Assembly (NCBI GenBank): GCA_030622515.1
Contig: JAUXGB010000001.1
Location: 1-45,085, forward strand
DNA: 45,085 nucleotides
From: Candidatus Altiarchaeota archaeon
GTDB taxonomy: Archaea > SpSt-1190 > DYHY01
Direction: 5' to 3'
In this document: in pieces, positions 1-45,085 of the stretch
Layout: each line of letters begins with the position of its first letter
Numbering within the stretch: position 1 is the stretch's first letter
Notes under the pieces: generated by a model
Seen by the model: the letters and a program-made list of their open reading frames with translations, nothing else
Told to the model about the DNA's origin: nothing
Databases searched by the model: none
Position numbers and translations under genes: made by a program

Positions 1-89
1 CATACTTCGAAGAAGGCTGCTAGACAGCTCCCAGCCAAGAAAGAATCGGTTTCTACGGGAAAAAGCGGAAAAAAACAGGGTGCCAGCAC

Positions 90-977
90 CTATGCGTAAA
101 CTTCCACAATATCGTCTTCTTTCAGTTTGAAGTCAAGCCCGACCTTCTGCCCTGAATGGACCCAGCTTTCCCTCCAGACACGAGCGAACCTGAAGCTTTC
201 AAGAAGGTCTTTGTGAATCCCCTTTGCAAAGTTCCGAACGCTGGCGCCTTGGCGCAGTACCATAGGTCTTGCCTCGACCTTCCCCTTCTTCCTCGTATAG
301 ACCTTGAGCTTCCCAAGCTTGTCCCAGAGACTTTTCTTCAGGCCCTCCTTCCATTTTCCCTCAAGCCTGAAAACCGGATAGTCAGCATGCTCAACCCCCC
401 CGCCTTTCGAGACAGCGACAATAAGCGGCATATTCCTTATCCTCGCAATCTCAAGTTCTTTCAGCAGCCCGTCAAGCTGCCTCTGGTTCTCAACAAGCAG
501 GACAATCCCGTCTGAGTTTCTTATCGTTCCAAACCAGGGGCCTCTTTCCGAATAGCAGCTTCCCCTCATCAGGGCAGGAATCTCAACCATCTGGAGCTTC
601 ACTCCCTTGTAGTCCATCGTCCCTATCTCAGCCGTGTTTGTTGTGTAGGGGTAGGAAGCAATCTCAGGACGGGCGTGGGTCACCCGGGATAGAAAAGTTG
701 ACTTGCCTGAGTTTGGATAACCAATCACGACAATCTGCGCATCCCCCTCCTTCTTCACGGAATACCTGTCGCTCCTTGCCCCGCCCCTCTTCTTCGTCAG
801 CGCCTCCTTCAGTTTGGAGATTTTCCTCTTAATGTCCCCCCTCAGGGTCTGGGCCCCTTTGTGGTGCGGCGCAGCCGACAGCATTTCCTCAAGGGCCTTT
901 ATCTTCTCAGCTCTGGTTTTCGCTTCCTCATACTTAACCTTCTTCTCGAAGAATTCTGGTCCGGCATTTAAAGGCAT
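90..977 (-). CDS. DRG/Obg-like GTP-binding protein with C-terminal TGS domain
   Basis: 295-aa ORF. P-loop GYPNSGKST, YPYTT switch-like segment, and a C-terminal TGS-like domain (VLRQGASVRNFAKGIHKDL...GLDFKLKEDDIVEV). Canonical DxxG and NKxD motifs are not recognisable. A TATA-like box lies 27 nt upstream. Confidence 0.8.
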   Translation of the reverse strand: MPLNAGPEFFEKKVKYEEAKTRAEKIKALEEMLSAAPHHKGAQTLRGDIKRKISKLKEALTKKRGGARSDRYSVKKEGDAQIVVIGYPNSGKSTFLSRVTHARPEIASYPYTTNTAEIGTMDYKGVKLQMVEIPALMRGSCYSERGPWFGTIRNSDGIVLLVENQRQLDGLLKELEIARIRNMPLIVAVSKGGGVEHADYPVFRLEGKWKEGLKKSLWDKLGKLKVYTRKKGKVEARPMVLRQGASVRNFAKGIHKDLLESFRFARVWRESWVHSGQKVGLDFKLKEDDIVEVYA

Positions 978-986
978 GAAAAATTA

Positions 987-1009
987 CTATAAAGCCTGCC
1001 TTATTAATC
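987..1009. promoter_or_regulatory. divergent promoter pair in a 38-bp intergenic region
   Basis: CTATAAAG (987-994) lies 26 nt upstream of the pcm ATG at 1016. GATTAATAAGG on the minus strand (999-1009) lies 27 nt upstream of the DRG ATG at 977. Confidence 0.55.
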
Positions 1010-1015
1010 TTCTCA

Positions 1016-1648
1016 ATGGACTTCACCAGACAGAGATACCGGCTTGTACGGCTCCTCAGGGAGACCCATGCCATAAAGCGGGAAATTGTCGAGAACGCCT
1101 TCCTTGCCGTCAGGAGGGAGGAGTTTATCCCGCTCGAATACCACAACTACGCCTACGAAAACAATCCTCTCCCTATCGGATATGACGCGACAATTTCCCA
1201 GCCATCAACAATAGCCAACATGATTGAGGCGGCAGGAGTCTCGTCAGGCGAGAAAGTCCTTGAGGTAGGAAGCGGCCGGGGCTACCTGCTGGCACTGCTC
1301 TCCGACATTGTCGGCCCTGAGGGAAAGGTTTTTGGAATTGAGCTCGTTCCCCAGCTTGCTGAAATCTCAAGGGCAAAGCTGAAGAAGTATTCTAACATTC
1401 AGGTGACTGACGGCGATGGCTGGTACGGGCTGGAGGCTGAAGCGCCTTTTGATGTAATAATTGTTTCAGCTGCGGCAAAAAAGATTCCCGATAAGCTCAT
1501 TGCCCAGCTCAGGCCGGGGGGAAGAGTGGTCGTCCCTGTCAACTACCTTATGGCCCAGAAGATGATGCTGATAACGAAGAAAGAGGATGGCAGCTACACT
1601 GAAGAAACCATCGGCCTCTACTCTTTTGTACCCCTCCGCTCAAGATAA
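1016..1648 (+). CDS. pcm: protein-L-isoaspartate O-methyltransferase
   Basis: 210-aa ORF with PIMT signatures ISQPSTIANMIEAAG and VLEVGSGRGYLLALLS. A TATA-like box lies 26 nt upstream of the ATG. Confidence 0.9.
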   Translation: MDFTRQRYRLVRLLRETHAIKREIVENAFLAVRREEFIPLEYHNYAYENNPLPIGYDATISQPSTIANMIEAAGVSSGEKVLEVGSGRGYLLALLSDIVGPEGKVFGIELVPQLAEISRAKLKKYSNIQVTDGDGWYGLEAEAPFDVIIVSAAAKKIPDKLIAQLRPGGRVVVPVNYLMAQKMMLITKKEDGSYTEETIGLYSFVPLRSR

Positions 1649-1662
1649 GGTATTTAAGTAGG
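1649..1662 (+). promoter_or_regulatory. TATA-like box
   Basis: GGTATTTAAGTAGG is centred 25 nt upstream of ATG 1680. Confidence 0.5.
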
Positions 1663-1679
1663 TCCTGAAAAGTAGACCC

Positions 1680-2321
1680 ATGGCAGACCTATTTACCGCA
1701 TCGGCAGAACAGGTAGCTAACTTTGTTGGCGGGCTTAATTTCGTACCAGGGCCAATCGCAATTCTTGTAGTGGGATTTGTACTTGGGTGGCTTCTCAACC
1801 TTTTTGTGCGCAAGTTCATAAAATCAACAAAGATTGAGACTCTCCTAAAAGAAGTTGGCATAACGCCAACAATTATGAAAGTTCCAATTGGAGTCTTCGC
1901 AGGCAGCATCCTCATGTGGGCCGTCTTCCTAATCTTCATCTTTGGCGCCCTCGAATCAATGGGCATCTCCATCATTACCCAAAACGCGGTTGAGAGCGGC
2001 GTGAGTTCCCTCTTGAAAGCCGTCCTCATCTTCACCATAGTAATCAAGGCAGGGGAGTATGTCAGGTCAAAGATGGTCTACCCGAAAATCCCCCAGAGCA
2101 AGCTTCTTGGCGCAATCATCTACTTCTGCTTTATCTACATGGCATCCTTGCTGTCAATGACCGAACTCTTCCCACAGGCTGCTGAGGTGTTGACAACCCT
2201 TCTTGTAATATTCTTGGGAAGCTTGGGACTCGCTGTTGCATTAGGCATCGGGCTTGCATTTGGCCTTGGAACCAAAGACATAATAGGGAAGTTTGTCGCC
2301 AAAAGACTGAAGATGAAGTAA
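1680..2321 (+). CDS. multi-pass membrane protein, function unknown
   Basis: 213-aa ORF with about 5-6 hydrophobic helices. The N-terminal segment resembles the conserved TM-helix repeat seen at N-termini of MscS-type channels. It has its own TATA-like box. Confidence 0.7.
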   Translation: MADLFTASAEQVANFVGGLNFVPGPIAILVVGFVLGWLLNLFVRKFIKSTKIETLLKEVGITPTIMKVPIGVFAGSILMWAVFLIFIFGALESMGISIITQNAVESGVSSLLKAVLIFTIVIKAGEYVRSKMVYPKIPQSKLLGAIIYFCFIYMASLLSMTELFPQAAEVLTTLLVIFLGSLGLAVALGIGLAFGLGTKDIIGKFVAKRLKMK

Positions 2322-2333
2322 GGAGACCTTACA

Positions 2334-4391
2334 ATGCGGTGGAAGCTCTGGCCCATTCTTATCATTATTCTGCTAATCCCGGCTTTCAGCTTCACAGACC
2401 CCTCCACCCTTTCCTCCCTTGAGCTTGACCTAGAGTTTCGAGGCGCAGCACAGGTCGCAGGAAGCTATGAACGGGTCTCTGTCAAGACCTACGAGTTTCC
2501 AGAGAATGACGAGAGGCAAACTACAACCTGCCCGGTAACCCCTTACCTCGGCACAGAAGGCAATCACTACACTTCGTTCAGCTTTGGGAAAAATGAGCCA
2601 ATTGAATTCTCCTACACCTGCACAATAATCACCAAGCCGGTCGGCGTCAGGGTCAGAAACCCAACTTCCTTTCCCCTCTCCAGTTTTCCAGCCGAGGTCA
2701 AGCCCTACCTTGAAGAGTCAAAGTATGTCAGGATTAACAGCGAGATTGCTGAAAAAGCCCTTGAGCTGTCTGCCAACAAAAACGAGCTCTTCGATGTTGT
2801 ATCAACAATGGCCTACTGGGTTTACAAAAACATCCAATACGACCGGGCCTACATTGACACCGCAGAGGAAAGCTCCTACGTACTTGAGGTGAGGGCGGGC
2901 GCCTGCGATGAGTTCTCCCACCTCTTCATAGCAATGCTTCGCAGCTTGGGAATCCCTGCCCGCTATGTCGGCGGCTACGCCTATGGCGGCTCAGCCCATA
3001 CAGGGGACTTTGGCCCCCATGGCTGGGCAGAGGTCTACTTCCCCTCCAGCGGCTGGGTCCCCTTCGACCCGACCTATGGCCAGTTTGGCTACGTCGATGC
3101 ATCCCACATAAAACTCTACGCTGGAACAGACGAAAGCTTCCCGGTTCAGGAAACAAACTACAGCTACTTCGCTTCCCCGCCAGCCTTCATCTGGCAGAAA
3201 ATAGACCCTGTCGTTACAATTATCGCCGAAGAAGTCGATTTCACCCCAGTAACAGTTTCCCTTGAAATGCCGGAAGAGGCAAATAAGAACGAATACTTTT
3301 TGGCAAAAGCAACCCTGACCAGTCAGATAGCCACAGCATCCCTGAACGAGGCAAAGCTCTACTACAAGCCCTCCAACCTCGACGATGACAAGGGGCTCCA
3401 GCTTGCTTACGGCGAGGAAAACACCACAGCAATAGTTTTCCCCGGCAGCTCGGCTGAGATAAATTGGGTCCTCACTGCGCCAACGCCAAACTACAAGTTC
3501 CCGCTCGTCGCTGTATCCGGTCGCCAGTCAGAGCAGAAAAGGATTGCGATAATGGACAGGCAGCCCTCAACCTACCTCTCCCTCAGTTCTGACAAGACAA
3601 GCTACAGGGAAGGCGAGCAGGCAAAAATCATGGTAATGCTCTCCTCCTCGACCTATGACGGGCCTGTTGAACTAATCGAGCTTGGTTCAGGCATCACCGG
3701 GACCGCCCAGCTTGAGGCTGGAACCTCAACCACAGTTGAGCTGACCATCCCGGCCAGAGACGAGGTCGCCATCTACTCAACATCAAAAAGCTACGATGTC
3801 CTTCCCCTCTCCTTCTCCGACTCCAAGCTCCGGTACATCATGGTTATCCCCAGTCTTGTCTCCGTCGGGGAAAACTTTGAGGTTAAGGTAATCGCATACT
3901 CCAACGAACCTGTCGAAGTCGAGGTGGAGTTTGACGGACAAAGCGAGAAGAAAACCGTCACCCCCTCGGCAGCCTTCATCTTCCAGACAAGCCTCTCCAC
4001 CCCCTCAATAATCTCGGCAAATGTGAAGACGCTGTCAGGAACTGAAACGCTGAGAAAGTTTGTTCAGGTTGCCCCACAGACAGAACTGTCACTATCTCCC
4101 CCCTCCTCCCTCTTCAAAGAGGCCTCCATCTTCAGGCTTCGCCCAAAGATAGTCAACGGGGGAATCCAGTCCCTCGATACCTCCTTCCCTTGGGGAAACC
4201 ACTCCGGAGCTAGTTTCACCGTCCAGCCAAACGCCTGCGGCATCCACTACTACAAGACTCGCGTCACCTACACAGACTCCCTTAACGCGACAAGAACCCG
4301 CGAATTTAGCAACACGATAAATATCGATTGCAATCCACTATCTCAGCTAATAGCTAAAATACTTAAATTGCTGGGGATAATTGATGTTTAA
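2334..4391 (+). CDS. secreted/anchored transglutaminase-like cysteine protease-fold protein
   Basis: 685-aa ORF with an N-terminal signal/anchor MRWKLWPILIIILLIPAFSF. Transglutaminase-core Cys/His/Asp context: GACDEFSHLF, GPHGWAEVY, WVPFDPT. Long beta-rich C-terminal region. Confidence 0.85.
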   Translation: MRWKLWPILIIILLIPAFSFTDPSTLSSLELDLEFRGAAQVAGSYERVSVKTYEFPENDERQTTTCPVTPYLGTEGNHYTSFSFGKNEPIEFSYTCTIITKPVGVRVRNPTSFPLSSFPAEVKPYLEESKYVRINSEIAEKALELSANKNELFDVVSTMAYWVYKNIQYDRAYIDTAEESSYVLEVRAGACDEFSHLFIAMLRSLGIPARYVGGYAYGGSAHTGDFGPHGWAEVYFPSSGWVPFDPTYGQFGYVDASHIKLYAGTDESFPVQETNYSYFASPPAFIWQKIDPVVTIIAEEVDFTPVTVSLEMPEEANKNEYFLAKATLTSQIATASLNEAKLYYKPSNLDDDKGLQLAYGEENTTAIVFPGSSAEINWVLTAPTPNYKFPLVAVSGRQSEQKRIAIMDRQPSTYLSLSSDKTSYREGEQAKIMVMLSSSTYDGPVELIELGSGITGTAQLEAGTSTTVELTIPARDEVAIYSTSKSYDVLPLSFSDSKLRYIMVIPSLVSVGENFEVKVIAYSNEPVEVEVEFDGQSEKKTVTPSAAFIFQTSLSTPSIISANVKTLSGTETLRKFVQVAPQTELSLSPPSSLFKEASIFRLRPKIVNGGIQSLDTSFPWGNHSGASFTVQPNACGIHYYKTRVTYTDSLNATRTREFSNTINIDCNPLSQLIAKILKLLGIIDV

Positions 4392-5352
4392 GATGAAACG
4401 ACACCTTCCGGCCCTGTTTGCCCTTGTCCTCCTGATATGGCTACTCAAGCCAATCAGCGACTCCATAATTTTCGGCGCAATAATAGCCTACATCATGCTT
4501 CCCCTTCACAAAAAACTTTCCATCAAGATGGGTAATTCCCGCTCCGCCATCCTCATGTCAGCTTTGGCCTTCACCCTGATTGTCCTGCCAGCCATCTACC
4601 TCTATGGATTTGTCCTCCAGCAGGGCCTTGTCGCCTACGACAACTTATCAGTACTTGGCCTCCCCTCCGAAGGATTTATCCCAAGGGAAATAGTTGAAAA
4701 GCAGGAATTTCTCCTCACCAAGCCAAGCGAGAACTTCGGCGAATTCATTGCATCCTACCTCCTCTTGGCCCCTGAGCTCGTCCTCAAGCTCTTCCTCCTT
4801 GTCTTTATCATCGGCTACCTGCTGAAAGACCACGGGAAGCTCCACGACTACATCAACAGACTAAGGCTGACAGGGCAGGAACAGGAATTTATCCTCCGCT
4901 TCTCTGAAGGCTTCAAGGCAATAATCTACATCAACTTCATGCTTGCCCTCATCTTCGGCTTCCTGTCAGGAATCCTCCTGACCCTCCTAAGGGTCCCCTA
5001 CGCCGCCCCAATAGCCACTCTGGTGACTTTCTTCACCTTCCTCCCTGTGATGGGCTACTGGGTAATCCTCGCAGCCGTAGCAATCTGGCAATACACAATT
5101 CCCAATCTGGTGAACTTCGGAATACTTGTCGCCTTCATTGTCGTTGTCGGGGTTGTCGAAATCCTCTTCCGCGCCTCCCTGAGCGAGTACGCCCTCAATC
5201 CTATCCTCTTCGCCTTTGGCTTCTTCGGCGGGGTCATGACGTTTGGCCTTCCCGGCATCTTCATCGGCCCGCTCCTCATGTGTGCGATTAAGTCAGCTTT
5301 TGACATCTCAACGCAAAAGCCAGGGAAGCAGAAGCCAGAGAAACGAAACTAA
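4384..5352 (+). CDS. AI-2E (PerM/UPF0118)-like permease
   Basis: Multi-pass membrane ORF of about 322 aa whose topology and length fit the AI-2E transporter family. Start choice is uncertain (TTG 4381, ATG 4384 or ATG 4393). It overlaps the stop of the upstream gene. Confidence 0.6.
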   Translation: MFKMKRHLPALFALVLLIWLLKPISDSIIFGAIIAYIMLPLHKKLSIKMGNSRSAILMSALAFTLIVLPAIYLYGFVLQQGLVAYDNLSVLGLPSEGFIPREIVEKQEFLLTKPSENFGEFIASYLLLAPELVLKLFLLVFIIGYLLKDHGKLHDYINRLRLTGQEQEFILRFSEGFKAIIYINFMLALIFGFLSGILLTLLRVPYAAPIATLVTFFTFLPVMGYWVILAAVAIWQYTIPNLVNFGILVAFIVVVGVVEILFRASLSEYALNPILFAFGFFGGVMTFGLPGIFIGPLLMCAIKSAFDISTQKPGKQKPEKRN

Positions 5353-5381
5353 TTTCAATACGACCGGCGTCTTCTATTCAA

Positions 5382-6140
5382 ATGGCAGTAGACCTAATAG
5401 CCCTTGCAATGGAGGACATAGGTAGGTGGGACTCTCAGCTCCTTGAGCTGGTGCGGGGGAAAAAGGTTGACCCATGGGACATTGACATAGCAAAGCTGAC
5501 GGAAAGCTACCTCGGGAAGCTCAAAGAGCTGAAGAAAATGGACTTTCGTCTCCCCGGCAAGGCGATAATGACTGCGTCAGTTCTCCTCCGGATGAAATCG
5601 GAAAGACTTCTTCACGACAAGCAGCAGCAGATTGAGCGTGAAAAAACCGAGGCCCTCCCCTTCAGGCCGCTCGACCTTCCCAAGCTCAAGCCTGTCCGCC
5701 GAATGGTCGAGAGGAAAATCACCATCCTTGAGCTGGTCGACGCCCTCCGCGGAGCTTTTGAAATCGAAAAGGGCAAGCTTAGGAGAAGAACAGTCATCAA
5801 GCAAATCGTCAACTTCTCGTTCTTTGACATGAGCCGGCTCCTCGAAGGCCTAAGGGTCTTCCTTCAAAGGAAGCTTGCCGACCGTGAAACTGTCGAGATG
5901 AGCGAGCTTTTCGGAAAGCAGGCCGGCGTCGAAGAAGTTGAAGGCCATGACCGCAACGCCCTAATCTTCATCGGCCTCCTCCACCTTGCAAACGACGAGT
6001 TTATCGAGCTTCAGCAGGAGGAGTGGAACAGCCCAATACTTATAAAAAAGAAAGACCTTGACCGGCCAATCAAACCAACCACCTACACAGTGATAGATGA
6101 GATTGCCTACGAGGAGGAAGCAGATGGGGAAGGAGATTGA
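5382..6140 (+). CDS. scpA: segregation and condensation protein A (kleisin)
   Basis: 252-aa ORF with a ScpA-like N-terminus (DPWDIDIAKLTESYLGKLKELKKMDFRLPGKAIMTASVLLRMKSERLL). It is followed by scpB with a 17-nt overlap. Confidence 0.85.
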   Translation: MAVDLIALAMEDIGRWDSQLLELVRGKKVDPWDIDIAKLTESYLGKLKELKKMDFRLPGKAIMTASVLLRMKSERLLHDKQQQIEREKTEALPFRPLDLPKLKPVRRMVERKITILELVDALRGAFEIEKGKLRRRTVIKQIVNFSFFDMSRLLEGLRVFLQRKLADRETVEMSELFGKQAGVEEVEGHDRNALIFIGLLHLANDEFIELQQEEWNSPILIKKKDLDRPIKPTTYTVIDEIAYEEEADGEGD

Positions 6141-6657
6141 AAAGAAAAAGCTGATTGAGGCAGCGCTCTTCCTTGCGGGACGAAGGCTCAGGCTGAAAGA
6201 AATCTGTAAGGCTGCAGGAACAACCCCGGCAGCCACAAAGAAGCTTCTCGAAGAGCTGATGGGTGAGTTCGGGAACAACTCAGCCCTTGAAATCGTGTTC
6301 GAAGACGACCTTTACAAGATGAAGGTAAAGGACCCCTACCTTCCCCATGTCAAGGAAATGTCATCCCTGACAGACCTCCTCGAAGGAGATTCAAAAACCC
6401 TCTCAATAATTGCCTACTACCAGCCAATCCGCCAGAGCGAAATAGTCAAGATTCGCGGCAACCGCGTCTACGACCAAATCAAAAGATTAATCGGCCGCGG
6501 CTTTGTCTCCTCCGAACCAAAGGGAAGAACCAAGCTCCTCTCAGTAACCTCGAAATTCCGAGAATACTTTGGCAACCAGATAGATGAGTTCCGCAAGCAG
6601 ATTGAGAGCGGCGAGCTGGAGAAAAAGGAGGGTGATGAAGATAGCAGGCCTCAATAG
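6124..6657 (+). CDS. scpB: segregation and condensation protein B
   Basis: ScpB-like winged-helix repeats (KKKLIEAALFLAGRRLRLKEICKAAG; LSIIAYYQPIRQSEIVKIRG). The ATG at 6124 is preceded by GAGGAGG. Confidence 0.85.
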   Translation: MGKEIEKKKLIEAALFLAGRRLRLKEICKAAGTTPAATKKLLEELMGEFGNNSALEIVFEDDLYKMKVKDPYLPHVKEMSSLTDLLEGDSKTLSIIAYYQPIRQSEIVKIRGNRVYDQIKRLIGRGFVSSEPKGRTKLLSVTSKFREYFGNQIDEFRKQIESGELEKKEGDEDSRPQ

Positions 6658-7675
6658 CCTTTCCTTCCTCGCCGCTGTCAAAAAGCTGAAGCGGCTCGAA
6701 GGCTTCCGGCTCAGGAAAATCTCCTCCTCGGGAAAAAAGTTCGTCTTCGAGTTCTCGACCAAGCCCAAAACCTTCCTCGTCTCTTCCCCCGGCCACATCT
6801 ACCTGACAAGAGAAAAGCCAGTCGGCCTGAAGGCAACCGGCTTTGTCAGCCTCTTGAGGAAGCACCTTGAGGGGAGAGCAATCTCCCAAGTAACACAAAT
6901 GGGCGGCGACAGGATTGTAACGCTCGACTCCGGTAACCTCTCCCTAATCCTCGAGGTCTTCGACGGCAACATAATCCTGACCGACAGGGGCAAGATAGTC
7001 GGCGCCGCTGTCCAGCGCAAGTGGCGCACCCGCTCCATCCTTCCGGGCCACGACTACAAGCCCCCGCCACTCTCGCCATCGCTCGAATCCCTTCGCCTTG
7101 ACTCCTTCCAAAAACTCTTCGGAGCGAAAGAGTGCGTAAAGCTCCTTGCAGCCGACCTCGGCCTTGGAAAAACCCTTTCCGAACACTTCCTCGCCCTCTG
7201 CGCCATTCCAAAAGACACTCTCCATCTTGAGCGAAGCGAGGCAGACAAGCTGCTGGCCCACATCTTCGAAGCTATCGAACGGCTCGACGAGGACCGCGGC
7301 TACCGCTACGGAACAGAAGTCTTCCCGCTCAGGCTTGACGAGGAACCTGACGAGGTTTACCCGACCTTCTTCCAGGCAGTCGAAGCATCCAAGAGCAGGC
7401 AGGACCAGTCGGCCGCCTTCTTCCTCGACGCCAAGAGGATTGAGGAAAAAGTAGCGCCACTTGAGCAGGCCCTTGCCCGCCAGAAAGCAGCCCGCCAACA
7501 GCTGCTGGCTGACGCTGACGCCGAGAAGGAAAAGGCAAACAAGATTTCCGAGAATCTCCAGATGATAGACGCCATCACCGACCTCTTCCGCAAGACAGGC
7601 TGGAGCACTGTCATCTCCCATCCAAGCGTCCTCGAGGCCCGCCCTGAAGCGGGAAAGATAAAGCTCAAGTTGTAA
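6635..7675 (+). CDS. NFACT-N (FbpA/RqcH N-terminal) domain protein, short form
   Basis: The N-terminus MKIAGLNSLSFLAAVKKLKRLEGFRLRKI...GGDRIVTLD...LILEVFDGNIILTD fits the NFACT-N domain, and the C-terminal part looks like coiled coil. The ATG at 6635 is preceded by GGAGG. No NFACT-R/DUF814-like part is present. Confidence 0.75.
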   Translation: MKIAGLNSLSFLAAVKKLKRLEGFRLRKISSSGKKFVFEFSTKPKTFLVSSPGHIYLTREKPVGLKATGFVSLLRKHLEGRAISQVTQMGGDRIVTLDSGNLSLILEVFDGNIILTDRGKIVGAAVQRKWRTRSILPGHDYKPPPLSPSLESLRLDSFQKLFGAKECVKLLAADLGLGKTLSEHFLALCAIPKDTLHLERSEADKLLAHIFEAIERLDEDRGYRYGTEVFPLRLDEEPDEVYPTFFQAVEASKSRQDQSAAFFLDAKRIEEKVAPLEQALARQKAARQQLLADADAEKEKANKISENLQMIDAITDLFRKTGWSTVISHPSVLEARPEAGKIKLKL

Positions 7676-7685
7676 ATCCCCGAAA

Positions 7686-7697
7686 CGTATTAAAGCC
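7686..7697 (+). promoter_or_regulatory. TATA-like box
   Basis: CGTATTAAAGCC is centred 27 nt upstream of ATG 7718. Confidence 0.5.
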
Positions 7698-7717
7698 GAA
7701 ACCACTTTTTAAGGGCT

Positions 7718-8992
7718 ATGGCAAGCCGATTTGTAGCACCCCTTGCAAGCCAGTCCTCAGACACCTTTAGGGCCATCCTGACCGTCGCAGGATTCATCTT
7801 CCTTGCCGGCATGCTCTCAATCCTCTTTGCCCCGGCCCTTGCCTTCAGCCACGACACAGCCCTGCTGTTCCTCCTCACCCTCTTCATCATTCCCTTTATG
7901 CTTACCTTCATGCTCAAGAGCTTCCGCAAGGCAATCATCTGCTGCGCACCAAACATTATCGCCCTGCCGGCTGTCGCCCTAACAGCAGCAGTCATGCAGG
8001 TCCAAGTAGTCGGGGTGGCCACCCTCTTCGCCCCCATATCCTTCGGCCTTTCCTGCGGCATAAACTACCTTCTTGCCAAGGAATACTTCGACCAGAGGAG
8101 AAAGCCTGTCCCGGTTCGCCACGCAATAAAAGCAGTCTACACCCAGTACTCCCGAGCCGTCGTCGGCATCTACCTCATAGCAGCGGTAACCTTCCTCATG
8201 ATTGCGCCAATAATGACAGGCGGACTGTCCGCCCTCGGCATAATAACATCCATCTCCTTCCTCTACACCCTCCTCGCGGCAATCTTCATCATGCCTGCAG
8301 CCTTTCGCCTTTACGAGCACCGCCTTGCGAAAAGGGCTCTCAGCTCCGGCGAGGCAGCAGTGCTTAAGTTCTCAAGAAGCTACGGCCACCAAAGGGTGCA
8401 TCATTCCAACTTCGCCTCATGGCTTGGCCTCTCAGTTGACGAAGTCAAGCAAATCGTTGACAACCTGAAAAGCAAGGGCTGCATTGGGAAGAAGTTCTTC
8501 TCCCTCCACGACCCACTCCTCTGGTTCCTGACCATCTTCTCCTACATTGTCGGCGCCTCAATCGGCCTTGGCTACATCCCAATGGTCGAAACCACGCTCA
8601 GGCCCCTCTTCATCCTTCTCCTACTGACGGTTGGCATCGCCCTACAGGCCCCCCAGCTAATCAAAATAATTGACAAAGTCACCCGCCGCCTCTTAGGCTT
8701 CATCCTCGTCGGCGCCTCTCTTGTCTTGGCAGCAGGCCACTCCACCCTTCTCCTCCAGGCGGCAATAGTCATGATGCTTGCCGGCTTCGCCTCGATAAAA
8801 CTCTCCGAAAGCGACATCTGGCTCCCCTCAACCATCCTCATCGGCGTCTACTTTGCCCTCATCTTTGCCCTTGGCTGGGCAATGCAGGCATCCCTAACCG
8901 ACACAGGAAAACTCTGGTCCCTCGCCTTCGCCGTAATCATCTTCGCCGCCCTCCACATAATCGAGGAAGACTCCGTTATGGAGATTGCATAA
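7718..8992 (+). CDS. multi-pass membrane protein with MMPL/RND-like half and an internal winged-helix-like segment
   Basis: 424-aa ORF. Residues about 1-200 resemble an MMPL/RND-exporter membrane half (GINYLLAKEYFDQRRK...IMPAAFRLYE). The central soluble segment is SNFASWLGLSVDEVKQIVDNLKSKGCIG, followed by about 4-5 more TM helices. A TATA-like box lies 27 nt upstream. Confidence 0.7.
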   Translation: MASRFVAPLASQSSDTFRAILTVAGFIFLAGMLSILFAPALAFSHDTALLFLLTLFIIPFMLTFMLKSFRKAIICCAPNIIALPAVALTAAVMQVQVVGVATLFAPISFGLSCGINYLLAKEYFDQRRKPVPVRHAIKAVYTQYSRAVVGIYLIAAVTFLMIAPIMTGGLSALGIITSISFLYTLLAAIFIMPAAFRLYEHRLAKRALSSGEAAVLKFSRSYGHQRVHHSNFASWLGLSVDEVKQIVDNLKSKGCIGKKFFSLHDPLLWFLTIFSYIVGASIGLGYIPMVETTLRPLFILLLLTVGIALQAPQLIKIIDKVTRRLLGFILVGASLVLAAGHSTLLLQAAIVMMLAGFASIKLSESDIWLPSTILIGVYFALIFALGWAMQASLTDTGKLWSLAFAVIIFAALHIIEEDSVMEIA

Positions 8993-9016
8993 GCAGGGCG
9001 GCTTTCTCGCAGCCTA

Positions 9017-10021
9017 TCACTCCATCTCCAGAAGCTCAACAACCCTCTGGTAACCTTCCCTCTCCGGGTTGGCGTCAAGCAGATGGCAGACATGGCCAAC
9101 AGGCTTCATAAACTCAGTTGTAAGCAAGCTGTTTGTCTGGTAGAATTCTTCAAGTGATTTGAAATCATCCGAGTTTGCCTTGCGATACTCCCTCAAGAGG
9201 AAATCATTGTTGTCCCTCGCCCTGCCCCTGAGGCTTTCGGGACGGATAAGTGCAACGTCAACCCGCTTTCCCCCAAGCCCTCTGATTTTCCCATAGATTT
9301 CTCCCTCATAGGGCTCAATATTTTTTCTTGATGCGGCGAATTCAGCAATCCCTGTTTCAGGATTCCTGAGAAATAGGCGCGTGTCAGGGAAATCTGTAAA
9401 CTTAACGCTGGCAACCAAGTCAGGCAGTTTTTTCCCGCCAATAATACAACTTATCTGGCCAAGGCAGTCTCCCCTGTTATCTGGTGAAATAATGTAAAAG
9501 TCAAGGTCGCCACCAGTGCAGAGCCGGTGCTTGCCCCATTCAGCACCCCTCTCAACAAGCAGGTAGTCATTTTCCTCAAGCATTTCTCCAACAGAACTGA
9601 ATACCTCGTCCTTAAGCTTCCTGACTTCTCCGCCCTTCCCTTTTATCCTATCATAACGCTTAAGAAACTTCTCCACAGCTTCGCTTTCACCCTCACCAAC
9701 AGCCCCAAGGTCAACTATGTATCCCCAGAGTTTTTCAGAAGCCCCAGGCCCTCCTGTGTGCGGGTAAGGCACCAAACCAACAAAGGTATACTTGCCAGCC
9801 TCAAGCTTTCCAATATTCTCCCTGACCTCAAAGTCGAAGCCAGCCGCCAGCTTCCCGATTCCAGCGTCAACCCCCCTTAGCTTTAAGTTTGGCAGCTGCC
9901 TGTAATTTATTCGCGTTCTTTCAAGAGCTGGGAGTTTTGAATCCTGTATTGAAACCTCCGCCTTCTCCCCTGAAGGTGAGAGAACTGTTCCTACAAGATG
10001 TTCCGGTCCCTTCATCTTCAT
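9017..10021 (-). CDS. hypothetical protein (no recognisable family)
   Basis: 334-aa ORF with native-looking codon usage and a TATA-like box (GTTTTATAAGGT on the minus strand) about 32 nt upstream. I recognised no motif. Confidence 0.7.
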   Translation of the reverse strand: MKMKGPEHLVGTVLSPSGEKAEVSIQDSKLPALERTRINYRQLPNLKLRGVDAGIGKLAAGFDFEVRENIGKLEAGKYTFVGLVPYPHTGGPGASEKLWGYIVDLGAVGEGESEAVEKFLKRYDRIKGKGGEVRKLKDEVFSSVGEMLEENDYLLVERGAEWGKHRLCTGGDLDFYIISPDNRGDCLGQISCIIGGKKLPDLVASVKFTDFPDTRLFLRNPETGIAEFAASRKNIEPYEGEIYGKIRGLGGKRVDVALIRPESLRGRARDNNDFLLREYRKANSDDFKSLEEFYQTNSLLTTEFMKPVGHVCHLLDANPEREGYQRVVELLEME

Positions 10022-10137
10022 CCCTACATAACCACCTTCCAGTGCTACCTTATAAAACTTGCTTGATTCTTAGGGAATACCTTTTTAAACCCCCACCCTA
10101 GAAGTTAGGAATTATCCGAAAAGGGGCAAGACTCAAA

Positions 10138-10800
10138 ATGGTAAAAAAAGGAGACTTCATCGAGGTAAGTTACACTGGAAAAATCAAGGGAACTGGTGAG
10201 ATTTTCGACCTGACAGACGAGAAGCTTGCCAAGGAAAAGAAGATTTGGAACAAAAACGCGTTCTACGGCCCTATCCCCATGATAATTGGCGCAGGCCACA
10301 TGCTGCCCGCGCTTGAGGAAGCCTTTATCAAGATGAAGGTCGGGCAGAAGAAGACCGTTATGGTCGAGGGGGCAAAGGCCTTTGGGGAGAGGAAGAAGGA
10401 AAGGCTTCAGGTCATTCCTGAGAAACTCTTCAGGAGCCAGAAGGTTGACCCAAAAGTCGGCATGATGGTTAATGTCGGCCAGATGATAGGAAAGGTGCAA
10501 AGCGTTTCAGGCGGAAGAATTACAGTTGATTTCAACCACCCGCTCGCCGGCAAGACTCTCGAGTACGAAATCAAGATAGAGAAGCAGGTTGAAAAGCTTG
10601 AGGAGCAGGTGCTTGGCCTAATCAGGTACCATCTCAAGACCTCCAAGGACTTCGGTATCAAGGTGAAGAAGGATGCGGTAGAAGTTAGCCTGCCAAAAGG
10701 GATGCTGGTTGAGCCAAGAGGCATGAAACAGGTCGCAGATGACGCTCTTGCCCACTTGAAAATCAAAACTATTAAATTCACATACACCTTTGAGAAATGA
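10138..10800 (+). CDS. FKBP-type peptidyl-prolyl cis-trans isomerase (long archaeal type)
   Basis: 220-aa ORF with FKBP signatures VKKGDFIEVSYTGK, PALEEAFIKMKVGQKK and GGRITVDFNHPLAGKTLEYEIKI, plus a C-terminal extra domain. Confidence 0.9.
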   Translation: MVKKGDFIEVSYTGKIKGTGEIFDLTDEKLAKEKKIWNKNAFYGPIPMIIGAGHMLPALEEAFIKMKVGQKKTVMVEGAKAFGERKKERLQVIPEKLFRSQKVDPKVGMMVNVGQMIGKVQSVSGGRITVDFNHPLAGKTLEYEIKIEKQVEKLEEQVLGLIRYHLKTSKDFGIKVKKDAVEVSLPKGMLVEPRGMKQVADDALAHLKIKTIKFTYTFEK

Positions 10801-10819
10801 GATACGGGGGAAGTACAAA

Positions 10820-11956
10820 ATGAAAGGACTTATCGGTTCGGTTCGTGAAAAGGCGTCTGGTCACCACACAGGTACAGACACAGAATTAGAGGAGATACTC
10901 AGGCAGCACAAGGCTGTTATTCGGGTAGTTGGAATTGGAGGTTCCGGAAACAATTCAATCCTGAGAATGATGGAAGTCGGCATTGAAGGGGCTGAAATGA
11001 TAGCGATTAACACTGACGCCCAGGACCTGCTTAAGGTAAAGGGGGCCCAAAAGGTCCTCATCGGGAAAGACATAACAGGCGGCCTTGGAGCCGGCGCAGA
11101 CCCGACAATTGGCGAGCAGGCAGCTCGCGAGAACGAGCAGGACATCAAGGAGGCCCTTATGGGAACTGACCTGACCTTTATCACCTGCGGCCTTGGCGGA
11201 GGAACAGGAACGGGCGGAGCCCCGGTAGTTGCCGAGGTTTCAAAGAAGCTCGGAGCCCTGACAATTGGAATAGTCACCCTGCCTTTCGAGATGGAAGGAC
11301 ATGCAAGGTGGAACAACGCGGTCATGGGTCTCTCCAAGCTTGAGACAGTTGTTGACACCCTGATTGTCATCCCAAACGACAAGCTGCTCCAGTTGGTTCC
11401 TGACATACCAATCTCAACAGCGTTCAAGGTCGCGGACGAAATCCTTGTCAACGCGGTTAAGGGAATCACTGAACTGATTACCAAGCCGGGATTAATCAAC
11501 CTCGACTTTGCAGATGTCAAGGCAGTCATGCTGTCTGGCGGGGTTGCCCTCATCGGCCTTGGCGAGAGCGATACGGAGAACCGTGCCATGGAGTCTGTTA
11601 CAAAAGCAATCAACTCCCCGCTTCTTGATGTTGATATCACCGGGGCAAAGGGAGCCTTGATTAATGTCATTGGCGGACCAGACATGACGCTTGACGAGTC
11701 GCGAAACATCGTCTCAATAGTCACGGACAAGCTTGACCCTGAGGCAAGGGTAATCTGGGGTGCCCAGATTGACGAATCCCTCAAGCAGACCGTTCGCGTG
11801 CTCCTCATCGTGACAGGCGTCCAGTCGGCCCAGATAACCGGCAGGGAAAAGCTGATGGAAGACAAGCGAAGGACAAGGATGGAAAAAGAACTCGGCATCG
11901 AGTTTGTTTCAGTAGAGGAGACCGGCCTTGAGAAACCGATTAAACGACTATCTTAG
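10820..11956 (+). CDS. ftsZ: cell division GTPase FtsZ
   Basis: Tubulin/FtsZ signatures GIGGSGNN, NTDAQ and GLGGGTGTGGAPVVA. The ATG at 10820 follows GGGGGAA. Confidence 0.95.
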   Translation: MKGLIGSVREKASGHHTGTDTELEEILRQHKAVIRVVGIGGSGNNSILRMMEVGIEGAEMIAINTDAQDLLKVKGAQKVLIGKDITGGLGAGADPTIGEQAARENEQDIKEALMGTDLTFITCGLGGGTGTGGAPVVAEVSKKLGALTIGIVTLPFEMEGHARWNNAVMGLSKLETVVDTLIVIPNDKLLQLVPDIPISTAFKVADEILVNAVKGITELITKPGLINLDFADVKAVMLSGGVALIGLGESDTENRAMESVTKAINSPLLDVDITGAKGALINVIGGPDMTLDESRNIVSIVTDKLDPEARVIWGAQIDESLKQTVRVLLIVTGVQSAQITGREKLMEDKRRTRMEKELGIEFVSVEETGLEKPIKRLS

Positions 11957-12089
11957 AGTCCTCAGCATTGCACGCCGTCCGACAAAAGAGGAATTTGTTA
12001 GGATAGTTCAGCTGACAGGAATAGGCATACTTGCAATCGGCATGCTTGGCTTTGCAATAAACATTGTCTTCCAGCTGATTGGACTGTGA
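11928..12089 (+). CDS. secE: preprotein translocase subunit SecE (Sec61 gamma)
   Basis: 53-aa ORF absent from the supplied track, translating as (TTG)RNRLNDYLRVLSIARRPTKEEFVRIVQLTGIGILAIGMLGFAINIVFQLIGL. It has the typical SecE amphipathic helix plus a single TM. GAGGAG lies 7 nt upstream. It sits in the conserved ftsZ-secE-nusG-L11 position. Confidence 0.8.
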   Translation: MRNRLNDYLRVLSIARRPTKEEFVRIVQLTGIGILAIGMLGFAINIVFQLIGL

Positions 12090-12100
12090 AGGTGAAAAAA

Positions 12101-12568
12101 ATGAGCGTGATTTACGCAATAAGAACGACAGTAGGAAGGGAAGAGACCGTCCTCGAAAACATAGACTTAGCGCTGGCGAAAAAAGATTTTCAGGTGAAAG
12201 CCATAATCCTCCCGAAGGAAATCAAGGGATATGTAATTGCGGAAGCGGGTTCAATTTCTGATTTGGAAGAGGCTATCCACGGCGTAAACCACGTGCGAGG
12301 CTTGGTCCGCAAACCCCTGACCATTGAGGAAATCAAGCACTTCCTGATTGCCAAGCCGGCGAAGATGAAGATAGACAAAGGCGACATTATCGAGCTTGTC
12401 AGCGGGCCTTTCAAGGGCGAAAAAGCGAAGGTGACAAGAGTTGACAAGACGAAAAGGGAAGTGACAGTTGAACTGATTGAGGCTGCCGTGCCCATTCCCG
12501 TAACAGTCGCGGTCGAATCCATCCGGGTTGTCCAGCACATTAACGAGGAGAAGCCCAAACCTTCCTAA
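12101..12568 (+). CDS. nusG: transcription elongation factor Spt5/NusG
   Basis: NGN domain start MSVIYAIRTTVGREE and KOW motif GDIIELVSGPFKGEKAKVTRVD. GTG at 12086 is an alternative start. Confidence 0.9.
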   Translation: MSVIYAIRTTVGREETVLENIDLALAKKDFQVKAIILPKEIKGYVIAEAGSISDLEEAIHGVNHVRGLVRKPLTIEEIKHFLIAKPAKMKIDKGDIIELVSGPFKGEKAKVTRVDKTKREVTVELIEAAVPIPVTVAVESIRVVQHINEEKPKPS

Positions 12569-12569
12569 A

Positions 12570-12582
12570 CTTTTTTAAAGGG
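12570..12582 (+). promoter_or_regulatory. TATA-like box for rpl11
   Basis: CTTTTTTAAAGGG is centred 25 nt upstream of ATG 12601. Confidence 0.5.
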
Positions 12583-12600
12583 TGTCAAGGAATTGTCCCT

Positions 12601-13083
12601 ATGGCAGATACCAAGATTAAGCTTCTGATAAAGGGCGGAAAGGCAACAGCAGGCCCGCCTCTGGGACCAGCGGTCGCCCCAATGGGTGTAAATGTTGGCC
12701 AGATTGTTGCAAAGCTCAACGCTGACACAAAGAAATACTCAGGCCTGACCGTCCCGGTTACCCTAATCGTCCACAGCGACAAGACCTTCGACATCGATAT
12801 CGGCTCGCCGCCAGTGTCTGCCCTAATCAAGAAAGAGCTCGGCCTTGAGAAAGGCGCAAAGGGCGAGCAGGGCAAAGGGCAGGAAACAGCCGGGGACCTC
12901 CCCCTTAACAAAATCATCAAAATCGCAAAAGAAAAGGAATCCACCCTTCAGGCAAACACTTTCGAATCAGCTGTCAAGCAGATTATCGGCACCTGCAAGT
13001 CAATGGGTGTAACAATTGACGGGCAGGACCCGAAGGACATGATAAACGCAATCAACAGCGGAGAAGTTTCTGTTTCGAAATAG
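12601..13083 (+). CDS. rpl11: 50S ribosomal protein L11 (uL11)
   Basis: Motif KGGKATAGPPLGPAVAPMGVNVGQIV. A TATA-like box is centred 25 nt upstream. Confidence 0.95.
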   Translation: MADTKIKLLIKGGKATAGPPLGPAVAPMGVNVGQIVAKLNADTKKYSGLTVPVTLIVHSDKTFDIDIGSPPVSALIKKELGLEKGAKGEQGKGQETAGDLPLNKIIKIAKEKESTLQANTFESAVKQIIGTCKSMGVTIDGQDPKDMINAINSGEVSVSK

Positions 13084-13614
13084 CTAGGGCGTCACCCGCG
13101 TGAACTGGAAGTAGGTAACATCCCCTTCCCCGTCGACAACCCCGAGCCAAAGCCTCTTTTTCACAGAGTGGGCAAGCCTCACAAACCTTGAAATCTCAGT
13201 AATAGTGTACTTTTCCCCCTCGGCAACACCATGCGCCAGGAACTTGGCATGCTCCCACGGCTGGCGGGCCCCTCTCTTCGGGCGAACGCCTCTCTCATAG
13301 ACACGAAAGTGAGTGCCATACTTCAACCCGCTCCTCACGACAAGGCCCCTGTCGCGCAGGTCCCGATAGACCTGATACCGAATAAAAATCTCAGGATAGA
13401 TTTTCCTAAAGACCCTGAACAGCTTCTCGAAATCAATTCTCTTCCTACCCTCGAAGACCTCAAGCCTCTCCTTCTTCAGCAGGAACAGCGCTTCCTCAGG
13501 AGCAAGGTAAAGGCCGTCGTCCCTCACCGACCCGAATCCGCTCTTCTGGAAAAGCTCCCCAAACTCCTTAACCACAATCTTGTCTCCTAAGAGTTCCCCT
13601 TTCAGCTTTTCCAA
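13084..13614 (-). CDS. endA: tRNA-splicing endonuclease
   Basis: EndA signatures GLVVRSGLKYGTHFRVYERG, HAKFLAHGV and RLAHSVKKRLWLGVVD. The 176-aa form starts at TTG 13614, immediately after the upstream stop. In-frame ATGs at 13674, 13683 and 13701 would overlap the upstream gene. Confidence 0.85.
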   Translation of the reverse strand: MEKLKGELLGDKIVVKEFGELFQKSGFGSVRDDGLYLAPEEALFLLKKERLEVFEGRKRIDFEKLFRVFRKIYPEIFIRYQVYRDLRDRGLVVRSGLKYGTHFRVYERGVRPKRGARQPWEHAKFLAHGVAEGEKYTITEISRFVRLAHSVKKRLWLGVVDGEGDVTYFQFTRVTP

Positions 13615-13618
13615 AAAA

Positions 13619-13996
13619 TCACCTGACCAGAAATGTCTCCTTAACTGTCTTAAACTTCTTCGACTTGGAATCATACTTGACATACCCCTTCTCAACCGCA
13701 CCCCTCAGCCTCAGGAGAAGGGTCTCCCTCAAGGGTTCGTCAATATTTCTCGTCTCCCTAAGATACCTGTTAATCTCTTCAACAGTTGAAAAGTCCCCCA
13801 ATTCCTTCAGTGCCATGCAGGCAGTCAGCTCCCTCTCGCTCAGGGCAGGTTCCACACGCTCAACCTTCTCCTCCCTTCGCTCAACCCTGGCAACAGTCCT
13901 GCTTTCAAGCAACTCAACCTTCCGTCTCAGCTGTTCATGCGCCTGCCAAAGCTGCTGAACCTTCCTTATCCAGTACTCATCATAACTGTCAGCCAT
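13619..13996 (-). CDS. coiled-coil plus winged-helix-like small protein
   Basis: The ORF from ATG 13996 (MADSYDEYWIRK...) has an N-terminal heptad-like region and a C-terminal wHTH-like segment (ELTACMALKELGDFSTVEEINRYLRE...VEKGYVKYD). Confidence 0.6.
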   Translation of the reverse strand: MADSYDEYWIRKVQQLWQAHEQLRRKVELLESRTVARVERREEKVERVEPALSERELTACMALKELGDFSTVEEINRYLRETRNIDEPLRETLLLRLRGAVEKGYVKYDSKSKKFKTVKETFLVR

Positions 13997-14068
13997 GGGG
14001 AATGAGAACCCCTCAGGGATTAAATTCTTTACCAAAAAGCCTATATCCCGACATGGCATCAACCAGCT

Positions 14069-14329
14069 ATGGAGCTCCTTGCCGTCGCCCTCTTCCTTGT
14101 CGGCCTCTCCCTCTTCGGGATGGAGGCTGCCGCGCCAGGACTCTACCTCTCGGCCCTAGGAATTGGCGCTATCGCCGGCTCAATAATCCTCTTCCTCACC
14201 TCCAGCCCCCAACTCGCTCTCCTCTCACTAGGGCTCTTTACCCTCCTATCGGCCATTTACACGAGGAAAAAGCAGCAGCAACAGCCAAAAAAGCTGGCCA
14301 AGAGGGGAAAAAGAAGGAAAGGCCGATAA
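14069..14329 (+). CDS. small membrane protein with polybasic C-terminal tail
   Basis: 86-aa ORF with three hydrophobic segments followed by the tail RKKQQQQPKKLAKRGKRRKGR. Confidence 0.55.
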   Translation: MELLAVALFLVGLSLFGMEAAAPGLYLSALGIGAIAGSIILFLTSSPQLALLSLGLFTLLSAIYTRKKQQQQPKKLAKRGKRRKGR

Positions 14330-14598
14330 TCTGGCCAAAAGGGTGGGAGAGGGAAGGCTTCCCTAAATGTCCCACCAGCCACGCCCGAAATGGACTTTAT
14401 ATCGGCCATTTGCTAGAGTTTTGATAATTCTTCTTCCTAACCTGTCCCAAATACCACCTCACCGACTCCATCCTGCTCCGCCCCCCATGCCGGGAGCAAA
14501 AGCCTGAGTACCATAAGTTGAAATCCTGAAATCCTTCCATAACTTACAACCCCCCTTATCCCATCTATACCCTCTCAAGCCTCCCTGCCACTAAACAA

Positions 14599-14612
14599 AA
14601 CCAATATATTCC
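14599..14612 (+). promoter_or_regulatory. TATA-like box
   Basis: AACCAATATATTCC is centred 27 nt upstream of ATG 14633. Confidence 0.45.
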
Positions 14613-14632
14613 CCTCTCTATCCTACACCCCC

Positions 14633-15181
14633 ATGCCAAAGAACACCTCCTTTTTCGACAAGCTCATCTATGAGATAAAGGACTGGGCACTCTGGATAGG
14701 GGTTGCCATTATTGTCGCCACAATTATCGGAAACGTCCTTGCCATCTTCCTTGGCAATCAGACCCCGCTGGTGGCTGTAATGAGCGGAAGCATGGTTCAC
14801 GACCCTGCGAGCATCCCAAAGCACTATGCCTGGCTTGAGGCCAAGGGATTTTCCCAAGGACAAATCAACGCCTTCCCCTTCCCGAACGGCTTCAACAAGG
14901 GAGACGTCCTAATCATATTTGGCGCAGAAGACCCGACCATTGGCGAGGTAATAGTCTTCCATGTCCCCAACTCCAACTACCCGATAATTCACAGGATTGT
15001 TGAAAAGCAGGAGTCAGGAAACATAACACTATACAGGACAAAAGGAGATCACAATCCTGGCCTTGACCCATGGCTTACGCCGGAGACAGCAATAGAGGGC
15101 AAGGCAGTCCTGAAAGTCCCAATCGTAGGTTTTATAAAGGTAATACCGATTGAGATGTGGAATAGCATAGTGAGAAGATAG
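14633..15181 (+). CDS. archaeal-type signal peptidase I (S26B/Sec11-like)
   Basis: N-terminal TM helix, catalytic-Ser context VAVMSGSMVH, then PIIHRIV and TKGDHNP. A TATA-like box lies 27 nt upstream. Confidence 0.85.
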   Translation: MPKNTSFFDKLIYEIKDWALWIGVAIIVATIIGNVLAIFLGNQTPLVAVMSGSMVHDPASIPKHYAWLEAKGFSQGQINAFPFPNGFNKGDVLIIFGAEDPTIGEVIVFHVPNSNYPIIHRIVEKQESGNITLYRTKGDHNPGLDPWLTPETAIEGKAVLKVPIVGFIKVIPIEMWNSIVRR

Positions 15182-15182
15182 C

Positions 15183-15518
15183 ATGAAATTCTGCAAAAAG
15201 TGCGGCGGCCTGATGTTTCCCGTAAAGAAAACATCCACCTCTGTCCACCTTAAGTGCAGGAAATGCGCCGCCAAGCAGGTCACCCCCCTTGAAAAATCCT
15301 CCTTTGTAACAAAGATTGAATTCAGCCACCAGGTATCAATCCCCCTCATCGACGCCGAGGAGGAGATGAAGAAAGTTTCCGTAATAAATGTCGAATGCCC
15401 AAAATGCCACAATATCGGCGCCATGTGGTGGATGGTCCAGACCCGAAGCGGCGACGAGCCGGCAACAAGGTTCTACCGCTGCGCAAAATGCAGGCACACC
15501 TGGCGCGAAGGCCACTAA
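15183..15518 (+). CDS. tfs: transcription factor S (TFS/RpoM-like)
   Basis: N-terminal zinc ribbon (CKKCGG...CRKC) and C-terminal zinc ribbon (CPKC...QTRSGDEPATRFYRCAKCRHTW) with the acidic DE loop. Confidence 0.9.
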   Translation: MKFCKKCGGLMFPVKKTSTSVHLKCRKCAAKQVTPLEKSSFVTKIEFSHQVSIPLIDAEEEMKKVSVINVECPKCHNIGAMWWMVQTRSGDEPATRFYRCAKCRHTWREGH

Positions 15519-16606
15519 AGCGTAAACCCGTAGGCGTCTTCTACAAGGCCACTCCCATGCCTAACCTGTTCCATTGAGATTTCTTTTCCCCCCCTCTTGA
15601 ACGAGAAGTCAATCACCTTGGTGAAATATTCGTCATAATGAAACTTCCCAATCGACTGGATAATGAACCTTGAAGAAGCGTAAGATTTCATCAAGAGGGA
15701 CAGTTCCCCTCCCCGGGTGTGCAGGAACCACCTGTCCCCCGCTTTTTTAATCTCAAAATTCTCAAAATCAAACCTCTTTCCCCTGCGGTCAGTGAAACGT
15801 AGGGTGGGTTTTATCCTGTACTTCACCCCAAGAAAATCCAACTGGGGCAGAAAATACTCAACAACCGAGCCATCCCTGAAATGGACCCATCCCCATCTCC
15901 ACGGGAGGAACGGGGTCGTAACAATTACTTTTTGCACGAGAGAAACGCCGGATATCTTTTTTGAATTCAGCATCCCTTTGAAGTCTAAATAGAGGTTGAC
16001 AAGTTCAAATCCCAAAGGACCGACAAATACATTATCGAAGTCATATTTTCTCTTCTTCTTCGCTTCGTGAAATTTCAAATCACCTATCTTTTTCTTCCCT
16101 TTGTAAATCTTCAGTGAATAGTTCGGATAGCTGCCCTCGAACCGGAAAATCGGCGAATGAATCCGATTCTTTTCAATCTTAACATCGTGCCTGACTTCCG
16201 CAACATCATACTTCTTTCCGTCAAAGAACCAGCAGGCGATTCCCGGTTTTTTGTCAAGCCTTATGCCCCTGTTACTCTTGGCTTTTGAGCTATACTTCAT
16301 GAACATGAAAACCAACTGACGCGAAAGTCCCGGTTCGACCGAGTCAAGATGCATAAACCAATACTCCTTTGTGAAAGGCGGCAGGTTCTCGTACTTGAAA
16401 AACATCTCGTCAATCGCCTTTCTCTTATCCCTAACAACCCAGTACTTGAACGCTTCGAATCTCTTCTTTATCTTTCTGGCAGACTCCATAGCAGTCCTGC
16501 TTGCAGGCCCAAACAATAACCTCTCAAATTCAGGATGCATCCTCTTGAATTTCTTTCTAAACTCCGAACCGAGTAGCCGGTCCAGTGTCCTTCTCCGCTT
16601 GGCCAT
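15515..16606 (-). CDS. hypothetical beta-rich protein (orphan)
   Basis: 363-aa form from ATG 16606, with a TATA-like box centred 27 nt upstream; ATG 16615 is also possible. Rich in aromatic residues and Lys. Codon usage is AT3-rich and unlike its neighbours. No family recognised. Confidence 0.7.
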   Translation of the reverse strand: MAKRRRTLDRLLGSEFRKKFKRMHPEFERLLFGPASRTAMESARKIKKRFEAFKYWVVRDKRKAIDEMFFKYENLPPFTKEYWFMHLDSVEPGLSRQLVFMFMKYSSKAKSNRGIRLDKKPGIACWFFDGKKYDVAEVRHDVKIEKNRIHSPIFRFEGSYPNYSLKIYKGKKKIGDLKFHEAKKKRKYDFDNVFVGPLGFELVNLYLDFKGMLNSKKISGVSLVQKVIVTTPFLPWRWGWVHFRDGSVVEYFLPQLDFLGVKYRIKPTLRFTDRRGKRFDFENFEIKKAGDRWFLHTRGGELSLLMKSYASSRFIIQSIGKFHYDEYFTKVIDFSFKRGGKEISMEQVRHGSGLVEDAYGFTL

Positions 16607-16627
16607 TAATTTCATCTACAAAATCCA

Positions 16628-16638
16628 CCTATAAAACC
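16628..16638 (-). promoter_or_regulatory. TATA-like box
   Basis: The minus strand reads GGTTTTATAGG, centred 27 nt upstream of ATG 16606. It lies inside the 29-nt gap after zupT. Confidence 0.45.
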
Positions 16639-16644
16639 ATATCC

Positions 16645-17406
16645 CTAGAATAACATCAAGCTAACAGCCATAACTGCCATCCCGATGATTATCCCTACAA
16701 TGGACAAATGACCTGATTTGTCATACTCAAAGGAAACAGGAAGCAGTTCATCAAAACTAATGAACACCATTATTCCTGCGACAAACGCAAGACTGAGCGA
16801 AAGCACGACAGGACTGAGGAACGGCATGAGAATCAGGAATCCAATGACCGCCCCAACCGGCTCGGCAAGCCCTGAGAGAAGGGAGAGCCAGAACGCCTTT
16901 GCCCTGCTCTTTGTTGCATAATAAATTGGCATTGAGACAGCAATCCCCTCAGGAATATTGTGTATTGCAATAGCAATTGCAAGGGAAATGCCCAAGGAAG
17001 GGCTTTGCAGTGAACTCATGAAGACGGCAAGCCCCTCAGGGAAGTTGTGAATAGCTATCCCAATCACAGTAAAAACCCCTGCCGCCATAAGTCTCCTGTT
17101 CTTCCTGTCAACCTTAACGTGCTCCTCAATATACTCATGAGGGACAAGAAAGTCAATAGCAGCAATAAAGACAATGCCGACAAAAAAAGCAAGGTTGCCC
17201 AAGCCAAACCCAACGCTCTCGATAGAAGATGCCAGAAGCTCTGCGAAGGAGACATAAATCATAACGCCGGCAGAAAACCCAAGGGCAAGGCAGAGATAGC
17301 ATTTTTTGAAATCCTTTATGAAGAAGGAAATAAGGCTTCCAATCCCTGTCGAAAGCCCTGCAAGAGTTGTGAGCAGCAGCGGCATCCAAATCTGCTCAAG
17401 ATTCAT
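16645..17406 (-). CDS. zupT: ZIP-family zinc transporter
   Basis: Duplicated ZIP signature HNFPEGLAV / HNIPEGIAV, 8 hydrophobic helices, and a TATA-like box 27 nt upstream. Confidence 0.9.
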   Translation of the reverse strand: MNLEQIWMPLLLTTLAGLSTGIGSLISFFIKDFKKCYLCLALGFSAGVMIYVSFAELLASSIESVGFGLGNLAFFVGIVFIAAIDFLVPHEYIEEHVKVDRKNRRLMAAGVFTVIGIAIHNFPEGLAVFMSSLQSPSLGISLAIAIAIHNIPEGIAVSMPIYYATKSRAKAFWLSLLSGLAEPVGAVIGFLILMPFLSPVVLSLSLAFVAGIMVFISFDELLPVSFEYDKSGHLSIVGIIIGMAVMAVSLMLF

Positions 17407-17427
17407 TCAGAAACTATTCCAAAGCAT

Positions 17428-17473
17428 CATTTATACATTTGCAGTGGAAACCCACCCCTAACCCTTTTAAACC
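17428..17473. promoter_or_regulatory. back-to-back TATA-like boxes for zupT (-) and the OB-fold gene (+)
   Basis: The minus strand reads ATGTATAAATG (17428-17438), 27 nt upstream of ATG 17406. The plus strand reads CCCTTTTAAACC (17462-17473), 25 nt upstream of ATG 17493. Confidence 0.5.
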
Positions 17474-17492
17474 CCCCAATTCCCCTCTAACC

Positions 17493-17846
17493 ATGATGCA
17501 GAGGAAGCCTGCGGTTGAGCGAACCCTTGCCACTGTCAACCCTGCCGAAGACAAAAGAGTAAGGGTGACAGCCACCCTAATTGCCCGGGAGCCTGAAGCT
17601 GGCGTAATCTCCGTTGACGACGCCTCCGGCAAGACAGCAAAAGTCTTCTTCGACAGCCTAGAATTAATCGAGAAGCTCGAATCCCTTAAGGAGGGAAACC
17701 TTGTAACAATTGTCGGCCTCGTGGTCCAGACGCCAGAGGGCTTCGACATTAGCGGAGAGCTTATAATCCCGTCCAAGCTTCCTAATCCAGAACTGAAGCA
17801 AAAAGTAGATAAAATCTGGAAGGATGAGATGAAACATGACATTTAG
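17493..17846 (+). CDS. OB-fold nucleic-acid-binding protein
   Basis: 117-aa form from ATG 17493, with a TATA-like box 25 nt upstream. OB-like beta pattern RVRVTATLIAREPEAGVISVDDASGKTAKVFF...GNLVTIVGLVVQTPEG. It overlaps the pcn start by 11 nt. Confidence 0.65.
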   Translation: MMQRKPAVERTLATVNPAEDKRVRVTATLIAREPEAGVISVDDASGKTAKVFFDSLELIEKLESLKEGNLVTIVGLVVQTPEGFDISGELIIPSKLPNPELKQKVDKIWKDEMKHDI

Positions 17847-18591
17847 TGCAAAGCTATCCAACGCAAGCCTGTTTAAGGACGCCGTTGGCGCCATCTATGA
17901 ACTAATCAAAGGGGATGTCTCTTTCAAAATAACCAGCGACGGCATCTTCATGAATGCAATGGACCCGGCAAACGTCTCCATGGCCATCTTCAAGTTCCTC
18001 CGCCCGGCCTTTGAGGCCTACGAGCTTGAGGAAGAACAGCTGATAACAGTCGACATGGAGCGCTTCTTTCAGGTCCTTCGTCAGGCAAAGACCAACGACG
18101 AACTCTCTTTGAGCCTCCTCGACAACCAGCTGAAAGTAACCTTCCGCGGCGACTCCACAAGGACCTTTGCCATCCCCCTCCTCGAGTCAGTCGGCGAGGG
18201 AAAGAAAGCACCATCCCTCCAGTTCGACGCATCAGTCGTCATAGCACCCAATGTCTTCGAGCAGGGAATCTCCGACGCGGCGGCAATCGGGCAGGACGCA
18301 ATAGTCCTGATAGCTTCCGAGGGCAGCTTCGTCATGGAATCAGTTTCTTCAAGCGGCGAATCCCGCCTAACCCTCGCCTCCGGCGACGCAGCGCTCAAGA
18401 GCCTGCAGGTGCAGACCCCAGCCAAGGCCCGCTACGCCATCGACTACATGAAAAAAATCATGAAAGGCTCAAAAATATCCAACGAGCTGAAAATCTCCTT
18501 CAAGTCAGACTTCCCACTCCAGGCAGAATTCACAAAACAGGACATTGTCCACCTCTCCTACATCCTCGCCCCACGGGTCGAGACTGAGTAG
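17836..18591 (+). CDS. pcn: DNA polymerase sliding clamp PCNA
   Basis: 251-aa ORF whose length and N-terminus (FSAKLSNASLFKDAVGAIYELIKGDVSFKITSDGIFMNAMDPANVSM) are typical of archaeal PCNA. Confidence 0.9.
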   Translation: MTFSAKLSNASLFKDAVGAIYELIKGDVSFKITSDGIFMNAMDPANVSMAIFKFLRPAFEAYELEEEQLITVDMERFFQVLRQAKTNDELSLSLLDNQLKVTFRGDSTRTFAIPLLESVGEGKKAPSLQFDASVVIAPNVFEQGISDAAAIGQDAIVLIASEGSFVMESVSSSGESRLTLASGDAALKSLQVQTPAKARYAIDYMKKIMKGSKISNELKISFKSDFPLQAEFTKQDIVHLSYILAPRVETE

Positions 18592-18602
18592 TCCAACCAT
18601 AT

Positions 18603-18612
18603 CTTTATAAAC
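18603..18612 (+). promoter_or_regulatory. TATA-like box
   Basis: CTTTATAAAC is centred 25 nt upstream of GTG 18633. Confidence 0.5.
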
Positions 18613-18632
18613 GTCTTTTATCGCCTAGTGAC

Positions 18633-19355
18633 GTGAAACTTTCAATAATAATCCCGGTATACAACGAGGGCAAAACCCTTCTCAGGCTTTTGAAAAAAGT
18701 CGAAGCCGCGAAGCTGCCCAAGGGGATTAAGAAAGAAATAATAATGGTTGACGACTGCTCCAGCGACGGGAGCAGGAAGCTTCTCAAAAAACTTGAGAAG
18801 AGGAAAAAATACAAAATATTCTATCATGGGAAGAACAGGGGAAAGGGGGCAGCCATCAAGACAGCCCTCCGCCACACAACAGGCGACCTTGTCATCTTTC
18901 AGGATGCCGACCTAGAATACGACCCGAAGGACTACAGGGATTTGGTGCAGACCCTGTTGAACACGAACTCAACAATAGTCTTCGGCTCGCGGTTCGGAAG
19001 CACCCGTGCCAAAATCTCATTCAGATTATCCAAGAAAAGCAGACTTTCAAACGTTGTTCATTTCGTAGGAAATAAGTTCCTCTTAACAGCCTTCAATATC
19101 CTCTACGGCACAAGGCTTACCGACGTCGAACCATGCTACAAGCTGTTTAGGAAAAAGACACTCAAGAGTGTGAAAGTGGAGTCAGACAGGTTTGAATACG
19201 ACATAGAACTGACCTGCAAGCTGCTGAGAAAAGGCAACAAAATAATCCAGATACCTATCAGCTACTACCCGCGCTCCTTTGAAGAGGGCAAAAAAATAAC
19301 CTGGAAGGACGGGATAATCGCCCTCCATCACATGGTAAAGCACCGGTTTTTCTGA
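18633..19355 (+). CDS. family 2 glycosyltransferase (dolichyl-phosphate sugar synthase-like)
   Basis: GT2 signatures KLSIIIPVYNE, VDDCSSDGS and QDADLEYDP. GTG start with a TATA-like box 25 nt upstream. Confidence 0.85.
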   Translation: MKLSIIIPVYNEGKTLLRLLKKVEAAKLPKGIKKEIIMVDDCSSDGSRKLLKKLEKRKKYKIFYHGKNRGKGAAIKTALRHTTGDLVIFQDADLEYDPKDYRDLVQTLLNTNSTIVFGSRFGSTRAKISFRLSKKSRLSNVVHFVGNKFLLTAFNILYGTRLTDVEPCYKLFRKKTLKSVKVESDRFEYDIELTCKLLRKGNKIIQIPISYYPRSFEEGKKITWKDGIIALHHMVKHRFF

Positions 19356-19405
19356 CACAGAAAGTTATTTAAGCAAATATCAAGACAATCTGCTTGGTTA
19401 ACCAA

Positions 19406-20326
19406 ATGAAGATTGTAATTACAGGCGGTTTAGGCTACATAGGAACGGAATTATGCAGGCTATATTCAAAGGAAAGCGACAAAAAAGAAATAATCGTTGT
19501 CGACGACCGGTTTGTCTCAACCAATGTAGTTGAATTGAAGAAGCAGGGAATCAGGTTTATCCAAGGGGCCATTCTGGACAAGGAGTCCATATCAGAAATT
19601 GTAAAGGATGCCGACATAATCTACCATCTTGCCGGAATCACAGACGTGGCCTACACCAGCACAGAGTCAGATAAGGAAAAAGACCGGCTCATTGACAGGG
19701 TGGCAATCGAGGGCTCAAAAAATGTGATAGATGCAATGAAGAAGGATGCAAAAATAATATTCCCATCAACCCATGTTGTTTTCGAAGGCTTTAAGGAACC
19801 CGTATTTGACATAAAGGAAGACGAGACCCCCTGCCCTGTACTGACATATTCGAAAGGGAAATACGCCACAGAAAAATACCTCAGGGAAGGCGACAAAAAC
19901 TACATAATAACAAGACTTGCGTCAAGCTACGGTCTTGGCGGATGCACCATGAGAATCAAAATCATGCCAAACCTGTTTGCCAAAATCACTTCACAAAACG
20001 GGACAATAAGGCTTTTCGGGGGAGGGGTTCAGTACAAATCAGTTGTTCATGTCAGGGACGTTGCGAGATGCATGAAGTATCTGGCCGAGAAGAAAGAAAT
20101 TTCACGGGAAACCTTCCACGTGACAAACGAGAATCTAACAGTAAAAGAGGTTGCAGAACTCTGCAAGGAGATTAACAGCAAGGTTCAACTGGTCCCAACG
20201 GATGACGAGGTTCCAAACAAGGGCTACACCATGAGCAACAAGAAGTTATTGTCAACAGGATTCCAGTTAAAGCACAATCTTAGGGACGGGCTGAGAGAGA
20301 TGATTGAATCATGGAAGAGTACATAA
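19406..20326 (+). CDS. NAD-dependent sugar epimerase/dehydratase (extended SDR)
   Basis: Rossmann motif MKIVITGGLGYIGTEL and YxxxK (YSKGK). TTG at 19394 is an alternative start. Confidence 0.85.
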   Translation: MKIVITGGLGYIGTELCRLYSKESDKKEIIVVDDRFVSTNVVELKKQGIRFIQGAILDKESISEIVKDADIIYHLAGITDVAYTSTESDKEKDRLIDRVAIEGSKNVIDAMKKDAKIIFPSTHVVFEGFKEPVFDIKEDETPCPVLTYSKGKYATEKYLREGDKNYIITRLASSYGLGGCTMRIKIMPNLFAKITSQNGTIRLFGGGVQYKSVVHVRDVARCMKYLAEKKEISRETFHVTNENLTVKEVAELCKEINSKVQLVPTDDEVPNKGYTMSNKKLLSTGFQLKHNLRDGLREMIESWKST

Positions 20327-21939
20327 TTTCAGGAGACAAGGCTTTTGTAGACGAGAGGGGAAGGATTGACAATTACGAACTCCCGGAGCCAATAAACTGG
20401 ATAGGCATGATTTCATCCAAGAGGGGAACCTCAAGAGCAAATCACTATCACCCAATACAGCAGCAGAAATGCCTCTTGGTTAGCGGAAAATTCATAAGCC
20501 TTTTCAAAAACCTTAAGGACCCAAAAAGCCCACTAAGGACCCACATAATAAACGCGGGAGACTTGGTAGTAACGGAACCAAACATTGCCCACACAATGGT
20601 CTTCCTTGAGGACTCCCTCTTCCTAAACCTCGTCAGCGGCGAAAGGGAGCACGAGAACTTCGGAAAGCACACAATCCCCCACGAGCTGGTGAAGAAGGAA
20701 GAAGTGAAGGATTATGTAGCAAACTACAAATCAGAATGCAGGGTGTGCGGCAATCAAAGGATGAAGCAAGTCCTGTCCCTTGGCAAATCCCCCCTTGCAA
20801 ACAACCTAAAGAAGTCCAAGGATGAAGCAACAGAGATGTTCCCCCTCCAGATGGACTATTGTCCCAAATGCCACTTCTGCCAGCTAAGCTATGTTGTTCC
20901 CGCCGAAAAACTCTTCGACCACTACCTCTACGTCTCTTCAACAACCCAGACCTTCAGAAACCACTTCGAAGACCTTGCAAAAAGCATCATAACCGCCTAC
21001 AAGCTGAATGAAAAGAGCCTTGTAGTCGACATTGGCAGCAACGACGGGGTCCTTCTCAAGCCGCTAAAGGACGCAGGCGTCCAGATAATGGGCGTCGACC
21101 CTGCAAAAAACCTCTGCGACCTAGCAAACAAGAACGGCCTCGATACCCTGCGCGCATACTTCGACGACAAGACCGCAGACAAGATAATTGAAAGGAAAGG
21201 AAAAGCCGACGTAGTAACAGCGGCCAACGACTTCGCCCACAATGACAAAATCAAAGACATTACAAAAAGTGCATTCAGGCTCCTGAAGGAGGACGGCGTC
21301 TTCATAGTCGAGGTCCAGTACCTTAAGGACACCCTGAAGGACCTTACCTTTGACAACATCTACCACGAGCACGCATCCTATTACTCCGTAACCTCGCTGA
21401 ACGAGTTCTTCAAAATGCAGGACCTCCACATCGTAAAGGTCGAGCACATAAACACCCACGGCGGCTCCCTCCGGGTCTATGTCAAGCGAACAAACAGGGA
21501 CGACGACGGCACCCTCAAGAAGTTCCTCAAAGATGAAGAAGCCTTCGGCCTAAAAGATTTCAAGACCTATCAGGAGTTTGCAAGAAAGGTCGAGGACGAG
21601 AAGAAACGAACCAATCAGGCAATCGCCAAACTGAAGAAGTCCGGCAAGAAGCTTGTCGGCTACGGCAGCCCGGCAAAAGCCACCACCGTCCTAAACTTCT
21701 TCGGGATAAACAACAAGGAAATCGAGATGACAATAGATGACAACAAGCTGAAGCAGGGAAAGTGGATACCCGGGGTCGACATCCCAATCGTGAGCAAATC
21801 AGACCTAAAGGAAACCCCCGACTATATAATTGTCCTCGCGTGGAACTTTGCAAAAGAGATAAAGAAAAACAACCCTGAGCTCATCTCCAATGGCGCCAAG
21901 TTCGTAACCCTCAAGGAGCTTGCAAAAGGCGAAGCCTGA
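20311..21939 (+). CDS. fusion of a WxcM/FdtA-like cupin with an NDP-hexose C-methyltransferase (TylCIII-like)
   Basis: The N-terminal about 130 aa form a cupin (DERGRIDNYE...RANHYH...AHTMVF). Next comes the zinc-binding C-methyltransferase head CRVCGNQRMKQVLSLGKSPLANNL...CPKCHFCQLSYV, a SAM domain (LVVDIGSNDGVLLKPL), and the C-terminal domain typical of sugar C-methyltransferases. Confidence 0.8.
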   Translation: MEEYIISGDKAFVDERGRIDNYELPEPINWIGMISSKRGTSRANHYHPIQQQKCLLVSGKFISLFKNLKDPKSPLRTHIINAGDLVVTEPNIAHTMVFLEDSLFLNLVSGEREHENFGKHTIPHELVKKEEVKDYVANYKSECRVCGNQRMKQVLSLGKSPLANNLKKSKDEATEMFPLQMDYCPKCHFCQLSYVVPAEKLFDHYLYVSSTTQTFRNHFEDLAKSIITAYKLNEKSLVVDIGSNDGVLLKPLKDAGVQIMGVDPAKNLCDLANKNGLDTLRAYFDDKTADKIIERKGKADVVTAANDFAHNDKIKDITKSAFRLLKEDGVFIVEVQYLKDTLKDLTFDNIYHEHASYYSVTSLNEFFKMQDLHIVKVEHINTHGGSLRVYVKRTNRDDDGTLKKFLKDEEAFGLKDFKTYQEFARKVEDEKKRTNQAIAKLKKSGKKLVGYGSPAKATTVLNFFGINNKEIEMTIDDNKLKQGKWIPGVDIPIVSKSDLKETPDYIIVLAWNFAKEIKKNNPELISNGAKFVTLKELAKGEA

Positions 21940-21948
21940 ACCTTCACC

Positions 21949-22731
21949 CTACTTTACCGCAGTCATTATGTACATGGGATGAGCAATCCTGACCCTCTCC
22001 CCTATCTTTTCTATCCCCATGTAATCTGCGACGCCTGCCGGCTGCTTCAGCAGAAAGTCCTCAATCTTCTTTATCGAATCGTCGCCGAGGGAGAACTTTC
22101 CCTTGAACTCGTCGATATAGTGAGTAAGCTTATGATTGGGATTTTCATGAACCTCGACATTCTTGAACCCTGAAACATGCCATATGCCCATCGCCTCTTC
22201 TTTCTTCATCACATGCCTGTGCGGGTTTTTCCCGGTAACCTCCCGCTCAAGTATGGAGAACATTCCATTAACCGCATTTTGGGTCTCATCGTCCACAGCC
22301 AGCGGAAGTGCATTGATGTAACAGCCTCCTTCACTAACCATGTCATATGTGTTGTCAACAACTTCCTGCTGCCTTCCTTTTGGGAAATAGTGGTTCAAAA
22401 GCCTTGAGACAACGCAGTCGTATTGTTCAGTAGGCTCATAATCAAGAATGTCTGCCTCAATCACCCTAACGTCTCCCCGGTTAATCCCCATCAGCTGTTC
22501 TATATTGATGTCAAGGAATGTCACCTCGACATTTTTCCCAATATTGTCCTTTATGTAAAGACCAACTATCCCTGAACCGCACCCGACATCGCAGACTTTC
22601 TCAGCACTTTTCGGAACAAAGGAAAGTATCTCCCTTAGGAATCTCTCGTCAGTGTAATAGCCAAGGCTTCCTCCATAATCATCGCCAGCAGTCACCTCGT
22701 GGTCGAATACCCACTCAATCTGGTCAGGCAT
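21949..22731 (-). CDS. class I SAM-dependent methyltransferase
   Basis: Motif I VCDVGCGSGIVGLYI. The ATG at 22731 has a TATA-like box centred 26 nt upstream. The track's longer form starts at GTG 22752, inside that box. Confidence 0.8.
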   Translation of the reverse strand: MPDQIEWVFDHEVTAGDDYGGSLGYYTDERFLREILSFVPKSAEKVCDVGCGSGIVGLYIKDNIGKNVEVTFLDINIEQLMGINRGDVRVIEADILDYEPTEQYDCVVSRLLNHYFPKGRQQEVVDNTYDMVSEGGCYINALPLAVDDETQNAVNGMFSILEREVTGKNPHRHVMKKEEAMGIWHVSGFKNVEVHENPNHKLTHYIDEFKGKFSLGDDSIKKIEDFLLKQPAGVADYMGIEKIGERVRIAHPMYIMTAVK

Positions 22732-22751
22732 TACTAAACAAAAGGTTCCCA

Positions 22752-22815
22752 CTTTATAATACTAATTCTTCTCAGTTAAGGTAAAACACCTGCTTTTCAG
22801 CAACCCATTTAAATC
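22752..22815. promoter_or_regulatory. divergent TATA-like boxes
   Basis: The minus strand reads GTATTATAAAG (22752-22762), 26 nt upstream of ATG 22731. The plus strand reads CATTTAAATC (22806-22815), 25 nt upstream of ATG 22835. Confidence 0.5.
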
Positions 22816-22834
22816 CAACGAGAAAATCCACCAC

Positions 22835-23095
22835 ATGGACAAACCAAAACTAAACTACCTTGTTGACATTGGACTTTTCATATCGTTCTTAATTGTAGGA
22901 ATAACCGGCCTGCTCAAGTTCCCCGGCTTCCTCCACCTGTTCGGCCTTCGCCTCCGCGACCTGCCAGTCATCCAGCTTAGCAACCTCCACGACTGGAGCG
23001 GCCTGCTGATGGTTGCCCTAGTAGCGCTCCACCTCTTCCTCCACCGCCAGTGGATAGTCGCAATGACCTTCAGCTCCTTCAAAAAGAAGAAATAG
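22835..23095 (+). CDS. small two-helix membrane protein (DUF4405-like)
   Basis: 86-aa ORF with the pattern LVDIGLFISFLIVGITGLLKFP...LHDWSGLLMVALVALHLFLHRQW. A TATA-like box lies 25 nt upstream. Confidence 0.65.
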   Translation: MDKPKLNYLVDIGLFISFLIVGITGLLKFPGFLHLFGLRLRDLPVIQLSNLHDWSGLLMVALVALHLFLHRQWIVAMTFSSFKKKK

Positions 23096-23147
23096 CCCTA
23101 TGGAAAGTTATTTAATAGGTTGACGACTTGAAGTTAGGGTCGGAACA

Positions 23148-23405
23148 GTGAGTGACAAAGAAATATTTGAAAAACACACTCCACCGACACATCCTTCTCA
23201 ACCAGACTATCTTTCCCCACCCGAAGGGCTTGTAAGCCGGCCAACGCCAAGTTACGAAGACCTATCATGCGTCACACTACTGCCGATAAAAGTCAGGGTG
23301 GAGGGGCTTGAGGTTCTCGATGAGACCGGCTTGAGAAACGCGCCTTCAGGGGAAAATATAGTGCCCCTTGTTGTTTACCCGGGCAGGGAAAAACCCCTTT
23401 CGTAG
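23148..23405 (+). CDS. hypothetical protein, possibly the 5-prime part of a frameshifted gene
   Basis: 85-aa ORF with a GTG start. It ends just after an A5C4T3 run, and the next frame is open from 23336 to 23776. Confidence 0.4.
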   Translation: MSDKEIFEKHTPPTHPSQPDYLSPPEGLVSRPTPSYEDLSCVTLLPIKVRVEGLEVLDETGLRNAPSGENIVPLVVYPGREKPLS

Positions 23406-23437
23406 GCGCAGGATACAGTCCCAAGAACAATCCTGTA

Positions 23438-23776
23438 ATGGGGATTGGCCATCTCGAAGGCAACAGGATTATCGACTTCCACTCCACCGACCGCTCCCTC
23501 CAGTTGGGGAAGGGCTGCCATGCAATCCTCCTTCTCGACAGGTTTGGCGAGGGGACCGGGAACCTCCGGGACTGCCTTCAAGCAGCGTGCGACTACCCCA
23601 AGCCAACAGAAGCTGTTAAAAAAATGAATTCAACGCTCGGAGCGAAGGCAGTAAAAGGTATCTGCACAACCTTTATGCCAAAATACTTCACAACTGACTT
23701 GGAAGGTTTTCTCAAGGGGGCCGAACTGAACCCCGCCAGCTACCTCGAACCTGCCGGCACACCCCAGTTTAGGTAA
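23438..23776 (+). CDS. hypothetical protein, possibly the 3-prime part of a frameshifted gene
   Basis: 112-aa ORF. Its frame stays open upstream to 23336 and overlaps the end of the 23148-23405 ORF. No family recognised. Confidence 0.45.
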   Translation: MGIGHLEGNRIIDFHSTDRSLQLGKGCHAILLLDRFGEGTGNLRDCLQAACDYPKPTEAVKKMNSTLGAKAVKGICTTFMPKYFTTDLEGFLKGAELNPASYLEPAGTPQFR

Positions 23777-23817
23777 ATTCATCACCACCCCATTACACCA
23801 TTAAAGAATGGCAAACC

Positions 23818-23828
23818 TTTATATTAAA
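23818..23828 (+). promoter_or_regulatory. TATA box of the pur operon
   Basis: TTTATATTAAA has its centre 36 nt upstream of ATG 23859. This predicts a leader of about 10 nt carrying GGGGGATAGG. Confidence 0.5.
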
Positions 23829-23858
23829 CAAGACTTTTCACCCAATAAGGGGGATAGG

Positions 23859-26825
23859 ATGGTTTTCACAGTAGATGTCAGGTCGAAAATAGATGACAAA
23901 AGAGCTGAAGTTTTGAGGGAAAAACTCAGGAAAGAGGGAATTCCCGTTGACGAGGTCCAGATTGTTGACAACTACACTATAGATTACACTGAAGGGAGTG
24001 ATGACCAAATCCACCCTGAAGACATAGAGACAGTGGCCGGATTCCTTACAGACCCGGTAACTGAAGAAAGCTCAATTAATCAATCTCCCCACCCGGACGA
24101 GTTTGACTATGCAATTCAAATCGGTTTCAAACCCGGCGTAACAGACAATGTTGGGCACACTGCAAAAGAGGTAATTACAGACTATCTGCCGGGCGACATG
24201 GATGTTTACACATCACAAACAATTTTCCTCAGTGGCCAAGGGCTTCAAGAACGGGATGCAAAAGAAGTCGGTTACAAGCTTGCGAACCCCCTCATCCAGA
24301 ACATAAAGGTGAAGGGCGAAGAAATGTTTCGGATTGACAAAGGAATGGGAATAAACCGCCCTGTCGTGGAAATCGATGAAAAACCAACCGCTGACATCGT
24401 AAACCTTCTCGAAGCAAGCGACGAAGAACTAACTTTAATCGGGAAGAAAGGGCTTGCAAACCTGGACGGAACAAGGCGAGGTCCGTTGGCAATGGACCTT
24501 AACTACATGAAAGCAGTCCATTCCTATTTTGAAAAAGAGGGAAGAAACCCGACTGATGTTGAGGTCGAATCACTGGCTCAGACATGGTCAGAGCACTGCA
24601 AGCACACAACCTTTGCAAACCAAATGGACGATATTGAGGACGGAATCTTCAGTAGGTATATCAAGGGCGCAACAGATAGAATAAGGGAGCTCAAAGGCAA
24701 AGACGACTTCTGCATCTCAGTATTCAAGGATAACTCAGGCGGAATAGAATTTGACGAAGACCACATAATCTCCCACAAGGTTGAGACCCACAACAGTCCA
24801 TCAGCGCTTGACCCGTTCGGCGGTGCAATAACAGGGATTGTTGGCGTAAACCGGGACACTATGGGGTTTGGTCTTGGTGCAAAACCGGTTATCAATATCT
24901 ATGGTTTCTGTTTTGGCAATCCCGATGACGAAAGGGAGCTCTTCAAGGGACCAGACTTCACGCAAATGATGCTTTCACCAAAGAGGATTATGGAAGGTGT
25001 TGTTGAAGGAGTAAATGTTGGGGGAAACTGTTCAGGAATCCCAACACCTCAAGGCTTCACAATCTTTGATGACCGCTATCGAGGCAAACCACTTGTCTAT
25101 GTCGGAACGGTTGGCCTAATGCCTAAGGAAAGTGCCGGCAGGCTATCCCATGAGAAAAAAGCCCAACCTGGAGACTTTGTTGTCATGGCAGGTGGCCGGG
25201 TTGGCAAGGACGGTGTCCACGGTGCGACCTTCTCATCCGAACCAATGGACACAGGAAGCCCGGCAACAGCTGTCCAGATTGGCGACCCCATCACACAAAA
25301 GAAGATGAGCGATGCTCTAGTCAAGGAGGCACGCGACCTTGGCCTTTACAACAGCATAACTGACAATGGTGCAGGCGGAATATCGTGCTCGGTTGCAGAA
25401 ATGGCGGAAGAATGCGGGGGATGCCATGTCCAGCTTGACAGCGTTCCAACAAAATACGCAGGAATCAAACCATGGGAAATATGGATATCTGAATCGCAGG
25501 AAAGAATGACTCTCTCAGTCCCGCCAGGGAAGTGGGCTGAGTTTAACGACCTTATGCAAAGGCGAGGAGTTGAAGCAACAGTAATTGGGAAGTTTGAAGA
25601 TTCAGGAAAATGCGTTGTCGAATATGGCGGGGAAAAAGTAATGGATGTTGATATGGAATTTCTCCACAACGGTCTGCCATCAGAAAAACTTCATACAAAA
25701 GAACCTCAAAGGGAAACCTACGAACCCGTATTGGACGAACCTGAAGACCATAACGATACCTTCCACACCATGCTCAGGCGTCCAAACATGTCAAGCTGGG
25801 AGTTTATCTCCCAGCAGTTTGACCACGAAGTTCAGGGTGGCTCAGTAATCAAGCCTCTCCAAGGCGCAGGAGGAGTCAACGGTGATGCATCAGTAACAAG
25901 ACCTCTCTTATCTTCACAAAAAGCAGTCGTCTTGTCACAAGCACTTAACCCTTCCTACAGCGAGATAAACCCATACGACATGGCAGCTGCAGCAATTGAC
26001 ACGGCTGTGCGAAACGCAGTTGCAGCAGGGGCAAACCCGGACAAGATAGCAATTCTTGATAACTTCTGCTGGTGCAGTTCAAACGAGCCTGAAAGGCTTT
26101 GGCAGCTAAAGAAGGCAGCAGAAGCATGCTATGACACAGCTGTTGCCTATGGAACACCCTTCATCTCAGGAAAAGACAGCATGTTTAATGACTTTAAGGG
26201 ATACGATGAAAATGGGGAGCCAGTAAAAATCTCAGTTCCCCCAACACTTCTAATATCTTCAATGTCTGTAATGGATGATGCAAAAAAAGCAATCCCCCTT
26301 GACGCAAAATACGGAACTGACCTTGTCTATGTGATAGGCGAGACAAATGACGAAATGGGCGGCTCAGAATACTTCGCAATGAGAGGAAAGGGCCTTGGAA
26401 CCACAACACCAAAGGTCGATACTGAAAAAAACATGAAAGCCTACAAGGCACTTCACAATGCAATGGAACAGGACCTTGTCGAGTCAGCACAGAGCGTTCA
26501 CAGGGGAGGCCTCATAATGGCTTTGGCAAAAACATCAATGGGAGGCAAGCTTGGAATGGACCTTTACCTGAAAAACCTTCCAGGCAATTATTCAAGAGAC
26601 GACTTTGCCCTTTACTCGGAAAGTCAGGGAAGAATTGTTGTAACAGTTGAGGAAGAGAAGCAGGAAGAGTTTGAAAAAGCAATGGAAGGCGTAACTTACG
26701 GAATGATTGGGGAAGTGACGGGAGATTCCGGTTTCACAATAGAAAACTCACAAAGGGAAGAAATAATCAGGACTGACACAGATACAATGCTTGAAAACTA
26801 TAGAGCCACTTTAGGAGGGTTCTAG
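23859..26825 (+). CDS. purL: phosphoribosylformylglycinamidine synthase, PurS-like N-domain fused to PurL
   Basis: PurL core motifs SLAQTWSEHCKHTTF, ETHNSPSALDPFGGA and DNGAGGISC. An N-terminal extension of about 250 aa begins with a PurS-like strand, MVFTVDVRSK. The ATG at 23859 lies downstream of the TATA box TTTATATTAAA. ATG 23808 is an alternative but would contain that box. Confidence 0.9.
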   Translation: MVFTVDVRSKIDDKRAEVLREKLRKEGIPVDEVQIVDNYTIDYTEGSDDQIHPEDIETVAGFLTDPVTEESSINQSPHPDEFDYAIQIGFKPGVTDNVGHTAKEVITDYLPGDMDVYTSQTIFLSGQGLQERDAKEVGYKLANPLIQNIKVKGEEMFRIDKGMGINRPVVEIDEKPTADIVNLLEASDEELTLIGKKGLANLDGTRRGPLAMDLNYMKAVHSYFEKEGRNPTDVEVESLAQTWSEHCKHTTFANQMDDIEDGIFSRYIKGATDRIRELKGKDDFCISVFKDNSGGIEFDEDHIISHKVETHNSPSALDPFGGAITGIVGVNRDTMGFGLGAKPVINIYGFCFGNPDDERELFKGPDFTQMMLSPKRIMEGVVEGVNVGGNCSGIPTPQGFTIFDDRYRGKPLVYVGTVGLMPKESAGRLSHEKKAQPGDFVVMAGGRVGKDGVHGATFSSEPMDTGSPATAVQIGDPITQKKMSDALVKEARDLGLYNSITDNGAGGISCSVAEMAEECGGCHVQLDSVPTKYAGIKPWEIWISESQERMTLSVPPGKWAEFNDLMQRRGVEATVIGKFEDSGKCVVEYGGEKVMDVDMEFLHNGLPSEKLHTKEPQRETYEPVLDEPEDHNDTFHTMLRRPNMSSWEFISQQFDHEVQGGSVIKPLQGAGGVNGDASVTRPLLSSQKAVVLSQALNPSYSEINPYDMAAAAIDTAVRNAVAAGANPDKIAILDNFCWCSSNEPERLWQLKKAAEACYDTAVAYGTPFISGKDSMFNDFKGYDENGEPVKISVPPTLLISSMSVMDDAKKAIPLDAKYGTDLVYVIGETNDEMGGSEYFAMRGKGLGTTTPKVDTEKNMKAYKALHNAMEQDLVESAQSVHRGGLIMALAKTSMGGKLGMDLYLKNLPGNYSRDDFALYSESQGRIVVTVEEEKQEEFEKAMEGVTYGMIGEVTGDSGFTIENSQREEIIRTDTDTMLENYRATLGGF

Positions 26826-27617
26826 ATGGGAAAACCAAACGTAATGGTGCTCACTGGATATGGAATTAACTGCGACGAAGAATCAAAGTTTGCATTTGAA
26901 AAAGCAGGGGCAATGGCAAAGATTGTTCATGTAAATGACTTGATTGACAATCCTGACCGGCTTGACAACTACGAAATCCTCTTTTTCCCGGGTGGCTTCT
27001 CCCACGGGGATGACACAGGTTCAGGAAAAGCTCTCGCAAGGAAGATAGATACCTATCTCGACGAAGAGCTTGAAGGATTCACCAGAAGGGACACACTAAC
27101 AATTGGGGTCTGCAATGGCTTTCAAGTGCTGACCCACCTTGGCCTTCTGCCAGCACTGGATGGGGCTAGTGAAAAGCAGGTCGCCCTTGTCCATAATGAT
27201 TCTGCACGCTACATTGACCGATGGGTTGACCTTAAAGTGAACAACGCAAGCCCTTGGCTAAAAGACATGGGAGAATTTAGCGCACCAATTGCCCACGGCG
27301 AGGGAAAGTTCTACGCAGACCCAGAAACTCTCAAAAAGATTGAGCAGGAAGGTCAGGTAGCACTTCGCTACTTCGATGGGCCAATATGTGACTATCAAGG
27401 CTTTGAAGCAAACCCAAATGGCTCACTACACAATATTGCAGGAATAACAGACAAAACGGGCAGGATACTTGGCATGATGCCCCACCCGGAACGTGCAATA
27501 GAAATCACTCATCTTCCTAACTGGACCTATCTAAAATCTGAACAAGGAAGGGAAAATCTCCCAGAAGAAGGTCCGGGAATGCAGCTCTTTAGGAATGCTG
27601 TGGAATATTTCGAATAG
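26826..27617 (+). CDS. purQ: phosphoribosylformylglycinamidine synthase glutaminase subunit
   Basis: Class I amidotransferase nucleophile GVCNGFQVL and MMPHPER. The start abuts the purL stop and is preceded by GGAGGG. Confidence 0.9.
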   Translation: MGKPNVMVLTGYGINCDEESKFAFEKAGAMAKIVHVNDLIDNPDRLDNYEILFFPGGFSHGDDTGSGKALARKIDTYLDEELEGFTRRDTLTIGVCNGFQVLTHLGLLPALDGASEKQVALVHNDSARYIDRWVDLKVNNASPWLKDMGEFSAPIAHGEGKFYADPETLKKIEQEGQVALRYFDGPICDYQGFEANPNGSLHNIAGITDKTGRILGMMPHPERAIEITHLPNWTYLKSEQGRENLPEEGPGMQLFRNAVEYFE

Positions 27618-27625
27618 GTGATAAG

Positions 27626-28753
27626 ATGAAAGGACTAACTTACGAAAAAGCAGGCGTTGACATTAAATTGGGCGATAAGGCCTCAGATATTTTCTTCAAC
27701 GCGGCAAAGCAGACTTGGAAAAACAGACAGGGCAAGCTAGGCGAGGTAGTTATGCCCTTCAAGGGATTTTCAGGCAAGAGATACATAGATGTTGGCGGCC
27801 TTCCCGAAGGCACTATAATGAGCTTTAACTTTGACGGCATAGGGACAAAAGTGGAAATTGCCGAGAGAATTGGAAAGTTCGACACTCTTGGAAAAGACCT
27901 ACTGGCAATGGTTGCTGAAGATTCAGCACGTGACGGCATGGAGCCTGTGCTTGTAGGGTCAATAGTTGATGTAAAAGCCCTCAAGAACAAGAAAAAACAA
28001 CCTTACCTTGGCGAAGTAAATCAACTCGCAGTAGGATACATGGATGCTGCAAACGATGCAGGAGTCGCGATATTCAACGGCGAAACGGCCGAACTTGGCT
28101 ATCTAGTTGGCGGCTACGGAAGAGAATTCAAGTTGAACTGGGGGGCAGCCTGCGTTGCCTTTGGCCACAAAAGCAGAGTTCTTACAGGTGACAAAATAGA
28201 GGAAGGCGATGCAATAGTTGGCCTAAAGGAAGACGGTTTCAGATCAAACGGACTATCTCTCGTTAGAAAGACTCTGAGGAAAGCCTATGGAAGAGACTGG
28301 CACAAAGGAAGAGAAGACATAGCAGAACAGGTTCTTGAACCATCGACAATCTACACAAAAGCACTTCTCGACATGACAGGCGGTGCAGACCTTGAAAGAA
28401 AACCACAGGTTGAGGTCCACGGAATAGCCCACGTAACTGGTGGAGGAGTTCCAGGCAAGCTTGGGAGGCTGCTCGAGCCGACGGGGCTGGGAGCCAGAAT
28501 CTCAAACCCAATGGAAGTTCCTGAGATAATGGACTATTGCCAGACGTTAGGAAAAGTCTCGAACAAGAATGCCTACAAGACTTGGAACATGGGACAGGGA
28601 ATGTTGGTTGTTCTTCCTAAGGAACAATCTGAAGAAGCAATCAAGATATCAAGCAGGTATGGTTTTGAGGCAGATGTAATTGGCACTATAACAACAGACA
28701 ACTATATTGCCATAAGGACAGATGCCAACAACATGGAGAAGTTTAGCATATAG
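27626..28753 (+). CDS. purM: phosphoribosylformylglycinamidine cyclo-ligase (AIR synthetase)
   Basis: PurM N-terminus LTYEKAGVDIKLGD plus FDGIGTKVEIAE and AHVTGGG. Preceded by AGGTGA. Confidence 0.9.
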   Translation: MKGLTYEKAGVDIKLGDKASDIFFNAAKQTWKNRQGKLGEVVMPFKGFSGKRYIDVGGLPEGTIMSFNFDGIGTKVEIAERIGKFDTLGKDLLAMVAEDSARDGMEPVLVGSIVDVKALKNKKKQPYLGEVNQLAVGYMDAANDAGVAIFNGETAELGYLVGGYGREFKLNWGAACVAFGHKSRVLTGDKIEEGDAIVGLKEDGFRSNGLSLVRKTLRKAYGRDWHKGREDIAEQVLEPSTIYTKALLDMTGGADLERKPQVEVHGIAHVTGGGVPGKLGRLLEPTGLGARISNPMEVPEIMDYCQTLGKVSNKNAYKTWNMGQGMLVVLPKEQSEEAIKISSRYGFEADVIGTITTDNYIAIRTDANNMEKFSI

Positions 28754-28761
28754 GTGAAAGA

Positions 28762-29616
28762 CTAGCTGACAAGCATTGCAGCGCCAGCGACAGCAGTCGC
28801 CGCGCCAAGAAGCCGCCTCTTCAGCTGCTTCTTCTCGCCAAGGAACAGGATGCCGAGCACCAGCGCAAGGACCGCCATAACCCTTGAGGCAGGGTAGGCA
28901 ATGTGGACATCCATCACAAGGTAGGCATTGAGGATGAAGTAGTAGGCAAGCAGCCCGCTAGTCGCCGCGCCGGCAATTGCAAGCATATCATTCCCTCTCG
29001 CAATCTTCCTAACCTTCTTGAAATCTATCCTGAAGACAAAGGGAAAGAAAAGTGCCGGGACCAGAAACCCCATTGCATTGTAAAACATGGGGTCAAAGTT
29101 TGGCACGTTGAACTTGTCAATAATGGCTCCAAAGCTGACAAGAAGCGCTCCAAGGATTGCGTACTGGACCCCCCTGTTTTTCAGGTGGCCAAAAGGATTC
29201 CTGTCCCATGTAGCAACAGTCAGGCCTGCAAAAAGAACCAGCATGCCAACTCCTCTTTCAACTGTTATGGCTTCGCCAAGGAGAAGTGTCGCAAGAATCG
29301 CAACAAAAAGAACCCTCACCCCGCCTATACCGGTGATTAGGGAGAGGTCGGCAAGCTCCATAGACAGGAACCTAAGTAAGGATGCAAAAATCCATAAAAA
29401 AGAGGCGAAGAGAAGTATTAGCCAAGGAGCTGCCTCAGACGGGAGATTGCTCAGGTCAGAGAGAAGAACAACCAGTATTATTCCAAAAGCCGCACCAACC
29501 AGCTGGAAAACATAGTTCTTGTGCAGTGCATCCCCGCCCTTGACAGCCACCTTCTGGAGAAAAATGCTGACTGCTCCAAAAAGAACCGCCAGCAGGATGT
29601 AGATGGTGCCAATCAT
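28762..29616 (-). CDS. EamA/DMT-family permease
   Basis: 284-aa ORF with 10 hydrophobic helices in two EamA-like halves. A TATA-like box lies 26 nt upstream. Confidence 0.8.
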   Translation of the reverse strand: MIGTIYILLAVLFGAVSIFLQKVAVKGGDALHKNYVFQLVGAAFGIILVVLLSDLSNLPSEAAPWLILLFASFLWIFASLLRFLSMELADLSLITGIGGVRVLFVAILATLLLGEAITVERGVGMLVLFAGLTVATWDRNPFGHLKNRGVQYAILGALLVSFGAIIDKFNVPNFDPMFYNAMGFLVPALFFPFVFRIDFKKVRKIARGNDMLAIAGAATSGLLAYYFILNAYLVMDVHIAYPASRVMAVLALVLGILFLGEKKQLKRRLLGAATAVAGAAMLVS

Positions 29617-29635
29617 TGCCGAGCTTCAGTTAGCC

Positions 29636-29648
29636 GGCTATTTAAGGA
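29636..29648 (-). promoter_or_regulatory. TATA-like box
   Basis: The minus strand reads TCCTTAAATAGCC, centred 26 nt upstream of ATG 29616. Confidence 0.45.
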
Positions 29649-29650
29649 TT

Positions 29651-30163
29651 TTATTTAGGCCGGTCAATTTTAATTCCCTTTATGTCCTCGTAGGCGCCAC
29701 TGAGGACCAACTTGTAATCGGTTGGCCCCTTTTTTTCTTCTGAGGAAAAAAGAACATTCTTGGCTTTTTCCTTAACTTTCTTGACCTTCTCCTTGACTTT
29801 CCCAAAGAAGCCAGTCGTTTTCTCCGCTGCCTTTTCCTGCGGCTTTGGGGTTCTGGCAATTTGGTTCAAAAGGTCGCCAATAGTGTCAAGGTATTTGCTA
29901 ACCTCGTCCTGGATTTTGACATCCTTGTACTTCTCAAGCCCAAGTATGTTCTTGTTGTAATTGAGAATCGTCCTGTGGGTCAGGAGCAGTGTCAGCCCTG
30001 CAGAAACCTTCGGGTCGCTTGGCCTGTGAGGAGACGTCTTCACATAATCTTTCACATGGTCCAGATATCTTGGGAAAGAGTCTCTCTCCCTTTTATTATC
30101 AACAGTTTCAACATACATGTTCACTATCCCATCAAATTCAGAAATTGGTCTTTTATCATCCAT
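29651..30163 (-). CDS. hypothetical protein with Lys-rich central helix (orphan)
   Basis: 170-aa ORF with the central segment GFFGKVKEKVKKVKEKAKNVLF. It has no own TATA at leaderless distance and is probably co-transcribed with the upstream orphan. Confidence 0.6.
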   Translation of the reverse strand: MDDKRPISEFDGIVNMYVETVDNKRERDSFPRYLDHVKDYVKTSPHRPSDPKVSAGLTLLLTHRTILNYNKNILGLEKYKDVKIQDEVSKYLDTIGDLLNQIARTPKPQEKAAEKTTGFFGKVKEKVKKVKEKAKNVLFSSEEKKGPTDYKLVLSGAYEDIKGIKIDRPK

Positions 30164-30225
30164 CTTTCATCCCTAAAAACAGAGGCCTTGCCCCTTTTTA
30201 CGCCTTTCCCCATTTCAGAGTGGTT

Positions 30226-30693
30226 TTAAACCAAAGCAACCTCAATATCCTTTCCAACCCTTTCATAGAGAACCCAGAGATTTTGCCTGTAGGAATCAGA
30301 AGCTGGTGCCTCGTGGCTTCGGAAAAATCCCTTGTGGTTTGCAGCCTCCTTCCTCTTCAACATGCTTTCAAAGTAGGTGGCAACATCGTCAAAGCTTTCC
30401 CTCAACTCATTTTCCTTGTCTATTTCCTCGTCTATTGAAAATTTGTACTCGAGGTGGCGGAACTTATGCTCCTTTTTGTCAAGAAGGCCGCTCTTGGAAA
30501 CAACAACCGTCAGGCCTGCCAGCAGCTCAGGGCCTGGAATCTGGACCTTCTTGTAATAGGCAATCGTTGTAATAAGGTTTCCAGCATTAGAGGAATACTT
30601 CAGGAGAAAGTCCTTGTCTTCAGGATTCGTTTCCCGCTCAAGATAGCCCTTGACAAGCCTGTCGGAAGTTTCAATCAGCTCCTCCCATTCCAT
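30226..30693 (-). CDS. hypothetical protein (orphan)
   Basis: 155-aa form from ATG 30693, with a TATA-like box centred 25 nt upstream. Predicted helical and acidic. No family recognised. Confidence 0.6.
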   Translation of the reverse strand: MEWEELIETSDRLVKGYLERETNPEDKDFLLKYSSNAGNLITTIAYYKKVQIPGPELLAGLTVVVSKSGLLDKKEHKFRHLEYKFSIDEEIDKENELRESFDDVATYFESMLKRKEAANHKGFFRSHEAPASDSYRQNLWVLYERVGKDIEVALV

Positions 30694-30923
30694 CAATAGA
30701 GGAACGACAACTAGTTTTTAACCCTTCCCCCACCTTTAGCACTTTCGAGTGGGTTTCCAACAACTCTCTGGCATCTTCCTTCCTGCCACTGAAATAGGGG
30801 AAAGACTGACGGAAATCATCGACAATCATCAAAATCAGGGTCGATAATCAACCGTCACGCATATAACGGGGATGGGGGCGGGGACCTTTTGTGAAGGTTA
30901 AAAGTGCAGGAGGTGCTTGAACC

Positions 30924-31118
30924 ATGGCAAAGAAAAATGACGACAGCATAACGCAGGTAGCAGACATCCTCTTATTGATAGGAGGTCTCCACCTTGGATT
31001 GGGAGTTGTTAACTACCCGATTCTTGGGTTGCTTGGAGCAGACATTGGGCAGATACTAGCTGGACTAATAGGTCTATCAGCTCTCTACCTGATTTACGGC
31101 AAATACCTTGCCAAGTAA
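30924..31118 (+). CDS. small membrane protein (DUF378-like)
   Basis: 64-aa ORF with two TM helices and the DUF378-like pattern LLLIGGLHLGLGVVNYPILGLLG...LIGLSALYLIYG. It has its own TATA-like box and a downstream hairpin with a T-run. Confidence 0.65.
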   Translation: MAKKNDDSITQVADILLLIGGLHLGLGVVNYPILGLLGADIGQILAGLIGLSALYLIYGKYLAK

Positions 31119-31158
31119 AGAAGAGCGCCCCTGACATGGGGCATCTCTTCTATTTTTT
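31119..31158 (+). terminator. hairpin plus T6 tract
   Basis: AGAAGAGCGCCCC - loop TGACAT - GGGGCATCTCTTCT (7 bp + 5 bp with a small internal loop) is followed by ATTTTTT, directly after the stop at 31116-31118. Confidence 0.55.
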
Positions 31159-31231
31159 CAGTTACCTATAATTAGCACCCTTCTTGATTCTACCTTGTGG
31201 AACAAGCCCTTCTCTACACTCTGGCCAGCGT

Positions 31232-31404
31232 AAGCCCCTCCTCCTCGCCTTCGCTGCAGGAGGGTTCACCTACATCGCCTTAACCGACCTTATGCCAGAG
31301 CTCCACAGGGAGTGCAGCACCACAAGCAGCTGACCTCAACCCTTGCCCTCCTCGGCGGCATAGACCTAATCTACTTCCTTATCCGGAATCTTCCCCACGT
31401 TTAA
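31232..31404 (+). pseudogene. decayed 3-prime fragment of a ZIP-family metal transporter
   Basis: One frame reads KPLLLAFAAGGFTYIALTDLMPELHRECSTTSS-stop. The -1 frame continues HHKQLTSTLALLGGIDLIYFLIRNLPHV-stop. Together they resemble the last two helices of a ZIP/GufA-type protein. No start codon or N-terminal 200 aa is present. Confidence 0.65.
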
Positions 31405-31448
31405 AGCCCCGGCGTATTCTATATAAACCCAAAGAGCCTGCCAAGCCT

Positions 31449-31775
31449 ATGGCAAAGAAAATAAGTTCAGATGAGCTGATGGCAGGAATTCTTTCCTACA
31501 TCGGGTTCTTGGTGTTGGTTCCTCTTTTTGTGATAAAGAAGAGGACAACCGTTGCGAACTTCCACATCCAACAGGGGATGAACCTCTTCTTGCTGGAAGT
31601 TATAGCATGGGTAATAGGCATGGTGCCGGTCCTTGGCTGGGCTGTGGCCGCTTTAACCACCATTTTCTGTGTTGTAGTCTCCCTGATAGCAATACTCAAC
31701 GCTGTTCAGGGAAAGATGTGGAAGATTCCAGTTGTCCACGGGCTGAAGCTCTTCGACATAAGCAACCTGAAGTAA
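31449..31775 (+). CDS. small membrane protein (DUF4870-like)
   Basis: 108-aa ORF with the pattern MAGILSYIGFLVLVPLFVIKKRTTVANFHIQQGMNLFLLEVI and 3 TM helices. A TATA-like box lies 26 nt upstream. Confidence 0.65.
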   Translation: MAKKISSDELMAGILSYIGFLVLVPLFVIKKRTTVANFHIQQGMNLFLLEVIAWVIGMVPVLGWAVAALTTIFCVVVSLIAILNAVQGKMWKIPVVHGLKLFDISNLK

Positions 31776-31780
31776 AGTGC

Positions 31781-31811
31781 GGGCCCCGCGGGGCCCTTTT
31801 TCTTTATTTTT
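31781..31811 (+). terminator. GC-rich palindrome plus T-rich tract
   Basis: GGGCCCCGCGGGGCCC is followed by TTTTTCTTTATTTTT, 5 nt after the stop at 31773-31775. Confidence 0.6.
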
Positions 31812-31849
31812 CCGAAAGGTTAATCTAAGAAGTCCCTCTTCATTAATCT

Positions 31850-32011
31850 ATGAGGGGCGTCACACCAGTCAACATTATCCTCCCCGTCTTCTGCCTTGGG
31901 GCAATTGTCGGCTACGCGATTGGCGACATCAAGCTCGGGGCAACAGCAGGCCTCATCCTTGGTGTAATCCTCGCCGCCATTGGCGGAAGCGAGAAGATGG
32001 TAGTTAACTAA
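31850..32011 (+). CDS. small two-helix membrane protein
   Basis: 53-aa ORF absent from the track: MRGVTPVNIILPVFCLGAIVGYAIGDIKLGATAGLILGVILAAIGGSEKMVVN. A TATA-like box is centred 28 nt upstream. Confidence 0.5.
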   Translation: MRGVTPVNIILPVFCLGAIVGYAIGDIKLGATAGLILGVILAAIGGSEKMVVN

Positions 32012-32037
32012 ATAAGCCGGTTAAGCTTTTTAGCCCC

Positions 32038-33609
32038 ATGAAAAGGCTTTTTGGAATATTCTTAGGAATTTTACTATTGGTTTCTCCCGTTGTTGCGCCA
32101 AACACGGAAGGGACAACCACTACAACCACCAGCGGCTGGTACACAACCGAGGGGATTTGGTTAAGCAGCGACTGCGTTAACCTTTGCCACCAGTACAACT
32201 ACCAGGCAACCCTGACAAACGAGGGAAAGAAAGACGTCGACTGGAACTGCTACAATGTCTGCATTAGGGAAGGCAAGCTTCTCCCGACTCAGGAAGAAGA
32301 AGAGTTAATCAATGCCATGATGGAAGACGCACCGACGCTAAGCACAATTACAATTTCCCAAGAAGCCCCTGTGCCTACCCTCATATCCTCAGCTACAGGC
32401 CTAATCAAAACCACCACCCTTACTACTTCCTCAAGCGGAGGAACAGGCCCTGTAGTTAGTGTTATTCAAGTTGAAACTACATCTTCCTCAGGCGGTTCAG
32501 GCGGAGCTGCAGCCCCAACTCAATTGACGAAAATCTGCCATATCGATGAAAACCTCATGAGAGACTATGACTATCTTTTAAGGCAGCTTAAGGAAGCCGA
32601 CGCAGTCGGCGACACCGAGTCTGCAAACCAGATTGAGGAAAAAATCAGGGCACTTAAGCAGGAAATTGAGAGGAGCCGGACCTGCGAGGAAGTTCCCATG
32701 GAAGTTAGGACAGAGACTGCAACAGCCGAAGTGGCGAGGCCTATTGCTACCTCAGTGATTGACAAGTGCCGCGATGCAAATGACTGGAGGGAGAAACTCA
32801 GCTTCTACGAAAGGCTCTACAGCCTGAACGACGAGCAGCTGAGGGACAAGGGATTCTCCCGCGAGGAAGTTCTCAAAATCAAGCTGGAGCTTCGCGAGGG
32901 AGTCGCCAGACTTGACAAGGAGTGCAAGCTACAGCAGTCAGGCGAGGCTGGTCTCATAACAGCTGTCGAGAAGCCGGTAGTGGCGTCAAGGCCTGTCGAG
33001 ATAACAGACTACTACAAGAAGAAAATAGACGCTGTTGTCCAGTCTGGCCAACCCGTTCAGGAGCAGATACAAAGCCTTAAGCGGTTGCGTGGCGAGATAG
33101 ACGAATTAATCGAGAGGCTTGTGAAGGAAAAAGAGGAAATTGCCTTTGACGAGATGGAAGGCCTTGTTGAGGAAATAGAAATGACGCCAACCTCTCTTAT
33201 TGTTGACGATAACAACATAGAGGTAACAAACAAGGAGATTTCAACAAGAATCGGGAACATGGAGCTGAGGATAAGGCAGCTTGAGGACACGGTGGCCATT
33301 GAGCAGGGCGGCCGGATTGTCAAGGTAAATGCCGACAGCGTAACGATTCGGGAAGGAAACCTAAACATTGGCGGGAAAGCCATCTCAATAGCCCCGTCCG
33401 AGGCAATCGCCGCGGCAAAACTTGTGCCAAAGGAGGTTGTTGTCGATACAGTTGGTGAAAAAGCAGTCTACAGGATATCGGCAGAGAACCAGAAGCGGCT
33501 GTTTTGGGTAATCCCTGTCGTCGTTAGCGAGGAAGCAGTTGTTGACGCGGAAAGCGGAAGTGTTATCTCGATAAATGCACCGTGGTGGAGTGCCTTGGCC
33601 TTCGGATAA
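32038..33609 (+). CDS. secreted modular protein with a Cys-containing head, Thr/Ser linkers, coiled coil and a PepSY-like C-terminal domain
   Basis: 523-aa ORF with signal peptide MKRLFGIFLGILLLVSPVVAP. Also TTTTTTSG and TTSSSGGTG / TTSSSGGSGG linkers, long heptad-like E/K/R/L region. The C-terminus AISIAPSEAIAAAKLVPKEVVVDTVGEKAVYRISAENQKRLFWVIPVVVSEEAVVDAESGSVISI fits the PepSY pattern. Confidence 0.7.
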   Translation: MKRLFGIFLGILLLVSPVVAPNTEGTTTTTTSGWYTTEGIWLSSDCVNLCHQYNYQATLTNEGKKDVDWNCYNVCIREGKLLPTQEEEELINAMMEDAPTLSTITISQEAPVPTLISSATGLIKTTTLTTSSSGGTGPVVSVIQVETTSSSGGSGGAAAPTQLTKICHIDENLMRDYDYLLRQLKEADAVGDTESANQIEEKIRALKQEIERSRTCEEVPMEVRTETATAEVARPIATSVIDKCRDANDWREKLSFYERLYSLNDEQLRDKGFSREEVLKIKLELREGVARLDKECKLQQSGEAGLITAVEKPVVASRPVEITDYYKKKIDAVVQSGQPVQEQIQSLKRLRGEIDELIERLVKEKEEIAFDEMEGLVEEIEMTPTSLIVDDNNIEVTNKEISTRIGNMELRIRQLEDTVAIEQGGRIVKVNADSVTIREGNLNIGGKAISIAPSEAIAAAKLVPKEVVVDTVGEKAVYRISAENQKRLFWVIPVVVSEEAVVDAESGSVISINAPWWSALAFG

Positions 33610-33662
33610 CCCCTCAACCTATTAATAAGGGAAGCCAGATATTGTTTTTAGGAGGAATTAAA

Positions 33663-33941
33663 GTGAAGAATGTTGGAAAACTCGACCAGATGATACGACT
33701 AGTCTTGGGATGTGCCCTTCTATTCATTGGAGGGCAAAAGCCAGGCCTCATGATGTGGGTATTCTCCCTGCTCGGTCTGATTGTTTTGTACACTGCCTGG
33801 ACAAGGACCTGCCCGCTCTACGACATGCTTGGCTGCAAAGGACCGAAGACGTCCCGCGTGGTAAGAGCAGCTCCGAAGAGGAAGGCCGCCAGGAAGAGAC
33901 CCAAGAGGAAAGCGAAGAAAAGAAAGAGGAAAAGAAGGTAG
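33663..33941 (+). CDS. DUF2892 (YgaP-like) membrane protein with polybasic tail
   Basis: GTG 33663 lies 7 nt after GGAGG. DUF2892 pattern NVGKLDQMIRLVLGCALLFIGG...TRTCPLYDMLG, then the tail RVVRAAPKRKAARKRPKRKAKKRKRKRR. Confidence 0.65.
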   Translation: MKNVGKLDQMIRLVLGCALLFIGGQKPGLMMWVFSLLGLIVLYTAWTRTCPLYDMLGCKGPKTSRVVRAAPKRKAARKRPKRKAKKRKRKRR

Positions 33942-33970
33942 ATAGGTCGAGGGGCTAGCGCCCCACCTTT

Positions 33971-34726
33971 CTAAATTATGTAAGTTTCCTTTTCTTTTGC
34001 AGCGTGAGAGTTCTCAAAAACAGTTTTTGCCTCAGCTTCAAACTCGTTTTGGTTTCCCCAAGCTGTTATATGGGTTAGAAGCAACAGTTTCACATTGGCT
34101 GCCTTTGCAAGTTCTCCAGATTCCAAAGCCGTTGTATGGCCCGTCTGAATTGCTATGTCTTTTGATTTGTCTAAATAGTTTGCTTCGTGAATAAGACAGT
34201 CTGCATCCCTTGCAAACTTCACAGCCCCCTCAAAGGTCTCTCCAGCCGACCTCATGTCAGTCATATAGACAAGTGTCTTGTCACCATCAAAAATCCTGAA
34301 ACCCTTGACTCCACCGGGATGTTCAAAACTCTCGGTCTTAACAGACACCTTTCCCTTCGGAGTCTCAATTTCAAACTCGTCCTCAATCTCAATCAGATTA
34401 ACTTTGAAAGGCATGAGGCGGAAACTCTGTGGAGAGTAGGGAGGTTCAAGATATCTGTAAAGATTATCCTTTTCTCCTTTAGGAACATAAATGTCAACCT
34501 CCTCAACACCAAGAGCAAGCTGCATGCAAAAGAAACCGCTTATGTGGTCGTGGTGGAGGTGCGACAGCAGGATGGAAACCTTTTCCACATTTTTAACTTC
34601 TTCTTTCGCCCGGAAGAACCCAGAGCCAAAGTCGAGGAAGATGTTCAGGTCTTTGATAAAATAGCAGGCAGTATGCCTGCCATCAATGCTGAATCCGCCT
34701 GTCGAGCCAAGAATCTTTAGTTCCAT
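33971..34726 (-). CDS. MBL-fold metallo-hydrolase
   Basis: Metallo-beta-lactamase motif LLSHLHHDHISG and a downstream His/Asp pattern (FEHPGG, YMTDM, THIT). A TATA-like box lies 26 nt upstream. Confidence 0.85.
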   Translation of the reverse strand: MELKILGSTGGFSIDGRHTACYFIKDLNIFLDFGSGFFRAKEEVKNVEKVSILLSHLHHDHISGFFCMQLALGVEEVDIYVPKGEKDNLYRYLEPPYSPQSFRLMPFKVNLIEIEDEFEIETPKGKVSVKTESFEHPGGVKGFRIFDGDKTLVYMTDMRSAGETFEGAVKFARDADCLIHEANYLDKSKDIAIQTGHTTALESGELAKAANVKLLLLTHITAWGNQNEFEAEAKTVFENSHAAKEKETYII

Positions 34727-34833
34727 AACGGGAGGAAAGGGCCCAGCTTATTAATGGTTTCCAAAAAGCCCATATGGTTTCGAAAGTTACCAACCCCCCT
34801 CCAAATTTATCAGGCCCATCGGCTCTGGTTAAA

Positions 34834-34848
34834 ACTATTTTAAGTAGG
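34834..34848 (+). promoter_or_regulatory. TATA-like box
   Basis: ACTATTTTAAGTAGG is centred 25 nt upstream of ATG 34866. Confidence 0.5.
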
Positions 34849-34865
34849 AGCAGGAATCATCCCTC

Positions 34866-35717
34866 ATGCGAATAGCATACTTCGAGTTGATGGGAAAAGA
34901 CCTCCCGGGCGGGATAGCTGGCGACATGTCAAACGCCTCAATACTGGACATGCTTCCCGACAATGAAAAGTTTGAGCTGATGGCCTATCTTGAGGAAAAC
35001 CTGAAGAAAATGCCCGGCCTTGAAAACGTTTCCCTTGTTGTCAGGGAGGAAGAGCGAAACGGCGAGAAGGGCACCAACATCAACTTTATATTTCTTGATG
35101 AATACAATCACAACCATCAACATGAGCACCATCACACCCATTACACTGACATAAGGGACAACATAGCTGGAAGCGAGCTTCCCGACTATGCAAAAAACTT
35201 CTCCCTAAAGGCGTTCGAGCTGCTTGCAGAGGCCGAGAGGAAAGCCCATGGCAAGGATTCGATAGACGAAGTCGCGTTCCATCAGGTCGGGGAAAGAGAC
35301 TCCATCGCGGATATTGTCGGTTTCGGCCTCGTTTTGAATTACCTGAACGAAAAAGAGCCGATAAAGGCAATCTATTCCTCGCCAGTCCCAATCAGCCACG
35401 GCAAAGTGCATGTTGGCCACGGCCACGGAGACGAGGACGGAAATATGGATGTGCCGGTCCCGGCTGTAATGCACCAGCTTGCCGATGAAAACACGAGGCC
35501 TGTAAATGTCGATGGGGAAATAGTCACCCCGACAGGAATTTCAATCATCCGCGCCACAATGCAGATAGTCAACGGCAAGGAAATCTACCTAGAGGCCAAC
35601 CCAATAACCAGCCCAACCCACTCAGGAGCGGGATTCGGTGACAATGTATATGAGAATGCAGGACCTCTCAGAGTTCACATAGGCGAGGCAGAGCAGCCTT
35701 TGTCAGCAGAGTCTTGA
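34866..35717 (+). CDS. larC: LarC-like nickel-insertion protein, N-terminal domain only
   Basis: LarC/DUF111 signatures GGIAGDMSNASILDML, His-rich NHNHQHEHHHTH, FHQVGERDSIADIVG, VPVPAV, GEIVTPTGISII and GAGFGD...GPLRV. Its 283 aa fall well short of the roughly 400 aa usual for full-length LarC. Confidence 0.8.
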   Translation: MRIAYFELMGKDLPGGIAGDMSNASILDMLPDNEKFELMAYLEENLKKMPGLENVSLVVREEERNGEKGTNINFIFLDEYNHNHQHEHHHTHYTDIRDNIAGSELPDYAKNFSLKAFELLAEAERKAHGKDSIDEVAFHQVGERDSIADIVGFGLVLNYLNEKEPIKAIYSSPVPISHGKVHVGHGHGDEDGNMDVPVPAVMHQLADENTRPVNVDGEIVTPTGISIIRATMQIVNGKEIYLEANPITSPTHSGAGFGDNVYENAGPLRVHIGEAEQPLSAES

Positions 35718-36151
35718 TGGGTGTCAGGAAGATACTCCGGCCTGTAAGCCTTAATGTCAATTACAGGAGAACTGTCAAACGCGTCCAGTCCCTTTACCCT
35801 CAAGGTGTTTCCCTCCACCCCAAGGACCTCAACAACACACAGCCCAATGGGGTTGGGCCGTCTTGGACTTCGCGTAGCAAAGCTGCCGAACAGTTCTTTC
35901 CCTTCCTTTACGTGATGAGGGAGGACCTGAACAGCGACCCGCTCCTTTTCACCAAGTTCATGCAGCCAGTAGAGGACAATGAGGTGCTTCACTTTCTCAA
36001 CACCAAGCAGGCCCCTCCGGAACTGGGGGAAAATTTCTATCTCTGAAACAACATCCTTAACATCCCTCTCAAAATCGTATCTGGTTCCCCTCTCTCTGGT
36101 GTAACCAGTCTTCACCACCCCTATCGGCTTCATCTTTATTTCCAACACCAT
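35675..36151 (-). CDS. trmO: TrmO/TsaA (YaeB)-family tRNA methyltransferase
   Basis: Signatures MKPIGVVKT, FATRSPRRPNPIGLCVVEV and GLDAFDSSPVIDIKAY. ATG 36133 is an alternative start. The 3-prime end overlaps the convergent larC-like gene by 43 nt. Confidence 0.85.
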   Translation of the reverse strand: MVLEIKMKPIGVVKTGYTRERGTRYDFERDVKDVVSEIEIFPQFRRGLLGVEKVKHLIVLYWLHELGEKERVAVQVLPHHVKEGKELFGSFATRSPRRPNPIGLCVVEVLGVEGNTLRVKGLDAFDSSPVIDIKAYRPEYLPDTHQDSADKGCSASPM

Positions 36152-36171
36152 CCAAACCCCCGCGATTGTTT

Positions 36172-37317
36172 CTAGTAATCTGCCCTCATCCCGCCGGAGC
36201 AGTTTAGGACGACAGTGTCTTCAGGAGCAATCTCCCCCTCCCCAACCAGCTTTTCAAGTCCCCCAAGGGCAATCATAGCCTCGACGCCGGCGTCCTCAAC
36301 ACCATCCTCCCTGTAAAGCCTCTGGAGCCTGTCAAAGTGCTTCAGTTCATCGTCCTTCCCCTCAAAAACGCTTTCAAAGGAGCCGCCATTTTCCTTGATT
36401 ATTCTTTTCAGGTAGGGATAAGAGATGTACAGCTTGGGATTTGCTATGCCAAGGGCATGGGTATCTGTTTTCTCAACAATTTCCCTCCCCTTCCATGCGT
36501 CTACCATTGGGCAGCACCCTCCCGGCTGGATGCAGTAGAGGCGGGGCACCGGCTTGCCAAGGTCCTTGTGCGCCTTGTAAAATGCATACACCCCGACCCC
36601 GCTCGCCACAGCCTGAACATAGGCGTCCACCTTGTCAAGCTTTTCAAGAACCTCGAACCCGATTGTCTTCATGCCTTCTATCCTCAATGGGTTGAAAAAT
36701 CCGTATTCAAGTGGGAGGCTCCTCTCCTTGGCAAACTCTCCGGCCGCCTCAATAGCTTTGTCAAAGGTCTCGCCCTCGACATGGGTTATGACATTTGGGC
36801 CCTCTACACCTGCCCTCTCCATCATCTTTTCCCAGCGTGGCACAGCATTTCCCGGAACATAAACATGAAGCTTAAGTGCGCCTGTCATAGCAGCCCCTCG
36901 CGCGTGAGCCAGCCCGCTGTCGCCTGTTGTGGCAGTGACAAGTTCATCGTATCCCAGCTCCCTGAGGCGTGAAAGCGTCATGAAAGCCTCCCTGTCCTTG
37001 AAGGTCTTTGTGGGCTGTGCTGATTCAACCTTTATGTAAAGCTCCTCCAGCGGGGCATCAGGCGATATCTCTTCAGCTATCGCCCTGCTCCTGATAAGTG
37101 GGCTGTCAACCACCTTCAGGTCAAGCGCATTGTCCAAATTGTTTATGGGAAGAAGGCTGTGGAACCTCCACACCGAATCTTTTGAGCTGTCAAAAAATTC
37201 ATCCGGCTTGTTGTACCTTATCTCAAGCAGCCCCCCGCACGCCACGCAGTTTCTCAAATACTCGTCCCTGTGGTTTTCTTCACCGCAGTCGACACAGACA
37301 TGATGGAATTTCTCCAA
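36172..37317 (-). CDS. threonine synthase-like PLP enzyme with N-terminal zinc ribbon
   Basis: CVDCGEE...CVACGG ribbon, PLP-lysine context PTKTFKDREA and TTGDSGLAHA. TTG start, with no in-frame ATG near the N-terminus. Confidence 0.75.
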   Translation of the reverse strand: MEKFHHVCVDCGEENHRDEYLRNCVACGGLLEIRYNKPDEFFDSSKDSVWRFHSLLPINNLDNALDLKVVDSPLIRSRAIAEEISPDAPLEELYIKVESAQPTKTFKDREAFMTLSRLRELGYDELVTATTGDSGLAHARGAAMTGALKLHVYVPGNAVPRWEKMMERAGVEGPNVITHVEGETFDKAIEAAGEFAKERSLPLEYGFFNPLRIEGMKTIGFEVLEKLDKVDAYVQAVASGVGVYAFYKAHKDLGKPVPRLYCIQPGGCCPMVDAWKGREIVEKTDTHALGIANPKLYISYPYLKRIIKENGGSFESVFEGKDDELKHFDRLQRLYREDGVEDAGVEAMIALGGLEKLVGEGEIAPEDTVVLNCSGGMRADY

Positions 37318-37331
37318 AGTTCATCACAGCG

Positions 37332-37347
37332 TTATAAAATTTTATAA
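37332..37347. promoter_or_regulatory. perfect 16-bp palindrome TTATAAAATTTTATAA (bidirectional TATA and candidate NikR operator)
   Basis: The sequence is self-complementary. It lies between the divergent thrC-like gene (TTG 37317) and nikR (ATG 37411). Confidence 0.55.
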
Positions 37348-37410
37348 AGGGCTAAATACCAACCCAAAGTAGCACGAAGAAGTTCCAGTCGTGTCACAAA
37401 GGTTGATTTT

Positions 37411-37854
37411 ATGAAGGGAATGACAAAAGAAGGGGATATGGGAAAGCTGGTCAGGTTCGGGGTTTCCCTGCCGGAAGAGCTGGTTGAGGAATTTGACAGG
37501 ACGATAAGGGAGGTTGGCTACTTCAGCAGGTCGAGAGCCATAGGCGACGCTATCCACACCTTAATTCTTGAGCAGGCATGCAAGAAAAATGGCGAGCTGA
37601 TAGCTACAATCTCTTTCATCTACAACCACGGCTCAAAGCAGGTGACAGACAGCCTGACAAAGCTCCGCCACAAGTACAAGGGGATACTTTCCGCAATCCA
37701 GACCCACGTGAACAAGGACGAGTGCGTTGAAGTTTTGATTGTTGAAGGAAAGCAGACCGAACTCAGAAGGCTGGTGGGCGAGATTACCGCCGTAAGGGGA
37801 GTTATCAGTTGCAGGGTGTCCGCCCTTTGCAAGCGGAAACGAGGGGAGAAGTGA
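37411..37854 (+). CDS. nikR: NikR-family ribbon-helix-helix metal-responsive regulator
   Basis: RHH N-domain LVRFGVSLPEELVEEFDRTIREVGYFSRSRAIGDAIH. ACT-like C-domain with NHGSK and THVNKDECVEV. ATG 37438 is an alternative start. Confidence 0.85.
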   Translation: MKGMTKEGDMGKLVRFGVSLPEELVEEFDRTIREVGYFSRSRAIGDAIHTLILEQACKKNGELIATISFIYNHGSKQVTDSLTKLRHKYKGILSAIQTHVNKDECVEVLIVEGKQTELRRLVGEITAVRGVISCRVSALCKRKRGEK

Positions 37855-37887
37855 GCATCCATCAAATCCCAACCAATCAGTAAGGCA

Positions 37888-38391
37888 ATGGCTCTGCGCA
37901 TAAGGTATGGGTTTGGCTCTCTTGAGGGAAAAGTCGAGAGGGGCGAGATAACAAGGGAGGAAAAGCAGAAATTGGAAGACGCTGTCAGGAATGGAAAACC
38001 GCCGGATGAAGAGTTCCTTCTTCACGTTTTTTCACCATCCACTAACTATATGAAACAGATAGCAAAGGAACTGGGAAAAGACACAATCTGGGACGAGGCA
38101 GTTATAGACAACTACTTCCTTGGTGGCCTTCACAACCGCCACGTTGAGACTGGCGTTTTTGGTTCCATGGGCAAGACCCAACAGGAACTCTGCAAGGTCC
38201 ACCTTGGCGAGATAAAGGAGATTTCTCAGGCAGGCAACAAAACATTCTACAAGGTTGCCTACAACGGCGGCTCACAAACTGTCTTTGCCGATTTTGTGCC
38301 AGATGCCAATCAAGGAGACAAAGTGGTAATTCACCAGTCCTATGCTGTAAAGATGGTAAATGGAAGCAGGGCGGCAGAGCAACCTATTTAA
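37888..38391 (+). CDS. uncharacterised protein with C-terminal HypC/HupF-like domain (paralogue A)
   Basis: 167-aa ORF. Its C-terminal segment ELCKVHLGEIKEI...YKVAYNGGSQTVFADFVPDANQGDKVVIHQSYAVKMV follows the HypC pattern, and the Cys is internal (residue 102). Confidence 0.65.
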   Translation: MALRIRYGFGSLEGKVERGEITREEKQKLEDAVRNGKPPDEEFLLHVFSPSTNYMKQIAKELGKDTIWDEAVIDNYFLGGLHNRHVETGVFGSMGKTQQELCKVHLGEIKEISQAGNKTFYKVAYNGGSQTVFADFVPDANQGDKVVIHQSYAVKMVNGSRAAEQPI

Positions 38392-38413
38392 GTTCCGAAA
38401 GGAGCCTCCCAGC

Positions 38414-39307
38414 GTGGACAAGAAAGGAATTGCGTTAATCTTCCTGACAGCCCTTATCAGCGGATTTGCAATCTTCATTAACAAGTTCGGCGTTGCAGTT
38501 GTTTCACCCGACGTCTTCACGACCCTAAAGAACACGACAGTCGCCTTCATGCTTCTCGCCTCCCTCTTCTACTTCGACAGGGGGAAGCTTGCTTCCCTGA
38601 CAAGAAAGAACTGGCTCTCCCTTCTCGCCATCGGCGCTATCGGCGGAAGCGTACCATTCATCCTCTTCTTCCGCGGCCTTGCCATCGCAACGGCGGCGAC
38701 AGCCGCCTTCATCCACAAAACCATGTTTCTCTATGTGGCAGTCCTCGCAGCGTTTTTCCTAAAAGAAAAGATTTCCAGAAAACTTTTGGCCGCAGCCGGG
38801 TTGCTTTTAGCAGGAAACGCCCTCTTCCTCAAGTTCACACCGGCCGAACTAACCATAGGAACAGTCATGGTTCTTGCAGCAACCCTCCTCTGGGCAGGGG
38901 AAGCAGTCCTCTCAAAGAAAGTGCTAAAGAAGCTTGACAGCTCAACAGTCGCTTTCGGGCGGATGTTTTTCGGCTCGCTGTTCCTTCTAGCTTACCTGAT
39001 AGCCACCAGTCAGGCTCCAGCAATCCTCACCCTTAACCAGTCCCAGCTTGGCTGGGTTGCTGTCACAGCCCTTTTCCTCTTGGCCTACGTAACCACATGG
39101 TACAGCGGGCTGAAAAGGGTTTCAGCTTCGACCGCCGCCTGCATCCTTTCCCTTGGCGCACCAATAACCACAGGGCTGAAAGTTTTGGCCGGAGCAGCCC
39201 TCCCCTCGCCTGTTCAGGCCTTTGGTGTTCTCCTGATTCTTGCCGGCGTCTCTTTCGCCATTCTCCACGAGGTGACCTGCCGTGAAGCGGCTCGGGTTGC
39301 TGGTTAG
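38414..39307 (+). CDS. EamA/DMT-family permease
   Basis: 10 hydrophobic helices in two EamA-like halves. GTG 38414 lies about 10 nt after AGGAG. ATG 38360 is the alternative and would overlap the upstream gene by 32 nt. Confidence 0.8.
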   Translation: MDKKGIALIFLTALISGFAIFINKFGVAVVSPDVFTTLKNTTVAFMLLASLFYFDRGKLASLTRKNWLSLLAIGAIGGSVPFILFFRGLAIATAATAAFIHKTMFLYVAVLAAFFLKEKISRKLLAAAGLLLAGNALFLKFTPAELTIGTVMVLAATLLWAGEAVLSKKVLKKLDSSTVAFGRMFFGSLFLLAYLIATSQAPAILTLNQSQLGWVAVTALFLLAYVTTWYSGLKRVSASTAACILSLGAPITTGLKVLAGAALPSPVQAFGVLLILAGVSFAILHEVTCREAARVAG

Positions 39308-39983
39308 GTTCTCAATGGCGCCAAACAGCCTTCACTACTGCGGGCCCCGGAAAGCTGAAAAAACTTTCAAAACCTATCTTAAGACCGGCAGGGGCGAAGC
39401 CAAGGTTAAACACCAGTTGAAAACCTTCGAAGGCCTCTATCCCTATCTCCGCCTGATTGGAAAAAGGAACAAAATGAGCCCATTCGACCAAAAGGTTGCC
39501 GAGGCCTACTGGATTGGCAACTCCCTGCTCCAGAAAGTCTCCCGCCTCGACCTGAGGAAAATGGTTCTCAGGGAGTTTCCCCTGCCGCGCTCAGTTGCCA
39601 AAGAGCTGGCCTACTCCATCCCGTCGCAGGCAAAGCCTCATCACTCATTCCACGTCTTTTACATCCAGTCAGTTACCGGACGGGTCAACCTTGGCTTGCT
39701 AACTGTCCAGAACAACTGCCGGATTGGCTGGGGAAAGGTGCTGAGGGCAGGGAAATCAGTTACCCTCTCCGCTCCCCATGTAAGCGCAGGCCCAAGACTG
39801 AAGCTTTCCCAGCCAAAAAAGCTTCGAATTGGCAACCAAGCCGGAATAAAGGCCTCTAAAGGCGATATTCTGGCCTTCCACTGGGGCGAGGCTGTCTCAG
39901 TTCTGACTAAGCGTCAGGCTAAAAATCTGGAAAAATATACAAAAATAGGCCTTTCCTGCGTGAGAAGGCCTACTTCTTCTTGA
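39282..39983 (+). CDS. uncharacterised protein with C-terminal HypC/HupF-like domain (paralogue B)
   Basis: 233-aa ORF with the C-terminal segment NNCRIGWGKVLRAGKSVTLSA...KGDILAFHWGEAVSVL. It shares the upstream motif (FDQKVAEAYWIGN vs WDEAVIDNYFLGG) with paralogue A. GTG start, overlapping the permease by 26 nt. Confidence 0.65.
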   Translation: MKRLGLLVRFSMAPNSLHYCGPRKAEKTFKTYLKTGRGEAKVKHQLKTFEGLYPYLRLIGKRNKMSPFDQKVAEAYWIGNSLLQKVSRLDLRKMVLREFPLPRSVAKELAYSIPSQAKPHHSFHVFYIQSVTGRVNLGLLTVQNNCRIGWGKVLRAGKSVTLSAPHVSAGPRLKLSQPKKLRIGNQAGIKASKGDILAFHWGEAVSVLTKRQAKNLEKYTKIGLSCVRRPTSS

Positions 39984-40257
39984 CGACTCTCATCCTCTTC
40001 TTGATTCGCGGGATTAGCTTGCCTGCAATCTTCTTCCTGAATCGTTCCAGCTTTGCTGCATTTTGGTACTTCTTCTTCGCCTTGCCTTTAGCCTTCTTGG
40101 CTTTTCTCAATATCTTCTTTGCAGCGCTGTTCGCCGTCCTCTTCTGCTTGTTTGCCCAGGAGAGGTGCTTTCTAAGCTGCTTAAGCTTCTTTGCTTTTGC
40201 AACAGCCTTCCCCGTTCTTACGAAAACCGCCCTTATAGTTGCTTGATTCTTGGCCAT
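39970..40257 (-). CDS. 95-aa extremely Lys/Arg-rich protein (candidate nucleic-acid-binding protein)
   Basis: ATG start with a TATA-like box (CGTTTAAAATTGG on the minus strand) centred 26 nt upstream. The sequence is non-repetitive, about one third Lys, and uses AAG-biased Lys codons like native genes. A Phe-rich ORF on the opposite strand is the competing reading. Confidence 0.55.
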   Translation of the reverse strand: MAKNQATIRAVFVRTGKAVAKAKKLKQLRKHLSWANKQKRTANSAAKKILRKAKKAKGKAKKKYQNAAKLERFRKKIAGKLIPRIKKRMRVVKKK

Positions 40258-40359
40258 AGTGGTTAGAATGCGGCTCCAATTTTAAACGTTAACTAATTTC
40301 TTTTATAAACTCAGCTCTAGCAAAGCTTAAATCCCTCCAATCTCCTTTCTATCGTTCTC

Positions 40360-40872
40360 ATGGGGAAAGTTCACCTTTACACAGGCCATGGTGGCGGCAA
40401 ATCCACCTCTGCGTTGGGTGTAGCCTTGCGAGCCCTTGGCCACAACTACAAAGTTATTGTAATCCAGTTTATGAAAGGCAGAAAAGAGGTTGGCGAGTAC
40501 AAGATGATGAAAAAATTAGGGCCAAAGTATGAAATCCACCAGTTTGGCACACAGCATTTTGTAAGCCTCAAGAAGCCAACCGAGGAAGACCGTAAGCGGG
40601 CTGCCGAGGCACTTGAGTTTTCCAAGAAAGCCCTCAGGCGCAAACCCTTTTTGTTAATCCTTGACGAAATAAATGTCGCCTGTGCAGCCGGGCTAGTCGA
40701 CACAAGGGACGTCCTCAAACTGCTGAAAAGAATTCCAAAGAGAACTTCTGTTTACCTGACAGGCCGCTACGCGCCAAGGGAGCTAATCAAGCGTGCCGAC
40801 TTTGCAACCCAGGTAATGGACCTTCACCGACCAAGAATAGGTTCCTACGAGGGCAAAGGAATCGAGTGGTAA
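40360..40872 (+). CDS. cobA: CobA/CobO/BtuR-family ATP:cob(I)alamin adenosyltransferase-like protein
   Basis: 170-aa ORF with P-loop-like YTGHGGGKSTSALGVALRALGHNYKVIVIQFMKG and LLILDEIN. Confidence 0.75.
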   Translation: MGKVHLYTGHGGGKSTSALGVALRALGHNYKVIVIQFMKGRKEVGEYKMMKKLGPKYEIHQFGTQHFVSLKKPTEEDRKRAAEALEFSKKALRRKPFLLILDEINVACAAGLVDTRDVLKLLKRIPKRTSVYLTGRYAPRELIKRADFATQVMDLHRPRIGSYEGKGIEW

Positions 40873-42141
40873 CTATCTTCTATGCATATAGAAATAGACA
40901 ATTAGGCCTACAGCCAGAATCGCCACCTGCAATAGCCATGTGTCAAGCGCAAAGGTCGAAAGCATGTAGCCACAGCTTAGCAGCCCGATAAAAGCAGGAA
41001 CCGGGAACCACCCGATGTTCAATGGAGCCCTGAAGTATCCCCTGACCTTCGGCTTGAAGTACCTGTGTCCAAGCAGGGCAAGGTTGACAAAGGCAAAAGT
41101 CAGGAAAGCCCCAACATTTGTAACGCTTGCAACATATTCAAGGGATTCAGAAAACGCCCAAAAGAGGGAGACAGCTGAAACAATCAGGATGGCAACATGA
41201 GGCGTCCTCCTCGCCCGATTTACAGCACCAAGTATCTTTGGCAACGACTTGTTTTTCGCCATCCCGTAAATCATTCTTGAGCCGGCGATTGCTGAAATCA
41301 GGATAGTACTTCCTGTTGCAAAAAGGGCGACAATGGCAAGCAGGGTCCCGGCTTCAGGAAAAGCTTTCGAAGCCGCTAGGGCTAGCGGGGCTTTGGAAGC
41401 CCCAATCTCCTCCCAGCCTGCAAGGCTTACAGTTGAGATGGCTATCGCAACATAAATCAAAGAGGTGACAATAACCGAGATAATTATTGCCTTTGGCATC
41501 ATCTTCCTGGCATTCTTTGCCTCCTCAGCAACGTTGGCTATGTCGTCAAACCCAAGGTAAGCGAAGAAAATCAGTGCGGCTGCGCCAATCAGGCCGCCAA
41601 CCCCGTGCGGCATCTCAAAATAGTCCACACTCCCGAGGCTTGGCATCCCTATAACGAAAAGGAAAATCAGCCCCCCAACCGTCACCAGCGTCAAAACGGC
41701 GTTCAGCTTGGCGCTTTCCCCTATGCCGGCAAGTGCAACAGCTGTGATAAACAAAATCATCAAAACCGCCCAGATATTGGCGCTGAAGAACGGAAGCAAG
41801 CTCCCGAGATAGTTCCCGAAAGCTATCGAGACTGCCGAGAGGGTGAAAATGCTTACAAAAATTGTTATCCATCCGACAAGAAAGGCGAAAAGCTCGTTGC
41901 CGTAAGCTTTTTTGACATAAACATACTCGGCAGCGGACTTGGGATAGAGGGAGCCCAGCTCCGCAAAGCTGAAACCGGTTAATGCGGCAATAAATGCGCC
42001 AATAAGGAAAGCCATCCACGTGGCGTTCCCCCCAAGCGCAACCGCAGGGCCAATAAGGGCGTAGATGCCGGCGCCAACAATTATCCCAACCCCGTAAAGA
42101 ACCAAGTCAAGGAGGCTCAAGTTCCTCTTCAGCCCAACCAT
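40873..42141 (-). CDS. APC-superfamily amino acid/polyamine permease
   Basis: 12 hydrophobic helices and an N-terminus MVGLKRNLSLLDLVLYGVGIIVGAGIYAL typical of APC transporters. TTG 42159 is an alternative start. The stop abuts the cobA-like stop with 0 nt between them. Confidence 0.85.
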   Translation of the reverse strand: MVGLKRNLSLLDLVLYGVGIIVGAGIYALIGPAVALGGNATWMAFLIGAFIAALTGFSFAELGSLYPKSAAEYVYVKKAYGNELFAFLVGWITIFVSIFTLSAVSIAFGNYLGSLLPFFSANIWAVLMILFITAVALAGIGESAKLNAVLTLVTVGGLIFLFVIGMPSLGSVDYFEMPHGVGGLIGAAALIFFAYLGFDDIANVAEEAKNARKMMPKAIIISVIVTSLIYVAIAISTVSLAGWEEIGASKAPLALAASKAFPEAGTLLAIVALFATGSTILISAIAGSRMIYGMAKNKSLPKILGAVNRARRTPHVAILIVSAVSLFWAFSESLEYVASVTNVGAFLTFAFVNLALLGHRYFKPKVRGYFRAPLNIGWFPVPAFIGLLSCGYMLSTFALDTWLLQVAILAVGLIVYFYMHRR

Positions 42142-42161
42142 GTTCTTTTCTGACAGCAACG

Positions 42162-42175
42162 CCTATAAAAAAAGC
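42162..42175. promoter_or_regulatory. single A/T element shared by divergent genes
   Basis: CCTATAAAAAAAGC lies about 24 nt from ATG 42191 (+) and about 28 nt from ATG 42141 (-). Confidence 0.45.
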
Positions 42176-42190
42176 TCGCCTCACAGGGAC

Positions 42191-42415
42191 ATGAAACCCT
42201 TCCCCAAGCCAACTTGGCTTAAAGCCGCTTTTGTCGGGCTAATTGCATTTTTCGTAACCCTCATAATAAATTCCATAATGACTTACCTGCTCAACGGGCG
42301 GGTCATAGGGAGCGTTGTTCTGATTTCCTCAACCTTTGTCGGAACCCTCTTCGCCGTCTTCTGGAAGTGGAAAATGGGCCAGCTTTACCTCCTCAAGCAG
42401 GCAGTTGAGAAATGA
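42191..42415 (+). CDS. small two-helix membrane protein
   Basis: 74-aa form from ATG 42191, with a TATA-like box about 24 nt upstream: MKPFPKPTWLKAAFVGLIAFFVTLII... Confidence 0.5.
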   Translation: MKPFPKPTWLKAAFVGLIAFFVTLIINSIMTYLLNGRVIGSVVLISSTFVGTLFAVFWKWKMGQLYLLKQAVEK

Positions 42416-42443
42416 ATTTAAGGACAGTAGGCCTCCAAATCCT

Positions 42444-42950
42444 ATGGGCGGAGACCTGGTCATCTACTTCTCCCTGTCAGGCGAGACGGAAAGGGTAGCC
42501 AATATCATCGCCTCAAACTACAATGCGACAACTATTCGGGTTGGCACGGAAGACGCAGGAAAAAGGCTGCTCCTTGCCCGATACTTCCTCCGCAAACTCC
42601 TCAACAAGCCAATAGTCACCATTCCAAAAATCTACTTCCCCGACTATGAGAAAGTCTACATTGGCTGTCCCATCTGGGCTGACTCGCCTGCGGCGCCAAT
42701 GACCTACTTTTTGAAAAACACCAAACTGACTGAGGTTGAGCTGGTGCCTTTCGTTACCCACAAGACCGACTCCCCACACAAGGCTCTTGAAACCCTTGCC
42801 AACCTCGTAAGAAAGCAGGGCGGCACTGTCCTCTCAACCCACGCATTCAAAAAAGGAATCCCAAAAGACATGATTCTTGGCGAGCTTGAAGGCAAGCAAT
42901 TCAGGCCGGAGAAAACAGGCGATGTCGATTTGGGAAAATTCAAAAATTAG
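42444..42950 (+). CDS. flavodoxin-like protein
   Basis: The form from ATG 42444 has the flavodoxin pattern LVIYFSLSGETERVANIIA...YEKVYIGCPIWADSPAAPM...VPFVTH. Confidence 0.7.
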   Translation: MGGDLVIYFSLSGETERVANIIASNYNATTIRVGTEDAGKRLLLARYFLRKLLNKPIVTIPKIYFPDYEKVYIGCPIWADSPAAPMTYFLKNTKLTEVELVPFVTHKTDSPHKALETLANLVRKQGGTVLSTHAFKKGIPKDMILGELEGKQFRPEKTGDVDLGKFKN

Positions 42951-43372
42951 AGCATTCTCATTTTTGAGTTATAGTGGAGAGGCGCTTCCCCTTCCCTCAT
43001 GTTGTAGACTTCCCGCCTGACTTCAGGTTCGGAGAATTCAGGGTGGACAAAGTGGCCAAGAATCTCATGGTCCCCAACCTCTTCGAATTTTTTCGGGTCG
43101 TCCTTAATATCTCTCCTGAAAAGAATGGGGCTGTCAGGGAGATAGGGATGCATAGCACCAAGGGTGCCCCCCATAACCTCTTCCGGAAGAACCATAATTC
43201 CCTTTCTGAGAAGGACAGAGTTCTTGAGGTCCTGACCATAGCTTGGCTGCGCCGGAGGCTTGTAGCTGGCTTTTTCATAGCCGCGGCCATACTGGTCAAC
43301 CTGCTTTTCCCTGTGGAGATAACTCCCCCAGTCTATTCCCCCAGCCCTCGGCCTGTCAACTCTTAGTCCCAT
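42947..43372 (-). CDS. hypothetical small protein with HEILGH motif
   Basis: 141-aa ORF containing VGDHEILGHFVHPEFSEPE. It overlaps the upstream 73-aa ORF by 10 nt. Confidence 0.55.
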   Translation of the reverse strand: MGLRVDRPRAGGIDWGSYLHREKQVDQYGRGYEKASYKPPAQPSYGQDLKNSVLLRKGIMVLPEEVMGGTLGAMHPYLPDSPILFRRDIKDDPKKFEEVGDHEILGHFVHPEFSEPEVRREVYNMREGEAPLHYNSKMRML

Positions 43373-43584
43373 TCACCCACCAAGCTCTTGTACCTGTTTC
43401 CTACCTCAAAGGAAATGTCAGAAGTTTCCTCTTGGAAGAAGTTCAGGGGCGGTGCCTTCTCATAACTCAGGCCGTAGAAAGCGTTGGGGAAATTTTCAGA
43501 GGATTTGGGATAGGAGTCCTTCTCAACTTCAGGCAATTTTGCCTCAAGTTCATCATTCCCGAAACGGAAGTTGTAGTCCTCCAT
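43363..43584 (-). CDS. hypothetical acidic small protein
   Basis: 73-aa ORF. A TATA-like box centred 27 nt upstream is shared with the divergent HAD gene. Confidence 0.5.
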   Translation of the reverse strand: MEDYNFRFGNDELEAKLPEVEKDSYPKSSENFPNAFYGLSYEKAPPLNFFQEETSDISFEVGNRYKSLVGEWD

Positions 43585-43605
43585 TACCCACCCATTGGGG
43601 GAACA

Positions 43606-43616
43606 CCTTTTTAAAC
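43606..43616. promoter_or_regulatory. single A/T element shared by divergent genes
   Basis: CCTTTTTAAAC has its centre 28 nt from ATG 43639 (+) and 27 nt from ATG 43584 (-). Confidence 0.5.
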
Positions 43617-43638
43617 ATTGTTGGCCAAAAGAGCTTCA

Positions 43639-44268
43639 ATGACAGTTAAGCTGGTAATCTTCGATATGGATGGGGTCCTTCTCAATTCCGAACCGATAGT
43701 CTTCCCAGCCGTTTCAAAAGCCTTTGCCAGCCATGGCAGGGAGATAACTATTCAGGCCTTCCGCAAGGCGCAGGGCCTTCCCCTTCCCGGGTTTTGCACA
43801 GCAATTGACCCATCAGTTACAGGTCCGGAGGCAAAGCAGATAGGTGACGAAGTCGTTGCCTACATTCTTGCCAACCTAAGCAGGGTGAAGACCTTTCAAG
43901 ATACAAAAAAGACTCTTGAACAGCTTTCAAAGAAGGGACTCAAGCTTGCAGTTGTCAGCGGCACCCCGAATGAGCACATTGGAAAAGAGCTGGGGATTGT
44001 CAACATTAGAACTTACTTCGATTTCGTTCTCGGCGGCGGCCTTCTCAAGAGGGGCAAGCCCTACCCTGACCAGTTCATCCATGTCTGCACCAAGCTTGCT
44101 GTTGCGCCAGCTGACACTCTTGCCGTAGGCGACACGCGGAACGACCTTTTGGCTGCGAAGGCGGCCGGATGCAGGACCGTTGTGATGAACAGGGAGAAGG
44201 AAAAGTTTGCCGACCTGAAGCCGGACTACTTCATCACCACTTTAAGCCAAATTTTGGATTTGGTATAA
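43639..44268 (+). CDS. HAD-superfamily hydrolase (phosphoglycolate phosphatase/beta-PGM-like)
   Basis: HAD motif I VIFDMDGVLLNSEP, motif II VVSGT, and motif III/IV K...VGDTRNDLLAAKAAG. Confidence 0.85.
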   Translation: MTVKLVIFDMDGVLLNSEPIVFPAVSKAFASHGREITIQAFRKAQGLPLPGFCTAIDPSVTGPEAKQIGDEVVAYILANLSRVKTFQDTKKTLEQLSKKGLKLAVVSGTPNEHIGKELGIVNIRTYFDFVLGGGLLKRGKPYPDQFIHVCTKLAVAPADTLAVGDTRNDLLAAKAAGCRTVVMNREKEKFADLKPDYFITTLSQILDLV

Positions 44269-44269
44269 T

Positions 44270-44280
44270 CCTTATATACG
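44270..44280 (+). promoter_or_regulatory. TATA-like box
   Basis: CCTTATATACG is centred 25 nt upstream of ATG 44300. Confidence 0.5.
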
Positions 44281-44299
44281 CCGGAAGCTTTTCCTTCCT

Positions 44300-45085
44300 A
44301 TGGACCCAACCTTCCTCGTCATCCCGTTTGTCACCCTTGTCTTCTTCACAATCATCCTTGCCAAGTCTGGCGACATAACTATTGAGGCTGCAAGCAGGCT
44401 GGCAAAATCATCCGGAATCTCCCACATGGCGCTCGGCTTTGTTGTCCTCTCGGTGCTGACATCCCTGCCTGAGCTTGCCGTTTCAACCTTTGCAGCGATT
44501 TCAGGCAACATAGGAATTGCTATCGGCAATGTCTTTGGCTCAAACATAGCTAACATAGGGCTGGTGATTGGCGTTGCAGCCATGATAATGCCTTCGGAGA
44601 TAAAGAAAGAGCTGGTGAAAGACCTCTCAGAAGTCCTTTTCGCAGCATCCCTCCTGCCTCTGGTCCTTATCTATTTCTCAGACATCTCCCAGCTCTTCGG
44701 AGTCCTTCTCCTTGTCATCTTCGCAGTCTATGTTTATGTCCTGCTCAAGAGGGGGAGGCTGAAGCTTGAGGTCTCGGAGCTTCAGGAGTCGAAGAAAAGG
44801 ATGGGGCTGGACACGGCCTGGCTTGTGGCCGGGATATTCGGGGTGATGTTCAGCTCAACCCTTGTCGTGAACTCCGCAGTATCCCTTGCTGGAATAATGG
44901 GCATAGCCCAGACAGTCATAGGGGCCACCATCATCGCCATTGGCACCTCCCTCCCCGAGCTGACCGTCACCTTGTCGGCAGTCAAGAGGAACCACCTTGC
45001 GATGGCGCTTGGGAACGCGATTGGCTCCTGCATGGCAAACCTGACAATGGTCCTTGGCACAGCCCTCCTTGTGTCCCCCTTCATA
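44300..45085 (+). CDS. Ca2+/cation antiporter (CaCA, YrbG-like), 3-prime partial
   Basis: My own translation gives an open frame from ATG 44300 to the window edge (262 codons). It contains both alpha-repeats, LTSLPELAVSTFAAISGNIGIAIGNVFGSNIANIGL and GTSLPELTVTLSAVKRNHLAMALGNAIGS. It is absent from the track because no stop lies in the window. A TATA-like box is 25 nt upstream. Confidence 0.85.
   Translation, partial: MDPTFLVIPFVTLVFFTIILAKSGDITIEAASRLAKSSGISHMALGFVVLSVLTSLPELAVSTFAAISGNIGIAIGNVFGSNIANIGLVIGVAAMIMPSEIKKELVKDLSEVLFAASLLPLVLIYFSDISQLFGVLLLVIFAVYVYVLLKRGRLKLEVSELQESKKRMGLDTAWLVAGIFGVMFSSTLVVNSAVSLAGIMGIAQTVIGATIIAIGTSLPELTVTLSAVKRNHLAMALGNAIGSCMANLTMVLGTALLVSPFI

What the first reader, a model, noticed from the sequence alone, without database searches (positions are those of the whole stretch)
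37332..39983. NikR-headed operon with two paralogous HypC/HupF-like fusion proteins flanking a DMT permease
Seen: nikR (37411-37854), ORF A (37888-38391), an EamA/DMT permease (38414-39307) and ORF B (39282-39983) are co-directional. They are separated by gaps of 33 nt and 22 nt and then a 26-nt overlap, so they look like one transcription unit downstream of the palindromic TATA element. The C-terminal ~65 aa of A (ELCKVHLGEIKEISQAGNKTFYKVAYNGGSQTVFADFVPDANQGDKVVIHQSYAVKMV) follow the hydrogenase-maturation chaperone HypC/HupF pattern. So does the C-terminus of B (NNCRIGWGKVLRAGKSVTLSA...KGDILAFHWGEAVSVL). That pattern is C-x4-G-x-[IV], a small beta barrel, then GD-x-[VI]-x-x-H-x-x-x-A. Upstream, both share a second motif (IAKELGKDTIWDEAVIDNYFLGG vs IGKRNKMSPFDQKVAEAYWIGNS), so A and B look like paralogues. 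Established: in genuine HypC the Cys is residue 1 after Met removal and is needed to carry the Fe(CN)2CO group. Here the Cys is internal (residue 102 of 167 and 146 of 233). No hydrogenase or hypA/B/D/E/F gene is in the window. Inference: this is a metal-responsive handling or export module built on a repurposed HypC fold. I do not know of a characterised system with this composition.
Basis: partly seen in the sequence, partly recalled or inferred. Interest (0 to 1): 0.75.

Follow-up and report, generated by a model that had tools for sequence, protein, structure and literature searches.

The report
HypC-derived chaperones with permease, hydrogenase-linked
This archaeal operon encodes a nickel-type regulator, a membrane permease and two related proteins built on the hydrogenase chaperone HypC; in hundreds of other microbes the same permease-plus-chaperone pair lies inside [NiFe]-hydrogenase gene clusters, so it is probably an unstudied helper of hydrogenase assembly.

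Summary
nikR, ORF A (167 aa), an EamA/DMT permease and ORF B (233 aa) are co-directional with the stated spacings. B is a full-length DUF6390 protein. A belongs to an unnamed family of about 160 aa that is a short paralogue of DUF6390 (hhalign 98.4%). Both end in a HypC-type OB domain, and their conserved Cys and His align with the N-terminal Cys2 of HypC and its conserved His. The Cys is internal because a helical domain with no PDB match precedes it.

In 80 species-level loci from DPANN, Thermoplasmata, Patescibacteria and Chloroflexota, EamA lies next to DUF6390 in 64. Of 48 loci with full flanks, 41 carry a [NiFe]-hydrogenase large subunit, mostly the four-subunit group 3b type, with HypC, HycI and HypA nearby. 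Natural fusions exist: EamA::DUF6390, HypC::A-like and A-like::HycI.

The best reading is an uncharacterised accessory module of [NiFe]-hydrogenase large-subunit maturation, here placed behind nikR. Which metal species it handles, and what the permease carries, are unresolved. The window is atypical: both paralogues are present, there is no canonical HypC or hydrogenase in 45 kb, A lacks the family's N-terminal Cys, and NikR lacks one Ni ligand. I found no paper on DUF6390.

The parts
37332..37347 (.). Perfect 16-nt palindrome TTATAAAATTTTATAA in the 93-nt divergent intergenic region between the ThrC-like gene (- strand) and nikR. It is a candidate bidirectional archaeal TATA/BRE element, and possibly a regulator site.
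   Evidence: Sequence. It is the only inverted repeat found in 37280-37420. Its function is inferred, not tested.
37411..37854 (+). nikR-type regulator with an RHH DNA-binding domain and a NikR C-terminal metal-binding domain. The likely true start is the ATG at 37438. Equivalents of E. coli His76, His89 and Cys95 are kept, but the His87 position is Gln.
   Evidence: Pfam NikR_C 1.8e-18 and RHH_1. NCBIfam NF003381 at 110.8 bits against a 105 cut-off. Alignments to 2bj1, 2wvd and 1q5v.
37888..38391 (+). ORF A, 167 aa: a helical N-domain (residues 2-102) followed by a HypC-type OB domain (104-157). It is a short paralogue of DUF6390. Conserved Cys102 and His149 correspond to HypC Cys2 and its conserved His. 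The family's N-terminal 'FPC' Cys is Ser11 here.
   Evidence: Family of 133 representative clusters. Alignment A3. hhalign against DUF6390 gives 98.4%. 33 of 46 members hit HupF_HypC. AF2 pLDDT 90.6. Foldseek top hits are HypC. Profile against PDB HypC gives 5.4e-9. hhalign of the C-domain against HypC gives 98.3%.
38414..39307 (+). EamA/DMT permease with two EamA repeats; it belongs to the subfamily that is the conserved partner of DUF6390. Invariant residues include Glu118, Trp160, Glu163, Arg183 and Tyr230. There is no conserved His or Cys.
   Evidence: Pfam EamA 1.6e-34. No NCBIfam equivalog reaches its cut-off. EamA lies directly upstream of DUF6390 in 60 of 80 loci and adjacent in 64 of 80. 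A natural EamA::DUF6390 fusion occurs in L025. Conservation was computed over 56 sequences.
39282..39983 (+). ORF B, 233 aa: a full-length DUF6390 protein. It has a ten-helix N-domain, a HypC-type five-strand OB domain (149-208) and a C-terminal helix. It keeps all family-invariant residues, including Cys20, His120, His121, Cys146 and His200.
   Evidence: Pfam PF19927 2.4e-40. 439 homologues. Alignment A1. AF2 pLDDT 93.4, pTM 0.91. No whole-protein PDB match, only weak OB-fold hits. hhalign of the C-domain against HypC gives 95.7%, E = 8.7e-9, with Cys146 on Cys2. Profile against PDB gives HypC as best hit at E = 0.031.

Best explanation
ORF A, the EamA permease and ORF B form an accessory module for assembling the active site of a [NiFe]-hydrogenase large subunit. 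In relatives that hydrogenase is mostly the cytosolic four-subunit group 3b enzyme. In this DPANN archaeon the module has been placed behind a NikR-type regulator.

Shown:
- A and B are paralogues built from a novel helical domain fused in front of a HypC-type OB domain.
- They keep HypC's metal-site Cys and His.
- Their families are genomically locked to hydrogenase structural genes, HypC, HypA, the HycI endopeptidase and this EamA subfamily.
- Natural fusions join EamA to DUF6390, HypC to A-like proteins, and an A-like protein to HycI.

Inferred mechanism:
- The OB domain docks on HypC and/or the unprocessed large subunit.
- A Cys/His site at the junction of the helical and OB domains holds a metal species. 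In B the candidate ligands are Cys20, His120/121, Cys146 and His200. In A's family they are Cys11, His82, Cys102 and His149.
- B works at the cytoplasmic face of the permease, which moves a small molecule needed for, or released by, this step.

My specific commitment is the nickel-dependent stage, between HypC-mediated Fe(CN)2CO insertion and HycI cleavage. The reasons are that the fusions bracket that step, HypA is a neighbour, His-rich motifs are conserved, and NikR heads the operon here. I put the general claim (hydrogenase-maturation accessory) at about 0.7. I put the nickel-stage version at about 0.35, only slightly ahead of an iron/Fe(CN)2CO role.
For: - Fold and homology.
- Context of DUF6390 in 80 species genomes: EamA directly upstream in 60 and adjacent in 64. 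Of 48 loci with at least 6 kb on both sides, 41 have a [NiFe] large subunit and 39 an adjacent EamA. DPANN loci score 8 of 8 on both.
- Unbiased clustering of neighbours recovers the hydrogenase beta (31 loci) and gamma (30 loci) subunits, HycI, HypC and HypA.
- A linked large subunit is closest to Pyrococcus sulfhydrogenase I and the Thermococcus cytosolic hydrogenase, E about 1e-86.
- Context of A's family: HypC immediately upstream in 5 of 5 loci, HypA upstream in 2, and a convergent EamA immediately downstream in the 3 loci with room. In L086 this lies next to a 3b hydrogenase.
- Fusions: EamA::DUF6390. HypC::A-like in four representative clusters, with the HypC part at 54-68 bits, and A-like::HycI.
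- Nickel link in the window: nikR lies 33 nt upstream of A, and a LarC N-half with a His-rich tract lies 1.7 kb upstream.
- Established background: HypC Cys2 and HypD Cys41 hold Fe(CN)2CO, nickel is inserted afterwards, then the endopeptidase cleaves (PMC12134894).
Against: - The window has no hydrogenase, canonical HypC, HypA or HycI in 45 kb. The link therefore rests on relatives at 42% identity or less.
- NikR is next to the module in this window only, and this NikR has Gln at the His87 ligand position.
- ORF A lacks the near-invariant N-terminal Cys of its family.
- The permease has no conserved His or Cys.
- In four Patescibacteria loci a CbiM/NikM-type Ni/Co uptake gene sits in the same operon, so EamA is unlikely to be the primary Ni importer.
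- The ancestral HypC function concerns iron, not nickel.
- The metal site is inferred from conservation only. I could not measure distances in the models.
- About half of the Chloroflexota loci have DUF6390 without an EamA nearby.
Confidence: 0.6

Rival explanations
1. Iron branch. A and B are alternative Fe or Fe(CN)2CO carriers, or scaffold partners of HypC. In this view the helical domain supplies the second thiolate that HypD Cys41 supplies in the canonical HypCD complex. The permease moves a precursor or by-product of diatomic-ligand synthesis. This is a sub-variant of the general claim; it differs only in which metal step is served.
For: The C-domains are true HypC homologues, with the Cys aligned to Cys2 and the His aligned to HypC's conserved His. 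HypC::A-like fusions exist and HypC-A adjacency is constant, as expected for a HypC partner. A CbiM-type Ni transporter coexists in the same operon. The permease looks like a metabolite carrier rather than a metal carrier. No HypD, HypE or HypF recurs within 8 kb of the module.
Against: The free N-terminal amine and thiolate of HypC is described as essential (PMC12134894), and here the Cys is internal. The A-like::HycI fusion and the HypA adjacency point to later steps. NikR control fits nickel better. Presence or absence of HypD/E/F elsewhere in these genomes was not testable.
Confidence: 0.3
2. In this genome the module has been co-opted for nickel homeostasis or for another nickel enzyme, and is independent of any hydrogenase. 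One possibility is that it serves the LarC-type nickel-pincer pathway encoded nearby.
For: No hydrogenase, HypC, HypA or HycI in 45 kb. nikR heads the operon only here. A LarC N-half with a His-rich tract lies 1.7 kb upstream. The window is the rare case carrying both paralogues.
Against: All invariant residues of DUF6390 are kept in B. The closest B and A relatives with usable context lie in hydrogenase clusters. Only 5 kb of sequence is available downstream of the operon, and hyp genes are often scattered. No precedent was found for DUF6390 outside a hydrogenase context in DPANN, where all 8 full-flank loci are hydrogenase-linked.
Confidence: 0.12
3. The permease and DUF6390 serve the physiology of the sulfhydrogenase rather than its maturation. 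An example would be moving or carrying a thiol or (poly)sulfide substrate or product on the conserved cysteines.
For: The linked enzymes are sulfhydrogenase-type. Thioredoxin reductase, glutaredoxin and DsbA-like genes recur near the module in Patescibacteria loci. Characterised EamA-family members export cysteine-related metabolites (my own knowledge, not tested here).
Against: DUF6390 also accompanies non-3b large subunits plus a HycI-type protease in Chloroflexota. The fusions are to HypC and HycI, which are maturation proteins, not to catalytic subunits. The homology is to a maturation chaperone.
Confidence: 0.08
4. The window's copy is a decaying remnant of a hydrogenase cluster that has lost its enzyme.
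For: The hydrogenase and canonical HypC are absent. ORF A has lost the family's N-terminal Cys. NikR has lost one Ni ligand. B has small deletions relative to its family.
Against: All four ORFs are intact, tightly spaced and preceded by good ribosome-binding sites. B keeps all 17 invariant positions. Both AF2 models are confident. Composition is like the rest of the contig.
Confidence: 0.1

Closest known systems
HypC/HybG/HupF family of [NiFe]-hydrogenase maturation chaperones (Pfam PF01455; structures 2z1c, 3vyr-3vyu)
   Same: The C-terminal domains of A and B are homologous to HypC in sequence profile and fold. The conserved Cys aligns with Cys2, and the GD-x-V-x-x-H motif is kept. They share genomic company with hydrogenase, HypA and HycI.
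   Different: HypC is a stand-alone protein of about 75 aa whose Cys is the N-terminal residue after Met removal. Here a helical domain of 100-145 aa with no PDB match precedes the Cys, which is therefore internal. That domain adds further conserved Cys/His residues. Canonical HypC usually co-occurs with these proteins, so they are not replacements for it. ORF A scores below the Pfam cut-off and ORF B does not hit the model at all.
DUF6390 (Pfam PF19927)
   Same: ORF B is a full-length member with all invariant residues.
   Different: The family has no assigned function, and no paper in the library mentions it. ORF A is not a member by score (16.8 bits against a cut-off of 25). It is a shorter paralogue lacking the roughly 55-residue insertion that carries the PHHSFH motif.
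Extended HypC paralogues of oxygen-tolerant hydrogenase systems (HupF, HoxL), which work with the scaffold protein HupK/HoxV (my own knowledge; HoxV is mentioned in PMC12134894)
   Same: They are extra HypC-like proteins that act alongside the canonical HypC on the large-subunit precursor.
   Different: As far as I know, those proteins keep the N-terminal Cys and carry C-terminal extensions, and they belong to aerobic group 1 systems. Here the extension is N-terminal, the organisms are mostly anaerobes with group 3b enzymes, and a permease is part of the module.
Permease genes embedded in hydrogenase clusters (HoxN/NiCoT, HupE/UreJ, NikMNQO/CbiMNQO) and NikR-controlled nickel uptake operons (my own knowledge)
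   Same: A membrane transporter gene conserved inside hydrogenase operons, and here directly downstream of nikR, resembles the classic arrangement for nickel supply.
   Different: The transporter is an EamA/DMT protein, unrelated to those families. It lacks conserved His motifs and coexists with CbiM in some operons. It is coupled, and once fused, to a cytoplasmic HypC-derived protein.

Membership tests
HypC/HupF (PF01455) | Small OB-fold beta-barrel homologous to HypC | tested here: met
   For A, Foldseek's top four hits are T. kodakarensis HypC (TM 0.57-0.81 normalised to HypC, rmsd 2.6-3.3 A). The A-family profile against PDB HypC gives 5.4e-9. hhalign of the C-domains against 28 HypC sequences gives 98.3% for A's family and 95.7% for DUF6390.
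HypC/HupF (PF01455) | Score above the Pfam gathering threshold | tested here: not met
   ORF A scores 25.3 bits against 28.5, and ORF B has no hit. 33 of 46 members of A's family hit at E < 0.01, the best at 6.8e-10.
HypC/HupF (PF01455) | Essential Cys is residue 2, becoming the free N-terminus after Met removal | tested here: not met
   The Cys is at position 102 of 167 (A) and 146 of 233 (B), preceded by a confidently folded helical domain. The requirement is stated in PMC12134894.
HypC/HupF (PF01455) | Conserved His in the GD-x-V-x-x-H-x-G-x-A motif | tested here: met
   His149 (A) and His200 (B) are invariant in their families and align with the HypC His.
HypC/HupF (PF01455) | Carries Fe(CN)2CO together with HypD and delivers it to the large subunit | not testable with these tools
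   This needs metal analysis, infrared spectroscopy and interaction assays.
DUF6390 (PF19927) | Full-length match above threshold, with the family-invariant residues | tested here: met
   This row is for ORF B: 139 bits against a cut-off of 25, profile positions 10-239 of 244. All 17 invariant columns of a 35-sequence alignment are kept. ORF A scores 16.8 bits, is not a member, and is a distant paralogue.
NikR | N-terminal ribbon-helix-helix domain plus C-terminal NikR metal-binding domain | tested here: met
   NikR_C 66.9 bits and RHH_1 19 bits. NCBIfam NF003381 at 110.8 against 105, and NF002815 at 87.2 against 83. Best PDB hit is P. horikoshii NikR at 8e-23.
NikR | Four high-affinity Ni ligands (E. 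coli His76', His87, His89, Cys95) | tested here: not met
   In the alignment to 1q5v, His76, His89 and Cys95 equivalents are present, but the His87 position is Gln ('QTH' instead of 'HVH'). The residue numbering is from my own knowledge of E. coli NikR.
NikR | Binds a dyad operator upstream of the regulated genes in response to Ni | not testable with these tools
   The only dyad found upstream is the AT-only palindrome at 37332-37347, which looks more like a TATA element.
EamA/DMT transporters | Two EamA repeats, about 10 TM helices | tested here: met
   PF00892 at 119.5 bits, two stretches.
EamA/DMT transporters with known substrate (e.g. YddG, 2A78) | Score above the equivalog cut-off | tested here: not met
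   TIGR00950 at 57.8 against 230, and YddG at 32.3 against 300.
[NiFe]-hydrogenase gene cluster | Structural subunit genes and canonical maturation genes adjacent to the module | tested here: not met
   For the window: none in 45 kb. For relatives it is met: 41 of 48 full-flank loci.

The most novel reading that the evidence does not exclude
DUF6390 and its short paralogue, together with their dedicated DMT permease, are an unrecognised additional component of anaerobic [NiFe]-cofactor biosynthesis. This component is found in at least about 590 species across DPANN, Patescibacteria, Thermoplasmata and Chloroflexota. It would perform a step the canonical HypA-F scheme does not explain. One example is supplying or carrying the iron, or the precursor of a diatomic ligand, whose anaerobic CO source is still unknown. 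Another is substituting for HypD-type scaffolding in reduced genomes. In either case the permease would import or export the relevant small molecule.
Probability: 0.15. Interest if true: 0.9.

Novelty: new variant of a known kind. Interest (0 to 1): 0.66.

Why it matters
[NiFe]-hydrogenase maturation is regarded as a closed set of six Hyp proteins plus a protease. Even so, the anaerobic source of the CO ligand, the iron donor and the electron donor to HypD are unresolved (PMC12134894).

This finding adds a widespread, uncharacterised pair: a HypC-derived two-domain protein and a DMT permease. Gene order and three kinds of natural fusion tie the pair to HypC, HycI and the hydrogenase. It occurs in lineages (DPANN, Patescibacteria) whose group 3b hydrogenases are central to their fermentative lifestyle.

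It gives concrete, clonable candidates for biochemical tests. It shows that the 'N-terminal Cys' rule of the HypC fold has a large class of exceptions. It would also improve annotation of several hundred genomes in which these genes are 'hypothetical' or a DUF.

Tried and rejected
1. The word-indexed homologue search for ORF A found only the window's own protein. The exhaustive HMMER search was needed to find the family.
2. Direct sequence searches of A and B against PDB gave only marginal HypC hits or nothing. Profiles were needed.
3. Foldseek of the whole ORF B model found no meaningful PDB match. It returned only weak S17-type OB-fold hits and did not list HypC in the top 50. HypC similarity for B therefore rests on hhalign and on its paralogy with A.
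4. Rfam and tRNA scans of the window were empty.
5. I considered the AIRS-family ORF at 27626-28753 as a possible HypE. It matches only PurM and sits next to purL/purQ.
6. I looked for HypD, HypE, HypF and HypB among neighbours recurring in at least 4 of 80 loci. None appeared; the recurrent extras were GAPDH, PGK, thiol-redox proteins, CbiM and a P-type ATPase. This says nothing about their presence elsewhere in those genomes, which I could not scan.
7. I tried to test conservation of nikR-A-DMT-B in the nearest relative by walking from FtsZ.
8. The window's own record is not in the gene-position index, so the rest of the genome could not be examined.
9. 'EamA as a classical Ni2+ permease' was downgraded after the conservation analysis and the CbiM co-occurrence.
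10. The sigma-70 promoter scan is not applicable to archaea and found nothing.
11. Literature searches for DUF6390, for HypC with EamA, and for CPR or DPANN hydrogenase maturation found no description of this module.

Full report
**1. What is in the sequence**

- nikR, 37411-37854
- ORF A, 37888-38391
- an EamA permease, 38414-39307 (an alternative ATG lies at 38360)
- ORF B, 39282-39983

The spacings are 33 nt, 22 nt and a 26-nt overlap. The GTG starts of the permease and of ORF B are each preceded by a good ribosome-binding sequence (AAAGGAG and GAGGTGA). No terminator-like hairpin falls between the genes. A perfect 16-nt palindrome, TTATAAAATTTTATAA, lies at 37332-37347 in the divergent intergenic region. 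The layout is therefore that of one operon, although transcription itself is untested.

The window is archaeal, with PCNA, TFS, Spt5, tRNA-splicing endonuclease and FtsZ. Its FtsZ is 64-68% identical to the named hits, which are proteins of Woesearchaeota, Nanoarchaeota and Aenigmarchaeota; unnamed hits reach 74%. The organism is thus a DPANN archaeon. GC content is about 50% throughout, and the operon is not compositionally foreign.

**2. Identity of the four proteins**

- **NikR.** It passes the NCBIfam NikR equivalog (110.8 bits against 105) and matches Pfam NikR_C. Aligned to E. coli NikR, it keeps the equivalents of His76, His89 and Cys95, but the His87 position is Gln. Homology starts at residue 12, so the ATG at 37438 is the likelier start.
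- **Permease.** It is a two-repeat EamA/DMT protein (1.6e-34) with no match to any substrate-defined NCBIfam model.
- **ORF B.** It is a full-length member of Pfam DUF6390 (139 bits).
- **ORF A.** On its own it gives only sub-threshold hits: HupF_HypC at 25.3 bits against 28.5 on residues 108-164, and DUF6390 at 16.8 bits on residues 42-93. The word-indexed search found only the window's own copy of it. An exhaustive HMMER search found 133 representative clusters of proteins around 160 aa that match over their whole length.

**3. A and B are paralogues built on HypC**

A profile of 46 A-family sequences aligns to a profile of 35 DUF6390 sequences with 98.4% probability (E = 6.7e-15) over 156 columns. 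DUF6390 differs mainly by an insertion of about 55 residues that carries the invariant PHHSFH motif.

Evidence that the C-domains are HypC homologues:
- 33 of the 46 A-family members hit Pfam HupF_HypC, the best at 6.8e-10.
- The A-family profile finds Thermococcus HypC in PDB at 5.4e-9, with its Cys on HypC residue 2 and its His on the HypC His.
- Against an alignment of 28 canonical HypC sequences taken from related loci, the C-domain of A's family scores 98.3% (E = 1.4e-14). That of DUF6390 scores 95.7% (E = 8.7e-9). In both cases the Cys aligns on Cys2.

AlphaFold models are confident: pLDDT 93.4 for B and 90.6 for A. Each shows a helical N-domain followed directly by a five-strand barrel. 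For A, the four best PDB matches are HypC structures (TM up to 0.81 normalised to HypC, rmsd 2.6 A, 25-26% identity). For B, the whole-protein search returned only weak OB-fold hits. The helical domains match nothing in PDB.

This is a HypC fold with an internal Cys (102 of 167 and 146 of 233), preceded by a second shared motif.

Family-conserved residues suggest a Cys/His site. In DUF6390 these are Cys20, His120, His121, Cys146 and His200. In A's family they are Cys11, His82, Cys102 and His149. The window's ORF A has Ser at the Cys11 position.

**4. Genomic company**

DUF6390 relatives occur in at least 591 species-representative genomes. I analysed the best 80 loci, which came from DPANN archaea, Thermoplasmata, Patescibacteria, Chloroflexota and a few others.

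- An EamA gene of the same subfamily lies directly upstream of DUF6390 in 60 loci and adjacent in 64.
- Of 48 loci with at least 6 kb on both sides, 41 contain a [NiFe]-hydrogenase large subunit. For DPANN this is 8 of 8.
- Unbiased clustering of all neighbours recovered the large and small subunits. It also recovered a Fer4_22 protein (31 loci) and an NAD_binding_1/DHODB_Fe-S protein (30 loci), which are the beta and gamma subunits of the four-subunit cytosolic enzyme. HycI, HypC and HypA were recovered as well.
- One linked large subunit is closest to Pyrococcus sulfhydrogenase I and the Thermococcus cytosolic hydrogenase, which makes it group 3b.
- The gene in front of the permease is usually a canonical HypC beginning 'MC'. 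The recurrent order is HypC-EamA-DUF6390, as in L002, L004, L029, L038 and L049.

The A family has the same associations. A canonical HypC lies immediately upstream in 5 of 5 loci. HypA precedes it in two loci. A convergent EamA lies immediately downstream in the three loci with room. In L086 a complete 3b hydrogenase follows, with no DUF6390 present.

There are thus two versions of the module, one with DUF6390 and one with the short paralogue. The window and one Patescibacteria locus (L033) carry both.

**5. Fusions**

- L025 (a Kerfeldbacteria genome) encodes a single 563-aa protein with EamA (residues 10-303) joined to DUF6390 (residues 322-561).
- Four representative A-family clusters begin with a canonical HypC (54-68 bits) fused in front of the A-like unit.
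- One cluster carries a HycI-type endopeptidase domain after the A-like unit (22.5 bits against a cut-off of 23).
- Another has a cytidylyltransferase-like domain in front.

These fusions argue for physical cooperation of these proteins with the permease, with HypC and with the protease that finishes large-subunit maturation.

**6. Mechanism**

*Shown:*
- homology to HypC, with retention of its metal-site Cys and His;
- a novel N-terminal domain with additional conserved Cys/His;
- tight and phylogenetically broad linkage to [NiFe]-hydrogenase genes, HypC, HypA, HycI and one EamA subfamily;
- the fusions.

*Established background:* Fe(CN)2CO is built between HypC Cys2 and HypD Cys41. It is transferred to the large subunit, nickel is then inserted by HypA/HypB, and finally the endopeptidase cleaves (PMC12134894).

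*Inferred:*
- A and B dock through the OB domain on HypC and/or the large-subunit precursor.
- They hold a metal species at a Cys/His site at the domain junction.
- B operates at the cytoplasmic face of the permease.

I commit to the nickel-dependent stage as the most likely point of action, at about 0.35. The reasons:
- the fusion partners (HypC before, HycI after) bracket that step;
- HypA is a neighbour;
- His-rich motifs are conserved;
- in this window the operon is headed by nikR and lies 1.7 kb from a LarC N-terminal half with a His-rich tract.

The iron/Fe(CN)2CO alternative is almost as likely, at about 0.3, for these reasons:
- the fold's ancestry is iron-related;
- the permease has invariant Glu118, Glu163, Arg183 and Tyr230 but no conserved His or Cys;
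- in four Patescibacteria operons a CbiM-type Ni/Co uptake gene sits right beside HypC-EamA-DUF6390, which makes EamA an unlikely primary nickel importer.

The substrate of the permease is unknown.

**7. How the window differs from its relatives**

- It has no hydrogenase, canonical HypC, HypA or HycI anywhere in the scanned ORFs of its 45 kb. Only 5 kb lies downstream of the operon.
- It has both paralogues.
- It is the only locus with nikR directly attached. In the 80 loci, NikR appears once, 6 kb away on the other strand.
- ORF A lacks the family's N-terminal Cys, and NikR lacks one Ni ligand.

These points keep two minority readings alive: co-option for a hydrogenase-independent nickel role, and early decay. 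Against decay, all ORFs are intact and tightly coupled, and B keeps every invariant residue. I could not reach the rest of this genome or the orthologous region of the nearest relative.

**8. Comparison with known systems and novelty**

The C-domains belong to the HypC superfamily by homology. Neither protein is a HypC family member in the operational sense:
- the defining N-terminal Cys is not N-terminal;
- the proteins are two to three times longer;
- the Pfam threshold is not reached;
- canonical HypC normally co-occurs with them.

ORF B is a member of DUF6390, a family without function and without any mention in the searchable literature. No paper combining HypC, EamA and hydrogenase was found. 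Searches on CPR and DPANN hydrogenase maturation returned nothing describing the module.

The nearest functional analogies are the extended HypC paralogues HupF/HoxL and the permease genes embedded in hydrogenase clusters (HoxN, HupE, NikMNQO). Both analogies come from my own knowledge and differ in the respects listed under Closest known systems.

I rate this a new variant of a known kind: an uncharacterised, widespread accessory module of [NiFe]-hydrogenase maturation with a novel HypC-derived architecture and a DMT partner.

**9. Verdict**

The finding is real, non-trivial and experimentally tractable. Its importance lies less in this particular NikR-headed operon than in the family-level association it exposes. 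Interest is 0.66.

Noticed in passing
window 34866-35717 (+): N-terminal half of a LarC-type nickel insertion protein (PF01969 1.9e-46, profile positions 4-238 of 375; NCBIfam LarC). It has a His-rich tract, NHNHQHEHHHTH. No C-terminal half is adjacent. It is another nickel-related gene 1.7 kb from nikR.
   Followed up: partly
window 35675-37317 (-): A TrmO/TsaA-like protein (158 aa) and a ThrC/cysteate-synthase-like PLP enzyme (381 aa) with an N-terminal Cys-rich zinc-ribbon-like segment. They are transcribed divergently from nikR and share the palindromic AT-rich element. Their function is unclear, and co-regulation with the nikR operon is possible.
   Followed up: no
window 37411-37854 (NikR residues about 99-108): This NikR has Gln where E. 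coli NikR has the Ni ligand His87 ('QTHVNKDEC' against 'HVHINHDDC'). The other three ligand positions are kept, so its metal response may differ from that of classical NikR.
   Followed up: partly
L025 7017-8708 (+); proteins P0134, P0181, P0230, P0235, P0240, P0236: Natural domain fusions in the two families: EamA::DUF6390 (563 aa); canonical HypC::A-like (215-233 aa, four representative clusters); A-like::HycI endopeptidase (274 aa); cytidylyltransferase-like::A-like (280 aa).
   Followed up: yes
L027, L029, L038, L066: In these Patescibacteria-type loci the maturation and transport genes are inserted in the middle of the hydrogenase operon. The order is HydB-HydG-CbiM-(CbiN-like gene of about 100 aa)-HypC-EamA-DUF6390-small subunit-large subunit.
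   Followed up: partly
Patescibacteria and DPANN loci among L005-L084: GAPDH (10 loci), PGK (8 loci), thioredoxin reductase (6), glutaredoxin (5) and a DsbA-like protein (5) recur near the hydrogenase/DUF6390 cluster. This may reflect a conserved fermentation and redox gene island.
   Followed up: no
L005, L023, L027, L031, L037, L038, L042, L046, L048, L070, L071: Record titles of several 'binchicken' co-assembly MAGs (Gammaproteobacteria, Pseudomonadales, Methanosarcinales) carry loci whose gene content and order match the Patescibacteria or DPANN loci. These taxonomic labels look unreliable.
   Followed up: no
window 39970-40257 (-): A Lys-rich 95-aa ORF (about one third Lys) converges on ORF B and overlaps its last 14 nt. 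It has only a weak, sub-threshold DUF2239 hit.
   Followed up: no
window 40360-40872 (+), 28762-29616 (-), 16645-17406 (-): A CobA-type ATP:corrinoid adenosyltransferase lies just downstream of the operon. A second, unrelated EamA permease and a ZIP-family metal transporter lie elsewhere in the window.
   Followed up: no
window 32038-33609 (+): A 523-aa protein with an N-terminal hydrophobic segment, Thr/Ser-rich stretches and long charged, probably coiled-coil, regions. It has no Pfam or NCBIfam match and may be a surface protein.
   Followed up: no
L090 (GCA_053530055.1) against window 5382-12568: The nearest relative by FtsZ (71% identity) shares the order ScpA-ScpB-NFACT-(protein of about 422 aa)-FKBP-FtsZ-(small ORF)-Spt5 with the window and then diverges. 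It also carries a RuBisCO large-subunit gene upstream.
   Followed up: partly
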